From: a virus
Strand: one strand, 5' to 3'
IMG/VR virus record: IMGVR_UViG_3300042445_001170
Coordinates: 1-64,000 of that record
DNA length: 64,000 bases
In this document: in pieces, positions 1-64,000 of the stretch
Numbering within the stretch: the first letter of the stretch is position 1
Layout of the letters: each line of letters begins with the position of its first letter
Position numbers and translations under genes: made by a program
Notes under the pieces: model-generated
The model's database searches: none
Seen by the model: only the letters and a program-made list of their open reading frames with translations
Told to the model about the DNA's origin: nothing

Positions 1-1069
1 CGTTAGCCTTAGATGTGGCGTCTGCTGCTGCTGTAGCTTCGGCTGCTGCTTGAGCGGCGTTAGCCTTAGATGTGGCGTCTGCTGCTGCAGTTGAAACTGA
101 AGCTGCGTCGCCTGATACTCTAAGTGCTGCTTCTGCTGCTACCTTAGATGTGGCGTCTGCTGCTGCTGTAGCTTCGGCTGCAGACTGTGCTGCGTTAGCC
201 TTTGTAGTAGCATCTGTTGCTGCAGTTGAAACTGCTGCTGCGATATCTGTTGTTACTTGGGCTGAATTAGCCTTTGTTCCAAGAGCTGTTGTAATTGTTG
301 TTGTGTAGTTAGCGTCATCATTGATTGCTGCTGCTAATTCATTTAATGTATTAAGAAGTGCTGGTGCACCGTCTACTAATGAATCTACTGCAGTTGAAAT
401 TGCTGTGTTACGGTTTGAAACCTCTGTTGAGATTGCAGATGAAAGAGCTGCTGCTGCAGTAGCTTCGGCTGCTGCTTGAGCGGCGTTAGCCTTTGTAGTA
501 GCATCTGTTGCTGCTGCAGACTGTGCTGCGTTAGCCTTTGTAGTAGCATCTGTTGATGCTGCAGAGATTGCTGCAGACTGTGCTGCGTTAGCCTTAGATG
601 TTGCGTCTGCTGATGCTGTAGCTTCGGCTGCTGCTTGAGCGGCGTTAGCCTTAGATGTTGCGTCTGCTGCTGCAGTTGAAACTGAAGCTGCGTCGCCTGA
701 TACTCTAAGTGCTGCTTCTGCTGCTACCTTAGTAGTTGCATCTGTTGATGCTGCAGAGATTGCTGCAGACTGTGCTGCGTTAGCCTTAGATGTTGCGTCT
801 GCTGATGCTGTAGCTTCGGCTGCAGACTGTGCAGCTGCTGCTGCGCCTGCTGCGTCAAATACGCCAGACTTTACAGAAAGCTTTCCAGCTCCGTTAACTT
901 CAAGCTGTGTGGATTCGACAGACTTTACAAGAGTCGCTCCGCCGACAAGATTGAGGATATAGCTATCTGCACCTGATTCGGTAAGTATGTTTTGGCCGTT
1001 GATTGTACCTGTTGTACCTTCAACAACAAGGCCTGATTTAATTCTAAAGTTTTTTACTACTGTTGCCAT
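1..1069 (-). CDS. Ala-rich repeat tail/fibre protein (runs off the window start; not in the ORF track)
   Basis: ATG at 1069 with GGAG upstream; reads MATVVKNFRIKSGLVVEG... then repeated ADATSKANAAQ units and the GAPALLNTLNELAAAI fibre motif; I saw no stop before position 1. Confidence 0.8.
   Translation of the reverse strand, partial: MATVVKNFRIKSGLVVEGTTGTINGQNILTESGADSYILNLVGGATLVKSVESTQLEVNGAGKLSVKSGVFDAAGAAAAAQSAAEATASADATSKANAAQSAAISAASTDATTKVAAEAALRVSGDAASVSTAAADATSKANAAQAAAEATASADATSKANAAQSAAISAASTDATTKANAAQSAAATDATTKANAAQAAAEATAAAALSSAISTEVSNRNTAISTAVDSLVDGAPALLNTLNELAAAINDDANYTTTITTALGTKANSAQVTTDIAAAVSTAATDATTKANAAQSAAEATAAADATSKVAAEAALRVSGDAASVSTAAADATSKANAAQAAAEATAAADATSKAN
33..732. 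repeat. Near-identical coding direct repeats inside the fibre gene
   Basis: A ~115-nt block at about 33-147 recurs at about 618-732; GCGTTAGCCTT units recur many times. Confidence 0.85.
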
Positions 1070-1101
1070 TTATATGACTCCTCTTGTTGCTTTTTTTTTG
1101 C

Positions 1102-1653
1102 TTACGCCTTAATTGCGGTTCTATAATACTTAAAAGTAATAGATCCACCATTAGGGGTGACTCTTAGACTAATTATACCTGAATCTTCTTCAAATGTATA
1201 ACTAAATAATGAAGTATCTGTTGTCGAAACTATGTCTGACTCTGATACCAAAATATTTGTTCCATCGTGCATTGCTGTAATGTTTGAAGAGTAAACATCA
1301 ATTCCCTTTTTAACCTGTATCTTGTAGTGAACTGTTCTCCATGTGCTTTTTGCAAATGAATCTACGTTTGTAGCATTTTCAATGCCAGTTACTTCAAGAT
1401 CATTGTTTCCATCCAAACCTAGGAGCTCTGAAATGGTATCTGAGGTATTTGCAATTCCTTGGACGGCTGTAGAAAGAGTGTTGACTTTATATGTTAAAGA
1501 GTTTGAATCAGTTGAGTTAACTACACCAACTGCTGTCTCAAGAGCTTCAATTGCATCGTTTGCATCTGCGTGTTGCTGGGCGTGGCCCACCAATTCGCTT
1601 GAAGATGAGGGATTGCTGAGATTGTCTTTACTTGTTGGAAAAACCGTTGCCAT
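1102..1653 (-). CDS. Virion/tail-associated hypothetical protein
   Basis: 183-aa ORF with AGGAGG RBS, lies in the tail gene block. Confidence 0.65.
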   Translation of the reverse strand: MATVFPTSKDNLSNPSSSSELVGHAQQHADANDAIEALETAVGVVNSTDSNSLTYKVNTLSTAVQGIANTSDTISELLGLDGNNDLEVTGIENATNVDSFAKSTWRTVHYKIQVKKGIDVYSSNITAMHDGTNILVSESDIVSTTDTSLFSYTFEEDSGIISLRVTPNGGSITFKYYRTAIKA

Positions 1654-1723
1654 TTATAAATCCTCCTGGCGGTGTTGCGTGTTATCTTATTATACCGTAT
1701 GTCTTTTATTCAAATTGCAATAT

Positions 1724-1954
1724 TTACCATTTTGATAGTGGGCATGTAGCTTTTGCAAGCTTTGTTTTTAATGGCATCACACATCCACACTGTTTGCATT
1801 GCTTGGTTAAATCTATAAGCTCTGGGCATGCCTTACATATATCATATCTTCTTGTTGCTTCCGCTTCCTCAACATATTCTGTATTAGGGTTTAGTATATC
1901 CCAAGGCCTTGTTTCGCCCAACTTTTCTTTATACTGTTGCCATTTACTGGTCAT
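1724..1954 (-). CDS. Small Cys-rich Zn-binding protein
   Basis: CKAC...CKQCGC...CPLSKW. Confidence 0.7.
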   Translation of the reverse strand: MTSKWQQYKEKLGETRPWDILNPNTEYVEEAEATRRYDICKACPELIDLTKQCKQCGCVMPLKTKLAKATCPLSKW

Positions 1955-2325
1955 TCATAAACTCCTGGAATTATGAATTGGCCTCCTTGATATAGCCAGC
2001 CTTCTTCTGCTTTGTCTGCGTGTCTTTGGGCATCTAGGCTTACATGAACAATGGTTGGATCTGAGAGCATGATTGAGTATATTTTTTCATTTGATTTTAC
2101 CGTCTCTCCATCAAGATTAAATTCAAATATTCCTGGGCTTGTCTCCCCAATATCAGACACAACAGATGAATTTAAAAACTTTTCTGCTATCTCTGGGCTG
2201 ACTCCAATAAAAGATACAATTTCTCCATCTATAATTAAAGCCAATTGCATAGCGGTTCTACCAGAGGCAATCTGGGTAGCTTTGACTCCCTGAATAAACC
2301 AGTCTTCTTCATTTAAATTAATCAT
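1951..2325 (-). CDS. Hypothetical protein (leaderless)
   Basis: TTGACA-N18-TATAAT ends 5 nt before the ATG; ATGA overlap with the next gene. Confidence 0.7.
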   Translation of the reverse strand: MINLNEEDWFIQGVKATQIASGRTAMQLALIIDGEIVSFIGVSPEIAEKFLNSSVVSDIGETSPGIFEFNLDGETVKSNEKIYSIMLSDPTIVHVSLDAQRHADKAEEGWLYQGGQFIIPGVYE

Positions 2326-2364
2326 AGTTTATTATACCCTTTATAGATTTGTGATGTCAATATC

Positions 2365-3921
2365 TTATGCATAGCATGTAGCTCTTGTTCCATCTGAGTT
2401 ATACCGAGCATCACAGTCACCTTCAGTATAACATGTTGAATAGTTTGAACTTGCTGAGTTGGTTACATCGTATGACTTACATGCATATTTACCAGTAGCG
2501 GTTTTACTAACATTTGGACAACAAGCATTTGAAGTTGTTCCGCTAAGTGAACCTGCTCTTGCAGATCCTCCAGCACAACATTCTGGAGCATAGTGGTAGC
2601 TCTGTGTTGGAGTTGTTGTGTAATTACATACACATGCTGCTGGTGGGGTATATGTGCAGGCTCTTGAATAATAGAATGGGCCATACTCAGTTCTAGTCTC
2701 TGTTGTGCAATTTGCATTTACCCAAGTTCTTGTTCTATTTGCCGCAGTACCAGCTTCAATTCCTGTTTCAGAACATGTTCCAGACCAAGTTATACTGTTA
2801 TACGTATATTCAGATCCTGCTTGCCATCCTGCTGTACATGTTGGTGTACATGCTCGTGATGTGGCATAGCTTCCATATTCAATCAAATTGTCTTCTGTGC
2901 AGTCTGAATATCTATATAGTCTATATCTCCAGCTGTACGTTCCAGCCTCAACGCTATTTACACAGCTTCCGCTCCATGTAGCTCCGCCATATGTCCAATC
3001 AGCATCTACCCATCCTGCTGTACAGCCTATAGTTATTGTTCCTGTTGCAGTTGCAGCAGATTTATTTGATACTGTAAGAGTTTTTTGTATTCCATATCCT
3101 TGATATAAAGCAGATCTTGGGTATACGCTAAAATAATTTCCTTCATTTCCATCTGCAATAGACCAAGTATAACTTAGCTGTGAAGAAGGCACATTTATTG
3201 TATCCTGTATACTGTTGCCATATTTTACAACGTCATATGAAGCTGCTCCTGGAGCGGCAGTCCATGAAATTAAAGCCTTTTTGTTTGTGTTTATTGGTGT
3301 AACCGAAACTGTGACTTGGCCAGAAGATCCTGATCCGCTAAATGTTAGACCAGATGGTGTAACTGAACCGTTATTTGTAGTTACGCTATATGTAGTTGCA
3401 TTTGTAGACGCAGTAAAGCTTCCGCTATAAGAAGTTCCGCTCTTTGCAATTGTTACAGATGTTGCTGATGGTGTCTCGGTAGCATCTGAGACTGTGACAG
3501 AAGAAACGGTAGGCAGAATAATTGTTCCAGAGTTTTGGCTTGCCGTGGTACTGCCTCTTAAATTTGTTGCAACAACGGTTACGCCAATTGTTGAATCTAT
3601 ATCGGCAATGACTGTTGTATATGTTGCAGAGGTGGCACCAGAAATATTTGTACTCCCACGCTTCCACTGATATGTATATGAAACTGGGGCATTTGCTGGA
3701 TCCATATTCCAGTTTCCTTGTACAGCCCAAACTGTTCCTACGGTTGGATATGTTGTGCCTGAATATGTGAGGGTAAGTCCTGAAGTTTTTGGTAAATTTG
3801 GATATGCAATCTGCCAGCCGTTGTTATAGACATAAGCTTTTTTTGCTGCCTCGATGCCTAACCCAGTGTGTATTCTTAGGGCTTTTGCTTCTTTCCAGTC
3901 TGAACCATCATTTATTTTCAT
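2365..3921 (-). CDS. Tail fibre/adhesin with Ig/Fn3-like region and Cys-rich C-terminus
   Basis: YTYQWKRG...ISGATSATYT Ig-like motif, ISWTAAPGAASYDV Fn3-like motif, Cys-rich tail. Confidence 0.65.
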   Translation of the reverse strand: MKINDGSDWKEAKALRIHTGLGIEAAKKAYVYNNGWQIAYPNLPKTSGLTLTYSGTTYPTVGTVWAVQGNWNMDPANAPVSYTYQWKRGSTNISGATSATYTTVIADIDSTIGVTVVATNLRGSTTASQNSGTIILPTVSSVTVSDATETPSATSVTIAKSGTSYSGSFTASTNATTYSVTTNNGSVTPSGLTFSGSGSSGQVTVSVTPINTNKKALISWTAAPGAASYDVVKYGNSIQDTINVPSSQLSYTWSIADGNEGNYFSVYPRSALYQGYGIQKTLTVSNKSAATATGTITIGCTAGWVDADWTYGGATWSGSCVNSVEAGTYSWRYRLYRYSDCTEDNLIEYGSYATSRACTPTCTAGWQAGSEYTYNSITWSGTCSETGIEAGTAANRTRTWVNANCTTETRTEYGPFYYSRACTYTPPAACVCNYTTTPTQSYHYAPECCAGGSARAGSLSGTTSNACCPNVSKTATGKYACKSYDVTNSASSNYSTCYTEGDCDARYNSDGTRATCYA

Positions 3922-3928
3922 TTATATC

Positions 3929-6142
3929 CTAGTATTGTATATAAATATCTCCAGCAACCATGCCAGTAGTAGGTAGTGTGCCAGTATTATTATAGAATGT
4001 TTTTGCACCAGCAGAAATTGTTGCAGTTCCACCAAGTGAGACTGGTGTGCCATTAATTGTTATGCTTGAATTAGCAAGCTTAGCGTTAGTTATAGAAGAG
4101 TCTGCAAAAGATGATGCCTGAAGGTTTGTTATTGTATTATTTAATCCAGATATTGTCTTATTGGTTAATGTTTGTTCCCAGGACTCATTAATAATTTCTA
4201 GCTCTGTTCCGCCAAATACTTTTTTATGATACAGTCTTCCGCTTGTTGGGTTAACCGATATTTCTGCATATCCGTTTGTACCAGACCCTAAATGGAATCT
4301 ATTTCCAACATTGTATAAAGAACCTGCACTAAAACTGCCTTCAAGTACTGTTCCAGAAAGATCTGCCCATGAGGCAACTGTGCCATTTGTTGTTAAATAT
4401 TTGCCAGTATTATTTAATTGTGTTGGAAGTGCTGTTATTCCAGTTACTGTTGCACCAGAAAAATCTACTGTTCCAGTAAATACTGGTGAGGCTTTTGTTG
4501 CATAAGTTGATGCTGCGACTGATGTAGCCAATTTAGTGTCTAATGCTGTTTGGGTTGCAGTAGATATAGGTTTTAATAGATCTGTTGTATTGTCAACATT
4601 TCCTAAGCCAACCATTGTCTTTGTAATGCCACTCACTGTACCAGTAAATGTAGGTGAAGAAATTGGAGCATATGTTGATGCTGCGTCTGTTGAAGAAAGC
4701 TTAGTTCCTACTAATGTTGTTAACGCTGTTCCTGCTGTTTGATCTGAGGCAATATAATCTGAAATTTCCTTAAGTGTATCAAATGAGGCTGGTGCTGCAT
4801 TTACAACATTTGCTATAGCTGCTGTTATATCTGATGTTCTTGCAATTGTAGAAGGTATAACTGAGTCTAGAATTGTTCCGCTTGACACTCCAAGTCTTGC
4901 ATATCCTCCTGCCAAATCTGCGTCTGCCTCCATCACATATCCGTCTAATGTGTTTCCAAGACTAGATGATGTTAAATAAGTAGAATTTGCATATGTTAAC
5001 AGGTCGTCTGTTGCTTGATTTAAATTAACATAAACATCTGTGAATCTTTGGTTTGTTGCAGCTAGTGCTCGTGCGTCTGTAAAATAAAGATTTGTTGTGC
5101 CTTCTGATACTGCGTCTGTGTTTCCAGAAAAAGTTGAGCCTCCACCTGAGCCATCTGCTCCACGAGGAATAGTAAAGTTTAAAACAGCTGCTGAGGTTGT
5201 GCCAGCATTTGTAACTACTGCTGAGGAGCCAGCGGCTCCAGTTGTAACTGTTCCAATAGATATTGTTGCTGCAGAACCAGGCGCTCCAGTTGCTCCTGTT
5301 GCTCCTGTTGATCCTGTTGGGCCTGTTGGGCCAGTGTCTCCTGTGTCGCCTTTTAATCCTTGTGGTCCTGTTGCACCTGTAGCACCAGTTGCACCACGGG
5401 GGATAGTAAAATTAAATACTGCTGCTGTTGGGGTTCCAGAATTTACAATCGAAACAGAAGAGTCTGCATCTCCAGTTAAAACAGATCCCAATGTTATTGT
5501 TGAAGATCCTCCACCTGAAGATAAGCCTGACACTGCTGTAGAAATTGCATTATTTCTGTTTGTAACCTCTGTAGCAATTTTTGCATCAGTATATGAATTT
5601 ACAGATACTGTATTTGACTGTATAGCTGTATTAAGTTCTGCTTTAGCTGCGATAACTTTTGCGGAAGCATCGTCTGATGCTGCTGAAATTGCTTGAGCTT
5701 TTGCAGTTGCGATTGCAGTTGTAGTGGTAGCTGCCTGTGTTGCAATTGCATTGTTTCTATTTATTATTTCTGTTGCAATAGCTGAGGATATTGCAAGGGC
5801 GGCAGCGTCTATTGCCCTTTGATCTGTAAAATATTTATTTGTTGATCCTTCTGCAATTGAATTTGTAGTCAATGCAGCAATTGCTCCATTTAAATCAACG
5901 GAGGCAGAAATAGAGTCTGGAAGCTGTGATGTAGGAATTTTTCCGCTGGAGTTAAGTGTTGCCACTCCATTTGCTTCGCCTAACTTTAATGCATATGAGG
6001 TTGTGGAATTCCATCTAGAGCCGTTGCCAATTTTAAATTTTAGAGTGTCTGTTTCAATTCCCAATTCGCCAGAAAGCAAAATAGGGTTATTTGATACCCA
6101 ATTTGCCGCTGTGTCTCTTCTTAGTTGTATTCTTAATGCCAT
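3929..6142 (-). CDS. Tail fibre with Mtd_N-like N-terminus and collagen-like repeat
   Basis: RIQLRRDTAANW...GELGIETDTLKFKIGNG; Gly-X-Y run; start moved to MALRIQ. Confidence 0.8.
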   Translation of the reverse strand: MALRIQLRRDTAANWVSNNPILLSGELGIETDTLKFKIGNGSRWNSTTSYALKLGEANGVATLNSSGKIPTSQLPDSISASVDLNGAIAALTTNSIAEGSTNKYFTDQRAIDAAALAISSAIATEIINRNNAIATQAATTTTAIATAKAQAISAASDDASAKVIAAKAELNTAIQSNTVSVNSYTDAKIATEVTNRNNAISTAVSGLSSGGGSSTITLGSVLTGDADSSVSIVNSGTPTAAVFNFTIPRGATGATGATGPQGLKGDTGDTGPTGPTGSTGATGATGAPGSAATISIGTVTTGAAGSSAVVTNAGTTSAAVLNFTIPRGADGSGGGSTFSGNTDAVSEGTTNLYFTDARALAATNQRFTDVYVNLNQATDDLLTYANSTYLTSSSLGNTLDGYVMEADADLAGGYARLGVSSGTILDSVIPSTIARTSDITAAIANVVNAAPASFDTLKEISDYIASDQTAGTALTTLVGTKLSSTDAASTYAPISSPTFTGTVSGITKTMVGLGNVDNTTDLLKPISTATQTALDTKLATSVAASTYATKASPVFTGTVDFSGATVTGITALPTQLNNTGKYLTTNGTVASWADLSGTVLEGSFSAGSLYNVGNRFHLGSGTNGYAEISVNPTSGRLYHKKVFGGTELEIINESWEQTLTNKTISGLNNTITNLQASSFADSSITNAKLANSSITINGTPVSLGGTATISAGAKTFYNNTGTLPTTGMVAGDIYIQY

Positions 6143-6143
6143 T

Positions 6144-6602
6144 TTATGAACCCCCTGCATCAACAATTATACCATCGATGTCTGCAGAGTTACCTCCCTC
6201 TAGAATTTGATCTTCTGCTTGCTGTATTTGTCCTTCAACGTTTCCGCCATCAAGTAATGTTTGGTCTGTTATAGATCCGCCATCATTTAGAGATGAAGCA
6301 GTTTGACCATCATAGCCAACTATGATAGGCAGAGTAACTCCTGGTGTGTCTTGAACGTTTGTTTCTTTAAATGTAATCTTGTTTTGTACATCAATTGTAT
6401 GTACATCTCCATCAAATGTATGGGTGTGCATATAGAATGGAGTTGGATCTGTGCTGGGTGGGGTCAATTCAACCCAAAGCAGTCCATTATATATTCTTAA
6501 GTTCTTCGTTACCGTATTAAAATAGATATCTCCAACTGTGGCTACGTCTGGATTCTCCATTGAGGTAAGAAGATTAAGGGCAACCTTCATCTGTCTGGAC
6601 AT
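6144..6602 (-). CDS. Tail-associated protein
   Basis: GDIYFNT...RIYNG..W motif; DGG repeats. Confidence 0.6.
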   Translation of the reverse strand: MSRQMKVALNLLTSMENPDVATVGDIYFNTVTKNLRIYNGLLWVELTPPSTDPTPFYMHTHTFDGDVHTIDVQNKITFKETNVQDTPGVTLPIIVGYDGQTASSLNDGGSITDQTLLDGGNVEGQIQQAEDQILEGGNSADIDGIIVDAGGS

Positions 6603-6606
6603 ACTG

Positions 6607-7578
6607 TTATCCTACAACTACTACTTTATATTCTCCAGCGGTTGGCGCTATTGCAAAATCTACTGTCACAACATTTGAGCTTGTTCTTTTTACATCTGCC
6701 TCAACTTGTGCAAATGGAGAAGCTGCTTCAAAAATTTGAACAGTTACATCAGTTGTGCCTAAGTTGTGAGTAATTGTATAAGATGTTGCAGATGCACCAA
6801 GTGTTTCTGCATACTTTCTAGCAATTGCATGATACGCTGTACCATTGTTTGTCAATGTCCATGTATCAGATGTCTCATTCCATAGGATTTCTACATCTGT
6901 TTCTAATCCACGCTCAACTGTAACTCCAGCATCTGTGGTTGGGGTTCCAGCAAAATTACTATTAAGCTTTACCTTATTATCTTCAATGTTAATCTGTGTT
7001 GTGTTTACAGAGTTAACTGTTCCAATTACATTTAGGTTTCCGCCAACTTGCAAGTTACCAGCAATTTCTACATTGTCTGGCAAGCCAATTGTTACAGCTG
7101 CATTATGTCCACTATTTGGTGAAACTGTAACTTCATTTGCTGTTCCAACAATTGTTGCTACATAGTCACCAGTTGTTTGTGAGTCTAGGGGTATAACTAA
7201 ATTATCTTCGCTTGCTGATGTTATTCTACCTTGCTGATCTACTGTAAATGTTGGAACTTTTGTAATAGAACCATATGTTCCTGCTGATACTGCGGTATCA
7301 TTTAATTTTATTGTGTGTGTTCCTGCTGCATCGCTGTATGTTGCAGTTAAACCTGTTCCGCCAACAACTGTCGAGCCAATTAAATCTTGAATTACTTCTT
7401 GTGAACCAGAGGTTGGTGTCCACTCTGTTCCATTATAGAAGTATAGTACGTGTGTGCCTGTATCAAAGTAAATCTGACCTGCAACTGGTGATGAAGGGGC
7501 TGACCCTAAATTCTGAATTCTAGCATTGAGTAGCTCATTCTTGTTGAGATCAATACTAACTAAAAACTTTTTTGCCAT
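6607..7578 (-). CDS. Tail fibre/structural protein
   Basis: GQIYFDT motif, AGTYGS...TVDQQGRIT fibre motif, ITHNLG C-terminus. Confidence 0.7.
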   Translation of the reverse strand: MAKKFLVSIDLNKNELLNARIQNLGSAPSSPVAGQIYFDTGTHVLYFYNGTEWTPTSGSQEVIQDLIGSTVVGGTGLTATYSDAAGTHTIKLNDTAVSAGTYGSITKVPTFTVDQQGRITSASEDNLVIPLDSQTTGDYVATIVGTANEVTVSPNSGHNAAVTIGLPDNVEIAGNLQVGGNLNVIGTVNSVNTTQINIEDNKVKLNSNFAGTPTTDAGVTVERGLETDVEILWNETSDTWTLTNNGTAYHAIARKYAETLGASATSYTITHNLGTTDVTVQIFEAASPFAQVEADVKRTSSNVVTVDFAIAPTAGEYKVVVVG

Positions 7579-7590
7579 TTTCTTTCTCCC

Positions 7591-8025
7591 TTATGACAGA
7601 TATGCTGTCCCTGAGAACGGTTGCGCCATTGTCAGTGTTATTTGATTAATACTATTATAGTCTATTCCAGTTTCTAGGATGTCCCCAGCGCTAGATTTGA
7701 CGGTTACGTTTGGGTGGAACCCAAGGTTGTGATTTATCTGAACTGAATAGACTCCAGAGACTGGCCCAGTTATTTGTGCCATTTCCCATGGATATGTCAA
7801 GGAAATTTGTTTATCCAAGATAAAGCTATTGTTTATATTCCAAGTATTTGTTGAAGCTTTTGGGCCCCAAAACCTTGTTGTGTTTGTATCAAAATAAAAG
7901 TCTCCTGGGACTCCAAGGGTGGCATCTGGATTTCCGCCTCCACTTATTATTGTTCTTCCAGGCGCTCCAGTAGACCTAACTACTACAAGTGGGTTATTTT
8001 CTGTAACTATTAATTTTGTTGCCAT
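7591..8025 (-). CDS. Tail-associated protein
   Basis: GDFYFDT...FWGPK and INHNLG motifs. Confidence 0.6.
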   Translation of the reverse strand: MATKLIVTENNPLVVVRSTGAPGRTIISGGGNPDATLGVPGDFYFDTNTTRFWGPKASTNTWNINNSFILDKQISLTYPWEMAQITGPVSGVYSVQINHNLGFHPNVTVKSSAGDILETGIDYNSINQITLTMAQPFSGTAYLS

Positions 8026-8369
8026 TACACTGTTACCGATCTATTCAATGTCATATATCCCTCTAGGAGCCTGGTCTTGTTTACACTTGGATCAACTAAT
8101 ACTAGGTCGTATGCGGATTTTGGGAAAAACATTTTGTTTGTTCTATCTGGAGATATAGAAATTTGTATTTTTCCTTCTACTGGACTTATTGTTAAGCCAT
8201 CTTGCTCTGTTAAAGTAAACGCTAGCTTTTTACCGCCTTGAGTATCTCTAACTTGAAGTTTTGCTGTGTGATTATGAAGTTGAATAGGTGTCTGATCTTC
8301 GTCTAGGTACTGGACCTCAAACGTAAACGTTGTATTTTGATCAACTTCAAAATTCTTTTGCGCTGCCAC
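8025..8369 (-). CDS. Tail/baseplate adaptor-like protein
   Basis: DQNTTF...GKIQISIS...AYDLVL...RLLEG pattern typical of fibre-proximal proteins. Confidence 0.55.
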   Translation of the reverse strand: MAAQKNFEVDQNTTFTFEVQYLDEDQTPIQLHNHTAKLQVRDTQGGKKLAFTLTEQDGLTISPVEGKIQISISPDRTNKMFFPKSAYDLVLVDPSVNKTRLLEGYMTLNRSVTV

Positions 8370-8437
8370 ATTTACCCCTAAATTAGAAAAGCCCTTATGC
8401 CAATTTTAGCATAAAGGCGTTCCTAATCAACTATAAC

Positions 8438-8677
8438 TTAGGCTTTGTTGGTAAATCCAAAATTCTTATCATTTGGATTTAATGCCTTTAAAATTACGGG
8501 TGCTACTGCTGCCACTCCGCCAAGCAATAAATCTTTAGGATTTGTATTGCCTGTCATGTATAAAGCTAGCGCTGCTGAAAGAAATGCTCTTCCGTAGCTA
8601 GCCAATGCTGCTAGGATCTGTTCTTGCATAGTTACTTTCCCATCTTTATTTAAATCTGCTTTTGCAAATTTAGCCAT
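8438..8677 (-). CDS. Holin-like membrane protein
   Basis: 79 aa, two hydrophobic segments, ...KALNPND C-terminus. Confidence 0.55.
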   Translation of the reverse strand: MAKFAKADLNKDGKVTMQEQILAALASYGRAFLSAALALYMTGNTNPKDLLLGGVAAVAPVILKALNPNDKNFGFTNKA

Positions 8678-8746
8678 TTTATTATCTCCTTGTGGGCAAT
8701 TTGCCCTTGGAATTTTCGGCTGTGGCCGAATACTATAATTCTACCA

Positions 8747-10681
8747 CTATGCTGAAATATCTACAAGTTCGCAATTGCCGTCAGAGCTACAGGCGAGGGT
8801 GGCAGAGGGTGATGTTCCATCTTCTGTTTCATAGAAAGACAAGTCTTCCCAACGAATATTTTTGGGCATTTTTTCAACAAGAGCATCATACTCTTCTTTA
8901 GAAACTTCCTGGTATGGCGCCTGCTTGTATGTATGTTCTGAATGTGGAAGGAAAGAGATTCCAGAAACTTCATCAAAATTCTTATAAACCCAAGCCCCTA
9001 CCTCCATCCACTCATCTTCTTTTACGGAAACAGTAATTGATGGCTTATGTTCACACCAAGCACGTTGGTACACTAACCAAATGTTTAAATGGTCAATTGC
9101 TGTAAGATCATTTCTTACAATTGCTCCTTCTGGTGCTTTTACTGGAAACGAGAATACGTATGTGTCGTTTGGCTTCATTACGTCGTCTTCTACTGGGATT
9201 CCGACTTCCTTCAAGAAAGTTGAAATTGGATCTCCCTTTGACCCACGAACCGTACGAATGTAATATGGCGAATGCCATGGATGCATTCCAGAAGAAACTC
9301 CAACTAATTGAGAAACTGTTCCAGAGGGCTTTACGCATGTAATGGCTGCTGATTCGGGAATACCTATCTTGGAAGACTCTTCTCTATTTACTTCTCTTGC
9401 CTTTTCACGCAAAGTCATAAGAAATGCCTCAAGTGAAATTAGGTCCTCTTTACCAGACATAAACTTATGTCCAAATTGCCCAGTCAAAGAAACTCCAAGT
9501 AGTCGCTCTTCTTCTGTATTGTCTTTCCAAATTTTTCGTAAATACTTAAAGTCAGTTAGAGTTGACTGCCACGTACCAAGAATTGTTGCAAGCTCAACTT
9601 TACGCTGAATATCTTTCTTTGTATCATTTTCACGTAATACGACTTCTGAAAGGTTACAAAACTGGTAAGGACGTAAGATAATTTCTGAGCATGGGTTAGT
9701 TCCGTAGTGTATATCTGGATCTCTTCTTCCAAACTTTGCTGCTTGGGCCTGAGCTGCGGCCACATTATATATACCTCGTTCTCCCGACTTAGAGTCATAT
9801 AAAGATTTCCATTCTGCTATAAATTGTTCCATCTCTGGCTTGCGAGAATATGCAACAGAGTTATTTGATAGTGCACGTTGTGGGCTTTGCTCCCACCAAT
9901 TTCCAGATTTTGCTTGAGCCATTTCAATATCGTTAATGTTTGAAAGAGAAATCATTGCTGATCTGCGAACTCCACCTACTACAACAACTTCACCAATCTT
10001 GCACATAATGTCATGACACTCGATTGGCTTAAGGTTTCTTCCTGTGGCATTTTTAAACTTTGCAATTGTAAAATCAAATAGATTTACAAGTGGTTGTGGT
10101 CCTGAAGACCTTCCACCCATTGTCTTAAGTCTTGCGCCTGAAGGTCTAACTTTTGAAACATCAATTGCTGGAATGTGTCCAGTCCAAAGCAATGCAAGCA
10201 GTTCACGATATGCTTTTGCCCAGCCTTGTTTAGAATCTTCTACAACAATTACAGTATCTGACTTTTCTAGTTTTTCTGGTACTGGCGGTAGCTTATTAAT
10301 ATACTTATATTCTACCGAAAACCCTACGCCTGTTCCACACATCAGAACATACATTGTTTCATCAAATGATCGTGGTGAGTCAACTGGCAGAAAAGCACAA
10401 TTGTACCCAGCAACATTATCTCTTTCAAGTGCCGCTCCAGAAGTCATTACAGATCTCATGGACGGCATAACATTTCGTTGAAATACAAACTCTTTTAATT
10501 CCGCAACTAGCTTTTCATTTGGAATATAATTATGGTTTGTCTTTAAATGGTTAGTCATAAATGAAAAATATCTGTCTACTGTCTCTCCCCATGTTTCTCT
10601 ACGACCTTCTGCTTCTACCCATTTTGCATATCTAGATAAAGCAATAAAGTTTTCATAAGGGTTTTCAATAGTTTGTGACAT
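8747..10681 (-). CDS. nrdJ: Class II (B12-dependent) ribonucleotide reductase
   Basis: YNC, GTGVGFS, GGVRRSA, TNPCSE, TCVKPSGT motifs and C-terminal Cys pair. Confidence 0.93.
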   Translation of the reverse strand: MSQTIENPYENFIALSRYAKWVEAEGRRETWGETVDRYFSFMTNHLKTNHNYIPNEKLVAELKEFVFQRNVMPSMRSVMTSGAALERDNVAGYNCAFLPVDSPRSFDETMYVLMCGTGVGFSVEYKYINKLPPVPEKLEKSDTVIVVEDSKQGWAKAYRELLALLWTGHIPAIDVSKVRPSGARLKTMGGRSSGPQPLVNLFDFTIAKFKNATGRNLKPIECHDIMCKIGEVVVVGGVRRSAMISLSNINDIEMAQAKSGNWWEQSPQRALSNNSVAYSRKPEMEQFIAEWKSLYDSKSGERGIYNVAAAQAQAAKFGRRDPDIHYGTNPCSEIILRPYQFCNLSEVVLRENDTKKDIQRKVELATILGTWQSTLTDFKYLRKIWKDNTEEERLLGVSLTGQFGHKFMSGKEDLISLEAFLMTLREKAREVNREESSKIGIPESAAITCVKPSGTVSQLVGVSSGMHPWHSPYYIRTVRGSKGDPISTFLKEVGIPVEDDVMKPNDTYVFSFPVKAPEGAIVRNDLTAIDHLNIWLVYQRAWCEHKPSITVSVKEDEWMEVGAWVYKNFDEVSGISFLPHSEHTYKQAPYQEVSKEEYDALVEKMPKNIRWEDLSFYETEDGTSPSATLACSSDGNCELVDISA

Positions 10682-10877
10682 TTATTATACGACCTTTTCT
10701 CCGCCTTGCGGTGCTAATTTTGAATGAAGTCCTAGTGTATCAAACTTTTATTTAATGGTCTAGGGGTAAAAAATACTTTTATAAGTATCAGTATGTGAGA
10801 TATAGTTTCAGTTAACTAACTTGACAGTTACTTATATTCAATGCTATTCTTAGAGTTCGTTATCTCTATAGGAGGAA

Positions 10878-11426
10878 ATGCCAATGGAGAATATAAAACA
10901 ACAGTTTAGCGATTTGGTTCGTGACTGGACAATAATAGCAGTGACAACACTGTTTTTGTTTTCTGGAAGCCCAGCAAATGCTTTGACTGTAAAACCTTTA
11001 GTGAAAACTGAAGCCCAATTAAAGCAAGAAGTCTTAGATAGTTTTAGTAAAGAGATTTACAAGCCATCTGAGATGCTTACAGACGAAGAGTTAGTAACAT
11101 TACTTAAGACTGTAGGATTCGAAGGACTAGGCCTTAAGAAAGCATGGTCAATAGCAAAGCGTGAATCTAATGGAAGACCGCTTGCATATAACGGGAATAA
11201 GAATACAGGAGATAGTTCTTACGGATTGTTTCAGATAAACATGATTGGAAATCTTGGTCCTGCAAGACTTGAGAAATTTGATCTACAGAGTAACAAGGAG
11301 TTATTCGACCCAGTAACAAACGCAGAGATAACGTACTATATGACCAATGGCGGAAATGATTGGTCGGCTTGGAAGGGTATGACCCCAAGAGCTAAGGAAT
11401 TTTATTTAAAATTTCCGACAAAGTAA
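10878..11426 (+). CDS. Lytic transglycosylase (lysozyme-like) with N-terminal signal/TM
   Basis: IAKRESNG, SYGLFQIN and WSAW motifs. Confidence 0.8.
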   Translation: MPMENIKQQFSDLVRDWTIIAVTTLFLFSGSPANALTVKPLVKTEAQLKQEVLDSFSKEIYKPSEMLTDEELVTLLKTVGFEGLGLKKAWSIAKRESNGRPLAYNGNKNTGDSSYGLFQINMIGNLGPARLEKFDLQSNKELFDPVTNAEITYYMTNGGNDWSAWKGMTPRAKEFYLKFPTK

Positions 11427-11436
11427 AGGAGATGGG

Positions 11437-11652
11437 ATGAGGGTACAATATGTATCAACTTACATCTCCATGTCAGAAGAAGGATTGGTTGAAAAGCTTT
11501 TATGCCCAGTAGACCAATCCCTTCTTTTTTCAAATCAAAACCTTTTAGATGAGGTATACTTATATTGCCTAGAGTGTGACTATAAAAAAGCACTTGGCTC
11601 AGCTAGCTATCAAAAAATAGTCGATGAGGTAAATAAACATAAAAATGTGTGA
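11437..11652 (+). CDS. Zn-ribbon hypothetical protein
   Basis: CPVD...CLEC. Confidence 0.65.
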   Translation: MRVQYVSTYISMSEEGLVEKLLCPVDQSLLFSNQNLLDEVYLYCLECDYKKALGSASYQKIVDEVNKHKNV

Positions 11653-11755
11653 AGATAATTGTATTTGTAATTTAGAAAACGAATCGGCCCCAATGCGGGT
11701 AACCGATGCAATGGGTAGAGAGGCTTTTTGGTTAGATGCAGGAAGACCTGAATGA
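11645..11755 (+). CDS. Small hypothetical protein (36 aa)
   Basis: MCEDNCIC...; fills the gap with short overlaps. Confidence 0.45.
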   Translation: MCEDNCICNLENESAPMRVTDAMGREAFWLDAGRPE

Positions 11756-11948
11756 AATAAATACCTCTGATTTAGAGGATAACCTTCCTATGGTAAATTA
11801 TATAATGTTACATAGGATATACGATTTGCTAACTCTGATGTCCAATAAAATTGTTGGTGGAGAAGACACGCAAAAAATGGTAGAATATCATAATAAGGGC
11901 TATCTACTAGGACCAGCCCCATCATTTAGACCAAACGAGGAAGAATAA
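11736..11948 (+). CDS. Hypothetical protein
   Basis: ORF track; operon packing. Confidence 0.6.
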   Translation: MQEDLNEINTSDLEDNLPMVNYIMLHRIYDLLTLMSNKIVGGEDTQKMVEYHNKGYLLGPAPSFRPNEEE

Positions 11949-11949
11949 A

Positions 11950-12138
11950 ATGGAAAAAGAAAAAGTAGTACTTTTAATGCTTGAAAAATTAAATAACGAT
12001 ACAAGATTTGCTGGTGTGTCCAGCGGTGCAGATATTGCAGATGTTGAACAGCAGATTATTAAGAACCAGCCATTTTTGCAATGGCAGATGAACAACATGT
12101 ATGACACACTTGTTGAAAAAGGCGTAATTATTCCTTGA
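11950..12138 (+). CDS. Hypothetical protein
   Basis: ORF track; GAGG RBS. Confidence 0.65.
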   Translation: MEKEKVVLLMLEKLNNDTRFAGVSSGADIADVEQQIIKNQPFLQWQMNNMYDTLVEKGVIIP

Positions 12139-12163
12139 CATTGAATCTTTATTAACTTATAAT
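12135..12163 (+). promoter_or_regulatory. Consensus sigma-A promoter
   Basis: TTGACA-17-TATAAT, exact match. Confidence 0.85.
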
Positions 12164-12167
12164 AAAG

Positions 12168-12233
12168 TGTTGGTTGAGACTCGTCTCCCAATGGTAAAGC
12201 CCCCTTTTGGATCCGCCTCCATAGGGGGTTTTT
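12168..12233 (+). ncRNA. Candidate small RNA (two hairpins ending in a U-run)
   Basis: Lies between a perfect promoter and a CCCCCT...AGGGGG-TTTTT hairpin; no credible ORF. Confidence 0.5.
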
Positions 12234-12261
12234 ACGTGTCTGGTGGTATAATAATATTAAT

Positions 12262-12420
12262 ATGGCAAGGGATCATTTTTCACAAGCATCTAAGAATCCT
12301 AGGTATCAGAGTAGATTTTATACTCACGGGGAATCTAAAGAGTTCATGTCAGAAAGAAAGATTGAATTATTTTTCTCAAAAATATTTTCTAAATTAAAAA
12401 GAATAGTTGGTAAAAAGTAA
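12262..12420 (+). CDS. Small basic hypothetical protein (52 aa)
   Basis: MARDHFSQ... just after TGGTATAAT; TAATG coupling to the next gene. Confidence 0.55.
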   Translation: MARDHFSQASKNPRYQSRFYTHGESKEFMSERKIELFFSKIFSKLKRIVGKK

Positions 12421-13244
12421 TGTTTACAGACAATCCAAAGGTAGAACAAGTTGCAGAACAGGTCTGGATTTACAGAGGATTCATAACCCCAGAAGAAAAT
12501 GAAAATATCATGCGTTTAATGAGAGAGCATGAAGCTGCTTACAAAGATTCAAAAGATGCGTTTGTATTTAAAGATCAGTATATAGACTGGTACAAGGACA
12601 AGACTGGCCCATCAATGCCTGAGCTAAAACCAATATGGGACAGACTTTCAATGATGCTTTATCCAGAACACTACATTCATCCACAGCTATTTGTAAACGT
12701 AATGCGTCCTGGCGATGAAGGAATGTTTGTGCATGCTGATAGTCCAGGAATGAATATGGAGCATGACCTAACTCAGCTAGACAGATGGTCAACTTGCTGC
12801 AGATTAAGCCATGGAGTGGTTGCTTATATGGGAGACTACGAAGGCGGAGAAATATTTTATCCAAATATTGAAGCAGATGGAAGAATTAAAGATAGACCAG
12901 GAGATCCTGATGATTGCTTGCAGGTAGACGTAAGACCTGGAGATGTAGCAATCCATGGAGCAACTCATCCCTGGGAACATGGAGTAAGGAAAATAACAAG
13001 TGGGATTAGATTTGCATACTCTAACTTCTGCATGGAAAAGGAACACGCTCCAGGAACATACGAGCTATTTGATCCAGCCAAACATCCGTTTATGACAGAT
13101 CCAAAAGAAATCATAAACTGGAACAACACTGTTTATCCTGAAACAACTTTCTGCAAAAAGAAATGTATATGCGGGGACTCTGCTGACTTTCCTTATTGCG
13201 ACAACACTCATAAAGAAGTAAATAAACTTAAATATAAGAAGTAA
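12420..13244 (+). CDS. 2OG-Fe(II) oxygenase fused to a CDGSH-type Fe-S domain
   Basis: HAD...DYEGGEIFYP...HGV...R; C-terminal CICGDSADFPYCDNTH. Confidence 0.85.
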   Translation: MFTDNPKVEQVAEQVWIYRGFITPEENENIMRLMREHEAAYKDSKDAFVFKDQYIDWYKDKTGPSMPELKPIWDRLSMMLYPEHYIHPQLFVNVMRPGDEGMFVHADSPGMNMEHDLTQLDRWSTCCRLSHGVVAYMGDYEGGEIFYPNIEADGRIKDRPGDPDDCLQVDVRPGDVAIHGATHPWEHGVRKITSGIRFAYSNFCMEKEHAPGTYELFDPAKHPFMTDPKEIINWNNTVYPETTFCKKKCICGDSADFPYCDNTHKEVNKLKYKK

Positions 13245-13388
13245 TTGAGCATATAGTGCGAAAGTGCGAAAAGTGCGGCGGTAGAAGACATTTTCAAATG
13301 TTGTTAAAAGCCCTCAAAGGGCCATATAGCAATTTTAGAACATCTGATCTATCCCAAAGTATGCAAATCAATAAAAGAGGGTCTTAGA

Positions 13389-14066
13389 ATGGCTTACAAG
13401 TCCTTTTATTATTTACAGATACCTAAAACAGGATCTAAATACTTCCTAAGCAACATGTACTCGCCATTGAAAGATGAGTTTAATAAACATGGCATTGAAT
13501 TTCTTAATATGTGGGATCAATATAGCAATCCTTTAATTATGGGGTGGCATCCAGAGATAGATAAAGATACATATGTAGCATCAACATTTAGAGATCCAGT
13601 AAAACAAATAGTCAGCAAGTATTGTGATCAATTTAAGTCAGCTAACAAATCAGAAACAAAATATTATAGCAATGATCTTCCAGATAAAGAAGCATTTATG
13701 CAGAATGTAAATCTATATGCCAACAATATGTCTAGATATCTAATTAGTCATTCAGATGTATATGGTAAAGATATATTGCAGTCAACTGAAATTAATATTA
13801 ATAGTGCAGTGCGGCGAAGTAAGAGAGTCAATAAATTCATATTAGAATCAACTAACCCAAATGACACAATGCAAAGTATATTACAGGATATGGATCTACC
13901 TGTTCCAAGTCACCTTGAAAAGGGTAAAGTCAACCATAAGATCAATGTAAACAATAGCTCTAGACTTTTATATGAGTCTTTGACCGCTGAAGAAGTTGAA
14001 GCAATTAGATCTATATCTGATATTGATGAGTATATATATAACTATGCAAAGGGATTAGATTCTTGA
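13389..14066 (+). CDS. Sulfotransferase-family protein
   Basis: IPKTGS PAPS-binding loop and FRDP...S motif. Confidence 0.7.
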   Translation: MAYKSFYYLQIPKTGSKYFLSNMYSPLKDEFNKHGIEFLNMWDQYSNPLIMGWHPEIDKDTYVASTFRDPVKQIVSKYCDQFKSANKSETKYYSNDLPDKEAFMQNVNLYANNMSRYLISHSDVYGKDILQSTEININSAVRRSKRVNKFILESTNPNDTMQSILQDMDLPVPSHLEKGKVNHKINVNNSSRLLYESLTAEEVEAIRSISDIDEYIYNYAKGLDS

Positions 14067-14194
14067 TCTATATCTTCATCTAGGTCGAAATCAAAAATTT
14101 CTACGTTTCCCGCCCAATTTAAGAATCTAGAAAGAAAAGATCCAGATAGAATTGCTATCGCAATTACACTCAAGCCAAACCATAACTTTTTCAT
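14042..14194 (-). CDS. Small membrane protein
   Basis: MKKLWFGL... after AGGAG; the longer track start overlaps the tRNA. Confidence 0.55.
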   Translation of the reverse strand: MKKLWFGLSVIAIAILSGSFLSRFLNWAGNVEIFDFDLDEDIDQESNPFA

Positions 14195-14205
14195 ATTACT
14201 CCTTG

Positions 14206-14280
14206 TAGGGATACTGGGATTTGAACCCAGAGTCGATTGTATATAAGACAATTGCTTTAACCAGATTAAGCTATATCCCC
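14206..14280 (-). tRNA. tRNA-Ile(UAU)
   Basis: Cloverleaf GGGGATA/TATCCCT; anticodon arm ATTGT-CTTATAT-ACAAT; TTCAAAT T-loop. Confidence 0.9.
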
Positions 14281-14499
14281 TAGTTCATATAGATTTGCAG
14301 AATTATTCCGCATATATGTACTAGTATAGCTATAACACCTACCCAAATGATTGTCTTCACTTTCCCGCCTTTGTTTTTTGAACTAACTTTTCAATACAAT
14401 GTGTACAAAAATTTTCAAGTACGCCTTTAGAGTTAATACGCTCTACATACTTTGGGTTTTCGCAAAAATCACATTTCATGATATTAGTATACCATAATT

Positions 14500-15402
14500 C
14501 TAGTCAACTGCTTTAATTACACAAGTTATCTGATTTGGATTGCCACCATTACCAATTTCTTCTTTGGAATTAAATACTCTACACTGCCATATAAATTTAT
14601 CAAAAGATTCTTTTTCTTTTTCTTTAAGCAATGCTTCAAATTCTTCTTCTGACATAGAATTTTTCATATCAATAAAATCCTCTTTAAACATGGCTGTAAG
14701 GAATTGACGAACATAAAATTTATTACCGACAACTGGCATTACTGCATGATATAAGTCTGTTCTAAACAATAAGCCATCTCCTGCTTCCATCTTATACGTA
14801 ATAGGAGGATCTATCATGAGACACTTCTGCTCATTTCCGTCAGCATCTATATATGTAGACTCTTCGCCACTTTCTGTATCAATTAAAACAATTTCTCCAC
14901 CTTCATAGTCATCATTAGTGTAGATGTTAAAATTGAAAATATGTGGAGTTCCTCCAAACCATGGTCTTCTATCCTGGTGGTACTCCATTGAAAGCTTAAG
15001 CTTTTTGTCAGTGTTTTCTGATTCAAGTATCACAACATCAGCTGTACAGTAATTTGGATTAAACCTTGCTTCTTCCATAGATGTTGGAATATCTGAGCTC
15101 TCGCCAATTAAATCAAAGTAGTCTTGATTAAGATAATTTTCTTTGTATATTTTTATTGCATCCCAAAATATATCTAGGAACTCTCTTAGATAAACTCCGC
15201 CTTCATTTCTACAAACTTCGTAAGATGGATCAGTCCATGGATATGCTTTTGAATACTGTCCCCATGGTCTCCAGTCTTGCCATTGTCCAAACCATTGATC
15301 GTTATTTGTCTTGGAGCGAATAACAAAATCTTGTGTCGCTGCTGGGTCCTTTAAAACATTCTTAAAAAGTATTACATCTTTTGTTAAAAGCCTATGTTCC
15401 AT
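14500..15402 (-). CDS. 2OG-Fe(II) oxygenase
   Basis: HQD, YTNDDYEGGEI, YHAV motifs. Confidence 0.8.
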   Translation of the reverse strand: MEHRLLTKDVILFKNVLKDPAATQDFVIRSKTNNDQWFGQWQDWRPWGQYSKAYPWTDPSYEVCRNEGGVYLREFLDIFWDAIKIYKENYLNQDYFDLIGESSDIPTSMEEARFNPNYCTADVVILESENTDKKLKLSMEYHQDRRPWFGGTPHIFNFNIYTNDDYEGGEIVLIDTESGEESTYIDADGNEQKCLMIDPPITYKMEAGDGLLFRTDLYHAVMPVVGNKFYVRQFLTAMFKEDFIDMKNSMSEEEFEALLKEKEKESFDKFIWQCRVFNSKEEIGNGGNPNQITCVIKAVD

Positions 15403-15438
15403 TTATTTATCCTCTTCTTTGTAAAGTTCTAAATACAA

Positions 15439-16113
15439 TTATATCACCACAGCTTTGCTTTCTTGTACTGCAACTTCAATGAACATATCGTACAGGTTTT
15501 GTGTTAATTCTTGGTTTAGTCCATCGACATCATGGCCTTTTGTTTTGTCACTAGAATCCAGGGTAAGTTCTTTAAGCCCCAATGCATCAAATATCTCTTT
15601 TTGAGTGATTACTCTTAGCCCAAGGGCCGAACCATACTCGTTTAGTGCGGCGCAAAATTCATTATTTTGCTGAAGACGTTCATCATAGGAGTATTCATCT
15701 ACTTCTTCCCAATACGGAATAATGTTCTCTTTAAACTGAGGATGTGGCTCTGCAAGTATCATCTGCGAGTTTGGAAAATATTGAATTAAAAAATCAACAT
15801 AGCGTTTGACACATTCAGCAGCATTTTTGTATTTAGGCAGTAGGTACTTTATGTCAATGTATCCAAACCAGGCTATTACTATGCCATCATCTTGGATTTC
15901 TGACCATCCTACTCTTCCCCCCTTTGGTTTTGGAGTTTCCATTAGTGAAGAGTATCGATTCATTTTTAAAAGATCGTATGGATTAAATTTCCAAGCTGAG
16001 TGTCCACCTTTACCCCAAGCTTTTAATTCAACTCTTGTTTCTTTATCAGTATAATGTTCAAATATTCTAGTTGACTGACAATCACCTATTAGGTATAATT
16101 TTTTAGATATCAC
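15439..16113 (-). CDS. SGNH/GDSL-like protein
   Basis: LIGDCQS block I-like motif; WFGYIDIKYLLP shared with 52691-53437. Confidence 0.5.
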   Translation of the reverse strand: MISKKLYLIGDCQSTRIFEHYTDKETRVELKAWGKGGHSAWKFNPYDLLKMNRYSSLMETPKPKGGRVGWSEIQDDGIVIAWFGYIDIKYLLPKYKNAAECVKRYVDFLIQYFPNSQMILAEPHPQFKENIIPYWEEVDEYSYDERLQQNNEFCAALNEYGSALGLRVITQKEIFDALGLKELTLDSSDKTKGHDVDGLNQELTQNLYDMFIEVAVQESKAVVI

Positions 16114-16222
16114 TTGATCTTAGGTCTTAGGTCTATATATATTAATTTATATGATTTACTGATTTACTGACCCCCCGACCCCCCTATTGGAAGTATACTA
16201 TTTAGAAATTCTATGTCAAGGA

Positions 16223-16921
16223 CTAGCTTAGCTTTAAATTCTTATCCTCAATAAAGTAATCTCTTCTCCAGGCTTTTCCAATGTCAGTATTTAGCCAATC
16301 AGTCGCAGTATAAATACTATTAATAGTTTTTGCAGACTCTTCATGAGCTCTATTAGATACTGCAATGCAGCTGTTTTCTTTACCTGATTTATTTGTAGGA
16401 TCAATAGGCAAATCTCTATCGTATAAGCTGAATGTGATGGTTCTCTTATTGTCAGTAGTTACAGGTGTAGCTCCATGTGGACATGAAGCAGCATGGATGA
16501 GAAGATCTCCCTTATGTGGCTTTACCGTCAAATTTTCTTCTGGGTAAAATACAATTCCGCCGTCCTCATTTGTTTCTGATAGGTATATAACAGCAGACCA
16601 TACTTTTGTATAAGGAGTTTCATCATCGGCTTCATTATCTCTATGTATACCAAACCATGTGTTTGCAGGAGTGTGCCAATGCAAGAAGTATTTTAGTTCC
16701 CAATTAAGATCTTTAAAAATTTCCTTTGCTTTGTCTTGTATTCCGTTATCTATTGCCGCCCCCAGAACTTCAATCTTGTCATAAGGCCTTACTTCTTTTT
16801 CGTCGTTATTAGATGAATACTCTGATGCCTTAAATGCTTCGTCAGCTGTTTCGTTGTCTAAAAATCCACGCCAAATATAAGAATGGTCACTTATTTTTTC
16901 AAAATTAGTAGTATCAAACAT
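16223..16921 (-). CDS. 2OG-Fe(II) oxygenase
   Basis: HRD, GGIVFYP, PHGATPV...R motifs. Confidence 0.8.
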   Translation of the reverse strand: MFDTTNFEKISDHSYIWRGFLDNETADEAFKASEYSSNNDEKEVRPYDKIEVLGAAIDNGIQDKAKEIFKDLNWELKYFLHWHTPANTWFGIHRDNEADDETPYTKVWSAVIYLSETNEDGGIVFYPEENLTVKPHKGDLLIHAASCPHGATPVTTDNKRTITFSLYDRDLPIDPTNKSGKENSCIAVSNRAHEESAKTINSIYTATDWLNTDIGKAWRRDYFIEDKNLKLS

Positions 16922-17214
16922 TTAGATCCCCCTATTAATAATTAATAATTAATTATATCACGAATAGATTCTGGTCGACTGCTATTTCAGATTTCATAAA
17001 ATGTTAATATATTTTTATTTTGTACGATACACACCTAAAAAGAAATCGGACATTTAGGATAGACCGCACATAATGAGCGTGTGCCTATGGGCAATGTGAT
17101 GCACTTCACAAAGTATTTTTTCAATTTGTCCCTAATGTCCGAATTTGGATTTGATAAATGTCAGACCCCCATGCTACGCTTATACTATAACAAACAAACG
17201 AAAGGAGTCAGACA

Positions 17215-17391
17215 ATGACTCAACTAAACGAAACACTATTCAGCACTATCGTGCATGACTTCCATAATGGCGGAGTCAAGTCCTCTTATGGACTATCTGC
17301 CTATGACCGCAAGGCTATGGTCAAGTACCTAATCTCTAGCCCTGCTTGCTACTGTATCGAGTGCGTGTGTGAGGTAACTCACACCGCATAA
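17215..17391 (+). CDS. Small hypothetical protein (58 aa)
   Basis: AACGAAAGGAG leader then ATG. Confidence 0.7.
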   Translation: MTQLNETLFSTIVHDFHNGGVKSSYGLSAYDRKAMVKYLISSPACYCIECVCEVTHTA

Positions 17392-17468
17392 GGTGCGTGT
17401 CGCCTTGATAATGTCAGACCTATACCCTATAATTCCATTATAACCAACTAACGAAAGAAGAACAGACA

Positions 17469-17621
17469 ATGACAATCACATACTCACTATGGGACGGCGC
17501 TCAACTACTAGGCGTGGACTTCACCGCTAATAGCGCAGACGAAATGAATAAGGCAGTAGCAGAACTACAAAAGGTTTCTAAGAATGTAGTAGCACACATG
17601 AGAAAGGTAACACAGAACTAA
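17469..17621 (+). CDS. Small hypothetical protein (50 aa)
   Basis: Follows promoter 17412 and the leader; TAATG coupling. Confidence 0.7.
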   Translation: MTITYSLWDGAQLLGVDFTANSADEMNKAVAELQKVSKNVVAHMRKVTQN

Positions 17622-17803
17622 TGTCATACGCATACTCATACCAAACTAATAGCGTGTCTAAGTGGGACACCATTCAGAGCGATGTCGCAGACGCATACGC
17701 CTACCTTGATGAAGAAGAAACAGAGCAACCCCCTGCTGATGATTTCGATGATGTAGACGATGAAGAATTAGCAAAAGTATTCGCACTAAGTTGGGATAAC
17801 TAA
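17621..17803 (+). CDS. Acidic hypothetical protein
   Basis: ORF track; coupled to the previous gene. Confidence 0.7.
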   Translation: MSYAYSYQTNSVSKWDTIQSDVADAYAYLDEEETEQPPADDFDDVDDEELAKVFALSWDN

Positions 17804-17805
17804 TA

Positions 17806-17943
17806 ATGGAACTACTACTAAATGACTACGGGCTAGAACTAGATACCTACATGGGCTCTCTATACCTACCTTGGCATACTATCGCTTTATCTACCGCCCT
17901 ACTAATCGCCTATAAGATTTATAAGAGAAAGAAGAGTAAGTAA
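17806..17943 (+). CDS. Small membrane protein (45 aa)
   Basis: MELLLNDY...; TM segment plus basic tail. Confidence 0.6.
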   Translation: MELLLNDYGLELDTYMGSLYLPWHTIALSTALLIAYKIYKRKKSK

Positions 17944-18053
17944 TGACTACTAATCGCATACTAACTACGCTAGTCCAACTAGGTATCGGTATCCCCGCCC
18001 TACTTATGCTCCGTCTAGTAATTCGTGATCTAATTCATAATAAATTAGACTAG
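17943..18053 (+). CDS. Small membrane peptide (36 aa)
   Basis: TAATG coupling; hydrophobic. Confidence 0.55.
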   Translation: MTTNRILTTLVQLGIGIPALLMLRLVIRDLIHNKLD

Positions 18054-18256
18054 CGCTACGGCGTGTCGGCTTGACAATGTCAAGCTGGCCCGCAAAGGCA
18101 CGGGGTCGGGCGTGTCGTTACGGATACGCTAAAAAACCCCTTGAATTTTGTGAGGTTTATCACAAAAAAGATTTATCAAAACACGGCGTGTCGTGTGGTA
18201 AATGTCAGTCCCCTCTGCTATAATTCCTACTATAACAACAACGAAAGGTCGTTAAA

Positions 18257-18385
18257 ATGACACTTGAAGAATACAAGGCGCACGTTGAGGCGCAACGCAA
18301 GGCAAGCCTTCTAAAGGCTATCGCAACAATGTCAGAGGCTAATGCTACAATGTCCTCTCTATTCAATACTAAGGAGGCTAACTAA
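18257..18385 (+). CDS. Small hypothetical protein (42 aa)
   Basis: AACGAAAGG leader; coupled. Confidence 0.65.
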   Translation: MTLEEYKAHVEAQRKASLLKAIATMSEANATMSSLFNTKEAN

Positions 18386-18507
18386 TGGGTTATGTAGAAA
18401 TCTTTCGCCTAGATGATGAGGGCGCTGGCTGGGTTGATTTATCAGAAGCAACACCAGATGAATTGTTTAACATTGAATTAGGATTACTAAATGAGGGGGC
18501 TCTCTAA
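18385..18507 (+). CDS. Small acidic protein (40 aa)
   Basis: AAGGAGG RBS; TAATG coupling. Confidence 0.65.
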   Translation: MGYVEIFRLDDEGAGWVDLSEATPDELFNIELGLLNEGAL

Positions 18508-18704
18508 TGGAGAAAACACAATTTGAAAAAGATTTAGAAATCAAGGAAAGTTTTATTGATTTACTTAATGACATTTATCCAGAGGTAAAAATTGGATACT
18601 CTACTTTTACACCCGCCGAAATTCTAGAGTGTTGCGACCCTGTTGCTTTTGCAATCGGATTAGTTGAGCACGAGGATTACCTAGCAGAAATGGAAAACGA
18701 ATAA
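18507..18704 (+). CDS. Hypothetical protein
   Basis: ORF track; coupled. Confidence 0.7.
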   Translation: MEKTQFEKDLEIKESFIDLLNDIYPEVKIGYSTFTPAEILECCDPVAFAIGLVEHEDYLAEMENE

Positions 18705-18805
18705 TGGATAAAGATATTTTTGGATTTGCCGAGGCAATTAGAATTGACGATCTTAGCGATGAAGATTTTAAAATTGTCGAATTAATTTTTAAAGATTTTA
18801 AGTAG
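18704..18805 (+). CDS. Small hypothetical protein (33 aa)
   Basis: TAATG coupling. Confidence 0.55.
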   Translation: MDKDIFGFAEAIRIDDLSDEDFKIVELIFKDFK

Positions 18806-19058
18806 CTAGCGGCGTGTCGACTTGACAAAGTTGATGCGCCCCCATAAGCACGGGGTCGGGCGTGTCGTTACGACATTGTTATAAAATCCCGTGAAATTTG
18901 CGGCGTGTCGATTTGACAGACAAATCGGACATTTCGATGTGATTAGTATCACACGGCTTGAGCGTCTCAGTATTTGGAATTACTGGCTAGTAATGTGAAA
19001 ATGTCAGTAGGCTCGTGTATAATTCCATACATAACAACAAACGAAAGAAGGTCTGCCA

Positions 19059-19265
19059 ATGGCTACCAAACTCTATACAATCGAAAGCCTACTTGTAGGA
19101 AAAAACTATCGCTCAAACTCTCGCCACTTTTCAGGCGAAATTGTTTCTGCTAAACCTCGTCCAGCAATTTGGTATGGCGATAAAACCGAAGCCTTTTTAA
19201 TTGAGGTTCGTACAGGCGGTCTGAGAAATAAATTCGCAACAATCGCAGTGAAGGTTGGTGAATAA
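19059..19265 (+). CDS. Hypothetical protein
   Basis: Promoter 19002 plus leader. Confidence 0.7.
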   Translation: MATKLYTIESLLVGKNYRSNSRHFSGEIVSAKPRPAIWYGDKTEAFLIEVRTGGLRNKFATIAVKVGE

Positions 19266-19442
19266 ATGAAAAGTTTTTCATCTGATGTAATTGACCATAA
19301 TGAATTTTATCTAATTCACGATTTATTATTTTTCTGTTGTGATGAGCAACAATTCCGCCACTCTTGTAAAGCACACGGCGAAATGATGGGTTGCTACTAT
19401 TGCGAATTTGATTACTCAAAAGATTGCGAGTGTGAGGAATAA
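19266..19442 (+). CDS. Small Cys-rich protein (58 aa)
   Basis: CC, CKAH, CYYC, CEC; abuts its neighbours. Confidence 0.6.
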   Translation: MKSFSSDVIDHNEFYLIHDLLFFCCDEQQFRHSCKAHGEMMGCYYCEFDYSKDCECEE

Positions 19443-19579
19443 TGATAAACTCAGTAATGCGTATAGATTGTTCAGAGTGTAATTCTACTGGACTAATCTT
19501 TTTTGGCGATAACAATAATTTTGATGTCGAAACTTGCGATTGCGATTTTGGCAAAGAGCAAGATTTATTTTTTAACTAA
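19442..19579 (+). CDS. Small Zn-binding protein (45 aa)
   Basis: CSECNSTG...CDC. Confidence 0.6.
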   Translation: MINSVMRIDCSECNSTGLIFFGDNNNFDVETCDCDFGKEQDLFFN

Positions 19580-19594
19580 CGAAAGGGAAAACCT

Positions 19595-19801
19595 ATGTAC
19601 CAAATAACTGTTGCCTACGATAGCAAGCCTATCCATTTCAACAAGAACTATACAGACGCTCTTGAAGCGTTTACCGCATTTCTTTCATTTACTGATTGGG
19701 GATTTGCTAACGAATACTCAACTGTAAATCTAATGACCCCAACTGGGAAAATGTATACTAAATTATTTTATCGTGAAGGTCGAAAGGTTGTAACAAAATG
19801 A
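19595..19801 (+). CDS. Hypothetical protein
   Basis: AACGAAAGGG leader. Confidence 0.7.
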   Translation: MYQITVAYDSKPIHFNKNYTDALEAFTAFLSFTDWGFANEYSTVNLMTPTGKMYTKLFYREGRKVVTK

Positions 19802-19989
19802 TGACTCGTAAAGACTATGTCGCAACGGCAGAAATTCTAAAGTATGCCAGCAACAAAACTCACCCCGCTGTATTTTCTAAAATTGTAAATGATTTTGCTG
19901 AAATGTTTGCGGTTGATAATCCGAGATTTGATGTAAAACGATTTCATGAGGCGAGTGGATACAATGTTCCTAACTTCAGTTCAAGATAA
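19798..19989 (+). CDS. Hypothetical protein (DNPRFD..RF motif)
   Basis: ORF track; coupled. Confidence 0.7.
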   Translation: MMTRKDYVATAEILKYASNKTHPAVFSKIVNDFAEMFAVDNPRFDVKRFHEASGYNVPNFSSR

Positions 19990-20095
19990 AGTAAAGCGAA
20001 TTCAGGAATTGCGTCGCAGTAATGCGGCGCAACCTGTTCGCAATAAGAAAAAATATAATCGCAAGATCAAACATAAGAATAAATATTCAGAGTAG
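19964..20095 (+). CDS. Small very basic protein (43 aa)
   Basis: ...LRRSNAAQPVRNKKKYNRKIKHK. Confidence 0.55.
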   Translation: MFLTSVQDKVKRIQELRRSNAAQPVRNKKKYNRKIKHKNKYSE

Positions 20096-20244
20096 CGCAT
20101 AACTATGCAGCTGCCCTCTCTTTTGTGGGGGGTCCAGTGTGAATTACGTCACATTTTAAAAATACCCTGAAAATTCGGCGTGTCGATTTTGATCTGTCAG
20201 TCCATTCTGCTATACTTGCCACTTAACCAACGAAAGGCTAACTA

Positions 20245-20454
20245 ATGGATAATTTTACTGTTGCTTGCTTGAACTATGAAATTTGTGGCGCTCAAGAAAC
20301 TTTTGATAACGATGCAGAATATGAAATTTATGGCGATGACTATATTTGTGCTGAATGCTATGCATCTGAGGAAATGGAATTCTTTGAAACTATAGGCTGG
20401 TCTGATAGCGATGCTCTTGCTTCCGCTGGCCACGGTATGGATGAGGATTACTAA
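20245..20454 (+). CDS. Acidic Cys-containing hypothetical protein
   Basis: Promoter 20195 plus leader. Confidence 0.7.
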   Translation: MDNFTVACLNYEICGAQETFDNDAEYEIYGDDYICAECYASEEMEFFETIGWSDSDALASAGHGMDEDY

Positions 20455-20485
20455 GATGTCAGTGGTCCCCGTTATAATTACCCCT

Positions 20486-21205
20486 ATGAAACTGAAACGT
20501 TCTAATGATAGAAAGGTGGCCAACCTTGTCACAAAAAATGGAAAGCAAGCCGCAATTGCCAATACTTTCGGATTACCTGCTGGAAAAGCTTACTCGTGCC
20601 CTGGTGCCACTAGTATTTGTGAAAGCGTTTGCTATGCAGGAAAACTCGAAAAGTTATTCCCTGGAGTAAAAACTAATCTGCTTCATAACTGGGCCCTGCT
20701 TAAAGACGCCGATAGCGAAACTATGGTCTCTCTTCTAAATGAAATGATTGTAGAATTCAAGGCAGATTGTGTTAAGAAAGACGCTCCTCAATTATTCCGT
20801 ATCCACTGGGACGGGGATTTCTTTAGCGATACTTATGCATATGCCTGGAAGACTGTTATCAACACACACGCTGATATTCAATTTTGGGTCTACACACGTG
20901 TAAAGTCTGCAGCGCTTATTCTTAAGGATATATCTAATCTGTCACTGTATTATTCTACGGATGATGATAATAAAGATATTGCTCATGATTTAAAACTAAC
21001 TAATGGCATTCGTCTTGCCTACCTAGGTAAAACATTTGCTGCAACCGAAGACACAATGAAGGAGTTAACTGGCAAGCCTGGTGCTAAGTGTCCTGAGAAT
21101 AATAAAAGCATTCCTCTTATCTCTAGCAATGGGTCCGCCTGCGTATCGTGTGGATTGTGCGTATACGGTAAAGCGGATATTAGATTTTCTGCGAGTAAAA
21201 AATAA
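20486..21205 (+). CDS. Gp88-like Fe-S/radical-SAM-like phage protein
   Basis: CPGATSICESVCYA, FRIHWDGDF, FWVYTR; leaderless ATG 7 nt after the -10 at 20473. Confidence 0.7.
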   Translation: MKLKRSNDRKVANLVTKNGKQAAIANTFGLPAGKAYSCPGATSICESVCYAGKLEKLFPGVKTNLLHNWALLKDADSETMVSLLNEMIVEFKADCVKKDAPQLFRIHWDGDFFSDTYAYAWKTVINTHADIQFWVYTRVKSAALILKDISNLSLYYSTDDDNKDIAHDLKLTNGIRLAYLGKTFAATEDTMKELTGKPGAKCPENNKSIPLISSNGSACVSCGLCVYGKADIRFSASKK

Positions 21206-21354
21206 TGATAGACATTCTCGGATCCTTGATCGGAATCATATTAATTTGTTTTTTGTGCTCACCAATTGTGTTGGCCGTGTACATGTGGAATGGGGCCAAG
21301 ATAGATAGCGATGGTGACGGGAAAGAAGATTTGCCTAATCGTTGGGATAGGTAA
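21205..21354 (+). CDS. Small membrane protein (49 aa)
   Basis: TAATG coupling; TM segment then DSDGDGKED. Confidence 0.5.
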   Translation: MIDILGSLIGIILICFLCSPIVLAVYMWNGAKIDSDGDGKEDLPNRWDR

Positions 21355-21404
21355 CGGCGTGTCGAGTTGACAATTGTCAGCTCGGCCCCCAATATTGTGG
21401 GGGT

Positions 21405-21434
21405 TTTTCCACAGGCTTACGAGAGTTATCCACA
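21405..21434 (+). promoter_or_regulatory. DnaA-box pair
   Basis: TTTTCCACA at 21405, TTATCCACA at 21426. Confidence 0.6.
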
Positions 21435-21547
21435 GACCCTGAAAATTTGTGATTAATCTCACAAAAGCTGCGACACGCCGAGAATGGATTAGGTAATGTC
21501 AGTGGCCTATGCTAAAATACTCTTATACCAACAACGAAAGGTAAGTT

Positions 21548-21772
21548 ATGTCTAATCTAATGAAAGTTCCACACACAGTTGAGTTCGAGGCAGTTATTGA
21601 CTTGGATAAAATTCCTTCACACTTGCTTCCTGCGCTAGTTTCTATGGATGCTGATTCTATTGAAAAAATGTGCAAAGGCGCAACACTACACGCACTTGGA
21701 ATGTCAAATGTAATTCCACTTGCTAATGAAAATAACACTTGGGCTGAAGTAACAATTAAGGGGAATAACTAA
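21548..21772 (+). CDS. Hypothetical protein
   Basis: Promoter 21497 plus leader. Confidence 0.7.
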   Translation: MSNLMKVPHTVEFEAVIDLDKIPSHLLPALVSMDADSIEKMCKGATLHALGMSNVIPLANENNTWAEVTIKGNN

Positions 21773-22038
21773 TGGGATACACAACAGCAGTAAGTCTATC
21801 TGAAGAATTAGATTTAGAAGTAGCACTAGGCTATCACTTACAAGGCAATCATTACCCGCCCGTTCCCCTCTCAATGGTCGAGCCTTGCATCGAGGCTATT
21901 GACGCTTATTGGGAAGAAGATTTTGATCGAGCAATCGAAATGCCTGAAGGCGTATCTTATAAAGGTCAAACTCACGCACCTGCTTGGGCTATTGTCGAGC
22001 AGCACCACTTGGACGCTTGGCTACCTGAAAGTGACTAA
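21772..22038 (+). CDS. Hypothetical protein
   Basis: ORF track; coupled. Confidence 0.7.
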   Translation: MGYTTAVSLSEELDLEVALGYHLQGNHYPPVPLSMVEPCIEAIDAYWEEDFDRAIEMPEGVSYKGQTHAPAWAIVEQHHLDAWLPESD

Positions 22039-22134
22039 GGTCACACAATAACTTTCTCAAATACTGAGATAGGGCTAGACTAATGTCAGACCCCAATGCT
22101 ATACTACCAACCTAACAAAGAAAAGAGGCAATAA

Positions 22135-22317
22135 ATGACAATAGATAATCAACTCTATCAGGTCGGAGATTTATTCACCACCCTGAAGTCAAAGAAAACT
22201 GGTGTGATTAAGGAAATCCACCCACAGGCATCTGGCTCGGTGCGTGTGCTACTAGAAATGCCAACGAAGGAAACTCGTTGGACTTCGGTATCCGCTAAGA
22301 CACTACTAGGCGCATAA
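22135..22317 (+). CDS. Small SH3/KOW-like hypothetical protein
   Basis: YQVGDL...GVIKEI beta pattern; promoter 22084. Confidence 0.65.
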   Translation: MTIDNQLYQVGDLFTTLKSKKTGVIKEIHPQASGSVRVLLEMPTKETRWTSVSAKTLLGA

Positions 22318-22452
22318 CCTAAATCGAAACAGGGACAGTTTAGGAAAGTATCTAGTCCAATGTCGTAAGTAAGAACTTTCCTCCCTTCGGGGAAATGTCA
22401 GACCCCCCTGCTATACTATCCATAACAACAACCAACCAACGAAAGGCACACA

Positions 22453-22869
22453 ATGTCAAGAGCAATCACAGTAAAGGTGGCAACACCAAAGGTAATTAAG
22501 GCACTAGAAACTCGTCTAGCAACACTAGAAAAAGACTATGCTTCACAAGAAGCAAACGAAGCAAAGTTCCAAAAGAAGCACGAAGCGTGGAAAAAGGAAA
22601 TTGGTAAGTGGGCTATCGCTAACTTCTCAAAGTCCGAGAACCTTCGCACAAACTATCGTTCTTGGAACAAAACGCTAAATGTTGATTTTGACATCATTGT
22701 AAGTGAGAAGGAGTTTCCGCTAGAGCCTGAGAAGGACTACGAAACAATCCATCAGCACACTTATCGTGAGATGAAAGAGGACATCACAAATGCCCTAACA
22801 ATTCTCAAGATGACAGATGAGGAAACAGTAAATGCTTCTACAATGAAGCAGATTGCTAAGTATCTCTAA
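22453..22869 (+). CDS. Coiled-coil hypothetical protein
   Basis: Promoter 22396 plus leader. Confidence 0.75.
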   Translation: MSRAITVKVATPKVIKALETRLATLEKDYASQEANEAKFQKKHEAWKKEIGKWAIANFSKSENLRTNYRSWNKTLNVDFDIIVSEKEFPLEPEKDYETIHQHTYREMKEDITNALTILKMTDEETVNASTMKQIAKYL

Positions 22870-22933
22870 ATAATTTGGGGGGCAGAACTAAAGTCCTGAA
22901 CCCAATCGTTCTCGCATAACGCTAAATTGCGAA

Positions 22934-22960
22934 CGACCTGAGTAAGTCGCCAAACTGCTC
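22934..22960 (+). ncRNA. Small H-type pseudoknot element, copy 1
   Basis: CGAC-CTGAGTAA-GTCG-CCAAAC-TGCTC. Confidence 0.55.
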
Positions 22961-22992
22961 TCCTTCGGGAAACTACTAACAAAGGTAATACA

Positions 22993-23253
22993 ATGGCAAA
23001 TCGTTTCAGAGTAGAAATCTACGATGCAAACAAACTTAATGACATCACGATTTATTCGGATCAAGGTGTTGATAAAGAATACTTAACTGAATTAGTATTC
23101 AGCAACATCAGAAACTTTAGCGGAAAAATTAACGCTTATGTTTTTGATAACGTGAAGAAAAAGAAAACAACTGCAATGTTTCTTGATGAGAGCACAGTTG
23201 AATTTAATAAGAACTTAATTAAAAATGCGACAAAGGTAGAGGTGGGGATTTAA
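22993..23253 (+). CDS. Hypothetical protein
   Basis: ORF track; AAAGG RBS. Confidence 0.7.
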   Translation: MANRFRVEIYDANKLNDITIYSDQGVDKEYLTELVFSNIRNFSGKINAYVFDNVKKKKTTAMFLDESTVEFNKNLIKNATKVEVGI

Positions 23254-23282
23254 TCCCCAGCTCGGCCCCCGCTTTTGAGGGG

Positions 23283-23314
23283 TTATCCACAGCGTTACGA
23301 CAACCTGTGGAAAA
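23283..23314. promoter_or_regulatory. Inverted DnaA-box pair
   Basis: TTATCCACA at 23283, TGTGGAAAA at 23306. Confidence 0.6.
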
Positions 23315-23431
23315 CCCTGAAAATTTGTGAGAATGATCACACCGCACAATTCGGACAAATGACTATCTAATCTAGACAATGTCAGTGCCACCTGTTATAC
23401 TTACAACTAATCAAACGAAAGGTAAAAAATA

Positions 23432-24436
23432 ATGGCTCATAATCTAGAAATGGAAAACGGCGAAGTTGCTTTCGCTCTCCGTGGCGCACCTGCTTGGCAC
23501 AATCTAGCAAATCGCATCTTCACACAAGATGAAGAAGTAACTACACAATCTATGCTTGAAGAAGCAAAGTTGGCTAATTGGAATGTTCGTCTATCTCCAA
23601 TAACTGAGCACATTCCAGAATCTTGGAATGATGTTTCTACTGCATCTCTTGTCATTCGTGATAACCCATTCAATGGCGGAACTGATGTTCTTGCAACTGT
23701 CGGTAAGCGTTACAAGCCTGTGCAGAATGAAGAACTATTTGCATTCGCTGATGCAATTCACGATGCCAATGCTGATTGCCGTTGGGAATCTGCTGGCTCA
23801 CTCAAAAAGGGCAAAGTTGTTTTCGGTACTGTGGACATTCCTCGCACAATGGTGCTTGACCCACAAGGCGCTAACGATGAAACTAAACTCTATCTAATTG
23901 TTTGGACATCTCATGACGGGTCTGTTGCCGTTCAGGCAGCCGTTACACCTGTTCGTGTTGTTTGCCAAAACACACTTAACCTTGCAATGAAGAATGCTAA
24001 GCAATCTTTCAAGATTCGCCATACGCAATCTGTTGAAGGTCGCATTCAGGTTGCTCGTGAAACTCTTGGGCTTGCTCTTGGTTATTTCGATGAGTTTGAA
24101 GTTGAAGCAAAGGCGCTTTACTCTCAGGCAATTACTGATGCTGAATTCTCTAAGTTGATTCAGACAATTTATCCTAAGCCTGAAAAAGATGCTAAGGGTG
24201 CAATCAAGAAGTGGGAAAACAAAGTTGTCCTGCTTGACGATTTGTATCACAACTCACCAACTAATGCTAACATCAAGGGAACAAAGTGGGGCGCATTCAA
24301 TGCACTTACTGAGCGCCTTGATTACTATCGTTCAGGTCGTGGCAATGGTGAAACTCTTATGGCGGGTGCATCAGGATTTGACCCTGTTCTAACTGCTGAG
24401 AAAAACAAAATCAAGAAATTGGTTTCTGCTTTCTAA
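23432..24436 (+). CDS. DUF932 family (phage/plasmid TIGR03299-like) protein
   Basis: MAHNL...AWH, YKPVQN, SHDGS...TPVRVVCQNTL, IRHT, GTKWGAFNALTE. Confidence 0.88.
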   Translation: MAHNLEMENGEVAFALRGAPAWHNLANRIFTQDEEVTTQSMLEEAKLANWNVRLSPITEHIPESWNDVSTASLVIRDNPFNGGTDVLATVGKRYKPVQNEELFAFADAIHDANADCRWESAGSLKKGKVVFGTVDIPRTMVLDPQGANDETKLYLIVWTSHDGSVAVQAAVTPVRVVCQNTLNLAMKNAKQSFKIRHTQSVEGRIQVARETLGLALGYFDEFEVEAKALYSQAITDAEFSKLIQTIYPKPEKDAKGAIKKWENKVVLLDDLYHNSPTNANIKGTKWGAFNALTERLDYYRSGRGNGETLMAGASGFDPVLTAEKNKIKKLVSAF

Positions 24437-24442
24437 TTAAAA

Positions 24443-24470
24443 AAATCCTGAGCATGATTTAAAACTGCTC
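24443..24470 (+). ncRNA. Small H-type pseudoknot element, copy 2
   Basis: AAATC-CTGAGCAT-GATTT-AAAAC-TGCTC. Confidence 0.55.
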
Positions 24471-24482
24471 ACATTTTTTATT

Positions 24483-24556
24483 GGTCTGTTAGCTCAGTTG
24501 GTTAGAGCGCTACCCTGTCACGGTAGAGGTCGACGGTTCAAGTCCGTTACAGATCG
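24483..24556 (+). tRNA. tRNA-Asp(GUC)
   Basis: Cloverleaf; anticodon arm CTACC-CTGTCAC-GGTAG. Confidence 0.95.
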
Positions 24557-24681
24557 CAAAATGCCCCCAATAGTAAGGGAGCAAAAAGTGTGTTACGAGT
24601 CACAAAACAATTCCCTGGAATCTATTGTATATGTCAGTGGGTTCGTGTACAATACTCCTATAACCTAACGAAAGAGGTAAA

Positions 24682-25110
24682 ATGTCACGAGAACGCAGAA
24701 CGGGATACACAGGCAATGTATTAGATGGCGAGAAGCTTGCCAAAATTGCTAATGACATCTACAACATTCAGTATACTGGTGGTGCAAGTAATTGCACGGT
24801 AGACAACCTATTACTAATTGAACTAGAAGAAAAAAATGTATTTGGGGATCCAAAGTATGCAGTAATATGCTCAGAAGGTGTTGGCTGGGAACAAGATGAA
24901 TATGGTTGCCTAGAAATACCTACAAACATTGGCGCTATGGGTCTATGGAATGGAAGAGTCTTTATCTCAGTAGAGACTGTTAAGTCTTGTCAGACTATAT
25001 TTACCAAGGAAGTATCAGAATACATTAGAACCTTTGGGTCCCGCCTGGATTCAAATTGCTCCCTATGGCAGTCCAAAATGTCAGTGGCACCTGCTACAAT
25101 ACTCGCATGA
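24682..25110 (+). CDS. Hypothetical protein
   Basis: Promoter 24632 plus leader. Confidence 0.7.
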   Translation: MSRERRTGYTGNVLDGEKLAKIANDIYNIQYTGGASNCTVDNLLLIELEEKNVFGDPKYAVICSEGVGWEQDEYGCLEIPTNIGAMGLWNGRVFISVETVKSCQTIFTKEVSEYIRTFGSRLDSNCSLWQSKMSVAPATILA

Positions 25111-25763
25111 CCAACGAACTAGTATCAAGTAAATATACATTTGTCTGCGACCCAGATGAATGTGATTGTCTAATTGAATTAACATCATCTGACGGGTTTG
25201 GATTCCCATCAGGTGTGACAGAACTCACATGTCCATGTGGCCGTAAGACTACCTTATTGTCAGTGGAGCATGCTACAATTGCACCAACAACAACGAAAGA
25301 GGAACAAATGGAAACAACAACACCTGCAGTAACCGTCCCTGATACATACAACTCAAATTTATTGGTTACCTATAAAGTAATCCGTGGCTATTCAGATGCA
25401 GAATATGCAACTGATAAGGTTGCATCTATTGAGTGGGACTTACATAATGGACGTCAATCACAAAAGCGTGTAACCACTCTCCTATCTCAAATTGATGCCG
25501 TCAAAGATATCATTACTGAATCATATGCTGATTCAAGCGACCAAGAAACACTTCAAGCAATTGCTGAAGCGCTAGACATTTCTCTAACACGAGAAGTTGA
25601 GTGGTCTGCAACAATTGAAGTTAGCGGAACATTAACAATTGATTTACTTGAAAGCACAGTTGATGATGTCGAACAAGAAATCTACGACAATCTTTATGTT
25701 GACTCACAAAACGGTCAGATTGAAATCGTTGACACTGAAGTTACGAATGTGCGTGAAAACTAA
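25107..25763 (+). CDS. Hypothetical protein: Zn-ribbon N-terminus, internal second start at 25308
   Basis: Leaderless ATG after the -10 at 25095; internal promoter 25258 plus leader give an in-frame ATG at 25308. Confidence 0.7.
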   Translation: MTNELVSSKYTFVCDPDECDCLIELTSSDGFGFPSGVTELTCPCGRKTTLLSVEHATIAPTTTKEEQMETTTPAVTVPDTYNSNLLVTYKVIRGYSDAEYATDKVASIEWDLHNGRQSQKRVTTLLSQIDAVKDIITESYADSSDQETLQAIAEALDISLTREVEWSATIEVSGTLTIDLLESTVDDVEQEIYDNLYVDSQNGQIEIVDTEVTNVREN

Positions 25764-25975
25764 TGTACTTTGAACTTACCGCTCCCGATAGGTTGTCCAT
25801 GGAGATGGCCTATTGGGATGCACAAATCACAGGGCTTGACCCTGAAGCAATGTCACCGTTGACTTTCAACATCGGAACTGGTAGTATTGAGAAAGTAAGT
25901 CGTATTCGTGATAAGTATAACTTGACAGAGTCCTACTGGTCAGATAAAGAAGCGACAGGATACAAGGAGAGATAA
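25763..25975 (+). CDS. Hypothetical protein
   Basis: Coupled ORF. Confidence 0.7.
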   Translation: MYFELTAPDRLSMEMAYWDAQITGLDPEAMSPLTFNIGTGSIEKVSRIRDKYNLTESYWSDKEATGYKER

Positions 25976-26121
25976 TGTCAGATTATAAAGATGGTTTTAC
26001 AGACGGGTATAAGTTTGCTCGTGAAGAACTAATGGAAAAGTTAGCAGAGATTGATATTGCTGACATTGACTCTTGGATTCTTGACCGTCTTTCAGAGATG
26101 ATTGAAGGTAATCAACTGTGA
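25975..26121 (+). CDS. Small acidic protein (48 aa)
   Basis: AGGAG RBS; MSDYKDGF... Confidence 0.6.
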   Translation: MSDYKDGFTDGYKFAREELMEKLAEIDIADIDSWILDRLSEMIEGNQL

Positions 26122-26309
26122 TGGCTGAGTGGCTTAAGTGTGATCAATGTGCAGCACAAGCTATGTGGGAAGCAAAGAAAGACGCTATGTCTCTTTATTT
26201 CTGCGGACATCATAAGAATGCACAGGGCGAGTCTCTTGTGGACTGGGCCCATGAAATGGTACAATTACTCAACTACGAAAAAGAACACCAACTAGAAACG
26301 GCGGAATAA
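26118..26309 (+). CDS. Small Zn-binding protein (CDQC...FCGHH)
   Basis: Motif pattern seen in small actinobacterial and actinophage proteins. Confidence 0.7.
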   Translation: MMAEWLKCDQCAAQAMWEAKKDAMSLYFCGHHKNAQGESLVDWAHEMVQLLNYEKEHQLETAE

Positions 26310-26310
26310 A

Positions 26311-26679
26311 ATGGGCGACAGAGCAAACTTTGGATTTAAAGATTCCAAGGACAATATTGTATTTCTATATGGACACTGGGCGGGGCACCGAATGCTAGAG
26401 AACCTAGCGGATGCTGTAGGCGCTGCAGAGCCACGTTGGCAGGACGAATCATATGCAACACGTATTGCTATCTCACAATTAATTAAAGACGAATGGGCTA
26501 GCGAAACAGGGTGGGGCATTACAGTAAATGAATTAGCAGACAATGAGCACAAGGTCCCTATTATCGATTGGAAGAACCAAACGTTTACATTAATGGAAGA
26601 GGACCTGAAGACGGTTGTATTTAGTACAACACTGGATGCATTTGTAACTAAGTATTCCAGTCAACCAAGTATGGTATAA
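26311..26679 (+). CDS. Hypothetical protein (MGDRAN...LYGHWAG family)
   Basis: ORF track. Confidence 0.75.
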   Translation: MGDRANFGFKDSKDNIVFLYGHWAGHRMLENLADAVGAAEPRWQDESYATRIAISQLIKDEWASETGWGITVNELADNEHKVPIIDWKNQTFTLMEEDLKTVVFSTTLDAFVTKYSSQPSMV

Positions 26680-26684
26680 TTAAT

Positions 26685-26836
26685 CCAGGACCTATGGTCT
26701 TGGTTTTAATACAGAAATGAAATGGTGCGTCTAACTAGTCTACGGGCCAGGCGCTAAGTAAAGCGGTTTATTTCTTTCGTTGGAAATCTAGCAGCCATAT
26801 TCATAACCCCCCAGCTAATCCTGGGGGGTATTCTTT
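26685..26836 (+). ncRNA. Candidate sRNA with loop complementary to the island mRNA leaders
   Basis: TGGTATAAT at 26672-26680, 5' hairpin, long closing stem, loop TTTCGTTG, terminator. Confidence 0.65.
26806..26836 (+). terminator. Intrinsic terminator
   Basis: ACCCCCCAG-CTAATC-CTGGGGGGT followed by ATTCTTT. Confidence 0.8.
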
Positions 26837-26917
26837 TGCCCACAAAAGATATGAGGGTATCAGATCTCTTTTAAGAAGTCAATATAAAATACCCTGAAAA
26901 TTTGTGATCTTGACCAC

Positions 26918-26970
26918 AAACCTAACAATAGATTAATTAAACCTAACAAGCTTTCGATCAAACCTAACAA
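26918..26970 (+). repeat. AAACCTAACAA x3 with a 21-bp period
   Basis: Copies at 26918, 26939, 26960. Confidence 0.9.
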
Positions 26971-27053
26971 TGTGGTCCAATTCACACAGCATATGTATTC
27001 CATTTGTCAGTGGTCTAGTCTATAATTAGAACATATCAACGAAAGGATATAAA

Positions 27054-27797
27054 ATGCCAAACTGGGTATTCAACGGATTAACTATTGAGGGTAATCCTGA
27101 GCAAGTTAAGTCTTTAATTACACAGATGAATAAGCCATTTATTTATTCAATTACTCCTGTTGGAGATTTAGCATATGATGTCAAGCAGACTAAGTATGTT
27201 AATCCTATCTTTGCTTTTCATAATATCTATTCATATAGAGATGCTGGTATTACTGATGAACAGTATCATTCTCAACCGCCCCATAATCCTGATACAACAA
27301 TGAAGGATTGGTTTAAGTTTGAGACCAATGATTGGTACAACTTCAATGTCCGTGAGTGGGGCACTAAATGGGATGTAGCCGTATCTGAGGATGATAAGTA
27401 TCCTGATACTACTATTGAGGAAGCCGAAAATGGCGAGAACTATGTAGTCCACTATAACTTTAATACTGCTTGGTCTCGTCCAATGAATGCTTTAATTAAA
27501 CTATCATCTCAATACCCAACATTACTATTTACTTTATCATATGAGGAAGAAACAGGTTGGGGTGGGGAATGTGAGTTCCTTCGTGGAGAAGTTATCTCAG
27601 AATCAGAATATGACAACATGTGCCGTGATTGTGATGCAACAGACCAAATGGAATACTGCGAAAATGACTGTGGTGAAATCTGTGGCAACTGCAACTGGCT
27701 TGGTGAGGCTGACCTAGAGGCTGTAGCAAAATGTCAGACCCATGCTATATACTTGGAAACTAAAGTACCCGAATATCGAAAGGCGGAGGTAAAATGA
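27054..27797 (+). CDS. DUF1281/YubB ferredoxin-like family protein
   Basis: MPNWVFN, DWYNFNVREWGTKWD, FNTAWS motifs; Cys-rich tail. Confidence 0.75.
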   Translation: MPNWVFNGLTIEGNPEQVKSLITQMNKPFIYSITPVGDLAYDVKQTKYVNPIFAFHNIYSYRDAGITDEQYHSQPPHNPDTTMKDWFKFETNDWYNFNVREWGTKWDVAVSEDDKYPDTTIEEAENGENYVVHYNFNTAWSRPMNALIKLSSQYPTLLFTLSYEEETGWGGECEFLRGEVISESEYDNMCRDCDATDQMEYCENDCGEICGNCNWLGEADLEAVAKCQTHAIYLETKVPEYRKAEVK

Positions 27798-28024
27798 GTT
27801 TTCTAGAGAACGAAAACCAAATGGTAATAGATGCAACATATTCAGAGATTGGCGAAATGCTAGTTGAAGATTGGGTTAATTCTAATTTAGATGAAGGTCA
27901 GATGTATGCAGATTTTAGATTTGCAGAAATGTCAGATAGCAATTATCTAAAGGGCAGATTTAATCAGTTCTATGATTTAAATGAAGGCGACCAGTATTAC
28001 CTAGAATGGAATGAGGAACTATGA
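27794..28024 (+). CDS. Acidic hypothetical protein
   Basis: GGAGG RBS; ATGA overlap. Confidence 0.7.
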   Translation: MSFLENENQMVIDATYSEIGEMLVEDWVNSNLDEGQMYADFRFAEMSDSNYLKGRFNQFYDLNEGDQYYLEWNEEL

Positions 28025-28200
28025 TGTTAGGTTATTCTAAAACAGATCTAGATGAAATGATTAACTCGGTCCATGATGCTAAATTGTTTTACATTAGAAA
28101 TTCAGATGTTGAGCAAGTTGACCAAGACCCTTTAGTTGAAGGCTTATTAAAAACAAATGACTTTCTTCAAGGTCTATGGGCAGAAGGGTATTTTGACTAA
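28021..28200 (+). CDS. Hypothetical protein (59 aa)
   Basis: MMLGYS...LQGLWAEGYFD; coupled. Confidence 0.65.
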   Translation: MMLGYSKTDLDEMINSVHDAKLFYIRNSDVEQVDQDPLVEGLLKTNDFLQGLWAEGYFD

Positions 28201-28310
28201 TGCATAAACATCATTGGGAATGTGATGATGTACCAGGATACTTTTATTGTGCCTGCGGAGTAATGGCTATTCATAATAGAGAAACGGGAGAGAAGGATAT
28301 TCATGACTAA
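28200..28310 (+). CDS. Small His/Cys peptide (36 aa)
   Basis: MHKHHWEC...CACG; coupled. Confidence 0.5.
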   Translation: MHKHHWECDDVPGYFYCACGVMAIHNRETGEKDIHD

Positions 28311-28512
28311 ATCATCAGTGTTCCTAGAATACATGAAACTTCATTTGATCAGTCTTAACCAGGATTGGGAAGATGCTAAAAATGGAGCACCTTTGAAGGA
28401 TGATGAATATGACCCTTCAGATGATTACTTTGAAGGAGCAATTGCAGCAACAGAACATTTATTGTCAGTGGCAACTGATATAATGAACTCTACTAACGAA
28501 AGGTATGAATAA
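28303..28512 (+). CDS. Hypothetical protein
   Basis: ORF track. Confidence 0.7.
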   Translation: MTKSSVFLEYMKLHLISLNQDWEDAKNGAPLKDDEYDPSDDYFEGAIAATEHLLSVATDIMNSTNERYE

Positions 28513-28790
28513 TGGATATGACTATGGAAGACATTGGGCTCCCGCCCCATTTGCAACGTATGGTTAATGCTGGAGTATCAGGTCTTGATATCATGCATGG
28601 AGAACTAAAGAATCTAATGCTTATGGCTGAGCAAGAACTAGCAAGCGCTTTAGAACAAGAAGAAATATCAGAAGAGGCAATGGACTCTATGGTCCGCACC
28701 GAATGTGAAGGTCGACTAGACGCCTTGGTAGAACTTTACCAATTAACTTATCAATTATCATTTGCGATTGGAGCACGGGATGAAGCCTGA
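28512..28790 (+). CDS. Hypothetical protein
   Basis: Promoter 28463 plus leader. Confidence 0.7.
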   Translation: MDMTMEDIGLPPHLQRMVNAGVSGLDIMHGELKNLMLMAEQELASALEQEEISEEAMDSMVRTECEGRLDALVELYQLTYQLSFAIGARDEA

Positions 28791-29100
28791 AGATAAAGAC
28801 AAACTAAATGAATGCTTAAAGATTCTTGACACTACTGACCTTGGTCTCTCCATGGTATGGCTGTGGACGTGGTCGACTATTAATAACATCCTAGACGATG
28901 AAACGTACAAGGCCAAGGTGACACAGGACCAGATGTGGGACAACCTCTGTGAGGCTGTAGAGGCAGGCCACGGGTTCTCTCTGGAGTACGGGGCGGAACA
29001 ACATCAGGACGATGTACTTGAATGGATGACTAATCGTGACTACATTGTGGACACAATGTGGGAGGAAGAAGAGGATGAAGACGAAGATGAAGATGAGTGA
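28780..29100 (+). CDS. Acidic hypothetical protein
   Basis: Start moved to MKPEDK after GGAG. Confidence 0.7.
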   Translation: MKPEDKDKLNECLKILDTTDLGLSMVWLWTWSTINNILDDETYKAKVTQDQMWDNLCEAVEAGHGFSLEYGAEQHQDDVLEWMTNRDYIVDTMWEEEEDEDEDEDE

Positions 29101-29233
29101 CGCATACCTGAATGATCAATTAAATACAGCACAAAAGCTTTTGTGGGGCGGGTCCGAAACAGAAAACATTGAAGCCCATAACATCATTGCTAAATTAATT
29201 AAAGATCGTATTGAACAAGCGGATCTTTTGTAA
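29093..29233 (+). CDS. Small hypothetical protein
   Basis: Start moved to MSDAY. Confidence 0.6.
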   Translation: MSDAYLNDQLNTAQKLLWGGSETENIEAHNIIAKLIKDRIEQADLL

Positions 29234-29341
29234 GGGCCAAATTCGGCGGTTACGACACAATTTAATAAACTCCTGAAACTATTTACAAAATTGGAAATAG
29301 TTGATATACTGAATAAAACATCTCTTGAAAGGGGATTCAAA

Positions 29342-29491
29342 ATGGCAACAAAGCGTGAATATCTAAAGTCACAGGGCATCACAGTCGGCGTACGTGGTCG
29401 CTTCTCAGGCGCAGCAAAGGTAGCTCTAGCGGAGGCGGTAGCCAAGGGCGTTACATTTACTGCAGAAACTCCAGCCAACAAGGCTAAGTAG
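29342..29491 (+). CDS. Lsr2-like DNA-binding domain-only protein
   Basis: REYLKSQGITVGVRGRFS resembles Lsr2 REWA..G..V..RGRI; AAAGGGG RBS. Confidence 0.65.
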   Translation: MATKREYLKSQGITVGVRGRFSGAAKVALAEAVAKGVTFTAETPANKAK

Positions 29492-29500
29492 TCCAGGGTG

Positions 29501-29530
29501 GAGGTCAGGGCTTCGTTCGTCCTTGACCTC
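29501..29530 (+). terminator. Hairpin terminator
   Basis: GAGGTCAGGG...CCTTGACCTC followed by a T-rich tail. Confidence 0.65.
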
Positions 29531-29573
29531 CTCTCTTATTTTTGGTACAATTAACAGTTAGGCGGAGGCGGAT

Positions 29574-29948
29574 ATGAAAACACAAGAAACAAAAGTAGCA
29601 GAATCATTAGTTAATCTAATGGATGACCATTGGTTTAATCCAACAATATTTGGTCGATACTTGGCGGAACAGCCATTATATACAATTGACCGAATTATGG
29701 AAATGGTCGTATCAGTTATATCAGAACAAGCAAAGATATATGATGTACAGTTAAATAGAGGTACATCTACTGAAGGTCTAATGTTAGCCAATGAACTGAA
29801 TGAATGTATCAAGGCATATCAGCAAGATAACAACTTAGTTAATCTTAAGTTGCCGTCCCGTTCTTACAAAGTAAAACGGGAGGAACCAGCAGAAAGAACA
29901 TATCAATTTGGATGGCGGGAAGAGAAAGATCCATTCAGTCAACCATAA
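29574..29948 (+). CDS. Hypothetical protein
   Basis: GGAGG RBS; TGGTACAAT upstream. Confidence 0.7.
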   Translation: MKTQETKVAESLVNLMDDHWFNPTIFGRYLAEQPLYTIDRIMEMVVSVISEQAKIYDVQLNRGTSTEGLMLANELNECIKAYQQDNNLVNLKLPSRSYKVKREEPAERTYQFGWREEKDPFSQP

Positions 29949-30007
29949 GGCATATACCAATGAATAGATGAATGCCTGGTTAGATAGATAAACATATCTA
30001 GCCCAAA

Positions 30008-30040
30008 TTATCCACAGGGTTATCCACATCCTGTGGATTT
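30008..30040. promoter_or_regulatory. DnaA-box cluster
   Basis: TTATCCACA at 30008 and 30020; inverted degenerate TGTGGATTT at 30032. Confidence 0.65.
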
Positions 30041-30407
30041 TTTGTATGCTGTGGGCATGAGGGCAAAATTTTCTATTTACGACAGAGGATCCAAATCCCT
30101 GAAATTTCTAGCTCATGGGCCAAATTTTCTATTTACGAAGCCTTGACAAAAATCCCTGAAAATGCTACACAATAATGTCTAAATGATTTATTATACATAT
30201 TAAATGTCGACAAATGTGTAGAGAATATGGCAGAATATGGGAAAATTCCTCATGAAATCTATTGACAAATATGGATCAATATGCTGCTATATGTGTCCGA
30301 ATTGTCCTATTGACATTACGTTAAGTATATGGGAGGATGTTCCATTAGACATATATGTTTAGATAGATATAACTATAGTATATGACATGCTATCTATAGT
30401 ATAAATT

Positions 30408-30434
30408 CTCCACTATGCTCCACTTTACTCCACT
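30408..30434 (+). repeat. CTCCACT x3 with a 10-bp period
   Basis: Copies at 30408, 30418, 30428. Confidence 0.8.
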
Positions 30435-30497
30435 ATATAAGCCTCTAGGAGGCTATTAGAGGCTGGAGAAATGGGAGGGGGATATAGGAGTTAGGAT

Positions 30498-30914
30498 CTA
30501 ATTGCCACGTATGTTGGCATTGTAATATGTGCCTCCACCAGCATCAAATTCAAGCAATGTGTCTGAATCTAATTGATAGTTTGCAGATCCACCTCTATTA
30601 AAACTAATATCAACATTATATTCATCTGAAGATGGGTCATATTCATATTCAATATCTCCCATACTAGATCCAATCGATCCAGATGCTCCCATCTCTTCAA
30701 TATCGTCTAAGTCCTGTTCATCTATATCGGTTATATCTACATTAAGCTCATCAGCAGCGTTTATTACGTCTTCCCACCGATTTTCATCAAAATTAGAATA
30801 TAGGTAATCAGCGTCTTCTAGATCTATATTAAATCTTTCAGAAATAGCAATAATCTCTTGCTCTTTATCATATTCGACTGCCTTAATTACATCAGCAATT
30901 AGGATCTTTTTCAT
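30498..30914 (-). CDS. Acidic protein with KTSC-like C-terminus
   Basis: EYDP...ISFNRGGSANYQ...GTYYNANIRG. Confidence 0.5.
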   Translation of the reverse strand: MKKILIADVIKAVEYDKEQEIIAISERFNIDLEDADYLYSNFDENRWEDVINAADELNVDITDIDEQDLDDIEEMGASGSIGSSMGDIEYEYDPSSDEYNVDISFNRGGSANYQLDSDTLLEFDAGGGTYYNANIRGN

Positions 30915-30916
30915 GG

Positions 30917-31099
30917 TTATTTACAGCTAACGCAGTAATATGGAGCACGAAGGTTTTCTGGAGCAGTGTATCCAGATCGAGCACATTTATGGCATGTAGC
31001 CTTAATTAGATTAGATTGTTCTATATCAAAGGTAAATGATCTTGTATAGTACAGTTTAGTAACGTACCACGTTATTAGTATTGCTAGTATAGTTATCAT
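30917..31099 (-). CDS. Small TM plus Zn-ribbon protein
   Basis: N-terminal TM; CHKC...CVSC. Confidence 0.6.
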   Translation of the reverse strand: MITILAILITWYVTKLYYTRSFTFDIEQSNLIKATCHKCARSGYTAPENLRAPYYCVSCK

Positions 31100-31111
31100 T
31101 GTTCTATTGTA

Positions 31112-31393
31112 TCATTTCTTCTTGGTTCTATTGAAGACATCTCTTAATAGTTCTATTGGTGAGGTTAGGACTTCTTCTTCCAGCCCGCCGTGTTTGTGCA
31201 ATATCTTGAGTAGGATCCCCGCTAGGAATAGATCATCAGCAAATGCCATCCATGGGAATAGTATATCAAATGGGTCAATTGGGACAGATAGGTACATAAC
31301 GCACAATATGGCTATCACCTTGATATGAATAGGGGACCTATCAAATTGAGCCCTGTAAGGCTTAAATAAAGCATTTAGTCGTTGTTTTAACAT
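31112..31393 (-). CDS. DUF1232/YkvA-like membrane protein
   Basis: YLSVPIDPFD...FADDL. Confidence 0.7.
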   Translation of the reverse strand: MLKQRLNALFKPYRAQFDRSPIHIKVIAILCVMYLSVPIDPFDILFPWMAFADDLFLAGILLKILHKHGGLEEEVLTSPIELLRDVFNRTKKK

Positions 31394-31498
31394 GTAGCCT
31401 TATTGTAGCATTTAGGTCAGGTACTGACAATAGGGGTTCTTATTTTCCGCTTCACTAATTGCGATCTATATTAGACTATATAATCCTAGTCAACTACT

Positions 31499-31702
31499 TT
31501 AGCAACTATGTGTTAATCCACATACGGTGCATTTACTGTCTACGACAACGCAATCATCACACCAATCTGGTGCATTCTTCCAAGATGGATCAAGCTTTTC
31601 TTTATTCAGACAATCTTGGCATACAGTTTCTTTAAATGTCTTTACAGATAGATTCTCATCTTCAAACTCTATATATGCTTCTAGGTTATCTAATATGCTC
31701 AT
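31499..31702 (-). CDS. Cys-rich hypothetical protein
   Basis: Three CxxC pairs. Confidence 0.6.
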   Translation of the reverse strand: MSILDNLEAYIEFEDENLSVKTFKETVCQDCLNKEKLDPSWKNAPDWCDDCVVVDSKCTVCGLTHSC

Positions 31703-31863
31703 TTTTGTAACCTCTTTTGTATACTCTCAGCTTCTTCAATTGTCTTCTGTATAGCAAGCTGAAAGGACTTGCACATCTTACATAAATCAAGCATTTCTGG
31801 GTAATTGGCCCAGGCTGCTCTATTTGTCTCTATAGAGCATGTATTGCACATTGGTGTATCCAT
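31699..31863 (-). CDS. Small Zn-binding protein (54 aa)
   Basis: CNTC...CKMC; ATGA overlap. Confidence 0.5.
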   Translation of the reverse strand: MDTPMCNTCSIETNRAAWANYPEMLDLCKMCKSFQLAIQKTIEEAESIQKRLQK

Positions 31864-31917
31864 TGAAGTTCTTTCTCTAATAAAGGGAAAGCTCCCTTAT
31901 AGAACTATTATACACCT

Positions 31918-32202
31918 TCAGGCTTCCCCGCCTTCATCGTGCCCCAGAGGGCCATCACTCACGCCATATCTATCTGGATCATCCAGTATCTCTTGCAGTA
32001 GCCCCACAGGCACATTGTGGCCAGCCTTAATATGCTCTCTTATATGAGTGATCAAATGTCCATCATCATGTATCTCTTCAGACAATGAAAACAATGAGTA
32101 CTCATCTGTACGTTCATTCAGCCAACATGCTTGACACTCTATCCATCCACCAACATGTGGATAAATATAGATATCGCTGTCAGAAAATCTGGCGTATGCC
32201 AT
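31918..32202 (-). CDS. Hypothetical protein (MAYARFS...C..C...H...H)
   Basis: ORF track. Confidence 0.7.
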   Translation of the reverse strand: MAYARFSDSDIYIYPHVGGWIECQACWLNERTDEYSLFSLSEEIHDDGHLITHIREHIKAGHNVPVGLLQEILDDPDRYGVSDGPLGHDEGGEA

Positions 32203-32303
32203 TACATTGCTTTCTTTATCTTATTAATTGCTTTACGAAACTTGATATATCTAATTGGATTCTTCCAAAATTTAAGCGGAAGCTTTACTATCTTTTTTGC
32301 CAT
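32202..32303 (-). CDS. Small basic peptide (33 aa)
   Basis: AAGGAG RBS; coupled. Confidence 0.5.
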   Translation of the reverse strand: MAKKIVKLPLKFWKNPIRYIKFRKAINKIKKAM

Positions 32304-32313
32304 TGTATCCTCC

Positions 32314-32541
32314 TTATAAATGTATCTTATTCACAGGCTCTTTGGACCAGTGTATGTATGATTTAATATAAACTACAGCATAAGCAATGGCTGAAAATAT
32401 AAACCCGTATTGTTTAGTTATTAAAGCATATGTTATCCATAGACATTCATTAAATAGAAGAACAAACCATCCCCATTTATCTTTTCTGCCTACGAAATAT
32501 ATACCCGCTACACCAATTACTGCCAATATCCATGACCACAT
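32314..32541 (-). CDS. PnuC-like small membrane protein
   Basis: Three TM segments with GW...W...QYGF pattern. Confidence 0.6.
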   Translation of the reverse strand: MWSWILAVIGVAGIYFVGRKDKWGWFVLLFNECLWITYALITKQYGFIFSAIAYAVVYIKSYIHWSKEPVNKIHL

Positions 32542-32666
32542 GTTATACCCTTATCGTTAGATATCTATTATAGCATTAAATATGTCAACGTAGTTGACTG
32601 GGATCTCTCTACCGCCGCCGATTTCACTAATTGGGATCAATATTGTGTAATATAGTTAATTTACTA

Positions 32667-32897
32667 TTAAGCTTCAGGTGAAGGAGTCGGACCTTCGTTA
32701 TCAGGTTCGGAACCTGGAGTACTGCCGTTATACGAACCTGAAATATTCTTCGGAATAATTCGCTTAATCTCGTAGCAACAGTCTGGGCATTCGCCCTTAT
32801 ACAACCAATTACCTGAATCTAAGACAACCATTTCGGTCAATCTGCCTGAAACATTTTTCTTGCATAGAACACAAAATGCGTCCAGCTTTATAGTCAT
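32667..32897 (-). CDS. Zn-ribbon protein (DUF5679-like); 3' end runs through a tRNA
   Basis: AFCVLCK...KGECPDC. Confidence 0.6.
   Translation of the reverse strand: MTIKLDAFCVLCKKNVSGRLTEMVVLDSGNWLYKGECPDCCYEIKRIIPKNISGSYNGSTPGSEPDNEGPTPSPEA
32672..32742 (-). tRNA. Atypical tRNA, anticodon CCG (Arg) or pseudo-tRNA
   Basis: TTCAGGT/ACCTGAA acceptor; CCAGG-TTCCGAA-CCTGA; T-arm GAAGG-TCCGACT-CCTTC. Confidence 0.65.
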
Positions 32898-33028
32898 TCT
32901 TCTAGAAGATGTTCATTTTCTTTAAAAGCTTTTAGAATAGCTTCTCTAAGCTTATCATTCTTTAGTGCATTATGTGTACCATTACATTCTGGATACGCAT
33001 CTGATAAGCCACATTTACATAGCGCCAT
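32894..33028 (-). CDS. Stand-alone CDGSH-type Fe-S protein (44 aa)
   Basis: MALCKCGLSDAYPECNGTH. Confidence 0.7.
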   Translation of the reverse strand: MALCKCGLSDAYPECNGTHNALKNDKLREAILKAFKENEHLLEE

Positions 33029-33296
33029 TTGTTTCAGCCTCTCTTAGCCACTGATCTTCCCATAACCCCATAAGCGATTCGTTACCAATATCATCAAAGT
33101 AGTAACGCTTATTTACAGGATTAAAGGTCCAGCCGTACCATCTATCACCTTCAGACCATGTTAGATTAGTTGGGCCTTCCTCTTTGTACTCTGACAGTCT
33201 ACGTAGCAATTCATCATTCTCATGAACAACAGCCTCAATTGCCTCTCTAAGGCGTTTAGGCCTCATGAGATATTTCTCTACAAAATTAAACAACAT
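33015..33296 (-). CDS. Hypothetical protein
   Basis: GGAG RBS. Confidence 0.65.
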   Translation of the reverse strand: MLFNFVEKYLMRPKRLREAIEAVVHENDELLRRLSEYKEEGPTNLTWSEGDRWYGWTFNPVNKRYYFDDIGNESLMGLWEDQWLREAETNGAM

Positions 33297-33304
33297 ATTA
33301 TCTC

Positions 33305-33490
33305 CTAGTATGGCCCATATGCATTAAAATGAAGGTATGAATATACCTTATCCGTATTACCTGATTGTATCAGCTCCATAGGTATGCCGTCAAGGGCTGT
33401 GTTGTGTCCGTATAGCCATTTTAAAGCATTTCCTACGTTGTCTCCCACAATAGAAAATAGCATATCTACGATCTCATCTGTTTTATTCAT
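33305..33490 (-). CDS. Xre/MbcA/ParS antitoxin C-terminal-like protein
   Basis: ALKWLYGHNTALDGIPMELIQSG. Confidence 0.6.
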   Translation of the reverse strand: MNKTDEIVDMLFSIVGDNVGNALKWLYGHNTALDGIPMELIQSGNTDKVYSYLHFNAYGPY

Positions 33491-33765
33491 TTTGGATCTT
33501 TAATTGGCGACTTATCTAAACTAAAATAATTAGTTTGATGTCCAAACTTCATCTTATTTAATCTTTTATTGATAGCCCGCCACATTCCCCATTCTGTGTA
33601 TGCAAGCCCGCCTTTACAAGCTGCTCCCCAGTAGCCGTCATTTGGCCCATCGCCCATTTGATACCATTTTTGAATATCCCAAAATCTAGCCCTTGGACCA
33701 TATTTCCAATCACGGTGAACTTTGATTATATATGCTGGACGATCTACAGATTTCTTTTTGCTCAT
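33487..33765 (-). CDS. Hypothetical protein
   Basis: ATGA-coupled ORF. Confidence 0.65.
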   Translation of the reverse strand: MSKKKSVDRPAYIIKVHRDWKYGPRARFWDIQKWYQMGDGPNDGYWGAACKGGLAYTEWGMWRAINKRLNKMKFGHQTNYFSLDKSPIKDPK

Positions 33766-33950
33766 CCTAACTCCTTCTCAATAGCCTGAATAACTTCTTT
33801 AACAGGAACACAGCAATGACCTTTTTTGTCTAAAAAATTACACAATTCCACTACTGCACGAAGGGCTCGCATAGATTGTGGGTCACCGTTGTAATAAGCA
33901 ACATCTAATCTGCGGTTAATTTCAATTAGCAATTCATCGTATGTCATCAT
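33762..33950 (-). CDS. Hypothetical protein
   Basis: Start moved to MMTYDELL. Confidence 0.6.
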   Translation of the reverse strand: MMTYDELLIEINRRLDVAYYNGDPQSMRALRAVVELCNFLDKKGHCCVPVKEVIQAIEKELG

Positions 33951-34162
33951 TGCTCCATCATAGCATTTATACCCTTGATTACACAAGTGTCTATGCCATC
34001 TCCATATCTATGGGTAAACTTTTTACCTACCCTCCATAGCTGATCGTCTTCTATGATTAAATAGTCATTGATTGAATCAGGATCTGTATCTCCTGCAACC
34101 CGCCCAATGTGGTATGTCTTAATTAGCCTATCGTTAACGTATATTGGAATGTGTATTGGCAT
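33947..34162 (-). CDS. Hypothetical protein
   Basis: Start moved to MPIHIP, just after the tRNA-Gln. Confidence 0.6.
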   Translation of the reverse strand: MPIHIPIYVNDRLIKTYHIGRVAGDTDPDSINDYLIIEDDQLWRVGKKFTHRYGDGIDTCVIKGINAMMEQ

Positions 34163-34163
34163 G

Positions 34164-34234
34164 CTCTCCCCCAAGGATTCGAACCTCAATAGCCAGGACC
34201 AAAACCTGGAGTCCTACCGTTAGACGAGAGGAGA
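34164..34234 (-). tRNA. tRNA-Gln(UUG)
   Basis: CCAGG-TTTTGGT-CCTGG; TTCGAAT. Confidence 0.92.
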
Positions 34235-34239
34235 CTATG

Positions 34240-34322
34240 CGGAAACAATAGGATTCGAACCTATGGATCTTTCAATCTACGATTTAGCAAACCGTTGCAT
34301 TCGACCACTCTGCCATATTTCC
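34240..34322 (-). tRNA. tRNA-Ser(GCU)
   Basis: ACGGT-TTGCTAA-ATCGT; long variable arm. Confidence 0.92.
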
Positions 34323-34483
34323 TTGTGTCGGGTCAGTTTATAGATTCCACACTGTAAGGCCTTTAACCGAGTCCCCCGACGAGACCGTACAGTAGACTCC
34401 TAGTTGCCCCTGTAGTTTGCGTAAACAGAAAGCTAACTTTTCGTAGCTACCGAAAGTTCCTACTGCCATACAAACGTTTCCCG

Positions 34484-34554
34484 CACCGTCTCTAGGAGTC
34501 GAACCTAGGCTTGCCGCTTTGGAGACGGCAGTGCTACCATAACACTTAGACGAT
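34484..34554 (-). tRNA. tRNA-Trp(CCA)
   Basis: GCCGT-CTCCAAA-GCGGC. Confidence 0.92.
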
Positions 34555-34685
34555 ATGTGATCAATAGGTCTACGAGCAGACTAACCTAATGATCGTGATA
34601 TATGAGGATTTACTATCGCTCGTTGTCCTCCAGTTGTCCCCGTCGGGAGTCAGTCTCAATTACCTGAAACTCAACTTTAATATCG

Positions 34686-34759
34686 TACATCAGGTAGGAG
34701 TTGAACCTACAACAATTAGTTCCTAAGACTAACGCCTCTACCAGTTGGGCTACTGACGC
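34686..34759 (-). tRNA. tRNA-Leu(UAG), short variable arm
   Basis: TTAGT-CTTAGGA-ACTAA. Confidence 0.9.
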
Positions 34760-34761
34760 AA

Positions 34762-34920
34762 ATGCTAGCCACGACTTGGGTTCTTAACCTAAACCATCTG
34801 CTAGCTGTTATACCTAGTTACGACCACAGAGCCTATCCATCAGCCTGAACGCCTTCATAAGATGCAGGTAACAGTGCTAAGTTCGGTATAACTATCTCCG
34901 TACAGGTTGTTCAGACCTTA
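34762..34920 (-). ncRNA. Candidate pseudoknotted ncRNA between tRNAs
   Basis: Interleaved helices 34807-14/34885-92 and 34842-50/34909-17. Confidence 0.45.
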
Positions 34921-34929
34921 TACTTTGAG

Positions 34930-35004
34930 TGGCGGATATGGGATTTGAACCCATGACCTAAAGCTTATGAGGCTTTCGAGCTAACCGAACTGCTCTAATC
35001 CGCT
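34930..35004 (-). tRNA. tRNA-Met(CAU), 1:72 mismatch
   Basis: AAAGC-CTCATAA-GCTTT; A1:C72. Confidence 0.9.
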
Positions 35005-35043
35005 GTGGAGATTAAGTATAGTACAGAACTAAATCCCTGTCAA

Positions 35044-35340
35044 CTATATTTGAATTGCCATTACACTCTTGGCATTAAGTAATAGATACTTAGTGTTGTC
35101 ATCATCTTCAACTTCCGTCCCAGAATGCTCTGGATAAAGGATTACATCTCCCACATTGATTCCGCCAATCGGGATCAGGTCGCCCTTGTAGTTGTATTCA
35201 CCTTCGCCCATGCTAATTACTGTAGCTTTATTTGGGCCTTGATCTGAGAACGTGGCAGATAGCACTAAGCCTGTAGCCGTTGTCTTTTCGCCTGTTTCAA
35301 TCTTCTTGATAAGCAACATTCCACCTATAGGTTTAATCAT
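35044..35340 (-). CDS. groES: Co-chaperonin GroES
   Basis: IKPIGG...KTTATGLVL...VGDVILYPEHSGTEV. Confidence 0.9.
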   Translation of the reverse strand: MIKPIGGMLLIKKIETGEKTTATGLVLSATFSDQGPNKATVISMGEGEYNYKGDLIPIGGINVGDVILYPEHSGTEVEDDDNTKYLLLNAKSVMAIQI

Positions 35341-35563
35341 TGTCTATGCCTTTTCTTATTTCCATAACGAGCCTTGACTTCTGCCTTAGCTTTATCTACA
35401 ATAGATTGCGTTAAAACATCTACATTAAATTCATCATCAAACTGCTGTTCGTTCATCTGGATCCTTTTCCCATGTAAGTTTTCCATCTTTATATACAGGC
35501 CAATATCCTAATGAACGCCAGTCCATTTTCATAATCTTTGGCTCTCTTGGCATACCACACACC

Positions 35564-36193
35564 TTAACCACGCATATATGGAAACAGTATGTAAGAGTAT
35601 AAATCATAGTTATCAAGAAGTGCTGGGTTGTCAGCCATATTACCTAAATTCATCTTCATAAGTGTCTTGTAATCAACCGTTATCATCATTGCTGGCTCTT
35701 TTTGATTTATATTTCCATACTGGTCTACTGATGGGAATGTTCCAGTAATGCATGCAGAGGCATTCTTATCCCACACTATTTCTTTATACTCAGTAAGGAT
35801 AGCAATCATATCTCTTTGACCACCACGAATTCTTGAGTCTTTGAATAAGTTATCAGAGATTGGAAACTTTACGAGTACGCAATCAGATTTACTATAACTT
35901 ACGTAGACATCTACATCTAACTCAGACTGAACATTTTTTCTAAATTCCTTAATGGGGTCTTTATTTTCATTCTTTGGATCTTCTAATACAGACTGAACTT
36001 CTTTTGCTGTTGTCTCAACAATCTTTTCTTTTTCTACTGTTGGTGGAAGTGTAGCACCAATTGCAATAAAAAGAATTGTGGGCAGAACTACTGCAAATGC
36101 CAGTAGTGATTTAGAGATAGTCTTTCTTTTAACAATTGCTACAACCATAGCAATTAAACTTAGTAGGTACAGAATAATAAATAAATCCGACAT
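35564..36193 (-). CDS. Membrane-anchored hypothetical protein
   Basis: Two N-terminal TM segments. Confidence 0.7.
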   Translation of the reverse strand: MSDLFIILYLLSLIAMVVAIVKRKTISKSLLAFAVVLPTILFIAIGATLPPTVEKEKIVETTAKEVQSVLEDPKNENKDPIKEFRKNVQSELDVDVYVSYSKSDCVLVKFPISDNLFKDSRIRGGQRDMIAILTEYKEIVWDKNASACITGTFPSVDQYGNINQKEPAMMITVDYKTLMKMNLGNMADNPALLDNYDLYSYILFPYMRG

Positions 36194-36249
36194 TTTAATC
36201 CTTTGTTTAGATACATTGTCCGCCCGACCCTGTATATACCTAAAGTATA

Positions 36250-36399
36250 CTATATATGATGGGACCCGTCAATAGTCTTTTGGCCCGCCTGACTCTCATG
36301 ATACTGTAAATGAAAATCCATTAGCTGATACGTGACCGCACAGAAGCATATTGAACAATGTGTGAGCCATTGGGACTTATCTTCCCAGGCTTTAGCCAA
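36250..36399 (-). CDS. Small C2H2-like protein (TTG start)
   Basis: CSIC...HLQYH. Confidence 0.45.
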   Translation of the reverse strand: MAKAWEDKSQWLTHCSICFCAVTYQLMDFHLQYHESQAGQKTIDGSHHI

Positions 36400-36488
36400 C
36401 TACTTGTTGCCCCTTAATTTCTTATACTCTTTAATAAAAGCAACTATGGTCACTATCAATACAAACACACACATAATAAAATAAAGGA

Positions 36489-37100
36489 TCATAGGAATTC
36501 ACCAGTAAAATTAACATTTGCGCTTAATCTAAATTGAGATGTATGGGGGTAGCTCCAACTATGAAACCTATCTGAGTAGAAAATGGCGCATGCTCCAGCT
36601 TTAGGGTGTATCTCTTTAATTATACTAAGATCTTCTACCGTTGTCTTTTTGCCATCGTACATCTTGTTGTAAAGGGTTGTAGGGCCTTCTGAGTCATTGA
36701 TATAGTACATGAAAGAGAACCCTCCGAACCTTCCATTAAGGTCTGTATGGATGGGAAGAGTCCTTTGATCGCTATTTTTTACTGTTAGGTTGACTCTTAC
36801 TCTTAAAAATTTATCAACACGAATCTTATACTTATCTGCAAAGGCATTCAATATCTCTGATAAGATAGGGGTAGATAGACTTGGCATTCCTAGAATTGAC
36901 TTATCTCCAAGAAGTATCAATCCATCCTGTGTTTGATCGGTATCTATACCAGATAGTCCATCAGTTTCTGCCCCAACAGTTTCCTGCATATAGTAGGGCA
37001 TATTCATAAATATTTTTTTATATTTCTCTATTTGTTCTTTGCTAAATATGTCTTCATCATAGATATACCCTGGGTCTACCAAAAGGTGTTCGTTGCTCAT
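36489..37100 (-). CDS. 2OG-Fe(II) oxygenase-like protein
   Basis: HTD, YYINDSEGPT, FHS...R motifs. Confidence 0.75.
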   Translation of the reverse strand: MSNEHLLVDPGYIYDEDIFSKEQIEKYKKIFMNMPYYMQETVGAETDGLSGIDTDQTQDGLILLGDKSILGMPSLSTPILSEILNAFADKYKIRVDKFLRVRVNLTVKNSDQRTLPIHTDLNGRFGGFSFMYYINDSEGPTTLYNKMYDGKKTTVEDLSIIKEIHPKAGACAIFYSDRFHSWSYPHTSQFRLSANVNFTGEFL

Positions 37101-37137
37101 GTATATATCCTACTATTTCTATTAGTTTATTGCAATA

Positions 37138-37272
37138 CTAGCTGACGTAAAAGTTTCTCATATGAGTCTTACATACGGAAATTATTGTTGCCCCTAGCTG
37201 ATCCCAGTAAATACCTGGCTCACTACAAAAATGACATTTGTCATCGTATGGCTTATTAACATCAGTCGTGTT
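37138..37272 (-). CDS. Small Zn-binding protein
   Basis: CHFC...VCKTH; start moved to MNTTDV. Confidence 0.55.
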   Translation of the reverse strand, partial: NTTDVNKPYDDKCHFCSEPGIYWDQLGATIISVCKTHMRNFYVS

Positions 37273-37483
37273 CATATCTATCTTTAATTCTCCTCCACCT
37301 TCCCCATTGGGTAGGTACATCGAGTCCAATATACTCCTGGCCAGTTTCTAAGTCAATAAGAAGCCATTTCCCAGGAGCTTTTGTATGAATTGTTAAGTTA
37401 ACAGCCTCTTCAAATTCGTGAACTTCTGCTCCTTGATACATTTTAGGTAAAAAGGTATAGACATTGTTAAGTAATTTTCTCAT
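37262..37483 (-). CDS. Hypothetical protein
   Basis: TKAPGKWLLIDLETGQEY motif. Confidence 0.7.
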   Translation of the reverse strand: MRKLLNNVYTFLPKMYQGAEVHEFEEAVNLTIHTKAPGKWLLIDLETGQEYIGLDVPTQWGRWRRIKDRYEHD

Positions 37484-37504
37484 ACAGATACTATTATATC
37501 TTAT

Positions 37505-37648
37505 TTAAACTGCTAATTCCCTTGGTAACATTATTTCGCATTTGTCACAGTAATCATAAATAGATCCAGTGTACGGACATTGCCCAGCTTCAATTAAATT
37601 ATGCCCATTAAAATAACATTTAATTCTGTTAAAGTAATGACTAATCAT
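37505..37648 (-). CDS. Small Cys/His protein
   Basis: C...GH...CP...CDKC; start moved to MISHY. Confidence 0.55.
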   Translation of the reverse strand: MISHYFNRIKCYFNGHNLIEAGQCPYTGSIYDYCDKCEIMLPRELAV

Positions 37649-37771
37649 CTTGCTTTTCTTTATCCCAAGGCGGAGGTTCAACTGGAGGTCTGCCGTGTGA
37701 CCCATCGCATACTGGATAGGACAAAGACCTACCGCATTGACACATTACTACTGCTGGATATTTGGTAGCCA

Positions 37772-38284
37772 TTATGCTGAAAGTATCTTTGATAAAGCGT
37801 TAATTGTTGCAGATATTCTACCGATATCTCTTAACTGCTCCACTGTGTACCCCTCTTCTTTTAATGTCTCATAATGTGCTTTTACACAAAAATGACACTT
37901 TCCTATAATAGATGAGGCTAGCGAGTAGGCTTCAAACTTTGCCTTTGTAGTTCCGCCATGAGTTGCAATAGCATTCATTCTTAGCTGTGCTGGCAATCCT
38001 TTAAGATTTGCATCGTCTGCCATTTCTATAAATGGATACCAAACATTATTTTGTGCCATGATTGCGCCAGCAGTAAGGGCTGCATTTTTTTCAACTTCGT
38101 CCGTTGCATTTGCAACAATAAAAGTTAGCAACTTAGAATTGCCAGTAGAAAAAGCAGCAGCTATTGAAAGATACAATGCATGTTCTGGATCAATAGTTGA
38201 TCTGTTTATCACAGCATCAAGATTTAATCTAATATCTTTTGCATACTCTGGAAGATTTTCGTTTAGCTGTCCTACCCAAGACAT
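37772..38284 (-). CDS. ahpD: Alkyl hydroperoxide reductase AhpD
   Basis: LPEYAKDIRLNL, MAQNNVWY, LRMN, CHFCVKAH. Confidence 0.93.
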   Translation of the reverse strand: MSWVGQLNENLPEYAKDIRLNLDAVINRSTIDPEHALYLSIAAAFSTGNSKLLTFIVANATDEVEKNAALTAGAIMAQNNVWYPFIEMADDANLKGLPAQLRMNAIATHGGTTKAKFEAYSLASSIIGKCHFCVKAHYETLKEEGYTVEQLRDIGRISATINALSKILSA

Positions 38285-38820
38285 TATAGCGTTTCTCCGC
38301 CAAGAGGTCTATTGCATGCACAAAGCTCACCAGTTTGGAGGGCATCTAGAACACGCAATGCTTCTCCTGCATTACGACCTACATCTAAGTTGTTGCATGT
38401 TACATGCTGAATAATGTTATCTGGATCTATAATAAATGTTGCACGGTATGTGACGCCAGATGAGTGATGTACTCCTAGATCGTTTGCTAAAGCGTGTGAT
38501 GTGTCTGCAAAAGACCATGAGTTAGTTTTCTTAAGATCTTCATGGGCATTTCTCCATGCAATTTTGCAGAACTCATTGTCCACTGATCCAGTCATAAGCA
38601 CTGCATCTCTGTCATTAAAGTCATTTACTAATGCATCGTAGGCAACAATTTCTGTTGGGCAAACAAATGTAAAATCTTTTGGATAGAAAGCAATGATCTT
38701 CCATTTTCCTGGGAATGAGTCTTGTGTCAACACTTCAAATGAGCTATCTTCATAAGATAAAGCCCCTGGCTTAACTCCAGTTACTGCGAAGTTGCCTAAT
38801 TTCTCTCCTACTGTTTTCAT
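38284..38820 (-). CDS. ahpC: Peroxiredoxin AhpC
   Basis: FYPKDFTFVCPTE; ELCACN. Confidence 0.95.
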   Translation of the reverse strand: MKTVGEKLGNFAVTGVKPGALSYEDSSFEVLTQDSFPGKWKIIAFYPKDFTFVCPTEIVAYDALVNDFNDRDAVLMTGSVDNEFCKIAWRNAHEDLKKTNSWSFADTSHALANDLGVHHSSGVTYRATFIIDPDNIIQHVTCNNLDVGRNAGEALRVLDALQTGELCACNRPLGGETL

Positions 38821-38908
38821 ATTACTACCGAATCTAATACAATGTCTACAGCATCATCCAATGATGTAGTGTGTTCTTTGGAACAATTACCGCATTCTTT
38901 ACACACGG

Positions 38909-39115
38909 TTAAACTTTCTTTCTGCCGCTTTTCTTTGGAGGTCTAGGTACTAAGCTAGTCTCTCTTCGTATCCCATGTTTATTTGTATCAATCTTAACAC
39001 CTTGTCTTGGATACCTTTTAGGTGTACTTGTGCTTGTGACAGCACCAGCTGGTGCACCAGCATTTGCTGGTGGCACCATGCCAGTACCATCTTCTTTTTT
39101 TAAACTATCTGACAC
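38909..39115 (-). CDS. Basic hypothetical protein
   Basis: ORF track. Confidence 0.6.
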   Translation of the reverse strand: MSDSLKKEDGTGMVPPANAGAPAGAVTSTSTPKRYPRQGVKIDTNKHGIRRETSLVPRPPKKSGRKKV

Positions 39116-39246
39116 TAATCTATGTCCTGTCCATTTGCGCCTTTTGGCTCTGACATTTCGTGTGTCGATGATTCTTCTATTTCCACAGACATCATTCCTG
39201 ACGCTGATCCAATAGAGTTAGACTGACAACCGCATTCAATACACAT
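39115..39246 (-). CDS. Small protein MCIECGC... (43 aa)
   Basis: Coupled ORF. Confidence 0.55.
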   Translation of the reverse strand: MCIECGCQSNSIGSASGMMSVEIEESSTHEMSEPKGANGQDID

Positions 39247-39425
39247 TAGTTGCAGTTCTCACAATCTTTTATTGCACATTCGGCATCGCCTCTTGTGTCT
39301 CTAGTGCATTCTGCTCCAGACTTAGCTGGGGCTGCAACTGGTGCAACTGCAGGTGTTGCTACTACTGCGGCTACTGCTGCTTCTACTGATGCAGCAACAA
39401 CTTCTTCTTTATCAAATAGACCCAT
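39246..39425 (-). CDS. Small Ala-rich protein with Cys C-terminus (59 aa)
   Basis: Coupled ORF ending ECAIKDCENCN. Confidence 0.55.
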   Translation of the reverse strand: MGLFDKEEVVAASVEAAVAAVVATPAVAPVAAPAKSGAECTRDTRGDAECAIKDCENCN

Positions 39426-39427
39426 TT

Positions 39428-39577
39428 TTACTTTGGGCCCTGTGCTGATGCTTGGTTAGAAACATCTGTTGCTGGAAATGCGGCTGCTGGCGCCTCTGTG
39501 TAGTTCTCTGTTGCCCATGGTGATGATCCTGCTGGCTTTGTTTCATTAAATCCTTTTAAATCTTTTCCGTCTGACAT
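39428..39577 (-). CDS. Small hypothetical protein (49 aa)
   Basis: AGGAG RBS. Confidence 0.6.
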   Translation of the reverse strand: MSDGKDLKGFNETKPAGSSPWATENYTEAPAAAFPATDVSNQASAQGPK

Positions 39578-39658
39578 GTTGTGCTCCTATAGGTTATTTA
39601 TTTAAACGGGACTAGTATTCCGCTTATGGATCTATTATAGCATTTGGTTGATTAAAAC

Positions 39659-40477
39659 CTACTCGTTGCTATTTTCCCAGCCATACCATGGCTTTACTCC
39701 ACTATCAGATTTATTGTCCAAGACTATGCCCTTTGAGACAGATTCCTCTAGCATTTCTTTTGTTATTTCCACTTCTGTTTCATACATTGGCCTTACTCTA
39801 GGCCTCATCTTGTCCCGCTCATGATAAAGGAATGAAATCATATTAATTCTTTCGCCAGACTCAACTTTTTTTACTCCATGTGGTAGGCTGTAGTCGCCTT
39901 CAAAAAAGACTAAGGTTCCTGTTTTTGGCTTATATTCAAAATCTTGGAATGGGAAAAACAGCTCCCCACCAGTATACTCTTCATTTAAATATAAAAGTGC
40001 CGCTCTATCTTCGTATTCATGCTCTCTTATTTTAAGCCCGCCTTCTGAATCAACATAGTGGTTGTCCATGTGAAGCTTATTTTCTGCTCCTGGCTTCATG
40101 TGACTATAAAACATGCTTTTTGCAACAAATGGAGTTCCATAGAAATCTGAAACCGCTTTAACCATTGAAACCGATATCAATTGAAATAGATCTAGGCTTA
40201 AATCATATGCTGGGTCACCAGTATATTTAGAAACATATTCGTATGGGGTAACGGCATTTCCAGACAATCCGCCAGATATATATTGATTATGCGGTGTCAC
40301 TGTAAGGTATTGATTTTGTATTGCTGTTAGCATTTTTGCTGTATGTGGTGATATAAAGTTTTCAACAACATGTATTTTATCAAAATAAGTTTTTACTTCT
40401 TTAAAGTAATATCTATCTGGGTCCTCAAGAAAAGGTCTATCTTGATCTAACATATTTATTCCTCTATCTGTGCCCAT
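39659..40477 (-). CDS. 2OG-Fe(II) oxygenase
   Basis: HMD, YLNEEYTGGELFFP, PHGV...R. Confidence 0.85.
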   Translation of the reverse strand: MGTDRGINMLDQDRPFLEDPDRYYFKEVKTYFDKIHVVENFISPHTAKMLTAIQNQYLTVTPHNQYISGGLSGNAVTPYEYVSKYTGDPAYDLSLDLFQLISVSMVKAVSDFYGTPFVAKSMFYSHMKPGAENKLHMDNHYVDSEGGLKIREHEYEDRAALLYLNEEYTGGELFFPFQDFEYKPKTGTLVFFEGDYSLPHGVKKVESGERINMISFLYHERDKMRPRVRPMYETEVEITKEMLEESVSKGIVLDNKSDSGVKPWYGWENSNE

Positions 40478-40704
40478 GGCGTTGCTCTATGCATGCCAGA
40501 ATATTTACAAGGGCAAGCAATTCTGAATGGCCCTTCGAACTTAAGTCTTGTTTTAATATCAATTTGAGTTAAGCAGTCTGGACATATAAAAGTTGCAGAT
40601 ATCCAGTGCCCAGCTATCGGGTTATTTTCTTCTGTTTCTTTTTTATACTTTTCGTTTAGTTCAACTGCTAGCTTAACTTGACTTTCAAGACTATCTTTTT
40701 TCAA
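40456..40704 (-). CDS. Zn-ribbon hypothetical protein
   Basis: CPDC...CPC. Confidence 0.55.
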   Translation of the reverse strand: MKKDSLESQVKLAVELNEKYKKETEENNPIAGHWISATFICPDCLTQIDIKTRLKFEGPFRIACPCKYSGMHRATPWAQIEE

Positions 40705-40823
40705 TTTTTATACTTTTCGTTATAATGTTCCTTACAGATCTCTATCATTTTAGAATCTGTCGTGGTTATATACTTAGGCTCTTGTTCACAATCTTTAATC
40801 TCACAAGTGTTGCTAATCATTAA

Positions 40824-40964
40824 TTACTTTGAACCTTGTGCTTTCTGTCCACGGTAACCAGTTTTTTTAATATTCATTGATCCTGGCTTTTTTTGACCGC
40901 TGGCGTATGTGGCAGCCTGTCTTTGTGCTAATGCACGTTGCATTTTTTCTAAATGTTTTCCCAT
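40824..40964 (-). CDS. Small basic protein (46 aa)
   Basis: MGKHLEK...KKPGSMN. Confidence 0.55.
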   Translation of the reverse strand: MGKHLEKMQRALAQRQAATYASGQKKPGSMNIKKTGYRGQKAQGSK

Positions 40965-41182
40965 TATTTAACCTTATGTCCAAACTTTGACCAAAGTCTT
41001 TCATGTAAAAAATAACCGATCATTTCGCATGCCGTGTAAATAATAGCAAATGTACCAGCATACTCCCAATGAGCTTCGCCAGTTATAGCCTTTTCAAAGA
41101 AATAGACCATCGTGCCAACAAATCCAATATGAACTGCTGGCCAAGTAATTGACTTATATAAACTTCTTTTGTTTGATTCCAT
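40964..41182 (-). CDS. DUF2061-like membrane protein
   Basis: RSLYKSITW...YFLHERLW. Confidence 0.75.
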   Translation of the reverse strand: MESNKRSLYKSITWPAVHIGFVGTMVYFFEKAITGEAHWEYAGTFAIIYTACEMIGYFLHERLWSKFGHKVK

Positions 41183-41205
41183 AATCCAATTCTATCATTT
41201 AAGTA

Positions 41206-41239
41206 TTAAAGGGGCAAGACCTAAGTCCTGCCCCTTTAA
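41206..41239. terminator. Hairpin terminator
   Basis: TTAAAGGGGCA...TGCCCCTTTAA. Confidence 0.75.
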
Positions 41240-41249
41240 TTGAAGCTAT

Positions 41250-42350
41250 TTACTTCTTTAATGCTACCTTCAACTTAGGGAACTTCTTGTTCCACTTAGT
41301 TGCAAGCGCATTGTATTCCGCCTTGTACTTTGCTGCTGCTGTTGCAGTAGCAAGATCCGATGCAACCTTTGCGGTTACTGTTGCTGAGTCAGATGCTGCC
41401 TTTGCGTCTGCAAGTGCCTTATCTGCTGCAACCTTATCGGCTGCACGTCCAGCCTTTTCTGCTGCAAGAACATTAGCTGCTGCTTGTGCATCAAGTGCAC
41501 GTCCAGCCTTTTCTGCTGCAAGCTGTGCAGTAAGAGTTGCAACTGTTCCATTAAGATCAGATACTGTGAATGCAGCCTGTGCTGCCTTAACTGGTGCTGT
41601 AAGACCAGTTACTGTTGCTGCTGATGAAGCACCTGTTACTACTACTGTAACTGTTCCTGCTACGCCAACTGCTAATGAGGCTGTCTTAGAGCCTGCTACT
41701 AGTGTTGTGTCTGCAGTTGCTTCTGCTGTTGTTGATGTAACGAGTGTCTTTGTAACTGTTCCATCAGAGAATGTTGAACCAATTACTGTTGCTGTAATTG
41801 TTTCTCCTGTCAGAATTGCGTTACCAAAAACGTCTGATGCTGACACTGTGATTGTAGGGATTGTTCCAACTGCTGATGCTGCTGGCACTGCAACTGCAAC
41901 ATTTGATGCTGCTCCTGCTGTTCCCTTGATGTATACGACTGTTGAATATCCGCCGTTAGTAATTGTAACTGTTCCAACCTTTACGCTTGTTGTATAAGCG
42001 TAAACTGTTAGCGCTGAGCCAGCAGAAGTTACTGAGAGTGTTGATACACCTGACGCAATTGTCTTTGGTGCATCTGTTGTGTGTAGAGCAGTTACAAGCT
42101 TAATTGTATCTGATGCTACAAAAGATACTACTGTTCCAGTATCTGCTGTTGCTGCTAATGCCACAGATGTTCCAGATGTGATCTGGTTAGCTGAAGGTAC
42201 CGCCACTGTTGCAGGCGCTGCAGATGTTGTTGCGTTAGTTACTGTTGCTACTGTAACGGCTAAAGGTGCTGCCGAAACTGGTGCTACAGAAACGCTGATG
42301 ATTGCTAGAGCTGCAGCAGTAACAATCGATAGTTTCTTAAATGACTTCAT
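41250..42350 (-). CDS. Secreted Ala/Thr/Val-rich surface protein
   Basis: Signal peptide, Ig-like beta region, coiled-coil C-terminus. Confidence 0.75.
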   Translation of the reverse strand: MKSFKKLSIVTAAALAIISVSVAPVSAAPLAVTVATVTNATTSAAPATVAVPSANQITSGTSVALAATADTGTVVSFVASDTIKLVTALHTTDAPKTIASGVSTLSVTSAGSALTVYAYTTSVKVGTVTITNGGYSTVVYIKGTAGAASNVAVAVPAASAVGTIPTITVSASDVFGNAILTGETITATVIGSTFSDGTVTKTLVTSTTAEATADTTLVAGSKTASLAVGVAGTVTVVVTGASSAATVTGLTAPVKAAQAAFTVSDLNGTVATLTAQLAAEKAGRALDAQAAANVLAAEKAGRAADKVAADKALADAKAASDSATVTAKVASDLATATAAAKYKAEYNALATKWNKKFPKLKVALKK

Positions 42351-42397
42351 TTAATTTATTCTCCTTATTTCCTCTGCCTCTTGATGAGAACAGAAAT

Positions 42398-42598
42398 TTA
42401 GTTTAGTTCTATTACTTTTACTTGGAATGAGCACGGATCTCCGCCTTCATCCCATTCTTGCATTTCTTCTTCTGTCATTGGCGGACCATCATGTGTATTA
42501 CAAAATACATCTGATATCCAGCCTCTGTCATAACCATTCTTGAGCCATATTTCAAACTCTACATGATTAATGTATCCTTCATCAGGGTCTAGATCCAT
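42398..42598 (-). CDS. Hypothetical protein (CNTHDG motif)
   Basis: ORF track. Confidence 0.7.
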   Translation of the reverse strand: MDLDPDEGYINHVEFEIWLKNGYDRGWISDVFCNTHDGPPMTEEEMQEWDEGGDPCSFQVKVIELN

Positions 42599-42891
42599 TC
42601 TGAAAGCTCCTCTAAAATGAGATGCTTAGGCTTGGCGCCAACAATAGTTTTAATTGGCTTCCCAGACTTAAATAGTACCATATACGGGATAGTGGTTACA
42701 GAGTATTCTGCTGACTTGATGGGATTCTCATCAACATTTAACTTTCCAATCCATAATCCACGCTCATTTGATATCTCGTCTAGTATTGGAGATACCTTTT
42801 TGCATGGACCACACCATGGGGCCCAAAAGTCGATAAGAACTAAGTTGTGTGACTCAAGAACTTTATCAAAACTTTCATCTGTAACGATCAA
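42589..42891 (-). CDS. trxA: Thioredoxin
   Basis: DFWAPWCGPCK. Confidence 0.95.
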   Translation of the reverse strand: MIVTDESFDKVLESHNLVLIDFWAPWCGPCKKVSPILDEISNERGLWIGKLNVDENPIKSAEYSVTTIPYMVLFKSGKPIKTIVGAKPKHLILEELSEWI

Positions 42892-42892
42892 C

Positions 42893-43102
42893 TTACTCTC
42901 CCTTTAATTCATCCGCTGCTTTATTAAATTTATTCATAAATGTTTGGATTACCCAAACTGCGGTTTCTCCTGCATTAACTGACATCGCTTTTGAAGCATC
43001 TTCAGTTCTATCTTCGATAGCAAGGGCGTTGTACCATTTCTGGTACAACTCCTCACCAATCTCTTTAATAATTTCTTCAAGTACGGTTAGCTTGTTATCC
43101 AT
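42893..43102 (-). CDS. Hypothetical protein
   Basis: ORF track. Confidence 0.65.
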   Translation of the reverse strand: MDNKLTVLEEIIKEIGEELYQKWYNALAIEDRTEDASKAMSVNAGETAVWVIQTFMNKFNKAADELKGE

Positions 43103-44240
43103 TTAGTCGTGCTAACTGCGCTGATTTATATGCAGCAAGTTTATCTGCTGCTGCTTTTACTGTAGCATCATATTCTGCTTGTGCTACTGCAATCGCTTTG
43201 TCAATCTCAGCCTTTAAAGCTGTCTGTGCTGCAGCTTTTGCTGCTGCATCTGCTGCTGCTTTTTGTGCAGCAAGTTCTGCTGGTGTGGGGCCAACTGCAA
43301 CAGGCTTGTATGCAAGTGCTCCGTTGATATTGATCAGTTTATTAAACTTACCCTGTCTTCCAACTGTAGAAGATGTAGTTGAACGAAAAGCATTTAGCAA
43401 TTGATCATATGTATATGAAGGATTTGCTGACTTTAGCTGAATCCATTGGGCTCCCGCTACTTGAATTGAAGCAGATGATCCTGAGATATTTTTTGCAACG
43501 TTACCAACTCCAGGAACTGTAAAGAAGCCTGGTGCAAAGAAATCTAGCTTTTCAGTGTCATTATTGCTATTAACTGAAATTTCATTTTGCTGGTCTACAT
43601 AACCGACAGAAATTGATTCATCTAAACATGCTGGCCAATCGATGCGCTTGTAGTCACGGCCATTTCCTGAAGGGAAAAAGGTTGGAATACCAATAGAAAT
43701 CAAATCTTTAACCGACTGCTGTGTTGTTGGAGTTTTTGGACAGTAGTCAGTTCCTACTGGACCAAGATTATGCATTCCTTGAGACATTGTGACGGCTTGA
43801 ATATTGTACTTAGAAGCATTGGCCTTTACCCAGTTAAGTGCATTGTACACTGCTGCTTCGCCAGCATTTTGTCTCATTCCAGTTGCTGTGTTACCAATAA
43901 TCTTAATAAAAACAATATTTACGTTTGGGTTTGTTTTTACAAAAACAGATGTCATGAGTGTTCCGTGATCAAATCCGCCAAGAGCTATTAGGTTTGCAGG
44001 CATTGAAGCCGCACCCTTGCCCTCCATAAATGATTGTCCATTTGGACATGTTGTCCACTCTAGAATACAAACTTCTTGAATAATTTTACCTTGAAATGCT
44101 GGTAGCGATGTGTCAATTGCTGTATCTAGAACAGCAACTGCTGGTGTTGAACCTGTACGGTTCTGTAGTCCCGCTGCATGAGCGGTTGTAGGTACTGCTA
44201 GTGTGATTGCGATTAACGCAGCTATTAGTTTTTTATTCAT
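43095..44240 (-). CDS. Secreted subtilisin-like (S8) peptidase
   Basis: Signal peptide; VAVLDT, HGT, SGN, GSSAS. Confidence 0.82.
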   Translation of the reverse strand: MNKKLIAALIAITLAVPTTAHAAGLQNRTGSTPAVAVLDTAIDTSLPAFQGKIIQEVCILEWTTCPNGQSFMEGKGAASMPANLIALGGFDHGTLMTSVFVKTNPNVNIVFIKIIGNTATGMRQNAGEAAVYNALNWVKANASKYNIQAVTMSQGMHNLGPVGTDYCPKTPTTQQSVKDLISIGIPTFFPSGNGRDYKRIDWPACLDESISVGYVDQQNEISVNSNNDTEKLDFFAPGFFTVPGVGNVAKNISGSSASIQVAGAQWIQLKSANPSYTYDQLLNAFRSTTSSTVGRQGKFNKLININGALAYKPVAVGPTPAELAAQKAAADAAAKAAAQTALKAEIDKAIAVAQAEYDATVKAAADKLAAYKSAQLARLNG

Positions 44241-44270
44241 GCCTTAATTCTACTAAATATCAGCAGGATG

Positions 44271-44450
44271 TCAAGGGGTTTCTGTGGTTCTTTTATACCA
44301 TTTTCCGCTATCTAGCGATTCTGTAGGCTGCATTGGAGCCATTCCTTGTGTTTCTAATAAATTAGATATACTTAAAGTAAGCAACTCAATATGCATTTCC
44401 ATTCTAACAACAGTCAGTTCAAGCTGCCTTAATCTTTCCGACTTTCTCAT
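44271..44450 (-). CDS. Hypothetical protein (59 aa)
   Basis: MRKSERLRQLE...; ATGA-coupled. Confidence 0.6.
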   Translation of the reverse strand: MRKSERLRQLELTVVRMEMHIELLTLSISNLLETQGMAPMQPTESLDSGKWYKRTTETP

Positions 44451-44803
44451 TCCTGTATCTCTCTATCTAGTAGTGTTGGTGCTGTTGCCATGCTTCCGCA
44501 GTTGGCACATTCCATATCAAGAAAGTATGTTGCTATTTCAAACTCTTCAAATATAACCTTTACGTTCCAGATGTTACATCCGCATGGACATAAATGTGTT
44601 GGAGCCCCTCTTAAATCCATTGCATGATCATAGTTTTCTGGCTTAAGATCCATAATGTCTATAGGGTATTTTCTTTGTTGGGACTGCTCTTCTATCTCTT
44701 CTAATTTATTTATATAATAAATTCCAACACTGTACCTAGCTTTTACCCACTTAATTGCAGATATGATTGAAAAAGCTATAAGTATGTACGCAACAGTCTT
44801 CAT
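44447..44803 (-). CDS. TM plus Zn-binding protein
   Basis: CPCGC...CANC. Confidence 0.7.
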   Translation of the reverse strand: MKTVAYILIAFSIISAIKWVKARYSVGIYYINKLEEIEEQSQQRKYPIDIMDLKPENYDHAMDLRGAPTHLCPCGCNIWNVKVIFEEFEIATYFLDMECANCGSMATAPTLLDREIQE

Positions 44804-44817
44804 GAATCAATTATACA

Positions 44818-45375
44818 CTAAACTTGAATATATGTATAGGGTGCTGCCACGCTCATATTAAACTCAGTTGCTGCTTCTAATGCCGCCTTTAGGCGTAAGC
44901 GTGGATTCTTCTGATTCTTAGTAGCGTATAAAGCTCCTAGGGCTATCATTCCACCGCTACCTTCTGCCATATAGTTTACAACATTTTCTCCAACATGAAA
45001 GTCTTCATCTATAGTAAAGATTCTTCCGCATACACCGACAATAAAAATTCCACCAGTATCTTCTTCTGATGAGGAGCCAATGCTTCCATATCCATTATCC
45101 TTAAACGCAGCTTTAACTGAATCAATAAATTTAGTTCTCATAAATTTATCTAGGCCAGAATTTGTTTTTGTTGGAGTATACTTTGGTGGTGTCCAAGAAT
45201 ACTGTAGTATTTGTCCCATGCGAAACGAGTCTGTAAAAGCAACTCCGTATTGCCCAACTTTAAAAACCTTTGGTTCTTTTCGTGACAGGATCCACCCAGT
45301 TTTATCATCTGATGCGGCATGGTCTGATCCCATGTAGACGACACCATTTTGGGCAATAGCAACAATACAAGTCAT
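44818..45375 (-). CDS. HslV/proteasome-beta-like Ntn peptidase
   Basis: N-terminal MTCIVA, K..K, GSG...ALGAL. Confidence 0.8.
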   Translation of the reverse strand: MTCIVAIAQNGVVYMGSDHAASDDKTGWILSRKEPKVFKVGQYGVAFTDSFRMGQILQYSWTPPKYTPTKTNSGLDKFMRTKFIDSVKAAFKDNGYGSIGSSSEEDTGGIFIVGVCGRIFTIDEDFHVGENVVNYMAEGSGGMIALGALYATKNQKNPRLRLKAALEAATEFNMSVAAPYTYIQV

Positions 45376-45407
45376 GCTATTAGTATACTATTTCTATATT
45401 TGTAGGG

Positions 45408-45716
45408 CTAGTCCTCATTGGAATGAATTTCTATATGTGTCAATTTAAGCATAGTTCCCTCTAGCTCTGCCTTTACCTGAATTAATTCCTGCAAGGCTTC
45501 AAAATATTTATCTTTCCATTCATTCAGATCTTTCTCTAATTTATAGAGCTTAATCTGAAGGTCCTTAATTTCTAATAAGAGCTGATCGTGTGCTTTGTCT
45601 GCTAATTGTGCAATTTTATCTTTTTTTACTCGCCTAGAGTTCACCCACGCAGTAAATACACCACTTATAGATGCAGCGAACAGAGTTATTAATATCTGAA
45701 TTATAGAGATCTTCAT
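45408..45716 (-). CDS. TM plus coiled-coil protein
   Basis: N-terminal TM, heptad pattern. Confidence 0.65.
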   Translation of the reverse strand: MKISIIQILITLFAASISGVFTAWVNSRRVKKDKIAQLADKAHDQLLLEIKDLQIKLYKLEKDLNEWKDKYFEALQELIQVKAELEGTMLKLTHIEIHSNED

Positions 45717-45746
45717 TATACCTATAATTATACCTTATTATTTATG

Positions 45747-45983
45747 TTAAATTAATAACTCAGATGCCGTTATGTCTAGTCCGATATACTTCTTTTTTGC
45801 AATATATTCTTTAACATGCTCAGCGCCATATTGTCTGCCAGCCAAAATAATTATCCATCTTGGCTCAATTTTATTTTCCGTACAGGATTTGCAAAGAAGT
45901 AAATTAATTGGCATAAGCAATGATTTTTTTGCAGCGAGCTCATTCTTGCTCTTATTACATGAGTAACATAAAACTTTATCCAT
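45747..45983 (-). CDS. Zn-binding hypothetical protein
   Basis: CYSC...CKSC; start moved to MDKVLC. Confidence 0.65.
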   Translation of the reverse strand: MDKVLCYSCNKSKNELAAKKSLLMPINLLLCKSCTENKIEPRWIIILAGRQYGAEHVKEYIAKKKYIGLDITASELLI

Positions 45984-46296
45984 TATTTTTTCCCCCAGGC
46001 TTTCCTTCAAGCTCTACTCTAACACCATATGATTCCAAAATATTTTTTACCATTTCTACATACTCTATAACTCTGACTCTCATTGAGCCGTCGTATTGTG
46101 CAAAATTATCTTCGTAAAGCCTTATTGCTAGGAACTCTGGATACTTTACAATGTCCATCTGCAAGTTGCCGTCTGGCTTTTTCAGCTCCCTTATTTTAAG
46201 TGCCATGTCCTTATTATAAAATGTTGGCTTATTTGGTTCACCAGTCCACTCATTGACACCGTATTTAAAATGATCTTTATTCTTATCAATAAACAT
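45976..46296 (-). CDS. Hypothetical protein
   Basis: ORF track. Confidence 0.7.
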   Translation of the reverse strand: MFIDKNKDHFKYGVNEWTGEPNKPTFYNKDMALKIRELKKPDGNLQMDIVKYPEFLAIRLYEDNFAQYDGSMRVRVIEYVEMVKNILESYGVRVELEGKPGGKNNG

Positions 46297-46597
46297 GCTT
46301 TTCCTTTATTCTTTTCCATACTTCTTTTGTCTTATGTGCATTTCTAACTTTGTCATGAGACCCAGAATTTAAATAAACTCCACCCCATACTCCATAATCA
46401 CTATTTGATACCCCGCTGTCATAGCATAACTTAATGACTGGGCACGATAGGCATGCCTCGTCTATGCTTTTTGCTATATTGACATCTGCTTCATACTTAT
46501 CAAAAAAAAGATTAGTGTCCATTCCCAAGCAAAGGGCTAGCTTGTACCAATCTAAATTATCTTCATCTACATTTAAACTATTTAAAATATTTGACAT
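46286..46597 (-). CDS. whiB: WhiB-family Fe-S transcription factor
   Basis: W...ALC...FF...CLSCPV...C...GVWGG; start moved to MSNIL. Confidence 0.9.
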   Translation of the reverse strand: MSNILNSLNVDEDNLDWYKLALCLGMDTNLFFDKYEADVNIAKSIDEACLSCPVIKLCYDSGVSNSDYGVWGGVYLNSGSHDKVRNAHKTKEVWKRIKEKHVY

Positions 46598-46811
46598 ATC
46601 GTTTTGGCAGTTCCCAGATTCCTTCACGGCTGACAGAAATCTTTTCTGCCTTACCCCAAGCATCTTTCCTATACATGCCTTTTACATCAGTATAGCCGCC
46701 ACTATCTTTTTTCCAAATTACAAGATCATAGTTATTCCAAAACGATTCTTGTAACTTTGTTTGAGATCTTTTAATAAAAACCTCAACACCTTTCTCCGTT
46801 AGATGTAACAA
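46578..46811 (-). CDS. Hypothetical protein (TTG start)
   Basis: C-terminal part of the track ORF; its upstream part is tRNA. Confidence 0.6.
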   Translation of the reverse strand: MLHLTEKGVEVFIKRSQTKLQESFWNNYDLVIWKKDSGGYTDVKGMYRKDAWGKAEKISVSREGIWELPKRYVKYFK

Positions 46812-46831
46812 ATTACTTTTACCTTTTCTAG

Positions 46832-46913
46832 TACCCGAAGTCGGACTTGAACCGACATGCGATGAAGCAACAAATTTTAAGTCTGTCGTGTATACCGATT
46901 CCACCATTCGGGC
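46832..46913 (-). tRNA. tRNA-Leu(UAA)
   Basis: ACAGA-CTTAAAA-TTTGT; variable arm. Confidence 0.92.
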
Positions 46914-46918
46914 GTACG

Positions 46919-46991
46919 CTGGTCCACCAGGTCTCGATCCTGGGACATCCAAATTAACAGTTTGGCGCTCTACCAACTGAGCTATGGACCA
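46919..46991 (-). tRNA. tRNA-Asn(GUU)
   Basis: CCAAA-CTGTTAA-TTTGG; atypical T-loop ATCGAGA. Confidence 0.9.
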
Positions 46992-47051
46992 CTACGCACA
47001 AAACCGCTGTACTATGTAAGTATACACGGGAAACAGCGGGTTTGTCAACGA

Positions 47052-47195
47052 CTATTTAGTTGTTATTTTAACGATATTAACTTTTTTAATTTCGTCATCT
47101 ATATTAAAAATATCATGAATATATTCTGATGCATCTTCGGTATTAAAGGCTTCTACTTCAACCTCAACATCTAATTTAATGCGATATTTATTCAT
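47052..47195 (-). CDS. Small hypothetical protein (47 aa, leaderless)
   Basis: TGATATAAT-N6-ATG. Confidence 0.6.
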   Translation of the reverse strand: MNKYRIKLDVEVEVEAFNTEDASEYIHDIFNIDDEIKKVNIVKITTK

Positions 47196-47210
47196 AGTAT
47201 AATTATATCA

Positions 47211-47501
47211 TTACTTAGTAGCTTTTTTATCTACTGCTGAAAATGCTGCATTAATTTCTGCTACAGTTAATTTGCCATCATCTAGGAAACCTCGTGCAAG
47301 CCTTTCAACTACGGTGGCAACGCCAAGAGTCCCAGCTAATATTACTGCTTTAGCTGTGCTAATTCCTACTACTGCACCTGCTCCAATTACTGATAATCCA
47401 GATGCTGCAAATACTGCAATTATTCGCATAATAATATTATTAATGCTTGCAATTGCTCCTGATCCTACCTGTGTTGGCTCTTCAATATATGCCTTTGCCA
47501 T
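47211..47501 (-). CDS. Membrane protein (holin-like)
   Basis: Two TM segments; DDGKLTVAEINAAF. Confidence 0.6.
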   Translation of the reverse strand: MAKAYIEEPTQVGSGAIASINNIIMRIIAVFAASGLSVIGAGAVVGISTAKAVILAGTLGVATVVERLARGFLDDGKLTVAEINAAFSAVDKKATK

Positions 47502-47503
47502 TT

Positions 47504-47683
47504 TTAATCCTCTCTATTTCTGATCGGACTTGTAATTATCCAAAGAGCAGTAGTTGCCATGATTCCATAACCAACTACAGTCTTTGCACTTCCGTCCAGA
47601 ACTACCCAAGCAATAAACATACCGAGAAGCGTCCATGCTTGGTCTACCATATCTTTTAGGATATTCTTTATTATTCTTACCAT
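47504..47683 (-). CDS. Small two-TM protein (59 aa)
   Basis: MVRIIKNILKDMVDQAWTLLGMFIAWVVL... Confidence 0.6.
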   Translation of the reverse strand: MVRIIKNILKDMVDQAWTLLGMFIAWVVLDGSAKTVVGYGIMATTALWIITSPIRNRED

Positions 47684-50133
47684 CTTCTTCCTCCTCGTGA
47701 ACCTGGTGAATTGGCTCCTGAGCCTCCACCAGAACTTCCTCCGCCTCCTGTGCCACCCCCTGTGGCTCCTCCTGTGGCAACTGCTGCTGCGTTAATTGCA
47801 GCACCTGCTGCAACTACTGTTGCTACAACCATATCGGTTGCCTCTTCTCTTTCTTCATCTGACATATCTGCGCCCACGCTACCTAATGCCTGTAATGCTG
47901 CACCTGGATCTGAAAAAGCTGTCTCTAATAATGCTCCTGGGTCCTGAAGCAACTCAACCTTTGCTGCCGTTTCCGCTGTAATCACAACGGCATTTCCATT
48001 TTCATCCTGTCTAGTTTCTACTGGTGTAGCAGGTGGTAAATCTTTATATTCAATTCCAGATGATTGGATTTGTTGTGCAGTAACAGCCTGTCCTGACTCT
48101 AATGCCTTTTCAATTAATACTGCCGCAACTTCTGTCTTTTGATCTTTTGTTAATTCTTTTCCCGATTCGGTAGCTTTTTTAGCATCTTCAATTGCTTTAT
48201 CTTTAGCTGCCTGCTCTGCTTCTTTAGCTGCTTTTTCTGCTGCTATCTTGTCCTCAGCTGCCTGCTTTTTATCTGCTTCTGCTTTAGCGTTAGCTTCTTC
48301 TTGTGCTTTCTTTTCTGCTTCTGCCTTTGCTATTGCTTCTTCATTAGCCTTCTTTTCCGCTTCTAGCTTAGCATCAGCCTCTGCTTTTTCTTTTGCAGCC
48401 TGCTCTGCAGCTAATTTTTCTGCTTCTGCTTTCTCAGCATCAGCTTTTGCTTGAGCATCTTTTTCTGCTTGAATTCTTGCTTCTTCTTCTGCTTTAGCTT
48501 TTGCAGCTTCTGCTTCTTTTGCAGCTTGCTCTGCAGCTATACGTGCATCTTCTGCAGCTTTAGCTTCTGCTGCTGCCTTTTCTTGTGCAGCTTTTTGTGC
48601 AGCAATTGCTGCTTCTGCTGCAATTCTATTTGCTTCAGCTTGTGCTGCTAACTCTGCTGCTCTTGCTGCTCTTGCTTCTGCTGCTGCAGCTTCTTGAGCT
48701 GCTTGGGCTGCTGCTTCTTCTGCAGCTCTTTGTGCAGCTAACGCTGCTGCTGCAGCTGCTGCTTGCGCTGCTGCTTGTTGCTCTGCATAATAATTTGTAG
48801 TAACCTGAGCAGCATTTGTCATTGCAGTTACTGCTTCATCAACCTTTGTTGCTGCTGTATTTGCAAGAGTATTTGCCGCTTGAACTGTTGCTGTTGCAGT
48901 TTCTGTTAGCTGAGTTAATGTAACCACCTCAACTGCTTTAACTTCAGTCTTATCAACAACTACTGCCTCTGCTGCAGTTTTTTGAGTAGTTAACGTATTA
49001 AGAACTGTAGTGTCATTATTAAGAGTTGTTTGTGCTGTAGCAACCGCTGCAACCAACACTGGATCTTTTGTTATTATTGTAGTTGCAAATGCTCCCTGTG
49101 TTGGGGTTGTGAAATATCCAGTTCCATCTGCTCTTGTTATTCCATAACCAAGTATGACCTGTGATCCTCCACCGTTTTCGTAATACCAGATTACAAAGTC
49201 CTGCTGCTTATCTGTAGTTGTATTGTAAGTTGGAGAATACTGACTCCAGCCACCACCCTTATCAATCCACTCATTTATTGCAAGCTGTCCATCTATATAC
49301 ATCTTTGCGCCATCGTCTGAATGTATGGCATACTTTACTGCCACGGCTTCTTCTGGAACAGTAATAGTTCCTTCAAATTTAACAATTACATTATCTACCC
49401 GTCCAGAGTTAAGAACTTGTCCACTGCCAAAAGTATGAGCAACATATGGAACTGTAGTAGTTGAAAGCGGTGTAGCATTTTCTGCTGGGATAGCTGGAGA
49501 TGCACCTCCAGGTGAGGCATAAGTTGTTGCATTAACCCCATTGGTTGTTGTCTCTACAGCTGAATTATCTGCAGCAGTTTGAGCTGCAGTTAAATTAACC
49601 ACGTCTGTGGCAACCACAGCAGTTTGCGATTCAACCTGTTGAGTAACTGTATTTAAATTAGTTTGAGCAGTATTAAGATTTGTTGTCGCCTGTGCAACTA
49701 CTGCAGTTTGTGATTCAACTGCTACCTGAGCTGTTGCTGCAACTGTTACAGCTGTTGTGGCAGACTCTATTGCTGTTGTGGCTTCTTGAACCTTGACTGT
49801 AGCATCTGCAACTGCTGTTGCAATAGGTTCTTGTGTTGTAGCAATTGTTGCTGCCTGTTGAGGTGTTGTGTCAGGAACATTTGCTTGAACTGTTGCTATG
49901 ATCGCATTGCCTTGAGTCTGAGCTGCTGCCTGCAATGTATCTGCTGCTGCTTCAACCTTATCTGCAACTATCTCAACTGTAATAGGAGTGGTTGCTGTGG
50001 CGGTATCTGAAGAAGGATTTGCTGGAGTTACTTGAACTGTTGGCTCATCAGCATTTGCTATACTGGGCCCAAAAAGGAAAAGCCAGCCGATAATAAAAAG
50101 GCTGGTTAAAAAATACTGTAACTTTCTAGTCAA
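47677..50133 (-). CDS. Secreted PA14-domain protein with long Ala/Glu/Lys coiled coil
   Basis: Signal peptide; SDDGAKMYIDG...YYENGGG. Confidence 0.8.
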   Translation of the reverse strand: MTRKLQYFLTSLFIIGWLFLFGPSIANADEPTVQVTPANPSSDTATATTPITVEIVADKVEAAADTLQAAAQTQGNAIIATVQANVPDTTPQQAATIATTQEPIATAVADATVKVQEATTAIESATTAVTVAATAQVAVESQTAVVAQATTNLNTAQTNLNTVTQQVESQTAVVATDVVNLTAAQTAADNSAVETTTNGVNATTYASPGGASPAIPAENATPLSTTTVPYVAHTFGSGQVLNSGRVDNVIVKFEGTITVPEEAVAVKYAIHSDDGAKMYIDGQLAINEWIDKGGGWSQYSPTYNTTTDKQQDFVIWYYENGGGSQVILGYGITRADGTGYFTTPTQGAFATTIITKDPVLVAAVATAQTTLNNDTTVLNTLTTQKTAAEAVVVDKTEVKAVEVVTLTQLTETATATVQAANTLANTAATKVDEAVTAMTNAAQVTTNYYAEQQAAAQAAAAAAALAAQRAAEEAAAQAAQEAAAAEARAARAAELAAQAEANRIAAEAAIAAQKAAQEKAAAEAKAAEDARIAAEQAAKEAEAAKAKAEEEARIQAEKDAQAKADAEKAEAEKLAAEQAAKEKAEADAKLEAEKKANEEAIAKAEAEKKAQEEANAKAEADKKQAAEDKIAAEKAAKEAEQAAKDKAIEDAKKATESGKELTKDQKTEVAAVLIEKALESGQAVTAQQIQSSGIEYKDLPPATPVETRQDENGNAVVITAETAAKVELLQDPGALLETAFSDPGAALQALGSVGADMSDEEREEATDMVVATVVAAGAAINAAAVATGGATGGGTGGGGSSGGGSGANSPGSRGGRRW

Positions 50134-50199
50134 TTAGGATCTCCTAAGTAATGCAATATTTTTGCTTACTTAGTAATTATAGCAGAATGTTAGTTTAAA

Positions 50200-50388
50200 C
50201 TACTTAGGATTATCTGTTTTATAAAATCCATTACCTTTAAACTGTATGCCAAATGGTGTAAAGTGTCTAGTCATTTCAGACTCGCATTCTACACATGTAT
50301 ATCCTGGATCGTCATCAACAATAGACCTATGCACTGACATTGTTGCATGTGCATCGTCGTATGAGCATTTGTATTCGTATACTGGCAT
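50200..50388 (-). CDS. FmdB-family Zn-ribbon protein
   Basis: MPVYEYKC...CVEC...FKGNGFYKTD. Confidence 0.85.
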   Translation of the reverse strand: MPVYEYKCSYDDAHATMSVHRSIVDDDPGYTCVECESEMTRHFTPFGIQFKGNGFYKTDNPK

Positions 50389-50442
50389 AAGATAATCCCT
50401 TAATTTTAGTAGGCAGTTTTTGGACGTACCCAGGTCTCAATG

Positions 50443-50859
50443 TTATTTGATCTTTAGTATTTTGGGTTGTTTTTCTTTAGGTAGATTTCTGATTACACGG
50501 ATATGTAGCATACCGTCTTTTAGCTCTACACTTGAAACTTCCATGTATTCACTGAGTTCAAAGATCCTTGTAAACTTACGTGCAGCAATTCCTTTATGGA
50601 CAACTTCTCCATCTGTTACTGACGTAATTTCTCCTGTTATCCATAGACTTCCGTCCTCAATTGATACAGTTAGATCTTCTCTTGTGAATCCAGCAACTGC
50701 CAGCGATAGCTGGTAGTTGTCATCGTCTAGTTTTAATAAATCATACGGCGGAAAAGCTGTATTGTTTACCTTGCTTAGACTGTTAAAACGTTCCAACTCT
50801 CGGTTGAAACCAATAAAAAATGGATCCTTGAAAAGATCCATGGCGAATTGTGTTACCAT
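50443..50859 (-). CDS. hsp20: Small heat-shock protein Hsp20/IbpA
   Basis: FPPYD, LAVAGF, HKGIAARKFTRIF, LKDGML. Confidence 0.93.
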   Translation of the reverse strand: MVTQFAMDLFKDPFFIGFNRELERFNSLSKVNNTAFPPYDLLKLDDDNYQLSLAVAGFTREDLTVSIEDGSLWITGEITSVTDGEVVHKGIAARKFTRIFELSEYMEVSSVELKDGMLHIRVIRNLPKEKQPKILKIK

Positions 50860-50945
50860 TTTTGCTCCTTTTAAGCGAGTTAAATTAGTACCCCCTATAG
50901 GCAGGTACTGATCTATTATATCATTTAGACAACCAAGATTGCAAG

Positions 50946-51353
50946 TTATTTTTTAGACTTTGCTCTTGCTTTGGCAAGTGCTTCAAAGTCCTTTACTTTA
51001 GTGTCTCCCAAGTATCCCCAAGCATATCCATCTGCAATCATTTGTTCGTTTACTGATACTGTCTGGTCGTCAATAAATAGCCAACCTAAGATTCTTCCAT
51101 ACTTCTCGGAAGAGTCCATCTTTTCAGTTTTTATTTTTACAGACTTGGAATCCTTTAATTTATACTTTAAGTATTCCTTTGCTTCAAGCCCTAGCTTTTT
51201 TTCTGCCAGATCTTTTGTTCTTGATTCTGGCGTATCGATTCCAGCAAGTCTTACTCTAGATGCAAATAGTATGTCAAAGCCTAGATCGATGAGGACATCA
51301 ATTGTATCCCCATCGACTACACCTTCTACTTTTCTAACATAATATTCGTACAT
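50946..51353 (-). CDS. SNase-like thermonuclease
   Basis: VDGDTI, VRLAGIDTPE, KYGRILG. Confidence 0.88.
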   Translation of the reverse strand: MYEYYVRKVEGVVDGDTIDVLIDLGFDILFASRVRLAGIDTPESRTKDLAEKKLGLEAKEYLKYKLKDSKSVKIKTEKMDSSEKYGRILGWLFIDDQTVSVNEQMIADGYAWGYLGDTKVKDFEALAKARAKSKK

Positions 51354-51964
51354 TACTTAATCTTCTTAGGTGCTACTTTTTTTGCAGCTGGCTTAACTGT
51401 TGCTGCTTTCTTTACTGGTGCGGGTGCCAACTTATTTAAAAGAGGTGCATTTTCTTCTCCAGCATATACTGGTCTACCCCAACCAACAACTGCATTAAGT
51501 AGTTTCTTCTTGTTGTCCTTCACATACGCACGAGTTTTTTCAACACACATTCCGCCATTGCGCTGATCTCCTTTTGCTGTTCCAGAAGTATTTCCTTCAA
51601 TAACCTGAATTGTTCCGTCTCCATTATTTTTAATGCATAGACCAACATGCGAAATTCGATTTACGCCATCATCTGGAAAATCAAAATAGATCCAGTCACC
51701 CGCCTGTGGGTCATCATTACGTGCATCTGACCAACGTCCTTCTTTCTTAAACTGATCAGAAGCTGCTACTGTTGATGCTGACTTTGGAAACTTTGCTACA
51801 CCAGCTGTGAAAGCGCACCAAGAAACGAACGATTGACACCATGGCTGGAAGTTAACCTTCATCCATGCACCATACTTTGTTTCATTGTCTTTTGGACCTT
51901 CAATTGTTCCAATTTCTTTTTTTGCAACTTCGATGATTGCCTCTAAACTTCCTTTTGCTGCCAT
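51353..51964 (-). CDS. CHAP-domain endolysin
   Basis: PWCQSFVSW, SHVG, IEGNT. Confidence 0.85.
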   Translation of the reverse strand: MAAKGSLEAIIEVAKKEIGTIEGPKDNETKYGAWMKVNFQPWCQSFVSWCAFTAGVAKFPKSASTVAASDQFKKEGRWSDARNDDPQAGDWIYFDFPDDGVNRISHVGLCIKNNGDGTIQVIEGNTSGTAKGDQRNGGMCVEKTRAYVKDNKKKLLNAVVGWGRPVYAGEENAPLLNKLAPAPVKKAATVKPAAKKVAPKKIK

Positions 51965-51977
51965 TTTATTTCTCCTA

Positions 51978-52661
51978 TTATCTACTTAGATTATTTACAT
52001 GTAAAATTGATAGTGTTTCTATATTTACATGCTCTGGTACCATTAAAGCCCATCTAATTGCATCTGCTACATCTTCTGGGTTTAAACAATTATTCCTATC
52101 ACGATCACCACGGCTATTTACATTGCCTGGTGCTATCTCTGTTACTCTAATATTCTTGTCAAACAATTCAAATCTCAATATCTCTGCAAGCGCTACTTCT
52201 GCATGCTTTGCAACTGTGTAGCTGCTTCCTCCACGATAAACAAAGTGGCCTGCCATTGATGTAATTAATACAACATTGCCTCCACCATTTTTTATCATTG
52301 ATGGCGCTACAGTTTTTGTCATATTCATTGCGCCAACAACATTTAAATCATAAGCTTTTTTCCAGTTGTCAACATCATCATTTAATATGTTGTTAGGCAA
52401 ATTAAATCCACCACCTGCGTTATTAACCAATGCATCTATTTTTTTGTCGTAGATATATTTACTAAACTTTGCTACTTCTATATTATTAGTAATGTCCATT
52501 TGATAGACCTCTATATTGTCTGACTCTATGGACTTAAGCTCATCTATACTTCTTGCAATTGCTATAACATGAAAATTATTTTCTGCAAGCAGCCTTGCTG
52601 TTGCCTTGCCTATGCCAAAGGAGGCTCCAGTCACTACTACGGTCTTCTTTAAATTTTCCAT
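51978..52661 (-). CDS. SDR oxidoreductase
   Basis: TGASFGIG, NNAG, YTVAK. Confidence 0.92.
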   Translation of the reverse strand: MENLKKTVVVTGASFGIGKATARLLAENNFHVIAIARSIDELKSIESDNIEVYQMDITNNIEVAKFSKYIYDKKIDALVNNAGGGFNLPNNILNDDVDNWKKAYDLNVVGAMNMTKTVAPSMIKNGGGNVVLITSMAGHFVYRGGSSYTVAKHAEVALAEILRFELFDKNIRVTEIAPGNVNSRGDRDRNNCLNPEDVADAIRWALMVPEHVNIETLSILHVNNLSR

Positions 52662-52690
52662 AAATCCCAGTATACCATTTCTATTAATTA

Positions 52691-53437
52691 TTATATAGTC
52701 TTTGCTATATGCTTGACTATCTTTTCATAGTACTTTTGAGTCATATGGTCATTTAATAAAATCTTTAAAGGTTTTTTAGGCTGCATGTATGGCTCAATCA
52801 TGTCTGTACCTAGTATTTCGTCTACCCTTATAGGGGCCTCCAGCCCTCTTTCTAAGCATTGTTTTCTAAGCTCCTCTACAAACACTAGGTGCTGTTCATA
52901 TCTCCGCTCAAACTCAATGTCTGGGTCACTTGAATTTATTCTCCACCCATTAGTTATGATGCATATAAACTGTGGCAGTGGTTCCATAAATACTATACGG
53001 CATTTATCAAACTTATTTAAAACATTATCCATGTATTGAGATACTACATCTGCAGCAGATTTATAATTATTTAGATGTGTTTGTGGTAGCCAATTTCTAA
53101 TGTCTATGTATCCAAGCCAAGGTATAACAACATTTCCATCCTGATTCCAATTATCAAGAATATATTTCTGTGTTCCGCTTGCAAAGTTTTCAAAATCATA
53201 ATTAAGGGCAGATCGTCCTGGATGTGAGGACATCCATATTTTTATATCTGAGTCTTCATACATTCTTAATGAGTCTCTAAGCCAAACTTCGTTACCGTTT
53301 TCTATGTATCTGGTTACGTAATTCTGATCGGAGTCTTTAAACTCCAACGCAACGTTCTCTCTAAGAAAAACATCTGGCACACAGTTGCCAAGCTTTGCTG
53401 TGTGTGAGTCTCCAACTATTAATATATTTCTCATCAT
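52691..53437 (-). CDS. SGNH/GDSL-like protein
   Basis: IVGDSHT, NDH; paralog of 15439-16113. Confidence 0.55.
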   Translation of the reverse strand: MMRNILIVGDSHTAKLGNCVPDVFLRENVALEFKDSDQNYVTRYIENGNEVWLRDSLRMYEDSDIKIWMSSHPGRSALNYDFENFASGTQKYILDNWNQDGNVVIPWLGYIDIRNWLPQTHLNNYKSAADVVSQYMDNVLNKFDKCRIVFMEPLPQFICIITNGWRINSSDPDIEFERRYEQHLVFVEELRKQCLERGLEAPIRVDEILGTDMIEPYMQPKKPLKILLNDHMTQKYYEKIVKHIAKTI

Positions 53438-53457
53438 ATCTCCATTATACTATTTTG

Positions 53458-53530
53458 TGTCCCCAGATGGTATCGAACCATCGACCCGCAGATTAAAAGT
53501 CTGCTGCTCTACCAGCTGAGCTATAGGAAC
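53458..53530 (-). tRNA. tRNA-Lys(UUU)
   Basis: GCAGA-CTTTTAA-TCTGC. Confidence 0.95.
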
Positions 53531-53531
53531 G

Positions 53532-53603
53532 TACCCCTGGCTGGGATCGAACCAGCGACCTACAGATTAGAAGTCTGTTGCTCTTCCGCTGAGCTACAAA
53601 GGT
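53532..53603 (-). tRNA. tRNA-Arg(UCU)
   Basis: ACAGA-CTTCTAA-TCTGT. Confidence 0.95.
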
Positions 53604-53604
53604 G

Positions 53605-53678
53605 TGCAACAGGTAGGACTTGAACCTACGATTACCGAATTATGAGTTCGGGGCTTTAACCAACTAAGCTACTGTTGC
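53605..53678 (-). tRNA. tRNA-Met/Ile2(CAU)
   Basis: CCGAA-CTCATAA-TTCGG. Confidence 0.9.
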
Positions 53679-53703
53679 CTAGTTGAAAGTATACCTAATA
53701 TAC

Positions 53704-53937
53704 TTAATTTTTGTCAATAGATTGTTCGACTATTTGCTGCACATACTCAGAAAAATGTTTTCTAATTGATCCCATTGGTCTTGACCCAAAAGACTCCCAG
53801 AGTCTTTTATACTCAACAATATTTGAAAATGTTGTTGGGCACACTACAGTTCCATTATACTCCCTAAGTACGGTTGGTAGCGGAACATGCTTGCTGCAGC
53901 ACTTACACTCTTTTGCTTTTTCTTGGTATTCGCTCAT
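53704..53937 (-). CDS. Hypothetical protein
   Basis: ATGA-coupled to the terminase. Confidence 0.65.
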   Translation of the reverse strand: MSEYQEKAKECKCCSKHVPLPTVLREYNGTVVCPTTFSNIVEYKRLWESFGSRPMGSIRKHFSEYVQQIVEQSIDKN

Positions 53938-55736
53938 ATTATTTGCATCCTGTCCATTGCTTCTCTTAAGTCTTCAGGCATTCTTGGCGCCCTAATCATA
54001 TTATAACTTGTTGTTTCAGGATCATCTTTTGATCCAAAATCATTATCGTAACTCATTGATTCATATGTATGTATATTTATCTCTTGGTTATTATCAAACT
54101 TTGTTCTGCTTATTGAATTAAATATAGCGCCACATGTAGCATCTGCTAAGTCCTTAGAGCCTTTTCTTGGGTGGTCCACCCTGTCTCTCATAATTCTAAG
54201 CTGGCAGAGTTCGTCAATAAGCAAAGGTATATGTGGGCCAATCAATCTTTCTTCCGCAACGATCATAGCCATATCATCATAATGTTTTTTAGCGACAGAC
54301 AGAATCTCTGTATTGATGCCATATTGTTTTAGTTGTTGCATCATATCATGAGAGTTCCATCTGTCAAAGGTACATACTGCTATATTGAATCCCCTTGTTT
54401 TAAGAGACAGAATATAGTCTTTTACTTCAGTAAAATCTACAGATTTATCTGGGGTCGGGGTCCAGTATCTAACAGCGTCAATCTCCACAATTGGAGCAGG
54501 CTGTGAATATGTGTCTGTTACTTTAACATTGACCCACCTATTAACGTGTGCCATAGTAACGGCACAATGGTCATGCTTCTGCGCTAAGTCTACATGGATA
54601 TAATATTTTTTATCTGGGTCTGGAAGAAACCACTCCTCCAGTCTTCCAAATGTATCTACTGCTATTTGTCCTACGCTAAAAGCTTTTTCTACTTTTTCTC
54701 TTGATTTAAAAAATGCATCAACTGCGTCAGGTGGCATGCAAGCAAATCTTGATAAAGCGTCTGTTGGGTTTGTATAGAAGGCTGTCTTAAAGTCATCAAT
54801 TTTTCTAACTGGGTTGATCTCCCAAGTCGGGCGCTTAATAGCATATACTTTAGGTATCTTGTAAGATATGATATGGTCTTCTTCCCACTGTATTTCAAAC
54901 TCATTGCCATCCGTCCCATCAGGAATCTCTTCATACATTTTAAACTTATGTTCCCTGATTACCGTTTCCTTTTCGCCAATTACAGCATCATATCTTTGCT
55001 GAATATAATCATTCTTAAATCTAGGAAATGAAAGCAATATAACTTTGCCAAAATCTGGGAAACGTGAGTCAACGGATGCCCTGTACATGTCATAAACTGC
55101 ACTACCAGTTTTTGCTTGATCATGGCCAGTTGTATTTTCAATTGCAAATCCAGATATCTCGTCAAGAATAACAACTATAACGTTGTATCCTTCCCACGCC
55201 TCTCTTTCCGAGTGCCCAGAGTGAACTGTGATTGCCTTGTCAAACTGTATTTCAGATGCCTTTGCATAGTATTTACCAACAAACCATGGAGACTTGTCTA
55301 TTCGGCTTCTAAAGCCTTTAAAAAACACATTGCTTGCTTGCTGCGAGTTTATAGCAATATTAATTATATCAATTGAGTCACCAGGAGGCTTGCCATAATA
55401 TGTTGCTGGGTCTTTTAAACATAGTAGTAAATAAACTATGTAGGCTACAGCAATTGTTGAGCAATAATCTTTTCCAGAGCCTTTACCTAATTGTGCTACA
55501 ACTTCATTAGCGGTTTGTTTAAATCTAATAGCACCTTCTTCTTCACCAAATAATTTTTTTAGCGTAGACTCTTTATAAATCTGAGAGCTTTTTTCAATTA
55601 AAGTATACTGATACTCTGATAGGGGCGGCAAGCCCAAGTAGTTTGGATCATTTACAAATGTCCTTAAATCTACTGGCTTTTCTTCAAACTCTTCACCGTC
55701 CAGAATATCTATTAAGTCAGAAAAATCAAAGGTCAT
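53934..55736 (-). CDS. terL: Terminase large subunit
   Basis: GKGSGKD Walker A, VILDE Walker B, HVDLA and KDLADA nuclease motifs. Confidence 0.88.
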   Translation of the reverse strand: MTFDFSDLIDILDGEEFEEKPVDLRTFVNDPNYLGLPPLSEYQYTLIEKSSQIYKESTLKKLFGEEEGAIRFKQTANEVVAQLGKGSGKDYCSTIAVAYIVYLLLCLKDPATYYGKPPGDSIDIINIAINSQQASNVFFKGFRSRIDKSPWFVGKYYAKASEIQFDKAITVHSGHSEREAWEGYNVIVVILDEISGFAIENTTGHDQAKTGSAVYDMYRASVDSRFPDFGKVILLSFPRFKNDYIQQRYDAVIGEKETVIREHKFKMYEEIPDGTDGNEFEIQWEEDHIISYKIPKVYAIKRPTWEINPVRKIDDFKTAFYTNPTDALSRFACMPPDAVDAFFKSREKVEKAFSVGQIAVDTFGRLEEWFLPDPDKKYYIHVDLAQKHDHCAVTMAHVNRWVNVKVTDTYSQPAPIVEIDAVRYWTPTPDKSVDFTEVKDYILSLKTRGFNIAVCTFDRWNSHDMMQQLKQYGINTEILSVAKKHYDDMAMIVAEERLIGPHIPLLIDELCQLRIMRDRVDHPRKGSKDLADATCGAIFNSISRTKFDNNQEINIHTYESMSYDNDFGSKDDPETTSYNMIRAPRMPEDLREAMDRMQII

Positions 55737-56326
55737 TTTACACCCAATGGGACATCAATATATACAAAAATTTTATTAGAGTGTGTATATCTTATATCAC
55801 TCTCTAAGGCCAGCACCTCATGAGATATGTCTGATCTATGAATTAGCATATCACCCTTTTCTGGTTTGTATTGCATTCCAATCTCTGGGTACGATATCTC
55901 TGCGCCATCATAATCATTAAAATAAAATATAACGCCATGGGTAGTATATTCAGCTGGGTATACGGTATCGCCCTCTTTTACACTTAAGTTAGCTTCAAGC
56001 AAATGAATTGAGTCATGGTTATCTTTATGAAGATTCCATGTCTGGCCTTTTATAAATTTTACAAGGCTAAGGTTTTCTCCAAGATAAAAATCTTTTTTTA
56101 AAATAGATTTTAAATGGTTGTGCACTGGGAGTAAATGGCTTATTTGTTTCTTGGTAGATTTATACCAATCTCTTTCAAACCACATGTTGTCTGGGACGCT
56201 ACTTGCAACACCAGTAATAGAATCACAATCCTGATCAGAAATAAATTTTTTATACACCCATATGCCATCACTTAATTTTTTAAAATTGTCTACGCTTGCA
56301 GAAAATGGAAATGTATTAGACAGCAT
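55733..56326 (-). CDS. 2OG-Fe(II) oxygenase
   Basis: HKD, YFNDYDGAEISYP, SHEV...R. Confidence 0.8.
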   Translation of the reverse strand: MLSNTFPFSASVDNFKKLSDGIWVYKKFISDQDCDSITGVASSVPDNMWFERDWYKSTKKQISHLLPVHNHLKSILKKDFYLGENLSLVKFIKGQTWNLHKDNHDSIHLLEANLSVKEGDTVYPAEYTTHGVIFYFNDYDGAEISYPEIGMQYKPEKGDMLIHRSDISHEVLALESDIRYTHSNKIFVYIDVPLGVK

Positions 56327-56852
56327 CTGACTCGTGAATCAGAACGCTCTCAACAATACCTGTTATTTGAGATAATCTTTTTGCAACATCTAGTTTGCAT
56401 TTAGGGCACCCAGCAGTCACTTCTTTTAGGATTCCAACAAGGATGTCTTGCTTCCTTTCAGTTTCGGCAATTTGAGATGCAATCTGAGTATTCTCAAGAA
56501 CTCCGACTGACTGTAGCATTGCTATTCTTTTTGTTTCAATGTCTGCAATTAATTTAAGGGCGCCAGCCTTTACACTAAGCTGTCCCTGTGTATCAGCATC
56601 TTCTACTGTTTTCCAGGCTTCTTTAATTAACATTGCATAATGCTCATCCGCACCAGATATTGCCTCTCTTGCACGGTCTCTTAAGTTGGTATCATTATGG
56701 ACCACGGACTTCCATTCATCAACATACTCAAGAACCTCTTTTCTAGAGAATCCAGTAAGTGTTGCTATTTGTGTTGCCGAGTTACCCTTTAATAATTCCT
56801 GAACAACCTTGTTCATTCTGTCAAAGTGTACGGCAGGCTCTAATTCGCTCAT
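56316..56852 (-). CDS. HTH protein, candidate terminase small subunit
   Basis: SATQIATLTGFSRKEV HTH; helical; upstream of terL. Confidence 0.55.
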   Translation of the reverse strand: MSELEPAVHFDRMNKVVQELLKGNSATQIATLTGFSRKEVLEYVDEWKSVVHNDTNLRDRAREAISGADEHYAMLIKEAWKTVEDADTQGQLSVKAGALKLIADIETKRIAMLQSVGVLENTQIASQIAETERKQDILVGILKEVTAGCPKCKLDVAKRLSQITGIVESVLIHESDAV

Positions 56853-56879
56853 ATATAAATTATACCATGTTTTAGTTGA

Positions 56880-57206
56880 CTAAGACTTATTGGCAATTTT
56901 AAGAAGAATCAGATACCCAATTAAATCATCTATGTCATTATCTCCTGGAAAAGCTTGATCATTTTGAATCCTATTTAGCTTATCATCAATACGAACTCTA
57001 ATCTGCTCTGTTGAATCCGCCTTTGAAAATATACGGATTGGATCAAGAGCAGAGTTGCCATAGGACACATTTTTTTTAATTAGCATTTCTGCCATCTCTA
57101 AGCACTCTACAATTATCTTATGTCCAGAAGGAGCATCTGTTGCTATTAGCTGTAGGTCTGTTATCCAAGCCTGGTATCCGCCAGCCTTGTTTGGATAATC
57201 TGTCAT
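56880..57206 (-). CDS. Nucleotide-modification-associated domain 1 (DUF1599-like) protein
   Basis: KKNVSYGNS...RIDDKLNRI...DDLIGY. Confidence 0.7.
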   Translation of the reverse strand: MTDYPNKAGGYQAWITDLQLIATDAPSGHKIIVECLEMAEMLIKKNVSYGNSALDPIRIFSKADSTEQIRVRIDDKLNRIQNDQAFPGDNDIDDLIGYLILLKIANKS

Positions 57207-57207
57207 T

Positions 57208-57741
57208 TTATTCCTTTGGCTTTAATACTGCAATGAACTGCTCATTATTGTTTAGATCAGTATTTGTAGTTAGTATGTCAATGATAAAATATCTTTCGAG
57301 AATTGTCAAGATGTCTTTATTTCCATCATCCATGAGTCTGCGTCCGTGAACCACAAATCTGTTTGACATATTAACAATATCTTCTAGGTATGGAACTAGG
57401 TACTCTTCTTCAATATGGTCTAGTACAGAAAGAGCAAGTATCGCATCAAACTTTTTTGTCTTTAAGCTATCCCAGTCAGATGTGTATTTTACCCTAGATT
57501 TATCAAATAGTCCATCAAAGTTGTCTACAAGATCTACAACATTGGGTATATCGTATGCTGTTACATGGTTGAATGTCTGAAGAATAGAGTCTAGGTTTCT
57601 TCCAACTCCCGCACCAAATTCAAGAGCAGATTTTCCTTCTCTCATTGCATCAATAACTTCATTGTATACAGAGGTTTTGTTTAGCTCAGTAAAATAATCT
57701 ATGCCATTTTGCCCAACAAGAGCATCCCAAAAATCTTTCAT
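57208..57741 (-). CDS. Class I SAM methyltransferase
   Basis: ALEFGAGVGR, YDI, FDAILALSVLDHI. Confidence 0.82.
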   Translation of the reverse strand: MKDFWDALVGQNGIDYFTELNKTSVYNEVIDAMREGKSALEFGAGVGRNLDSILQTFNHVTAYDIPNVVDLVDNFDGLFDKSRVKYTSDWDSLKTKKFDAILALSVLDHIEEEYLVPYLEDIVNMSNRFVVHGRRLMDDGNKDILTILERYFIIDILTTNTDLNNNEQFIAVLKPKE

Positions 57742-57884
57742 TTTTTTCTAACCAACCCGAATTCCTGTAAATATCTCTGTATAGTCATAGCAGAGACCCC
57801 GCATTCTTTTCCTATTTCAGTAACAGTTTTCTTTTGAACAATATATTTTCTATACAGCCAATCTTTACTTTGATATAATTTCAT
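57738..57884 (-). CDS. Small HTH protein (48 aa)
   Basis: WLYRKY...EIGKECGVSAMTIQRYL. Confidence 0.75.
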   Translation of the reverse strand: MKLYQSKDWLYRKYIVQKKTVTEIGKECGVSAMTIQRYLQEFGLVRKK

Positions 57885-58447
57885 CTTTTTGTAAGCACCT
57901 GGTTGCTGTAGTGTGCTATGCCAAAACTATCTGCAACATCAAAATCTGAAATCTGTAGGGAATACTTTTTATTAAAGTAGTCTACAGTTCTTTGCTTACG
58001 CATATTCCTTAATTGATTCTTGTACCATGAGTCTGCATACCCTGGGTTTGCCAACCTTATTGCAGACTTTTCATCTTTTGTAGGATTTTTGTTGCCAATG
58101 TAGGCCTGCCATGCGGATGGGCTAATGGTGATAACCTTAGCGCCAGTAGACATTAGCTCAGCAATAACAACTCCATAGACATATGATAATTTTATCACAG
58201 CATCAGGTGATCTGACAAGTATGGCACCTTCAACTACTATATAATCACTCTTAAGCTCATCTAACATCATTGCCATTTTATTTTTTGCATCGTAAATTTT
58301 TTCATATATGTCTTCACCGACTAGGTTGATCTTACCCCACTTAAGAGGTACATCGCCTTCCATTAAACAAAAGGCTATAGAGTTTGTTGAAGCATCTATG
58401 CCCAAAACCCTATTTGCTTTTGTTTTTACAAGGCTAGCTAATTTCAT
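57881..58447 (-). CDS. ruvC: RuvC-like Holliday junction resolvase
   Basis: VLGIDAST, VVE, DVADSFGIA. Confidence 0.8.
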   Translation of the reverse strand: MKLASLVKTKANRVLGIDASTNSIAFCLMEGDVPLKWGKINLVGEDIYEKIYDAKNKMAMMLDELKSDYIVVEGAILVRSPDAVIKLSYVYGVVIAELMSTGAKVITISPSAWQAYIGNKNPTKDEKSAIRLANPGYADSWYKNQLRNMRKQRTVDYFNKKYSLQISDFDVADSFGIAHYSNQVLTKR

Positions 58448-58712
58448 CGAGGATGTCCTGCAATAACTTTCTGGCCTTGGAGTTAGTCTCTTTTAGACAT
58501 GAAGAGCAAATGTCGTCTGAATTATATCTGCTTAGCTGCGATTTACATTTTTTGCAAAGTCTTACTGCGCCCTTTTTGATAGCCTTTTTCTCATAATACT
58601 TTTGCATAATTCTTTTATTAGTTGCAACTCGGCAACATTCGTCAGAACAATACTTTTGATTATGTGTTTTTGAATCAAACTCTTTGGCACATTCGGTATT
58701 AGCGCAAATCAT
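58434..58712 (-). CDS. Cys-rich Zn-binding protein
   Basis: C...C...KYCSDEC...CKKC...CSSC. Confidence 0.7.
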   Translation of the reverse strand: MICANTECAKEFDSKTHNQKYCSDECCRVATNKRIMQKYYEKKAIKKGAVRLCKKCKSQLSRYNSDDICSSCLKETNSKARKLLQDILDEIS

Positions 58713-59500
58713 ATTTTGGGCACCTTATATAAATCTATTTCAACTGTACCGACTGGACCAGACTTGTCATAGCAAGCTTTTTTAACTGGGCAATACGTGC
58801 AAGGCATCTTAGACTTTGTAGATCCTGCTGGCCTTACTGGAAGTTCTCCATTTTTAAAGTTATCCCAGACTTGCTCCATCCATGCGAAAGCTTCTTCAAT
58901 TATTGCCTTGTTCTTTTCATTCATTGAAATTGGAATAATTAATATCTCTTGGGTGTTCTTGTTTTCATATAGAAAGAACCCCTCTTTAGCATTCTTTAGC
59001 TTCATATAGGTTAACAGCTGAAGCATGTGGTTAGCTGATGACTTCATCTCCGACTGTCTGGTATCCCAAACCTCTTGCTTTGCCGTTTTAATTTCACCAA
59101 TTACAGTTTCGCCATCATACTCCATAATTAGATCGATAAACCCTCTGATAGGTGGATATTCGTTAACAATCTCTTCTTCCTCAGCTTTCCACTCAGGCAT
59201 TGTGCTGATGAGCTTCTGGAGTCTTTCGTGGGCCTGTGTGCCTTGAGCCATGTTTGCAACTGCTACGGCGTCATTATCATCAATAAATACAGCACCAGAA
59301 AAAGCCATGTACCAATATCTTGGGCATGTGCCATGACCGTATCCAAGGGAGCTTGGGCTAAATGACTTCTTGGTCATCTCTCCATCTGCTCTTTTGGTAT
59401 TGCGATAAGACTCATCAAGTAATGCAGCAAATTTTTCTGGGTCGAAGAATTTTCCAGTGTGCTTTTTAAACTTAAGGTTCTTTACAATATCTCTAGCCAT
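58709..59500 (-). CDS. Cas4-like PD-(D/E)XK exonuclease
   Basis: CPR, GT..H, ID, EIKT, QLLTY, CTYCP...C. Confidence 0.85.
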   Translation of the reverse strand: MARDIVKNLKFKKHTGKFFDPEKFAALLDESYRNTKRADGEMTKKSFSPSSLGYGHGTCPRYWYMAFSGAVFIDDNDAVAVANMAQGTQAHERLQKLISTMPEWKAEEEEIVNEYPPIRGFIDLIMEYDGETVIGEIKTAKQEVWDTRQSEMKSSANHMLQLLTYMKLKNAKEGFFLYENKNTQEILIIPISMNEKNKAIIEEAFAWMEQVWDNFKNGELPVRPAGSTKSKMPCTYCPVKKACYDKSGPVGTVEIDLYKVPKI

Positions 59501-59839
59501 TTATGAGTTATACCTAACGACATACTTAAGTGCATCTACAAGTTTGTCTATGGACTCCTTTACTGAGTAATATACATTTTTCTTATTGTTATTTACGGTT
59601 CCTGCTTTGTCCTTAGCAATTGTTGAATATACTGAAGACATCACTGCAAACTTAGTAGACATAGCCTGAAGCTCCATTATAAGCATTGGGGCCTTTGCTG
59701 ATGGTACATCTGGAGTCATTAGTAGCTTAACAACAATAGCAAGTGCCTTATCAAGATGCTCATCTTGCATATATTCATGCAGATCATTGAACTCAGTGAT
59801 ATCACTAATTAGTTGAAGTGTATTTTTATCTTCCGCCAT
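59501..59839 (-). CDS. Hypothetical helical protein
   Basis: Start moved to MAEDK. Confidence 0.7.
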   Translation of the reverse strand: MAEDKNTLQLISDITEFNDLHEYMQDEHLDKALAIVVKLLMTPDVPSAKAPMLIMELQAMSTKFAVMSSVYSTIAKDKAGTVNNNKKNVYYSVKESIDKLVDALKYVVRYNS

Positions 59840-59926
59840 CTTTAATCCTTTTGTCCCACTTGTCAATGAATAGCCCAATTGGGTACCCTAATGTAAATCC
59901 TACCATTAATCCTAAAAGAAAGATAG

Positions 59927-60898
59927 TCATCTTAATCTTCCGTCAACATATATATGATTTTCTTTTGCAACTTCAACTTTAATTGAAGGGTTTACATCTT
60001 GCCACACGGTTCCTTCAATACGAACTTCACGGTCATATATTCCAGTAGAAACCTTTGCCTGCACATCTTCATCTACTAAACGCAGCCATTCTTCTTCACC
60101 ATACTTGGCAATACCATCTGCCCATTCTTGTGATCCTGGGTAGTCCCACTGTGCAAAAACTCTTACAAAAACTTTTTTGTTTCCTTCGGTTACTGCTTTT
60201 GCTGAATGGAAATATGGTATTCCTGATGGGAATACTGTGACGTCGCCTACACCTGGCTTATATGTAACAACATTTGGGATCTCATCAATTTCATTTAAGA
60301 ATTCCACTTCTCCACCAGTATAGTCATCATTCACGTATATCGTGATTGTGATAATCTGCTGGGCTCTTGGCTGACCAACTCTGTGCTTATGTGCGTCAGT
60401 GTGAAACGTAATTGCAAGATTTTTCTCTGCATGTATGTCGTGCTTTAAAACCTCAATGACTGAGTAGTGCATTCTTGTTGAGCCAGGTCCATTAAGCTCC
60501 CAATTATCAATATACTCTGGCCAGTATCCAGACTCTGACCACTCATTAATATAGTCATCAAAAACTATTTTAAATATAGAATACAGCTTTTCTCTGAAGT
60601 CATATAGAAACTTAATGTTTTCATCTTCAATTACATTTGGTCTATGCTTAAAATTAAAAAATGTCTTTTTGCCAAATGTATGCCATGGGACCCATTTATT
60701 TATAGGCGAATTATCTCTTTGCTCTATCGGTAGAGTTCCATGATTGTCTCCTCTTGTCGAGTCTTCCTCATGCACAATCTCAAACTCACTAGTATCATTT
60801 TCATATAAGTCCATTAAGTCATAAAACCTCTTTAGCTCATTTTTATCAAAAAGATCTCTATATATAACAACCTGCGGCATAACCTGATATTTATTCAT
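59927..60898 (-). CDS. 2OG-Fe(II) oxygenase
   Basis: HTD, YVNDDYTGGEVEF, YFHS; similar to 14500-15402. Confidence 0.82.
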   Translation of the reverse strand: MNKYQVMPQVVIYRDLFDKNELKRFYDLMDLYENDTSEFEIVHEEDSTRGDNHGTLPIEQRDNSPINKWVPWHTFGKKTFFNFKHRPNVIEDENIKFLYDFREKLYSIFKIVFDDYINEWSESGYWPEYIDNWELNGPGSTRMHYSVIEVLKHDIHAEKNLAITFHTDAHKHRVGQPRAQQIITITIYVNDDYTGGEVEFLNEIDEIPNVVTYKPGVGDVTVFPSGIPYFHSAKAVTEGNKKVFVRVFAQWDYPGSQEWADGIAKYGEEEWLRLVDEDVQAKVSTGIYDREVRIEGTVWQDVNPSIKVEVAKENHIYVDGRLR

Positions 60899-61196
60899 TG
60901 TGTTCCTCCCAGAACTGTATTAACTCTTCTAAAACCGACCACTCTATTATTCCCAGCCTAACCTTAGACTCAGAACCAATAATAATTTTTAGCGCTGGGT
61001 GCATGTCCCTGTTTACCTTAAAGGTATCTGTGCATATCTTTGCCCAGTTATCTTTATTCAAAGTAAAAGAAACGCCAGCTTCTTTATAGTCTACAAGGAA
61101 TTGCTTCCACTGTGCATCACCCTTTTGATAGTCACCTCTACCAGAATTTTTTTGTGCTTTTGCGCCATCTCTTTTAACTTCAGCTCTCTCAGACAT
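60891..61196 (-). CDS. PD-(D/E)XK resolvase-like protein
   Basis: NSGRG...KGDA...LVDYKE. Confidence 0.65.
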   Translation of the reverse strand: MSERAEVKRDGAKAQKNSGRGDYQKGDAQWKQFLVDYKEAGVSFTLNKDNWAKICTDTFKVNRDMHPALKIIIGSESKVRLGIIEWSVLEELIQFWEEHNE

Positions 61197-61393
61197 TATC
61201 CAACCGAATACCTTGTCTCATGTCCATCTTTACATTTCCAATACATTTCCATTGTTTGATTATTAAATTGATATGTATCAACATATAAATCACACTTAGA
61301 ACAGGGTCTCATTTGTTCTATAACTTCAACCCTTTCATCAAGAGGCACTGTTTCAATAGTAGATTTGCTTAAAAACTCATCAAGATTTGGCAC
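61196..61393 (-). CDS. Zn-ribbon protein
   Basis: CSKC...WKCKDGH; probable GTG start. Confidence 0.6.
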   Translation of the reverse strand: MPNLDEFLSKSTIETVPLDERVEVIEQMRPCSKCDLYVDTYQFNNQTMEMYWKCKDGHETRYSVG

Positions 61394-62384
61394 TGATATC
61401 CTCAATTAGACTGTCAACAACCTCTGGGTTATCACGTAAATATTGAACTGCCTTTGCACGTCCTTGAAGTCTTTCTCCATTAACAGTATACCAAGCGCCG
61501 CCCTTTTCAATTGCTCCGACCATTTCTGCAACATCAAGAGTTTCCCCAACTAAGTCTACTCCTAGTGAGTCTCCTTGGTAGTAGAAATCGTATTGTCCAG
61601 ATAAGTTAGGGGGGCCGAGCTTGTTGTAATCAATAATCCAATTGACTGGTCTGCCAACCCTTTGTTCAATAATTTTGTCACCGACCCTAATGCCAGCTTT
61701 GATAGCATTAGCCTCAGCCTCAGAAGACCAAAGCTTAATGACGGTGGAAGAGAAGAACTTGACTGCCATTCCTCCTGTCGGTATATGGGAGGCATGCATA
61801 GATCCAAACTGATTTCTCTGTTGTGAGATGAGTACCAATAATGTGTTCTTGTTTGCATAGTTTAACATTTTGACTGCGTGAGTCATATCCTTTGCTTCAG
61901 CGCCGATTTGCTTTGTGTCTTGCAAATCTTTCATTTCATTTCCATCTTTTTCAAAATAAATAGCTGGCAAGAGTGCTGAAATAGAATCAACAACAATAAT
62001 ATCTACACCAGCATCCATTAGCTTTGTTGCTACATCGACCATATCGTTAACGGTTTTTGCTGGTGAGTAAATAAGGGAAGAAGAATCTACTCCAAGCATT
62101 TCTGCCCATGACTGATCGTACGATGCCTCTGCATCAATCCACGCACAAGTTTTACCTTCTTTTTGTGCGAGGGCAATCATCTGCAAACAAAATGAAGACT
62201 TTCCTGCAGATTTGTTTCCCCAAACAAGAACTTGTCTACCATAGCCTAATCCACCTTTGAGGGCCATGTTTAAGCCAATGCTAGGTGTCTTTTGCTTTTC
62301 AACTTTTACATCTTGTGCTGCTTTTACTCTTGCTCTTGTTTTTGGATCTAATCCCGCTAGGATGTCATCAATCGCTATAGTCAT
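61380..62384 (-). CDS. recA: RecA/UvsX-like recombinase
   Basis: GNKSAGKS, IDAE, IVVDS, TGGMAVKFFSS, KGGAWY. Confidence 0.92.
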   Translation of the reverse strand: MTIAIDDILAGLDPKTRARVKAAQDVKVEKQKTPSIGLNMALKGGLGYGRQVLVWGNKSAGKSSFCLQMIALAQKEGKTCAWIDAEASYDQSWAEMLGVDSSSLIYSPAKTVNDMVDVATKLMDAGVDIIVVDSISALLPAIYFEKDGNEMKDLQDTKQIGAEAKDMTHAVKMLNYANKNTLLVLISQQRNQFGSMHASHIPTGGMAVKFFSSTVIKLWSSEAEANAIKAGIRVGDKIIEQRVGRPVNWIIDYNKLGPPNLSGQYDFYYQGDSLGVDLVGETLDVAEMVGAIEKGGAWYTVNGERLQGRAKAVQYLRDNPEVVDSLIEDISAKS

Positions 62385-62416
62385 TTATTGTCTCTCTCTT
62401 TGATACAATTATATCA

Positions 62417-62806
62417 TTAAAATAAATTGCCGTGAAGCTTTGGTCTAGCCTTATTTTTTTCCATTTTTTTAAACAAAACTTCGTCAAGGCTGTGTTCTAC
62501 GAATCCGCCATTTCTCATTGATGCATAAAGATCAAGAGTTCTAATTAAGATGTCAACCATCTCTTCTACAATTTCTTCCGACCCTTTATTTTTTCTAATA
62601 GCCTCCAGCACCTCTGTTACTTCAGAATGCACTAATGCCAACTTATTCCCAAACACATCAAAGTTTTTTGGTTGATCCCAAAAACCTTTTTCAATTGCAG
62701 TTTCATGAAGCAGCGCAGAAAGAACATCAAGTCCATAATCTGTTGCTAGCTCTATTTCTTTATTCGAAACTTTCAATGAGCTGGTTGTTATTAAACCCTG
62801 ATCCAT
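62417..62806 (-). CDS. mazG: MazG-like NTP pyrophosphatase
   Basis: HSEVTEVLEAIRK...EEMVD...KMEKNKARP. Confidence 0.8.
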   Translation of the reverse strand: MDQGLITTSSLKVSNKEIELATDYGLDVLSALLHETAIEKGFWDQPKNFDVFGNKLALVHSEVTEVLEAIRKNKGSEEIVEEMVDILIRTLDLYASMRNGGFVEHSLDEVLFKKMEKNKARPKLHGNLF

Positions 62807-62993
62807 CTTTATCCTTTAGTTTAAATTTAAAAGATTGACTATCTGAATCGTAATCAACCTGCAACTCCTTATCTTCTGTTGCTGCATCAATAAATGATGC
62901 TGAGGGAATAGATATTTCTTTTTGAACTTCTAAAATTGCCACTAAAATCTTTGAAACATTTAGAGATGCAAAAATATCCTGCTCTTCTGTCAT
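62760..62993 (-). CDS. Hypothetical protein (paralog family)
   Basis: LNVSKILVAIL motif. Confidence 0.7.
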   Translation of the reverse strand: MTEEQDIFASLNVSKILVAILEVQKEISIPSASFIDAATEDKELQVDYDSDSQSFKFKLKDKDGSGFNNNQLIESFE

Positions 62994-63421
62994 TTAATTT
63001 CTCCTTGAACTGGCTTAATGCTATGGACGTTCCATGGCCTTCTAATTGAAAAGAAACCCATTGTTTCTCTTTTTTTCTGAGCCTCGATGCCATCTTCATG
63101 GCTGACTAGGTTCATTGAAACTTTATCTGTTTGGGGGTCAAACTTAACAACAACGTGTCCGCCTAGATCTTTGATGTAATCAAAAAAATCTGGGTCGTAT
63201 GGGTTTACTGCTGTGTCATTAGGAGGCAAGTCATACTTATTTAAATGAGTAACCTGATCTCTATCAAAAACAACCTCTCCAAAATTTTGAAATATCAAGG
63301 TTAGCAATGAAGATGCGTTCAGTCTATGAAAGAAATCTTCAACCTCATTGCTTCTTCTTTCGCATTCTTCTCTGCTTACTGTTACTCCGTCATCCATAAA
63401 GACATCATGAGTGTGCATATT
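62990..63421 (-). CDS. Hypothetical protein (paralog family)
   Basis: LNASSLLTLIF motif; start uncertain. Confidence 0.65.
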   Translation of the reverse strand, partial: NMHTHDVFMDDGVTVSREECERRSNEVEDFFHRLNASSLLTLIFQNFGEVVFDRDQVTHLNKYDLPPNDTAVNPYDPDFFDYIKDLGGHVVVKFDPQTDKVSMNLVSHEDGIEAQKKRETMGFFSIRRPWNVHSIKPVQGEIK

Positions 63422-63764
63422 GGTTCCACCTAGCTCTCGTACAAACATAACCCATGTCACCTATTTGACCAAGGGTTCTTTCTCCTTCTTCTTTTGACAC
63501 TAACTTTAATTTAAATTTATCTCCATCAACAATAGTTACATTTACGTAACCACCATTTTCTTTAATGTAGTCCATAAATGTATCTACATAAGTTGACTCT
63601 GCATTTAGATCCATTAGATCTTCTGGCTTTTGATACTTTAGAATTCCTTCAAGCTCTGCAATTGGGATCTCTACTGGACCAGCGGTTTTTAAAATTGCAG
63701 TAAGCATGTTAGAGGCATTAAGCCTACCCATTACTTGCTGCAGTAAATTTTGTTCTTCTACCAT
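63405..63764 (-). CDS. Hypothetical protein (paralog family)
   Basis: LNASNMLTAIL motif. Confidence 0.7.
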   Translation of the reverse strand: MVEEQNLLQQVMGRLNASNMLTAILKTAGPVEIPIAELEGILKYQKPEDLMDLNAESTYVDTFMDYIKENGGYVNVTIVDGDKFKLKLVSKEEGERTLGQIGDMGYVCTRARWNQYAHS

Positions 63765-63955
63765 TTTTTTATAACACCTTCATCTTGAACCCATTTTTCA
63801 TTTGGATCGTTTCTTATAAAATATTGCAATACATCGTTTGTAATGCAAGCATGACAACTGCACTTATCGCTATGCGAACCAATATGTGGAATTATTCTAG
63901 ATAGCACATCCTTGATTAAAATTTCAGAAGTATATTCATGAAAATTAGTATCCAT
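63758..63955 (-). CDS. Hypothetical protein
   Basis: H...CSCHAC. Confidence 0.6.
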   Translation of the reverse strand: MDTNFHEYTSEILIKDVLSRIIPHIGSHSDKCSCHACITNDVLQYFIRNDPNEKWVQDEGVIKKW

Positions 63956-64000
63956 TCTTCCAGCAAGTACAAATTTTAATGCAGAAATATAACCATCTAA

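Follow-up and report, generated by a model that had tools for sequence, protein, structure and literature searches.

Why would a phage set apart about 13 kb for a block of tiny genes whose promoters resemble host regulatory sites, and what would read them? We address this question for an uncultured lake phage of actinobacteria (IMG/VR record IMGVR_UViG_3300042445_001170; 112,167 bp), of which positions 1 to 64,000 constitute the window analysed here. A sequence-only reading of this window had described an island of about 45 tiny genes, opposite in strand to its flanks, whose units start with subsets of one ordered module. It had proposed that host-takeover genes are gated by cAMP, DNA-damage and cell-cycle signals and then silenced by an sRNA, that the modules may allow cassette shuffling, and that the island may be a terminal repeat or first-injected region.

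The island (17040..30165, plus strand) contains about 40 small ORFs (median about 60 aa), a tRNA-Asp(GTC) gene (24483..24557, plus strand) and one candidate sRNA in at least 17 promoter-led units, and lies between minus-strand genes ending at 16921 and starting at 30498. The earlier gene count is close. Nearly all island proteins are orphans with no family. Those with a domain or family likeness, all on the plus strand, include a GP88-family protein (PF17338; 20411..21205), a DUF932 protein (PF06067; 23432..24436), a protein with a DUF1281_C (Api92-like) domain (27054..27797), and a 49-aa protein with a weak Lsr2 DNA-binding-domain likeness (RGR motif; 29342..29491), which has its own canonical promoter, TTTACA-17-TATACT, at 29282-29310.

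Enrichment of the motifs over the rest of the genome had been named beforehand as a criterion, and was examined by counting over both strands of the 112,167 bp and by Markov shuffles of the island. Of the TGTCAG-N10-TAnnnT elements, 17 of 19 plus-strand copies are in the island and 1 copy is on the minus strand (shuffles give 0.10). For TGTGA-N6-TCACA, 8 of 8 perfect copies and 12 of 12 with at most 1 mismatch are in the island (shuffles give 0.02). The leader AACGAAAG has 13 of 13 plus-strand copies in the island, each 5-11 nt before a start codon (shuffles give 0.37), and the corresponding values are 9 of 9 for GCGTGTCG and 6 of 6 for TTACG-N16/17-CCTGAA. Within each unit the elements run in the order terminator-like GC hairpin, GGCGTGTCG, TTACG..CCTGAA, CRP box, GGCGTGTCG or CGGACA, TGTCAG-N10-TAnnnT, AACGAAAG and ATG, as had been described. 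The observation is thereby confirmed, whereas the interpretation built on it is supported only in part.

A PafBC-type promoter element (TGTCAG-N10-TAnnnT) lies at 17159..17180 (plus strand), and the same 22-nt element also starts at 17412, 18203, 18330, 19002, 20195, 20457, 21497, 22084, 22396, 23380, 24632, 25079, 25258, 27005, 27732 and 28463. Its consensus is aaTGTCAGtgg/accc..TGcTAtAAT, with a TGn extended -10 in 11 of 17 copies and no conserved -35. The published consensus of promoters dependent on the DNA-damage activator PafBC (RecA-NDp) is tGTCgg(N10)tA(N3)T, with the element at -23 to -28 and no -35 (PMC8635444), and the island core matches it in sequence and spacing. Of 30 sampled actinobacterial recA loci, 25 carry exactly one TGTCRG-N10-TAnnnT about 100 nt upstream of recA (23 of 28 without two unpublished genomes, G030 and G043), and they show the same two downstream flavours, tggc and accc, as the phage. 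The two promoter classes exclude each other: the island has 17 PafBC-type and none of the canonical TTGACA-N16-18-TAnnnT promoters, of which 13 lie outside, and a sigma-70 consensus scan found no enrichment in the island. No WYL domain, PafB or PafC homolog (phmmer best E 1.4), HTH_Crp_2, sigma70_r2 or tyrosine integrase was recognised in the phage, and a host factor is therefore the simplest reader. PafBC and CRP are, however, assumed for the true host; a lake Aquiluna MAG has adjacent pafB and pafC, but its CRP-type hit was below threshold.

About 95 related lake-phage contigs keep the arrays. In 80 related IMG/VR loci, the promoter motif occurs 1162 times on the gene strand and 6 times on the other strand, and more divergent lake-phage clades carry 5-16 copies each. 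The 170-bp regulatory region before the DUF932 gene is at least 90% conserved, while the neighbouring small ORF is 20-70% conserved.

The palindromes are CRP/GlxR-type sites, with perfect copies at 17095..17110 and starting at 17368, 18149, 18938, 20138, 21448, 23326 and 25214, and one-mismatch copies starting at 22030, 24589, 26903 and 26971. Their offsets to TGTCAG follow steps of about 10 bp, with peaks at -34, -44, -54, -64, -75 and -86 in relatives, and a Rayleigh test gave p of about 0.006 in the window. One conserved class of CRP box sits out of phase, at -49, and some divergent clades have the promoters without CRP boxes. The bipartite, strand-specific element TTACG-N16/17-CCTGAA(AA) lies at 21417..21443 (plus strand), with other copies starting at 20144, 23295, 29250, 30077 and 30133 and variants near 18118 and 18868; relatives carry 269 copies on the gene strand and 0 on the other. 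The GGCGTGTCG element lies at 18060..18068 (plus strand), with other copies starting at 18109, 18185, 18811, 18859, 18902, 20177 and 21356; GCGTGTCG starts at 17395, and an inverted copy lies at 21471-21479. In three promoters it sits 2 nt upstream of a -35-like hexamer, and elsewhere it forms arrays after the preceding gene's stop.

Two of the proposed regulator matches fared less well. The match to WhiA is not supported, because it consists only of the 5-mer GACAC inside GCGTGTCG, and GACAC is not enriched. The match to DnaA is weak: the boxes are four perfect, conserved 9-mers, two of which form part of a terminator hairpin. At 30008..30038 (plus strand), two direct TTATCCACA boxes plus one inverted copy together form the terminator hairpin at the island's end, and other TTATCCACA copies start at 21426 and 23283.

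The shared leader and ribosome-binding element AACGAAAG(G) lies at 17197..17204 (plus strand), with other copies starting at 17450, 18240, 19040, 19578, 20229, 21533, 22438, 23414, 24667, 25292, 27038 and 28495, and is absent from 129 non-island ORF starts, as is ACGAAAG. The candidate sRNA (26686..26840, plus strand; about 155 nt) is preceded by an extended -10 promoter, TGGTATAAT (26672..26680, plus strand), which is conserved in relatives and has no TGTCAG element. It is predicted to form a 5' hairpin, a closing stem, two inner arms and an intrinsic terminator (stem 26806-26829), and matches no Rfam family. In the alignment, 96.8% of cells are paired against 30-45% for slid controls, and 7 pairs show compensatory changes, so that a real structured RNA is supported. 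Its loop CTTTCGTTGG (26774..26783, plus strand) is the reverse complement of the leader CCAACGAAAG, and all 13 leaders match the loop over 8-10 nt. The loop is invariant in the close clade, and the core CTTTCGTT is also kept in divergent clades. However, the flanks of the seed do not co-vary with the leader flanks, the seed overlaps the Shine-Dalgarno sequence, which is constrained anyway, and RNAalifold pairs three loop bases.

Modules are conserved while the genes between them vary. Similarity breakpoints are twice as frequent in modules as expected (p = 1e-10 on clustered breakpoints), and one cassette consisting of a promoter plus a 142-aa ORF (24632..25110, plus strand) is present in 16 and absent from 52 related loci. 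This mosaicism fits cassette exchange like that of the PeSL (promoter-early stem-loop) cassettes of T4-like phages (PMC2839356, PMC4122927), in which composite terminator-promoter repeats likewise lie between small variable genes and indels and replacements between close relatives have their junctions at the repeats; the promoter type and phage lineage differ, and recombination at the modules is here inferred from the pattern.

The island is also syntenic with the 10.8-kb terminal repeat of Streptomyces phage Paradiddles (1-10777 = 122710-133486; Stanwilliamsviridae), which supports a terminal-repeat origin. The GP88-like and DUF932 genes are homologs of Paradiddles gp8 and gp3 and lie inside that repeat in the same order, with a gp23-like gene and RNR on one side and thioredoxin on the other. 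At the right edge of the island, two tandem 56-bp units (30077..30165, plus strand) each contain TTACG-N16/17-CCTGAA, and contig ends of relatives cluster just beyond, at 30174-30593. As in the repeats of Paradiddles and relatives and in the SPO1 host-takeover module (PMC10531801), a block of about 10-13 kb holds many small orphan genes, each unit with its own promoter, and two to three genes are homologous. Paradiddles, however, uses ordinary TTGnnn/TAGACT promoters with CGGACA boxes in its repeat and has no PafBC or CRP motifs, so the present design is lineage-specific.

The closest known promoters are the PafBC-dependent (recA P1-type) promoters of Mycobacterium and other Actinobacteria, which are read by 'sigma adaptation' (PMC8635444, PMC11804915) and share TGTCRG with an invariant GTC exactly 10 nt before TAnnnT. 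The phage sites differ in forming an array of 17 upstream of orphan rather than repair genes, and in their combination with a near-consensus, often extended -10 and with CRP boxes. At T4 middle promoters, a MotA box at -30 likewise replaces the -35 and defines a separate temporal class in a lytic phage, but T4 encodes its own activator and co-activator (MotA/AsiA, acting by sigma appropriation), whereas this phage has no recognisable one and appears to use a host protein. Class I CRP/GlxR-activated promoters also carry TGTGA-N6-TCACA upstream of the core in steps of about 10 bp (in the island, centres fall at about -54.5, -64.5, -74.5 and -84.5 if the -10 box spans -12 to -7), although with a -35/-10 core rather than a PafBC-type core. 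The candidate sRNA resembles base-pairing RNAs that occlude ribosome-binding sites, such as prophage DicF and IS10 RNA-OUT/RNA-IN, in having its own promoter and terminator and a conserved exposed sequence complementary to the ribosome-binding region of its putative targets, but would face 13 or more paralogous leaders of a whole phage gene block.

Other readings were weighed against host PafBC control of an early region. The strongest alternative, possible although unlikely, is that the island is a middle or damage-triggered class: PafBC needs ssDNA to join the polymerase complex (PMC8635444, PMC11804915), and the 13 canonical promoters outside, near tRNA and replication-type genes, would fire before ssDNA from phage replication or host DNA breakdown turned the island on. 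Against this, the homologous region in relatives is the terminal repeat with ordinary strong promoters, the equivalent terminal-redundancy genes of SPO1 are the host-takeover set (PMC10531801), and the extended -10 may allow immediate basal firing. It is less likely that a phage-encoded factor, either an orphan or a virion protein, reads the -26 element and/or the palindromes, as at T4 middle promoters, whose architecture of a box near -26/-30 plus a -10 is the same (PMC8635444). An unrecognised DNA-binding protein cannot be excluded among so many orphans, but the likeness to the host motif covers nine letters, the exact spacing and both flavours seen at recA, eight palindromes match the CRP consensus at 10 of 10 positions, and convergence on two host sites at once is unlikely.

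Two further readings appear improbable. The arrays might act mainly as decoys, with tens of high-affinity sites per genome, multiplied by replication, titrating PafBC and CRP and blunting the host DNA-damage or defence response, while control of phage genes would be secondary. The sites are indeed unusually perfect (8 of 12 palindromes match fully), and 17 PafBC-type sites compare with 9 motif matches in the whole 1.9-Mb Aquiluna MAG. A pure sponge would, however, need neither the fixed distance of every PafBC-type element from a -10 box and a leader with a start codon, on the gene strand only, nor phased CRP boxes; titration remains compatible with the main explanation as an added effect. Alternatively, these might be constitutive extended -10 promoters, with TGTCAG and the other boxes inherited as passengers of a duplicated module and kept by recombination between copies rather than by function. 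A near-consensus extended -10 can work without a -35 and could make the promoters PafBC-independent, and the modules are clearly paralogous and recombining, but the element is kept at 90% or more across 60 distinct orthologous sequences while neighbouring coding DNA drifts, it is also kept in clades whose surrounding sequence no longer aligns, and spacer sequences between the elements differ among copies.

The explanation that we consider somewhat more likely than not is that the island is the small-gene region that forms the long terminal repeat in cultured Stanwilliamsviridae, here in an apparently lytic freshwater phage. The motifs, their exclusivity and conservation, the RNA structure, the mosaicism and the synteny were established by the analysis, whereas the proteins that bind, host-takeover function, early timing, gating by cAMP, DNA damage or the cell cycle, transcription of the sRNA, the sign of regulation including silencing, and physical repetition at the genome ends or first injection are inferred. 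In this view, the 17 or more units would be read by host RNA polymerase with the housekeeping sigma factor, and host PafBC, once activated by single-stranded DNA, would most likely bridge sigma region 4 and the '-26 element' and switch on or boost the whole island, with the extended -10 probably giving a basal level without PafBC. The twelve palindromes, on one helix face 34-64 bp upstream of the element, would probably add class-I-like activation by the host cAMP receptor protein. The first gene of most units would be translated from the shared leader, and the island-encoded sRNA, from its own PafBC-independent promoter, would show the complement of that leader and probably tune or shut down translation of the set. 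The repeated terminator-promoter modules would also serve as homology for gain, loss and exchange of gene cassettes.

The DNA examined is the first 64 kb of a virus record of 112,167 bp in IMG/VR, which is classed as linear and as 100% complete by CheckV. It has a G + C content of about 39%, carries 13 tRNA genes and encodes a WhiB-like protein. The closest cultured relatives by protein are Streptomyces phages of the family Stanwilliamsviridae, such as Paradiddles (131-135 kb), with 65% identity in the ribonucleotide reductase (RNR) and 51% in the DUF932 protein of the island, whereas a megablast search of the island against GenBank phages yielded no match at the nucleotide level. IMG/VR contained 308 related stretches, of which the best 80 share 92-100% identity in the DUF932 protein. 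The phage therefore belongs to an abundant, uncultured clade of metagenomic phages of Actinobacteria, and the records of mis-binned relatives point to lake water. A search for the host via the phage RNR among genome contigs returned only phage contigs mis-binned into metagenome-assembled genomes (MAGs) of many phyla, which says nothing about the host. These contigs, whose RNR is 78-95% identical, are binned into MAGs labelled Bacteroidia, Saccharibacteria, Brevundimonas and cyanobacterium, which likely reflects mis-binning of phage DNA in public MAGs.

About 40 plus-strand ORFs, a tRNA-Asp gene and one small RNA are located between minus-strand genes that end at 16921 and start at 30498. The tRNA-Asp gene (24483-24557) sits directly after the DUF932 gene and before an optional cassette. 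Counted over the whole genome, the motifs are confined to the gene strand of the island, which comprises 17 of 19 plus-strand copies of TGTCAG-N10-TAnnnT, 8 of 8 perfect copies of TGTGA-N6-TCACA (12 of 12 with at most one mismatch), 13 of 13 copies of AACGAAAG, 9 of 9 copies of GCGTGTCG and 6 of 6 copies of TTACG-N16/17-CCTGAA. Markov shuffles of the island gave 0.10, 0.02, 0.37, 0.01 and 0.01 copies, respectively. The order of the elements within the units was the one described in the sequence-only reading, whose observation is thus confirmed.

Alignment of the 17 promoter sites yielded aaTGTCAGtgg (or accc), followed by TGcTAtAAT, with an information content near zero upstream of about -30. 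Eleven of the sites have a proper TGn extended -10 box, and a minority carry a -35-like TTGATA or TAGACA. The published PafBC (RecA-NDp) consensus is tGTCgg(N10)tA(N3)T, with the upstream part located at -23 to -28 (the '-26 element'), no -35 box, and a GTC triplet that is read by PafB (PMC8635444). The phage motif matches this consensus in letters and spacing. Among 30 recA loci drawn evenly from 81 genomes of the class, 25 carry exactly one TGTCRG-N10-TAnnnT about 100 nt before recA (23 of 28 if the two loci from the unpublished genomes G030 and G043 are left out), with the same two downstream flavours, tggc and accc, as in the phage. The 13 canonical TTGACA-N16-18-TAnnnT promoters of the phage all lie outside the island, and a scan with the sigma-70 consensus showed no excess inside it (46 sites against 40 +/- 6 in shuffles). 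The phage therefore has two mutually exclusive promoter classes.

Searches of the phage revealed no WYL domain, no HTH_Crp_2 and no sigma-2 domain, and also no homolog of PafB or PafC from a freshwater lake Aquiluna MAG (phmmer --max, best E 1.4). The same MAG carries adjacent pafB and pafC genes, encoding two WYL proteins of 318 aa each, but a search for the promoter motif found only 9 scattered matches and no array, and a search for the CRP-type HTH gave only a hit below threshold. A host factor is the simplest reader of the promoters, although the presence of PafBC and of a cAMP-binding CRP-family protein in the true host is assumed.

The CRP/GlxR-type palindromes (8 perfect and 4 with one mismatch) start 34, 43/44, 54 or 64 nt before TGTCAG, with exceptions at 49, 57 and 102 nt (Rayleigh test for a 10-bp period, p of about 0.006). 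In 302 distinct contexts from relatives, the offsets peak at -34, -44, -54, -64, -75 and -86, with an additional conserved class at -49 that is out of phase. This pattern fits a protein that must face the polymerase, as in class I CRP activation. Some divergent clades retain the promoters but lack the boxes, so this input is optional. Three direct copies of AAACCTAACAA, spaced exactly 21 nt apart (26918, 26939, 26960), lie in an iteron-like arrangement between two one-mismatch boxes (26903, 26971), upstream of the promoter at 27005 and just after the terminator of the small RNA, and have no known reader.

The 80 relatives carry 1162 copies of the promoter motif on the gene strand and 6 on the other strand. 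Before the DUF932 gene, the entire regulatory stretch of 170 bp (terminator, TTATCCACA, TTACG..CCCTGAAAA, CRP box, CGGACA, AATGTCAGTG, -10 box and leader) is at least 90% conserved over 60 distinct orthologous sequences, whereas the small ORF immediately upstream is only 20-70% conserved. A pattern scan of IMG/VR for the G variant of the element (TGTCGG), which is used by divergent clades, identified further clades with 5-16 such promoters per locus, some of which were only 67-74% identical in the DUF932 gene and some not alignable at all.

Between 26679 and 27054 lies a unit with an extended -10 box (TGGTATAAT, 26672-26680), no TGTCAG element, a strong intrinsic terminator (26806-26839) and no ORF of 30 aa or more on that strand. 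The RNA matches no Rfam family, folds better than shuffled sequences (z = -2.65) and is present in 52 relatives. The consensus structure has 20 pairs, with 96.8% of the cells paired (30-45% when the partners are slid), seven pairs with changes on both sides, and a covariation score of 0.232 (at most 0.063 for the slid controls). The hairpin at 26765-26788 displays CTTTCGTTGG, which is invariant in the close clade, and the core CTTTCGTT, followed by AGCAGCC, persists in divergent clades whose other parts differ.

All 13 leaders match this sequence over 8-10 contiguous bases, whereas only 8 of 129 other translation starts reach 8 bases anywhere in the hairpin. Both ACGAAAG and even GAAAGG are absent from these 129 starts; the leader is therefore an island-specific signal and not the general ribosome-binding site of the phage. 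However, the seed overlaps a Shine-Dalgarno sequence, three bases of the loop are paired in the consensus fold, and the flanks of the seed do not co-vary with those of the leaders. Duplex energies (RNAduplex) separate the island leaders from controls only weakly (-19.1 against -14.7 +/- 3.0 kcal/mol), and we relied on the contiguous seed instead. As a conserved structure inferred from sequence, the RNA is real, but its action on the leaders is a good hypothesis to which we give slightly less than even odds, and an 'off-switch', as proposed in the sequence-only reading, is only one possible sign of regulation.

Along the island, the fraction of relatives that align drops to 20-50% over many ORFs but rises to 80-100% over the modules at 18.8-19.05, 21.4 and 27.0 kb and over a conserved core at 21.8-24.5 kb. 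Distinct similarity breakpoints fall into modules twice as often as expected (97 of 234 clusters against 23% expected; p = 1e-10), although short cross-matches between paralogous modules inflate the breakpoint count somewhat. The unit consisting of promoter 24632 and ORF 24682-25110 is present in 16 loci and cleanly absent from 52. Repeated terminator-promoter units with indel or replacement junctions at the repeats are the pattern described for the PeSL cassettes of T4-like phages (PMC2839356, PMC4122927). The genes that directly flank the island (16500-16900 and 30500-30800) align in only 0-3% of the relatives that span them, although the edges of the island are conserved; the junctions are hypervariable.

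Paradiddles has a direct terminal repeat of 10,777 bp (1-10777 = 122710-133486) that is filled with small genes, each behind its own promoter. The GP88-like and DUF932 genes of the island are homologs of gp8 and gp3 in that repeat and occur in the same order; a gp23-like gene and RNR lie on the promoter-proximal side, and thioredoxin lies on the converging side. A 49-aa ORF with an RGR motif (29282-29491, including its promoter) is weakly similar to the Lsr2 DNA-binding domain (Pfam E 0.045) and to the Lsr2-like gp7 in the Paradiddles repeat (pairwise E 2e-4), and is preceded by a canonical promoter (TTTACA-17-TATACT) rather than one of the PafBC type. The record thus looks like the Paradiddles map with its two repeats merged, which is what assemblers do to long terminal repeats. 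In the Paradiddles repeat, a unit consisting of a GC hairpin, a CCGGACA box, TTGnnn, TGTAGACT and a leader with a GGGGG..CCCCC hairpin precedes nearly every small gene. CGGACA also occurs in the modules of the lake phage (17047, 18926, 23352), but Paradiddles uses ordinary TTGnnn/TGTAGACT promoters and has no PafBC or CRP motifs. The PafBC-type design is therefore an innovation of the lake clade.

When the contig ends of 80 relatives were mapped, 9 of 50 right ends fell within 30174-30593, a mild clustering that is suggestive only. The AT-rich non-coding stretch after the island (30165-30500), where these ends cluster, contains three CTCCACT repeats near 30408-30445 and short palindromes and could hold a packaging or terminus site. 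A distant relative of 124,540 bp (G082, IMGVR_UViG_3300043438_002264), which IMG/VR classes as having direct terminal repeats, has ends of 8,517 bp (1-8517 and 116024-124540) that are 100% identical and overlap its PafBC-type promoter array. Since both boundaries fall inside ORFs and five promoters lie upstream of the repeat, we interpret this as an assembly overlap and not as physical ends.

The interpretation offered in the sequence-only reading is supported only in part. The proposed match to WhiA sites is not supported, because it rests solely on the 5-mer GACAC inside GCGTGTCG, and GACAC is not enriched (129 copies in the genome, only 22 of them in the island); only the longer GGCGTGTCG is island-specific. 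GGCGTGTCG is a real, conserved and strand-biased element without a known reader. At 18060-18200, 18811-18911 and 21356-21400, it is followed after 2 nt by TTGACA, partly as palindromes (CTTGACAATGTCAAG, TGACAATTGTCA) and with no usable -10 box downstream, forming arrays of a site for an unknown protein. The proposed DnaA sites are possible but unproven: four of the six genomic copies of TTATCCACA-type 9-mers lie in the island, all four perfect, of which the copy at 23283 is conserved in relatives and the pair at 30008 and 30020 belongs to the terminator hairpin at its end. The proposed host-takeover function remains an inference, since the island proteins are orphans apart from GP88, DUF932, DUF1281_C, DUF7455 and the Lsr2-like peptide.

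Other readings of the island were also considered. A canonical sigma-70 reading of the units was rejected on the basis of the consensus scan. A temperate lifestyle or prophage induction is unlikely because the cultured relatives are lytic-type and no integrase of the tyrosine type, the only type searched for, was found. The possibility that TTACG-N16/17-CCTGAA is the promoter of a phage sigma factor found no support in the search for sigma-2 domains, which leaves this element unexplained. The inferred early timing is also not the only option: if PafBC must first be activated by single-stranded DNA (ssDNA), the island could be a delayed class rather than the earliest one.

What the analysis establishes is the confinement of the motifs to the island and their conservation, the agreement of the promoters with the PafBC consensus, the phasing of most CRP-type palindromes, the conserved structure of the RNA, the mosaicism, and the synteny with the terminal repeat of a cultured phage. 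The dependence of transcription on PafBC and ssDNA, the binding of a host CRP, early expression and host shut-off, transcription of the small RNA and its effect on its targets, and the presence of the island at both physical ends of the phage DNA are inferred. Host-activator-dependent phage promoters and long-terminal-repeat early regions are both known kinds, of which the island is a variation; it comes with a testable, previously undescribed small RNA. A more far-reaching reading, which is not excluded but which we consider unlikely, is that a lytic phage has wired a whole regulon of about 40 genes to two host sensors at once, PafBC for ssDNA and CRP for cAMP, without encoding any transcription factor of its own, and then closes that regulon after transcription with one small RNA that pairs with the shared ribosome-binding leader. 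This would be a complete on/off circuit made only of DNA sites and one RNA, and the same modules would double as recombination joints for swapping takeover genes.

The 'sigma adaptation' by PafBC is known only as a host DNA-damage response, and a phage that builds a whole gene block on this promoter type would be the first viral user that we could find in the limited literature searched, in which no paper described phage promoters of this type. It would show that a host activator can do for an actinophage what the phage-coded MotA/AsiA pair does for T4, and infection would be tied to the ssDNA alarm of the host and, through CRP, to its nutritional state. The small RNA adds a candidate for regulon-wide translational control in a lytic phage. 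Because the phage clade is abundant in lake metagenomes, the design may also matter for the ecology of freshwater actinobacteria.

Follow-up and report, generated by a model that had tools for sequence, protein, structure and literature searches.

Helically phased Crp-consensus boxes upstream of PafBC-type promoters in an uncultured lake phage: predicted operators of host Crp

Why should a phage set near-consensus boxes for a cellular global regulator in front of one promoter after another? The window (the whole stretch of DNA that was analysed, 64,000 nucleotides) comes from the 112,167-bp (112-kb) genome of an uncultured lake phage, and an island of small genes within it carries repeated copies of the 16-bp inverted repeat TGTGA-N6-TCACA. 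By its sequence the phage is an actinophage: it encodes a WhiB, and the terminases of Streptomyces phages are 63% identical to its own. Megablast of the small-gene island against GenBank phages returned no match. The nearest cultured relative by terminase is Streptomyces phage Gilson, and the idea that the boxes are a trait of the Gilson cluster was rejected, as Gilson has 5 sites where the control has 3, which is no enrichment. What binds the boxes, and to what effect on the promoters behind them, is the question taken up here.

Boxes and core promoters of the island

The whole genome contains 12 boxes with at most one mismatch, 8 of them perfect, and all are confined to a stretch of about 10 kb at 17095-26986 (Table 1), each with a TGTCAG-N10-TAnnnT promoter 34-102 bp downstream and none overlapping a -10 or TGTCAG element. 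The initial annotation had reported eleven (7 perfect and 4 with one mismatch); those sites are real, and the perfect box at 25214-25229, which had been overlooked, makes the true total 12. The genome-wide site count that it proposed as a check gave none outside this stretch, and its identification of the motif as the Crp/GlxR consensus held. Among 100 dinucleotide-preserving shuffles of the window the mean was 2.70 sites (sd 1.59, maximum 7) and none reached the 12 observed in these 64 kb. Sites with two mismatches number 40 and are scattered over the whole genome as background.

Table 1. Boxes (TGTGA-N6-TCACA) and their partner promoters (TGTCAG-N10-TAnnnT, PafBC-type geometry); offsets, in bp, run from the box start to the next TGTCAG.
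Feature	Position	Strand	Remarks
Box 1	17095..17110		perfect; offset 64 to TGTCAG at 17159
Promoter	17159..17180	+	partner of box 1
Box 2	17368..17383		perfect; offset 44 to promoter 17412; within 3' end of ORF 17215-17391
Promoter	17412..17433	+	partner of box 2; TTGATA at -35 position too
Box 3	18149..18164		perfect; offset 54 to promoter 18203
Promoter	18203..18224	+	partner of box 3
Box 4	18938..18953		perfect; offset 64 to promoter 19002
Promoter	19002..19023	+	partner of box 4
Box 5	20138..20153		perfect; offset 57 to promoter 20195, off ladder
Promoter	20195..20216	+	partner of box 5
Box 6	21448..21463		perfect; offset 49 to promoter 21497 (half-turn, off ladder)
Promoter	21497..21518	+	partner of box 6
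Box 7	22030..22045		one mismatch (AGTGA); offset 54 to promoter 22084; overlaps stop of ORF 21772-22038
Promoter	22084..22105	+	partner of box 7
Box 8	23326..23341		perfect; offset 54 to promoter 23380 (DUF932 gene)
Promoter	23380..23401	+	partner of box 8
Box 9	24589..24604		one mismatch (TGTGT); offset 43 to promoter 24632; directly after tRNA-Asp
Promoter	24632..24653	+	partner of box 9
Box 10	25214..25229		perfect; offset 44 to promoter 25258; within coding frame
Promoter	25258..25279	+	partner of box 10
Box 11	26903..26918		one mismatch (CCACA); distal of tandem pair; offset 102 to promoter 27005
Box 12	26971..26986		one mismatch (TGTGG); proximal of tandem pair; offset 34 to promoter 27005
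Promoter	27005..27026	+	partner of boxes 11 and 12

Sixteen island promoters have the TGTCAG-N10-TAnnnT arrangement and one more (27732) has an 11-nt gap; boxes precede most but not all of them, with 11 box-bearing promoters in a row. If start sites are placed from the -10 element, TGTCAG falls at about -28 to -23 ahead of the TAnnnT -10. The mycobacterial PafBC 'sigma adaptation' promoters have the consensus tGTCgg-N10-tA-N3-T and no -35 consensus (PMC8635444). Matches of sigma-70 type are not enriched in the island (36 against 32.7 expected). The phage core promoters thus appear to be PafBC-type, with dependence on PafBC putative. Tandem boxes 23-28 bp apart occur, and boxes often come after terminator-like hairpins and DnaA-box-like repeats.

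Helical phasing and its conservation

The boxes are phased to the promoters, as the initial annotation had proposed. Its offsets were reproduced, with 44 added for the overlooked box, and 9 of the 12 lie within 1 bp of 34, 44, 54 or 64. Three (49, 57 and 102) are off this ladder; the offset of 49 is stable, being the same in 22 orthologues, and the offset of 102 in the window compares with 61-62 in relatives. Taken alone, the phasing in the window is modest (Rayleigh R 0.56 at a 10.4-bp period, p about 0.02). With related phages included, and with homologous spacers merged by single-linkage clustering at a threshold set against a shuffled baseline, 15 of 20 clusters (p about 3e-4) or 28 of 34 (p about 4e-8) are on the ladder. 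Across relatives the ladder extends to 34/44/54/64/75/86 bp with a mean step of 10.4 bp from 34 to 86, and orthologous promoters shift their offsets by about 10 bp at a time (64/54/44, 54/34 and 43/53).

The boxes recur in 80 close relatives, in a relative with 79% ribonucleotide reductase identity and in many divergent IMG/VR contigs. At the level of sequence the half-sites show purifying selection, with a variability of 0-0.04 compared to 0.19-0.36 in the N6 spacer and 0.17-0.28 in the flanks. Box-bearing promoters retain their box in 80/80, 59/62, 27/27, 61/62 and 26/27 relatives, the box ahead of the DUF932 gene keeping at most one mismatch in 80/80, and promoters that have no box are without one in the relatives too. 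In the relative with 79% ribonucleotide reductase identity (35.5% GC) the offsets are 64, 43, 64, 43 and 74, which is the same ladder. Sixteen IMG/VR loci with less than 10% nucleotide similarity place 29 of 40 offsets on it, and in the ten of these loci with hits the early proteins are 35-76% identical to those of the window.

Conservation of phase across such divergent relatives is a signature of action that depends on the face of the helix, that is, of class-I-like action, and the whole-turn ladder together with the 10-bp jumps between orthologues is what class I spacing would be predicted to look like in sequence. The absolute positions are different. From box centre to TGTCAG centre the distances are 29/39/49/59/70/81 bp, which, counted from the inferred start site, places the box centres at -54.5/-64.5/-74.5/-84.5/-95.5/-106.5. 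They miss the canonical class I positions -61.5/-72.5/-82.5/-92.5 by 3 or 7 bp. The register would therefore fit class I only if it is measured from TGTCAG in place of the -35 hexamer.

The phasing also bears on two other roles that the boxes might have. One is that they serve mainly to sequester host Crp as a decoy, which would derepress the host Crp regulon or shut it down, the effect on phage promoters being incidental. The 12 near-consensus boxes of the 10-kb island roughly equal the number in an entire 1.4-Mb host-type genome (12-16, most of them chance matches), perfect sites are the best CRP binders in M. tuberculosis (PMC4117774), and phage replication would multiply the sites. However, soaking up Crp would require neither a set helical phase nor a layout of one box per promoter, yet the phase is kept when offsets change, each change being about 10 bp. 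Decoy sites would moreover be expected genome-wide, whereas these boxes stand only upstream of one promoter class. Titration, which had been suggested earlier, leaves the phasing unexplained, and as the main role we regard it as improbable.

The other is that the boxes are bound by Crp or a different host protein whose action is negative or only architectural and not that of a class I activator, for example by bending or looping the DNA to dampen or time expression, or by insulating units from read-through. Such action could account for the boxes that are stably kept on the opposite face (49 and 57/58), for the tandem arrangement and for the frequent position behind hairpins and DnaA-box-like repeats. 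Against it, most proximal boxes occupy one face upstream of the core promoter, clear of the -10 and TGTCAG elements, and for the CRP of both E. coli and M. tuberculosis an upstream position goes with activation (PMC4117774). We consider this role, including the examples given, to have little probability.

Host Crp as the candidate binder

Profile searches of the phage found no cNMP-binding domain, HTH_Crp_2, WYL domain or class III cyclase, and among 20 small-island ORFs a Pfam scan detected neither an HTH nor any other family that binds DNA. The phage thus has no Crp of its own, and a canonical Crp is present in the actinobacterial genomes read. HTH_Crp_2 scores above cut-off in 148 of 151 Actinomycetia genomes, and each small actinobacterial genome read has a single Crp. 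A Crp that reads such sites would be expected to carry the R-E-x-x-x-K/R recognition helix. In these streamlined genomes of 1.0-1.5 Mb its recognition helix is identical to that of M. tuberculosis CRP, and Crp of M. smegmatis and GlxR of C. glutamicum share it; the protein matches both M. tuberculosis CRP (E=7e-77) and GlxR (E=1e-72), and the FGELS...PRTS cNMP cassette is intact. The Crp/GlxR family named in the initial annotation is the candidate binder. The part that the annotation gave to cAMP is unsupported, as class III and CYTH cyclases are not recognisable in candidate host-type genomes and the phage lacks one of class III.

The hosts of these large phages are probably streamlined lake actinobacteria. 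A search for the host by the phage ribonucleotide reductase across genome contigs found only phage contigs mis-binned in MAGs of unrelated phyla and hence no signal of a host; an Aquiluna MAG from that search was our entry point into Actinomycetia genomes. The same search yielded a 110-kb phage relative (G403:C31). Host-type genomes have an adjacent pair of PafBC-like WYL proteins and the TGTCAGTG flavour of the PafBC motif, with 5-9 TGTCRGTG-N8-TANNNT sites against 0-1 in the control. In Planktophila-like host-proxy genomes the boxes are not enriched, either as perfect matches (0, 0, 0, 1, 0 versus 0, 0, 1, 0, 1 in controls) or at no more than one mismatch (12 and 16 versus 10 and 8). Twenty native PafBC-type promoters in the host-proxy genomes have no Crp box upstream, and the composite of box and PafBC-type promoter gave 0 hits in 401 Actinomycetia genomes, so that there is no cellular precedent for Crp at such promoters.

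These host-genome results would suit a different binder, namely a dimeric DNA-binding protein of an unrecognised family, encoded by the phage or delivered with the virion, which activates the island promoters or shuts them off, the match to the Crp consensus being coincidence or mimicry. In its favour, the composite module was found in phage contigs only, and most island ORFs have no known function and could include a novel binder. Repressor sites, however, usually overlap the core promoter, whereas these boxes keep to a helical register at -54 to -106. Chance is unlikely to have produced a 5-bp half-site and a 6-bp spacing that both agree exactly with the consensus of a regulator universal in the host phylum. 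The searches revealed neither a DNA-binding family in the 20 ORFs nor a Crp-family phage gene, and if the island is expressed early, its promoters have to be active ahead of any phage protein synthesis. We judge a phage-borne binder unlikely, though less so than the decoy or the architectural role.

We lean towards the reading that the boxes are predicted operators of host Crp, and that Crp is a class-I-like co-activator of the PafBC-type island promoters. A host Crp/GlxR-family dimer would occupy the boxes as high-affinity operators; in M. tuberculosis, ChIP enrichment of CRP drops as mismatches to the TGTGA-N6-TCACA consensus increase, and upstream sites are associated with activation (PMC4117774). 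Because the boxes stand integral helical turns from the promoter, bound Crp would keep to a single side of the helix with respect to RNA polymerase, where it could help most likely by contact with the alpha C-terminal domain, by DNA bending or by both. Most transcription units of the island, which is presumably expressed early in infection, would then be co-activated by Crp. The first wave of phage transcription would thus be coupled to how active a global regulator of the host is, and the phage probably ties its presumed early genes to the physiological state of the host.

A bolder reading, which we put forward only tentatively and hold rather doubtful, is that a large family of freshwater lytic actinophages wires nearly all its early units as two-input promoters, each with a PafBC-type -26 element and a helically locked Crp box of consensus strength. 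If so, the -26 element would report a host sensor of DNA damage or ssDNA and the Crp box a host global metabolic regulator, and the phage would sense two signals of host state at injection. It would also mean that Crp is able to co-activate sigma-adapted (PafBC) transcription complexes. This design is apparently used by no cellular genome examined.

Comparison with known promoters and regulons

If host Crp drives these promoters, they would show clearly, at the level of sequence, a virulent phage whose presumed first genes are hard-wired to a host global regulator, in a phage group that is very abundant and little studied. They would also raise the question of Crp as an activator in ultra-small actinobacteria that apparently have no known adenylate cyclases.

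The phage boxes have their consensus in common with M. tuberculosis CRP Rv3676 (PDB 3d0s/3mzh) and C. glutamicum GlxR (PDB 4cyd/3r6s), and M. tuberculosis CRP has upstream sites on record at -55.5 to -106.5 (PMC4117774). Cellular sites of the actinobacterial Crp/GlxR regulons, however, are mostly degenerate and scattered, whereas 8 of the 12 phage boxes are perfect and lie within 10 kb, and no examined cellular PafBC-type promoter has such a box. The phage core promoters have exactly the same 22-nt geometry as mycobacterial PafBC promoters. They differ in their boxes, as an upstream co-activator site is described for none of the cellular type, and in that a minority add a -35-like TTGATA or TAGACA.

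Sites for a CRP-family regulator are also found in T4-like cyanophages, where the regulator is a different one, NtcA, with the motif GTA-N8-TAC and hosts of another phylum; the text consulted mentions neither a helical ladder nor an analysis of conservation like the present one (Sullivan et al. 2010, PMC3037559). NtcA sites are typically class II and replace the -35 element, unlike the phage boxes upstream of the core promoter.

The phage promoters also resemble the class I promoters of E. coli. In both, a TGTGA-N6-TCACA dyad of 16 bp precedes the core promoter, and activity is expected on one face only. Class I activation depends on the helical face of the activator, and at promoters of the lac type CRP is centred at -61.5, -72.5, -82.5 or -92.5, with 29/40/50/60 bp between the CRP centre and the centre of the -35 element. 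The corresponding distances from dyad centre to upstream element in the phage are 29/39/49/59 bp. The difference is that the upstream element of the phage is TGTCAG at about -26 and not a -35 hexamer, which brings the phage positions nearer to the start site by about 7 bp. The setting also differs, being an actinobacterial phage with 11 such promoters consecutive in one genome, and its natural series of spacings, which climbs from 34 to 86 bp at about 10.4 bp per step, is suited to testing whether Crp and a PafBC-type complex can cooperate.

Boxes, promoters and neighbouring elements

Counting sites over the full virus record (112,167 bp, 38.9% GC) confined all 12 Crp/GlxR-type boxes (TGTGA-N6-TCACA, at most one mismatch) to one stretch of the small-gene island, where the initial annotation had placed them; its four one-mismatch sites stand, and its seven perfect sites become eight because the one at 25214 had been overlooked. 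Sites with two mismatches (n = 40) are spread across the entire genome. A pattern scan of the window, which makes up the opening 64 kb of this record, returned 12 matches, compared with 2.70 +/- 1.59 (maximum 7) in 100 dinucleotide-preserving shuffles, none of which reached 12.

Each promoter of the aaTGTCAG-N10-TAnnnT family is followed by a AACGAAAGG leader and then a small ORF, and the promoter region shows no excess of canonical -35/-10 matches (36 against 32.7 expected). From the many small ORFs and the separate promoter of each unit we infer that the island is early. The sequence AACGAAAG(G), which has a single copy elsewhere in the genome, is the common 5' leader or Shine-Dalgarno region.

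Several other elements lie near the boxes. GGCGTGTCG or its complement, restricted to 3.4 kb of the 112-kb genome, often stands between box and TGTCAG and is strongly kept in orthologues, for example as GCGACACGCC, and may form a second site of protein binding. CCCTGRAAW behaves as a separate movable element, with three copies directly 5' of a box (CCCTGAAAATT-TGTGA), two between box and promoter, and two at 30.1 kb with no neighbouring box. Some copies of TTATCCACA, the DnaA-box consensus, belong to CCACAG...CTGTGG inverted repeats immediately upstream of boxes. In modules of offset (box start to next TGTCAG) 54 and 64, the space from box to promoter contains TCGGACA/TGTCCGA, which may be an additional module component, since it is kept in close relatives and in G403:C31 (L124; ~4460 and ~7275), a phage contig with 79% RNR identity.

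Features of the window
Feature	Position	Strand	Observation
Boxes, at most one mismatch	17095-26986		12
aaTGTCAG-N10-TAnnnT promoters	17159-28463	+	~17 copies
Promoter 21497	21497		box retained in orthologues, 27/27
Promoter 22084	22084		box retained, 61/62
Promoter 23380	23380		box retained, 80/80
Promoter 25258	25258		box retained, 59/62
Promoter 27005	27005		box retained, 26/27
Boxless promoters	20457, 22396, 27732, 28463		
AACGAAAG(G)	17197-28495		before 13 island start codons
GGCGTGTCG or complement	18060-21480		n = 9
GCGACACGCC	21471		
CCCTGRAAW	20165, 21437, 23315, 24613, 26892, 30097, 30154		n = 7
TTATCCACA	21426, 23283, 30008, 30020		n = 4; within or at end of island
TCGGACA/TGTCCGA	17046, 17136, 18925, 23351		
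AACCTAACAA	26919-26970		three direct repeats
DUF932 gene	23432-24436		
tRNA-Asp	24483-24557		between two transcription units within the island
WhiB-family gene	46376-46549	-	

Conservation and helical phase

Boxes and promoters were present again in all of 80 IMG/VR loci compared around the DUF932 gene, which come from many lake metagenomes and whose DUF932 protein is 92-100% identical. Anchoring orthologous promoters on the downstream coding sequence gave a test without ascertainment bias, in which a box with no more than one mismatch was retained at nearly every orthologue of five promoters (Table), and promoters boxless in the window were boxless in their orthologues too. Within orthologous sets variability was 0-0.04 in the half-sites, 0.19-0.36 in the N6 and 0.17-0.28 in the flanks, and where offsets differed between orthologues they did so by about 10 bp (64/54/44, 54/34, 43/53).

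In order, the window offsets are 64, 44, 54, 64, 57, 49, 54, 54, 43, 44, 102 and 34. The 34/44/54/64 ladder described earlier holds for nine of these twelve to within 1 bp, and the phasing seen in the window by itself (Rayleigh R of 0.56 for a period of 10.4 bp, p ~0.02) is modest evidence. Across the 80 relatives, offsets concentrate at 34, 43-45, 53-55, 63-65, 74-75 and 86, with minor classes at 49-50, 57-58 and 61-62; most of the 61-62 class are distal boxes of tandem pairs. Upstream of promoter 27005, three direct repeats of AACCTAACAA between the two boxes put the distal one at 102, as against 61-62 in relatives. Because many modules are homologous, proximal spacers were collapsed by single linkage at thresholds calibrated against a shuffled baseline; 15 of 20 clusters lay on the ladder under the stricter collapse (Rayleigh p ~3e-4) and 28 of 34 at the next threshold (p ~4e-8). 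From 34 to 86 the ladder takes five steps of ~10.4 bp each, and the helical repeat of DNA is about 10.4 bp.

The contig G403:C31 (110 kb, 35.5% GC, binned in a 'cyanobacterium' MAG) has offsets of 64, 43, 64, 43 and 74. Scanning IMG/VR for a perfect box-N{18,48}-TGTCAG-N10-TAnnnT, a pattern that sets only the range 34-64 and leaves the phase inside it free, returned at least 119 stretches; among the first 80 analysed, 16 loci have less than 10% nucleotide similarity to this genome, and 29 of their 40 offsets are on the ladder. Early proteins were 35-76% identical to the window's in ten of the 12 divergent loci compared by protein, and the other two (L205, L219) had no match to them. This recurrence indicates that box, partner promoter and helical register outlast the alignability of the surrounding DNA. 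Contigs related to this phage (L091-L113) sit in MAGs whose labels include Bacteroidia, Saccharibacteria, Brevundimonas, cyanobacterium and Aquiluna; such placements look like binning contaminants and could mislead host prediction.

The possibility that the boxes purely titrate Crp, raised in the initial annotation, leaves both the one-box-per-promoter layout and the conserved phase unexplained, and we judge it very unlikely. Of the window boxes, three lie out of phase, and that at offset 49 does so steadily in orthologues; that Crp bound at such boxes is negative or purely architectural has, in our estimate, a slim chance.

Candidate binder and host-type promoters

Judged by its genes, the phage is an actinophage: it carries a WhiB-family gene, encodes the actinophage families GP88 and DUF932, and has a terminase 63% identical to that of Streptomyces BE-cluster phages, with further matches in Gordonia, Rhodococcus and Tsukamurella phages. 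Domain searches found no cNMP-binding domain, HTH_Crp_2, WYL domain or class III cyclase encoded by it, and a Pfam scan of 20 small-island ORFs (>=58 aa) found no DNA-binding family.

HTH_Crp_2 scored above cut-off in 148 of 151 sampled Actinomycetia genomes (this tally and that of 401 genomes below include the unpublished G007, G022, G027, G030 and G036, which enter into no other result). As host proxies we used streamlined Actinomycetia genomes of 1.0-1.5 Mb, several single-contig, with 47-48% GC around crp; we infer from size and GC a resemblance to 'Ca. Planktophila', whose GC is 46.5% (PMC10202952). The fifteen proxies checked for HTH_Crp_2 have one or two matches each, and in the nine whose frame was read Crp is 227-247 aa long, with a recognition helix, within the 25-residue helix-turn-helix, identical to that of M. 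tuberculosis CRP. The proxy Crp of G085 (L116) matches both M. tuberculosis CRP (E=7e-77) and GlxR (E=1e-72), and the FGELS...PRT(S/A) nucleotide cassette is unbroken in proxy Crp. In M. tuberculosis, more mismatches to the consensus go with lower ChIP enrichment of CRP, and upstream sites are associated with activation (PMC4117774). Since the phage lacks a Crp, the actinobacterial genomes read have a canonical one and the boxes match its consensus, a host Crp dimer would be the likeliest and most economical binder.

The cAMP-Crp originally proposed finds no support as stated, as no class III or CYTH cyclase could be recognised in the proxies: neither PF00211 nor PF01928 was detected in the whole genomes of G032, G060, G085, G107, G127 and G147. 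The Crp of these six keeps its cNMP-binding cassette even so.

The proxies show no excess of boxes, either perfect (0, 0, 0, 1, 0 vs control 0, 0, 1, 0, 1) or at up to one mismatch (12 and 16 vs control 10 and 8), and the phage's 38.9% GC is well under the local GC of these genomes, which serve as stand-ins for the host. We regard a phage-encoded regulator that mimics or happens to use the Crp consensus as unlikely. On sequence grounds we lean, if slightly, towards host Crp binding the boxes and co-activating the promoters.

The proxies also encode a neighbouring pair of WYL proteins and hold 5-9 TGTCRGTG-N8-TANNNT sites per genome (0-1 in control), some followed by an SOS-box-like TCGAAC-N4-GTTCG; one, TGTCAGTGGCACCTGCTACCTT, shows 2 differences over 22 positions when set against the phage promoter at 25079. 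Most of these PafBC-type promoters lie within ~50 kb (G127:C1:443000-490000; 456-510 kb in G085, G107, G060 and G147), which suggests a DNA-damage or defence island in Planktophila-like genomes. None of 20 native PafBC-type promoters of proxies has an upstream box, and the composite module occurs in 0 of 401 sampled Actinomycetia genomes, so that the arrangement seems to have arisen in phage instead of being taken over from a host promoter.

Comparison with known systems

The M. smegmatis PafBC consensus is tGTCgg(N10)tA(N3)T, in which a -26 element spans -28 to -23 and a -35 is lacking; PafBC itself slots in between sigma region 4 and DNA (PMC8635444). The phage promoters match its 22-nt geometry exactly. 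Setting TGTCAG at -28 to -23 would place the centres of the boxes at -54.5, -64.5, -74.5, -84.5, -95.5 and -106.5, which do not match E. coli class I CRP positions when counted from the inferred start site. Class I promoter geometry is textbook: E. coli CRP, as Busby and Ebright are said to have set out in 1999, at -61.5/-72.5/-82.5/-92.5 lies 29, 40, 50 and 60 bp from the centre of the -35 hexamer. This spacing resembles the 29, 39, 49 and 59 bp (then 70 and 81) from the box's midpoint to that of the upstream promoter element. The ladder would hold class I spacing relative to the position of sigma region 4 with PafBC, giving the alpha C-terminal domain room between Crp and sigma region 4.

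T4-like cyanophages, with 1-16 predicted sites for the CRP-family regulator NtcA (PMC3037559), are a conceptual precedent for CRP-family sites in phage. We found no report in the literature of Crp sites in actinophages, and Streptomyces phage Gilson, the nearest cultured terminase relative, is not enriched in such boxes (5 sites against 3 in the control). What is new is how densely consensus-strength sites are packed, the helical ladder revealed through natural variation, the pairing of boxes with PafBC-type promoters, and their setting in a large, abundant family of lake actinophages.

Follow-up and report, generated by a model that had tools for sequence, protein, structure and literature searches.

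In the 64,000-nucleotide window analyzed here, part of the 112,167-bp genome of an uncultured freshwater (lake) phage with 39% GC, 17 copies of TGTCAG-N10-TAnnnT lie in a single block of small genes, and by their sequence all 17 are promoter cassettes of a distinct class. From their make-up, the phage is likely to exploit the DNA-damage switch of its host, the activator PafBC. On one side the block is bordered by a divergent minus-strand gene (16921), on the other by a strong terminator (30010-30038). Recognizable families within it were limited to GP88 (PF17338), DUF932 and a DUF1281_C/Api92-like domain, leaving ~35 ORFs without annotation.

17040..30040, plus strand: island of ~40 small ORFs, from the ORF map

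A regex scan of both strands returned 19 matches in the window. The sequence-only reading had reported 17 copies, all on the plus strand and spanning 17159-28484, eight of them with the extended form, and the scan gave exactly this; the eight that read TGTCAGTG begin at 20457, 21497, 23380, 24632, 25079, 25258, 27005 and 28463. Dinucleotide shuffles of the window held a mean of 0.89 copies and a maximum of 4. By eye, in a scan not meant as exhaustive, it had seen no conforming copy outside the island. This is slightly off, since three more regex matches were found, at 35629 (+) and 50318-50339 (-) in the window and at 65655 (+) beyond it. All three are within coding sequence, lack the TG extension and have no SD or ATG after them, and are thus no more than chance would give. 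When one mismatch to TGTCAG was tolerated, with the same spacing and a TG-extended TAnnnT, a single site was added outside the island, at 6592 (+), and none inside it. In 80 related contigs the motif occurs 1162 times in the forward and 6 times in the reverse orientation. No paper describing this phage promoter array was found.

17159..17180, plus strand: promoter 1, TGTCAGACC...TACGCT; SD GAAAGG; ATG 17215 (58 aa)
17412..17433, plus strand: promoter 2, TGTCAGACC...TATAAT; ATG 17469 (50 aa)
18203..18224, plus strand: promoter 3, TGTCAGTCC..TGCTATAAT; ATG 18257
18330..18351, plus strand: promoter 4, TGTCAGAGG..TGCTACAAT; ATG 18385
19002..19023, plus strand: promoter 5, TGTCAGTAG..TGTATAAT; ATG 19059
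20195..20216, plus strand: promoter 6, TGTCAGTCC..TGCTATACT; ATG 20245
20457..20478, plus strand: promoter 7, TGTCAGTGG..TATAAT; leaderless ATG 20486, 7 nt past the -10; GP88-family gene 20486-21205
21497..21518, plus strand: promoter 8, TGTCAGTGG..TGCTAAAAT; ATG 21548
22084..22105, plus strand: promoter 9, TGTCAGACC..TGCTATACT; ATG 22135
22396..22417, plus strand: promoter 10, TGTCAGACC..TGCTATACT; ATG 22453 (138 aa)
23380..23401, plus strand: promoter 11, TGTCAGTGC..TGTTATACT; ATG 23432 (DUF932, 334 aa)
24632..24653, plus strand: promoter 12, TGTCAGTGG..TGTACAAT; ATG 24682 (142 aa)
25079..25100, plus strand: promoter 13, TGTCAGTGGCACCTGCTACAAT; leaderless ATG 25107 (218 aa), 6 nt past the -10
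25258..25279, plus strand: promoter 14, within the 25107 ORF; SD and in-frame ATG 25308 (151-aa short form)
27005..27026, plus strand: promoter 15, TGTCAGTGG...TATAAT; ATG 27054 (DUF1281_C/Api92-like, 247 aa)
27732..27753, plus strand: promoter 16, TGTCAGACCCATGCTATATACT; -10 register ambiguous, TGC-TATATA at N8 or TATACT at N10; ATG 27794
28463..28484, plus strand: promoter 17, TGTCAGTGG..TGATATAAT; ATG 28512

Each cassette lacks a -35 hexamer and pairs a -26 element (aa-TGTCAG-W-S-S-C) with a near-consensus -10 (TAtAAT) that is mostly TGn-extended. Downstream there is a 25-35-nt leader with a ACGAAAGG ribosome site and an ATG, except in two cassettes with a leaderless ATG. An ORF start with the conserved SD is found downstream of every copy apart from these two, where the ATGs at 20486 and 25107 are 6-7 nt past the -10 and support its assignment; the Pfam GP88 match starts exactly at ATG 20486. 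At the positions where a -35 would fall, information is 0.01-0.4 bits. Canonical TTGACA-N16-18-TATAMT promoters are present elsewhere in the same genome.

Chance as the origin of the motif is rejected, with only 0.9 copies expected from the shuffles. The related possibility, that the motif is a by-product of recent cassette duplication with no shared regulator, draws on the fact that the similarity between some cassettes continues past the promoter into the leader (repeat families D3 and D4). Yet information is near zero outside the elements, and flanks and spacers are unrelated between copies. Moreover, among 42 unique orthologous upstream regions of promoter 11 from relatives, AATGTCAG, the extended -10, the ACGAAAGG SD and the CRP half-sites (see below) are invariant while the spacers vary, which indicates purifying selection on the promoter elements. 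With the shuffles, these observations effectively refute an origin by duplication or chance, to which we give almost no credence.

The published definition of PafBC-class promoters, tGTCgg(N10)tA(N3)T, combines a canonical -10 with a -26 element (-23 to -28) and includes no -35; the GTC triplet is read by R46 and R50 of PafB, and this mode, called "sigma adaptation", operates in Mycobacterium and other Actinobacteria (Mueller et al. 2021, PMC8635444). The phage promoters match this class in having TGTCRG at -28 to -23, 10 nt to TAnnnT, no -35 and the W-S-S-C stretch. TGTCAG with its invariant GTC triplet is present in 17/17 copies, and exactly 10 nt separate the hexamer from a SigA-type TAnnnT, with promoter 16 ambiguous in register. 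The fit extends to positions that the regex did not cover. The 468 unique sequences of the phage set have, at +6 to +9, T.67/A.25, G.51/C.40, C.52/G.41 and C.52, and a set of recA promoters from diverse Actinomycetota (66 unique) has the same T/A-G/C-G/C-C profile (T.71/A.21, G.65/C.32, G.65/C.30, C.64), corresponding to the "gtg" of tTGTCRgtg. Three of the four commonest trimers are common to both sets (TGG, ACC and TGC), and TCC is in the top six in both. This W-S-S-C preference runs counter to the phage's 39% GC.

There are also differences from the host class. The phage sites form an array of 17 on a lytic genome, strongly prefer A over G at hexamer position 5 (A 0.92-0.94, G 0.06-0.08 in relatives), have A rather than the T of recA promoters at -1, carry a near-consensus and mostly TG-extended -10, and mostly have a CRP-type box upstream. 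They precede small phage ORFs (GP88, DUF932, DUF1281_C-like and otherwise no family) rather than repair or damage genes. Position before repair genes is a property of the host regulon rather than of the promoter type; since these genes are not repair genes, regulon membership cannot be argued from their function.

The sequence-only reading referred to PafBC of mycobacteria. The class assignment fits the published definition and the host phylum is right, but the phage is not mycobacterial: it is a 39% GC freshwater actinophage. The WhiB-family gene listed below (PF02467 at 42 bits), the leaderless starts, the GAAAGG SD and the terminase, which shares 63% identity with those of Streptomyces phages, place the host, on sequence evidence, among the actinobacteria, and acI/Nanopelagicales is the likely lineage.

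46286..46663, minus strand: WhiB-family gene (PF02467), marker of an actinobacterial host

Both the activator and its box are found in this lineage. In 19/19 small actinobacterial genomes with a recA match, the box precedes recA, mostly as TGTCAGTGGCnCCTGCTACCTT followed by a LexA box. The acI genomes have nearly the same 22-mer ahead of recA as the phage; for example, promoter 13 shares 20/22 bases with the recA promoter of an acI genome. One of the 19, G127, whose RecA is 97% identical to that of a 'Ca. Planktophila' MAG, has a pafB-pafC-tatC locus, which places pafBC in the lineage that we infer to be the host. The PafB encoded there is a match to that of M. smegmatis (7p5x, E 4e-39), and the stretch RMFERDK, with the equivalents of R46 and R50, is retained. 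WYL proteins were present in 299/301 sampled Actinomycetia genomes. The motif is absent from five cultured relatives of the phage, so no tractable relative backs the PafBC reading.

The absence of a WYL gene, noted earlier for the window, extends to the whole 112,167-bp genome, which also holds no PafB/C-like sequence. Six-frame translation gave no Sigma70_r2 match, and promoters of a phage-encoded sigma-70-family factor were rejected; so were T4 MotA/AsiA-type middle promoters, as PF09114 and PF09010 found nothing in the 112-kb genome, a search that divergent analogues could escape. Including HTH_Crp_2, no phage activator of these kinds was detectable. An activator of no recognizable family could still bind TGTCAG and redirect host RNA polymerase in the manner of MotA/AsiA, whether expressed from the few canonical promoters or brought in with the virion, with the likeness to PafBC sites due to convergence or to competition for them. 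Promoter classes of their own are usual in large lytic phages, canonical promoters able to supply such a factor first exist in the genome, most ORFs of the island and its neighbors are without annotation, a small family-less DNA-binding protein could read the hexamer, and the -1 base differs from that of host boxes. However, convergence poorly explains the match to recA boxes at the unconstrained +6 to +9, including the TGG and ACC subtypes, and a host factor of exactly this specificity is present in the candidate hosts. We regard a phage-encoded activator as quite unlikely.

The -10 raises another possibility. At TGnTAtAAT it is much stronger than the -10s of host PafBC promoters (TAgcgT, TACCTT), so that some PafBC-independent activity is plausible. 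If the extended -10 alone made a constitutive SigA promoter, TGTCAG would be bound without activation; it might be a pre-induction brake, a decoy titrating PafBC away from repair and defense genes, or the site of another regulator. Most copies have the TG extension (T at +13 0.60-0.66, G at +14 0.76-0.79), and -10 strength may suffice without an activator, making TGTCAG a modulator and not a requirement. The island also contains GTGTCG-containing repeats without a -10, possible decoys, and titration would benefit the phage, as PafBC-type promoters in acI-type genomes are concentrated in one ~50-kb defense island; in G127 this encodes a DrmD-like SNF2 helicase, a GmrSD/HEC-06 type IV restriction enzyme, C5 methylases and protease/TPR genes. 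On the other hand, 15 copies have a TA[TC]A[ACT]T -10 and 6 of them lack the extension, and the exact N10 spacing, kept in 17/17 copies and in >1100 copies in relatives, suits a factor that touches RNA polymerase better than a decoy. Purely constitutive promoters seem to us rather improbable.

We consider it fairly probable that the host RNA polymerase and PafBC read the phage promoters, that single-stranded DNA fires or boosts the block, and that a second host regulator modulates it. Host housekeeping polymerase would recognize the 17 promoters with the aid of the PafB-PafC heterodimer, the PafB HTH reading the GTC triplet and PafC bridging to sigma region 4. PafBC is activated by ssDNA (PMC11804915), which in the infected cell could arise as phage DNA enters, replicates or is attacked by nucleases, or could stem from earlier damage to the host. 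In most units the second regulator would act through a CRP/GlxR-type box located 54-85 bp ahead of the start. That PafBC binds these promoters, that ssDNA is the trigger, that expression is early and which lineage is the exact host are all inferred from sequence.

The PafBC mode has itself been likened to T4 MotA/AsiA (PMC8635444). As in T4 middle promoters, where a MotA box at -30 accompanies the -10, the -35 is replaced by a nearer activator box and sigma region 4 would be re-purposed. Unlike in T4 "sigma appropriation", where activator and co-activator are phage-encoded, none was found here and the box is the same as for a host activator. The island also resembles host-takeover clusters with many strong promoters, such as the terminal-redundancy module of Bacillus phage SPO1 and the pre-early/early region of T5, in that very small ORFs are packed densely on one strand, with a strong promoter per unit or few units. 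The SPO1 and T5 early promoters are of the plain host sigma-A/sigma-70 type with a -35, whereas those of the lake phage lack a -35 and have an activator box. Other mobile elements tie their first genes to a signal of DNA state in the recipient cell, as proposed here; examples are LexA-controlled phage genes and the ssDNA promoters of plasmid leading regions, which express anti-defense genes on entry. Instead of LexA cleavage or a hairpin promoter, the proposed mechanism employs an activator with a WYL ssDNA sensor.

A more tentative idea, possible though well short of even odds, is that the phage listens to the same PafBC alarm as the host defenses, so that ~40 small early genes answer automatically. 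If so, host nucleases attacking incoming DNA would generate ssDNA, activate PafBC and switch on the defense island, and the small early genes, as candidates for counter-defense and takeover functions, would be driven by copies of this promoter type that are stronger than those of the host and might win PafBC from them. Through the upstream CRP boxes, the metabolic state of the host would be sensed as well.

These CRP-type boxes, upstream of most units, had been overlooked in the sequence-only reading. They start at 17095, 17368, 18149, 18938, 20138, 21448, 22030, 23326, 24589, 25214, 26903 and 26971.

17095..26986, no strand assigned: 12 CRP/GlxR-type palindromes, TGTGA-N6-TCACA with <=1 mismatch, 16 nt each

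The whole 112-kb genome has 12 such boxes, against 4.1 in shuffles; 9/12 are perfect, and 12/12 are upstream of TGTCAG promoters, with none elsewhere in the genome. Relative to the predicted start their centers are at -54.5, -63.5, -64.5 (twice), -69.5, -74.5 (three times), -77.5, -84.5 (twice) and -122.5, so that most are ~10 bp apart between -54.5 and -84.5, at class-I-like distances. Palindrome and distance both mark them as predicted CRP/GlxR-type operators, through which a second host regulator probably modulates most units. The acI genomes encode one 230-aa Crp-family protein; no HTH_Crp_2 or Crp-family protein was found in the phage genome.

Three further elements were detected in the island.

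17395..21364, plus strand: GCGTGTCG repeat (GGCGTGTCG core), 9 copies
26675..26835, plus strand: candidate structured non-coding RNA with terminator, fold z-score -3.4
29277..29551, plus strand: two canonical -35/-10 promoters at the right end of the island

Three of the GCGTGTCG repeats are exactly 17 nt ahead of TGTCAG, and non-coding stretches contain two arrays of three. The candidate RNA, for which no Rfam family matched, contains CUUUCGUUGG, complementary to the shared leader CCAACGAAAG. The two canonical promoters read TTTACA-17-TATACT and TTGACC-17-TACAAT, both with TG.

A regex scan of the window for TGTCAG-N10-TAnnnT returned 19 matches, 17 of which are on the plus strand between 17159 and 28484, within a block of about 40 small plus-strand ORFs (17040–30040, here called the island). 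Dinucleotide-preserving shuffles gave a mean of 0.89 matches and a maximum of 4. The sequence-only reading, which took these sites for 17 PafBC-type promoters firing early phage genes, was correct in their number, strand and span, and also in the extension of eight copies as TGTCAGTG. Widening the hexamer to TGTCRG added just 3 sites, scattered and all on the minus strand, and allowing one hexamer mismatch before a TG-extended TAnnnT added a single site (6592), which lies outside the island. The same reading, made by eye and not exhaustively, saw no conforming copy outside the island. Taken literally this does not stand, since the complete virus record (112,167 bp, of which the window is the first 64 kb) has three regex matches beyond the 17, and only these, at 35629 (+), 50318–50339 (−) and 65655 (+). 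However, none is promoter-like; all are within coding sequence, lack the TG extension and are followed by neither a ribosome site nor a start codon, and they were rejected as promoters. Judged by their sequence, the 17 sites in this lake actinophage are real promoters and have the architecture called PafBC/RecA-NDp, PafBC being the host PafB-PafC heterodimer activator and RecA-NDp its promoter class.

The consensus of the copies is aa-TGTCAG-[T/A][G/C][C/G]c-...-(TG)n-TAtAAT. In 15 copies, this is followed 13–24 nt on by a common leader ending ACGAAAGG, a Shine-Dalgarno (SD) sequence complementary to a 16S tail of ...CCUUUC; the ATG of a small plus-strand ORF comes next. Two copies are leaderless:

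Leaderless promoters of the island
Promoter 20457, plus strand: ATG at 20486, 7 nt past the −10; a Pfam GP88 match begins exactly at 20486
Promoter 25079, plus strand: in-frame ATG 6 nt past the −10

Starts at this distance identify TAnnnT as the true −10 and place TGTCAG at about −28 to −23. The −35 region carries 0.01–0.4 bits of information among 811 unique copies from relatives. Canonical TTGACA-N16-18-TATAMT promoters are present in the same genome, at 16197 (−), 12158 (+) and 2336 (−), with two more at the right end of the island (29305 and 29546), so the TGTCAG sites are a separate class and not the ordinary promoter of the host. Each of three tRNA arrays, at window positions 35020, 47024 and 53693 (all −), is preceded by a perfect TTGACA −35 and a TATACT −10. 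At 25079–25763 (+), one ORF has two nested in-frame starts. The first, at 25107, is leaderless and belongs to promoter 25079 (218 aa); the second, at 25308, has an SD and belongs to promoter 25258, inside the same ORF (151 aa). This suggests that long and short forms of the predicted protein may be made.

The phage genome has a GC content of 39%, and there are 13 tRNAs in the window. A tRNA-Asp stands alone in the island at 24483–24557 (+), between the DUF932 gene (the ORF after promoter 23380) and promoter 24632, and was the only hit in an Rfam scan of the island. The large terminase is 58–63% identical to those of ~130-kb Streptomyces phages (Stanwilliamsviridae, cluster-BE-type) and 40% identical to that of Rhodococcus phage Weasels2. 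A WhiB-family protein, which is treated as an actinophage marker (PMC10202952; PMC10914622), is encoded at 46286–46663 (−), and an actinobacterial host fits the leaderless starts and the GAAAGG SD. Among 50,697 phage records, none matched the nucleotide sequence of the island by megablast. One scan of IMG/VR found 308 contigs related by the island DUF932 protein, the best 80 of which are 92–100% identical in DUF932; some related contigs, mis-binned into MAGs, came from Lake Mendota and other lakes. The phage is an abundant uncultured freshwater actinophage. A mycobacteriophage origin was rejected on account of the GC content, the relatives from lake metagenomes and the best cultured relatives, which are Streptomyces phages.

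Across the best 80 of the 308 related loci (1.33 Mb), there are 1162 copies of the pattern in the orientation of the island and 6 in reverse. When the 150 nt upstream of the DUF932 gene were aligned for 42 unique relatives, AATGTCAG, TG-n-TATAnT, ACGAAAGG and both half-sites of a palindrome were invariant, and the spacers between them varied. Invariant elements with drifting spacers argue for selection on separate functional elements and against a freshly copied cassette. The gathering of 17 copies in one island might be put down to chance or duplication; set beside the shuffles and the drifting spacers, we give that explanation almost no weight. Inheritance of the motif from cultured relatives was also rejected. 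The five relatives compared (Streptomyces phages Gilson, Paradiddles and Muntaha, Rhodococcus phage Weasels2 and Gordonia phage Sam12) have 0–3 copies each, no more than the reversed-pattern control across these records. Of the phages examined in this work, only the lake lineage carries the array.

The motif of the PafBC class is 22 nt long, tGTCgg(N10)tA(N3)T (Mueller et al., PMC8635444). Its '−26 element', at −23 to −28, is contacted by the PafB HTH, in which R46 and R50 read both guanines of GTC; the promoters have a canonical SigA −10 and no −35, and the PafC HTH substitutes for the −35 contact of sigma region 4 (PMC8635444). The phage sites agree with this class in all of its sequence criteria. 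The motif is also found before recA in all 19 of the small (1.3–1.9 Mb) Actinomycetia genomes, chosen by size, with a recA match, in most of them as TGTCAGTGGCnCCTGCTACCTT followed immediately by a LexA box (TCGAACagatGTTCG), and upstream of recA in 60 of 80 diverse Actinomycetota, including Streptomyces, Mycobacterium, Gordonia and Micromonospora. The positions left free by the regex were compared between 468 unique phage sites and 66 unique recA sites:

Base frequencies at regex-free positions of the phage and recA sets
Position +6: phage T.67, A.25; recA T.71, A.21
Position +7: phage G.51, C.40; recA G.65, C.32
Position +8: phage C.52, G.41; recA G.65, C.30
Position +9: phage C.52; recA C.64

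Of the four commonest trimers at +6 to +8, three (TGG, ACC and TGC) are shared by the two sets; TCC ranks among the six commonest of each. Such a G+C-rich preference in a phage of 39% GC, with both the TGG and the ACC subtypes, is hard to explain without one protein reading both sets. Phage copy 25079 (TGTCAGTGGCACCTGCTACAAT) and the recA promoter of G127, a candidate host genome, are alike at all but 2 of 22 bases. The two sets do differ at −1, where the host recA boxes prefer T and the phage sites A, and in the −10, which is weak in host PafBC-type promoters (TAgcgT, TACCTT) but near-consensus and mostly TG-extended in the phage. The phage sites could thus be self-sufficient extended −10 promoters, with TGTCAG serving as a brake, a decoy or the site of another factor; we consider this unlikely.

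Equal promoter geometry is known from T4, but there it works with T4's own proteins. Six-frame HMM searches of the complete virus record found no WYL, Sigma70_r2, HTH_Crp_2, MotA or AsiA domain, which extends to the whole genome the earlier statement that the window has no WYL gene. PafB and PafC of acI actinobacteria (Nanopelagicales), used whole and as HTH domains alone, gave nothing better than E ~1 against the phage by tblastn and phmmer, and no DNA-binding domain was found in the island-adjacent genes under canonical promoters. An activator of the phage's own was thus not detected by HMM, tblastn or phmmer. Because about 35 island ORFs have no family, a small phage activator reading TGTCAG could go unrecognised, an alternative that we hold to be improbable. 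Dependence on host PafBC is the best-supported mechanism by the sequence evidence, and we think it rather probable that transcription of the island would be PafBC-assisted.

RecA of G127, a single contig of 1.44 Mb, shares 97% identity with that of a 'Ca. Planktophila' MAG, which places the genome in acI/Nanopelagicales, the dominant lake actinobacteria. G127 has adjacent WYL-domain genes (327 and 307 aa) and then tatC, an arrangement that corresponds to the mycobacterial pafB-pafC-tat order. The first WYL protein matches M. smegmatis PafB (PDB 7p5x/9fnd) over its full length (E 4e-39) and retains R-M-F-E-R-D-K, i.e. R46 and R50. WYL proteins are present in 299 of the 301 Actinomycetia genomes sampled, a tally that includes seven unpublished genomes (G007, G022, G027, G030, G036, G241 and G279) used for no other claim. 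Genome-wide, G127 has 15 motif matches, several with leaderless geometry. Among the 15 are matches at recA, at genes for LysM and DUF6504 proteins (these three each also with a LexA box) and at an OGG-like glycosylase, which indicates that PafBC-type promoters are in use in the acI lineage. Cultured acI phages and their host have 45–46% GC (PMC10202952). From habitat, GC content, WhiB and promoter likeness, we infer that acI is probably the host of the phage. The host pafBC presupposed by the sequence-only reading is present, as a pafB-pafC-like pair, in the candidate genome G127. The phage ribonucleotide reductase was useless for host assignment, since every contig that it matched was of phage origin and had been mis-binned into a MAG from an unrelated phylum.

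If host PafBC is used, its binding at TGTCAG would adapt host RNAP-SigA, and transcription would start 6–8 nt past each −10. ssDNA switches PafBC on (PMC11804915); the island would then respond to ssDNA and could be fired or boosted by DNA entry, nuclease attack, replication onset or an already damaged cell. Early expression is suggested by the look of the island: one strand, tiny ORFs of unknown function and many promoters. PafBC-type 'sigma adaptation' is so far known only as a host DNA-damage response, and a full-text literature search turned up no account of such promoters in a phage; the promoter class is known, and what is new is its use. If true, this would be the first lytic phage borrowing a host WYL-family ssDNA sensor to activate its own programme. 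With a phage family that is very abundant in lake metagenomes and probably infects acI, the mechanism would bear on infection timing in nature. The idea is directly testable in M. smegmatis, for which there are pafBC deletion strains, purified PafBC and an RNAP-SigA system.

The motif is clustered on the host side as well. In acI-type genomes, a single 50-kb stretch holds 10 of the 15 matches in G127 (near 0.4–0.5 Mb) and 9 of 13 in both G107 and G060; the corresponding figures are 9 of 15 in G165, 7 of 13 in G243 and 7 of 16 in G213. In these six genomes, the observed clustering was reached in none of 5000 simulations. Clustering was weaker in three further acI-type genomes and absent in two. 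The clustered region of G127 (G127:C1:439000-471000; loci L242 and L243) encodes a DrmD-like SNF2 helicase, a GmrSD/HEC-06 type IV restriction enzyme, two C5 methylases, trypsin-like and subtilase proteases and TPR proteins, and several of its promoters are leaderless. With such genes in the region, PafBC-type promoters appear to front a defence island, which suggests that in streamlined actinobacteria defence against phages is under PafBC control as well. A 2025 study, as cited in PMC12848934, links PafBC to mycobacteriophage resistance. The clustering at the defence island motivates a tentative reading, possible but doubtful, in which the phage responds to the alarm that arms host defences, or competes for it. 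Phage-like consensus promoters with a common leader and a small ORF occur at two host loci of this clustered region, L244 (G213:C1:424788) and L245 (G147:C1:481917); TGTCAGTCGCCTCTGCTATAAT, for example, is identical to phage copy 18203 at 21 of 22 positions. Comparison of the host defence-island loci with the phage gave no shared genes and a sole match, a 28-nt promoter (G213 424788 and phage 18203, 93%), which was rejected as evidence linking the phage to a host.

A second element accompanies the TGTCAG promoters. The complete record has 12 TGTGA-N6-TCACA palindromes with at most one mismatch, nine of them perfect, against 4.1 in shuffles. By its sequence the palindrome is the CRP/GlxR consensus, and all 12 boxes are inside the island (17095–26986), each upstream of a TGTCAG promoter. 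Their centres are at −54.5, −63.5, −64.5 (twice), −69.5, −74.5 (three times), −77.5, −84.5 (twice) and −122.5 from the inferred start, most of them ~10 bp, or about one helical turn, apart between −54.5 and −84.5. Promoters 18330, 20457, 22396, 25079, 27732 and 28463 have no CRP-type box within 150 nt upstream, and some box-less promoters sit just behind a boxed one. The boxed promoters therefore look like composite units of a CRP-type box, a −26 element and an extended −10. A single Crp-family protein (230 aa) is found in acI genomes and none in the phage (HTH_Crp_2); Crp would probably modulate the island.

Two other elements were noted in the island. The 8-mer GCGTGTCG (GGCGTGTCG core) has 9 plus-strand copies at 17395–21364, in the left part of the island only. 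Three copies are exactly 17 nt 5' of TGTCAG, others form non-coding arrays of three (18061/18110/18186 and 18812/18860/18903), and several have TTGACA after them; the 8-mer contains GTGTCG, similar to the PafBC core. At window positions 26675–26835 (+) there is a candidate structured non-coding RNA with a fold z-score of −3.4, no Rfam family match and a strong terminator at its end. It contains CUUUCGUUGG, which is complementary to the common leader of the island mRNAs, CCAACGAAAG.
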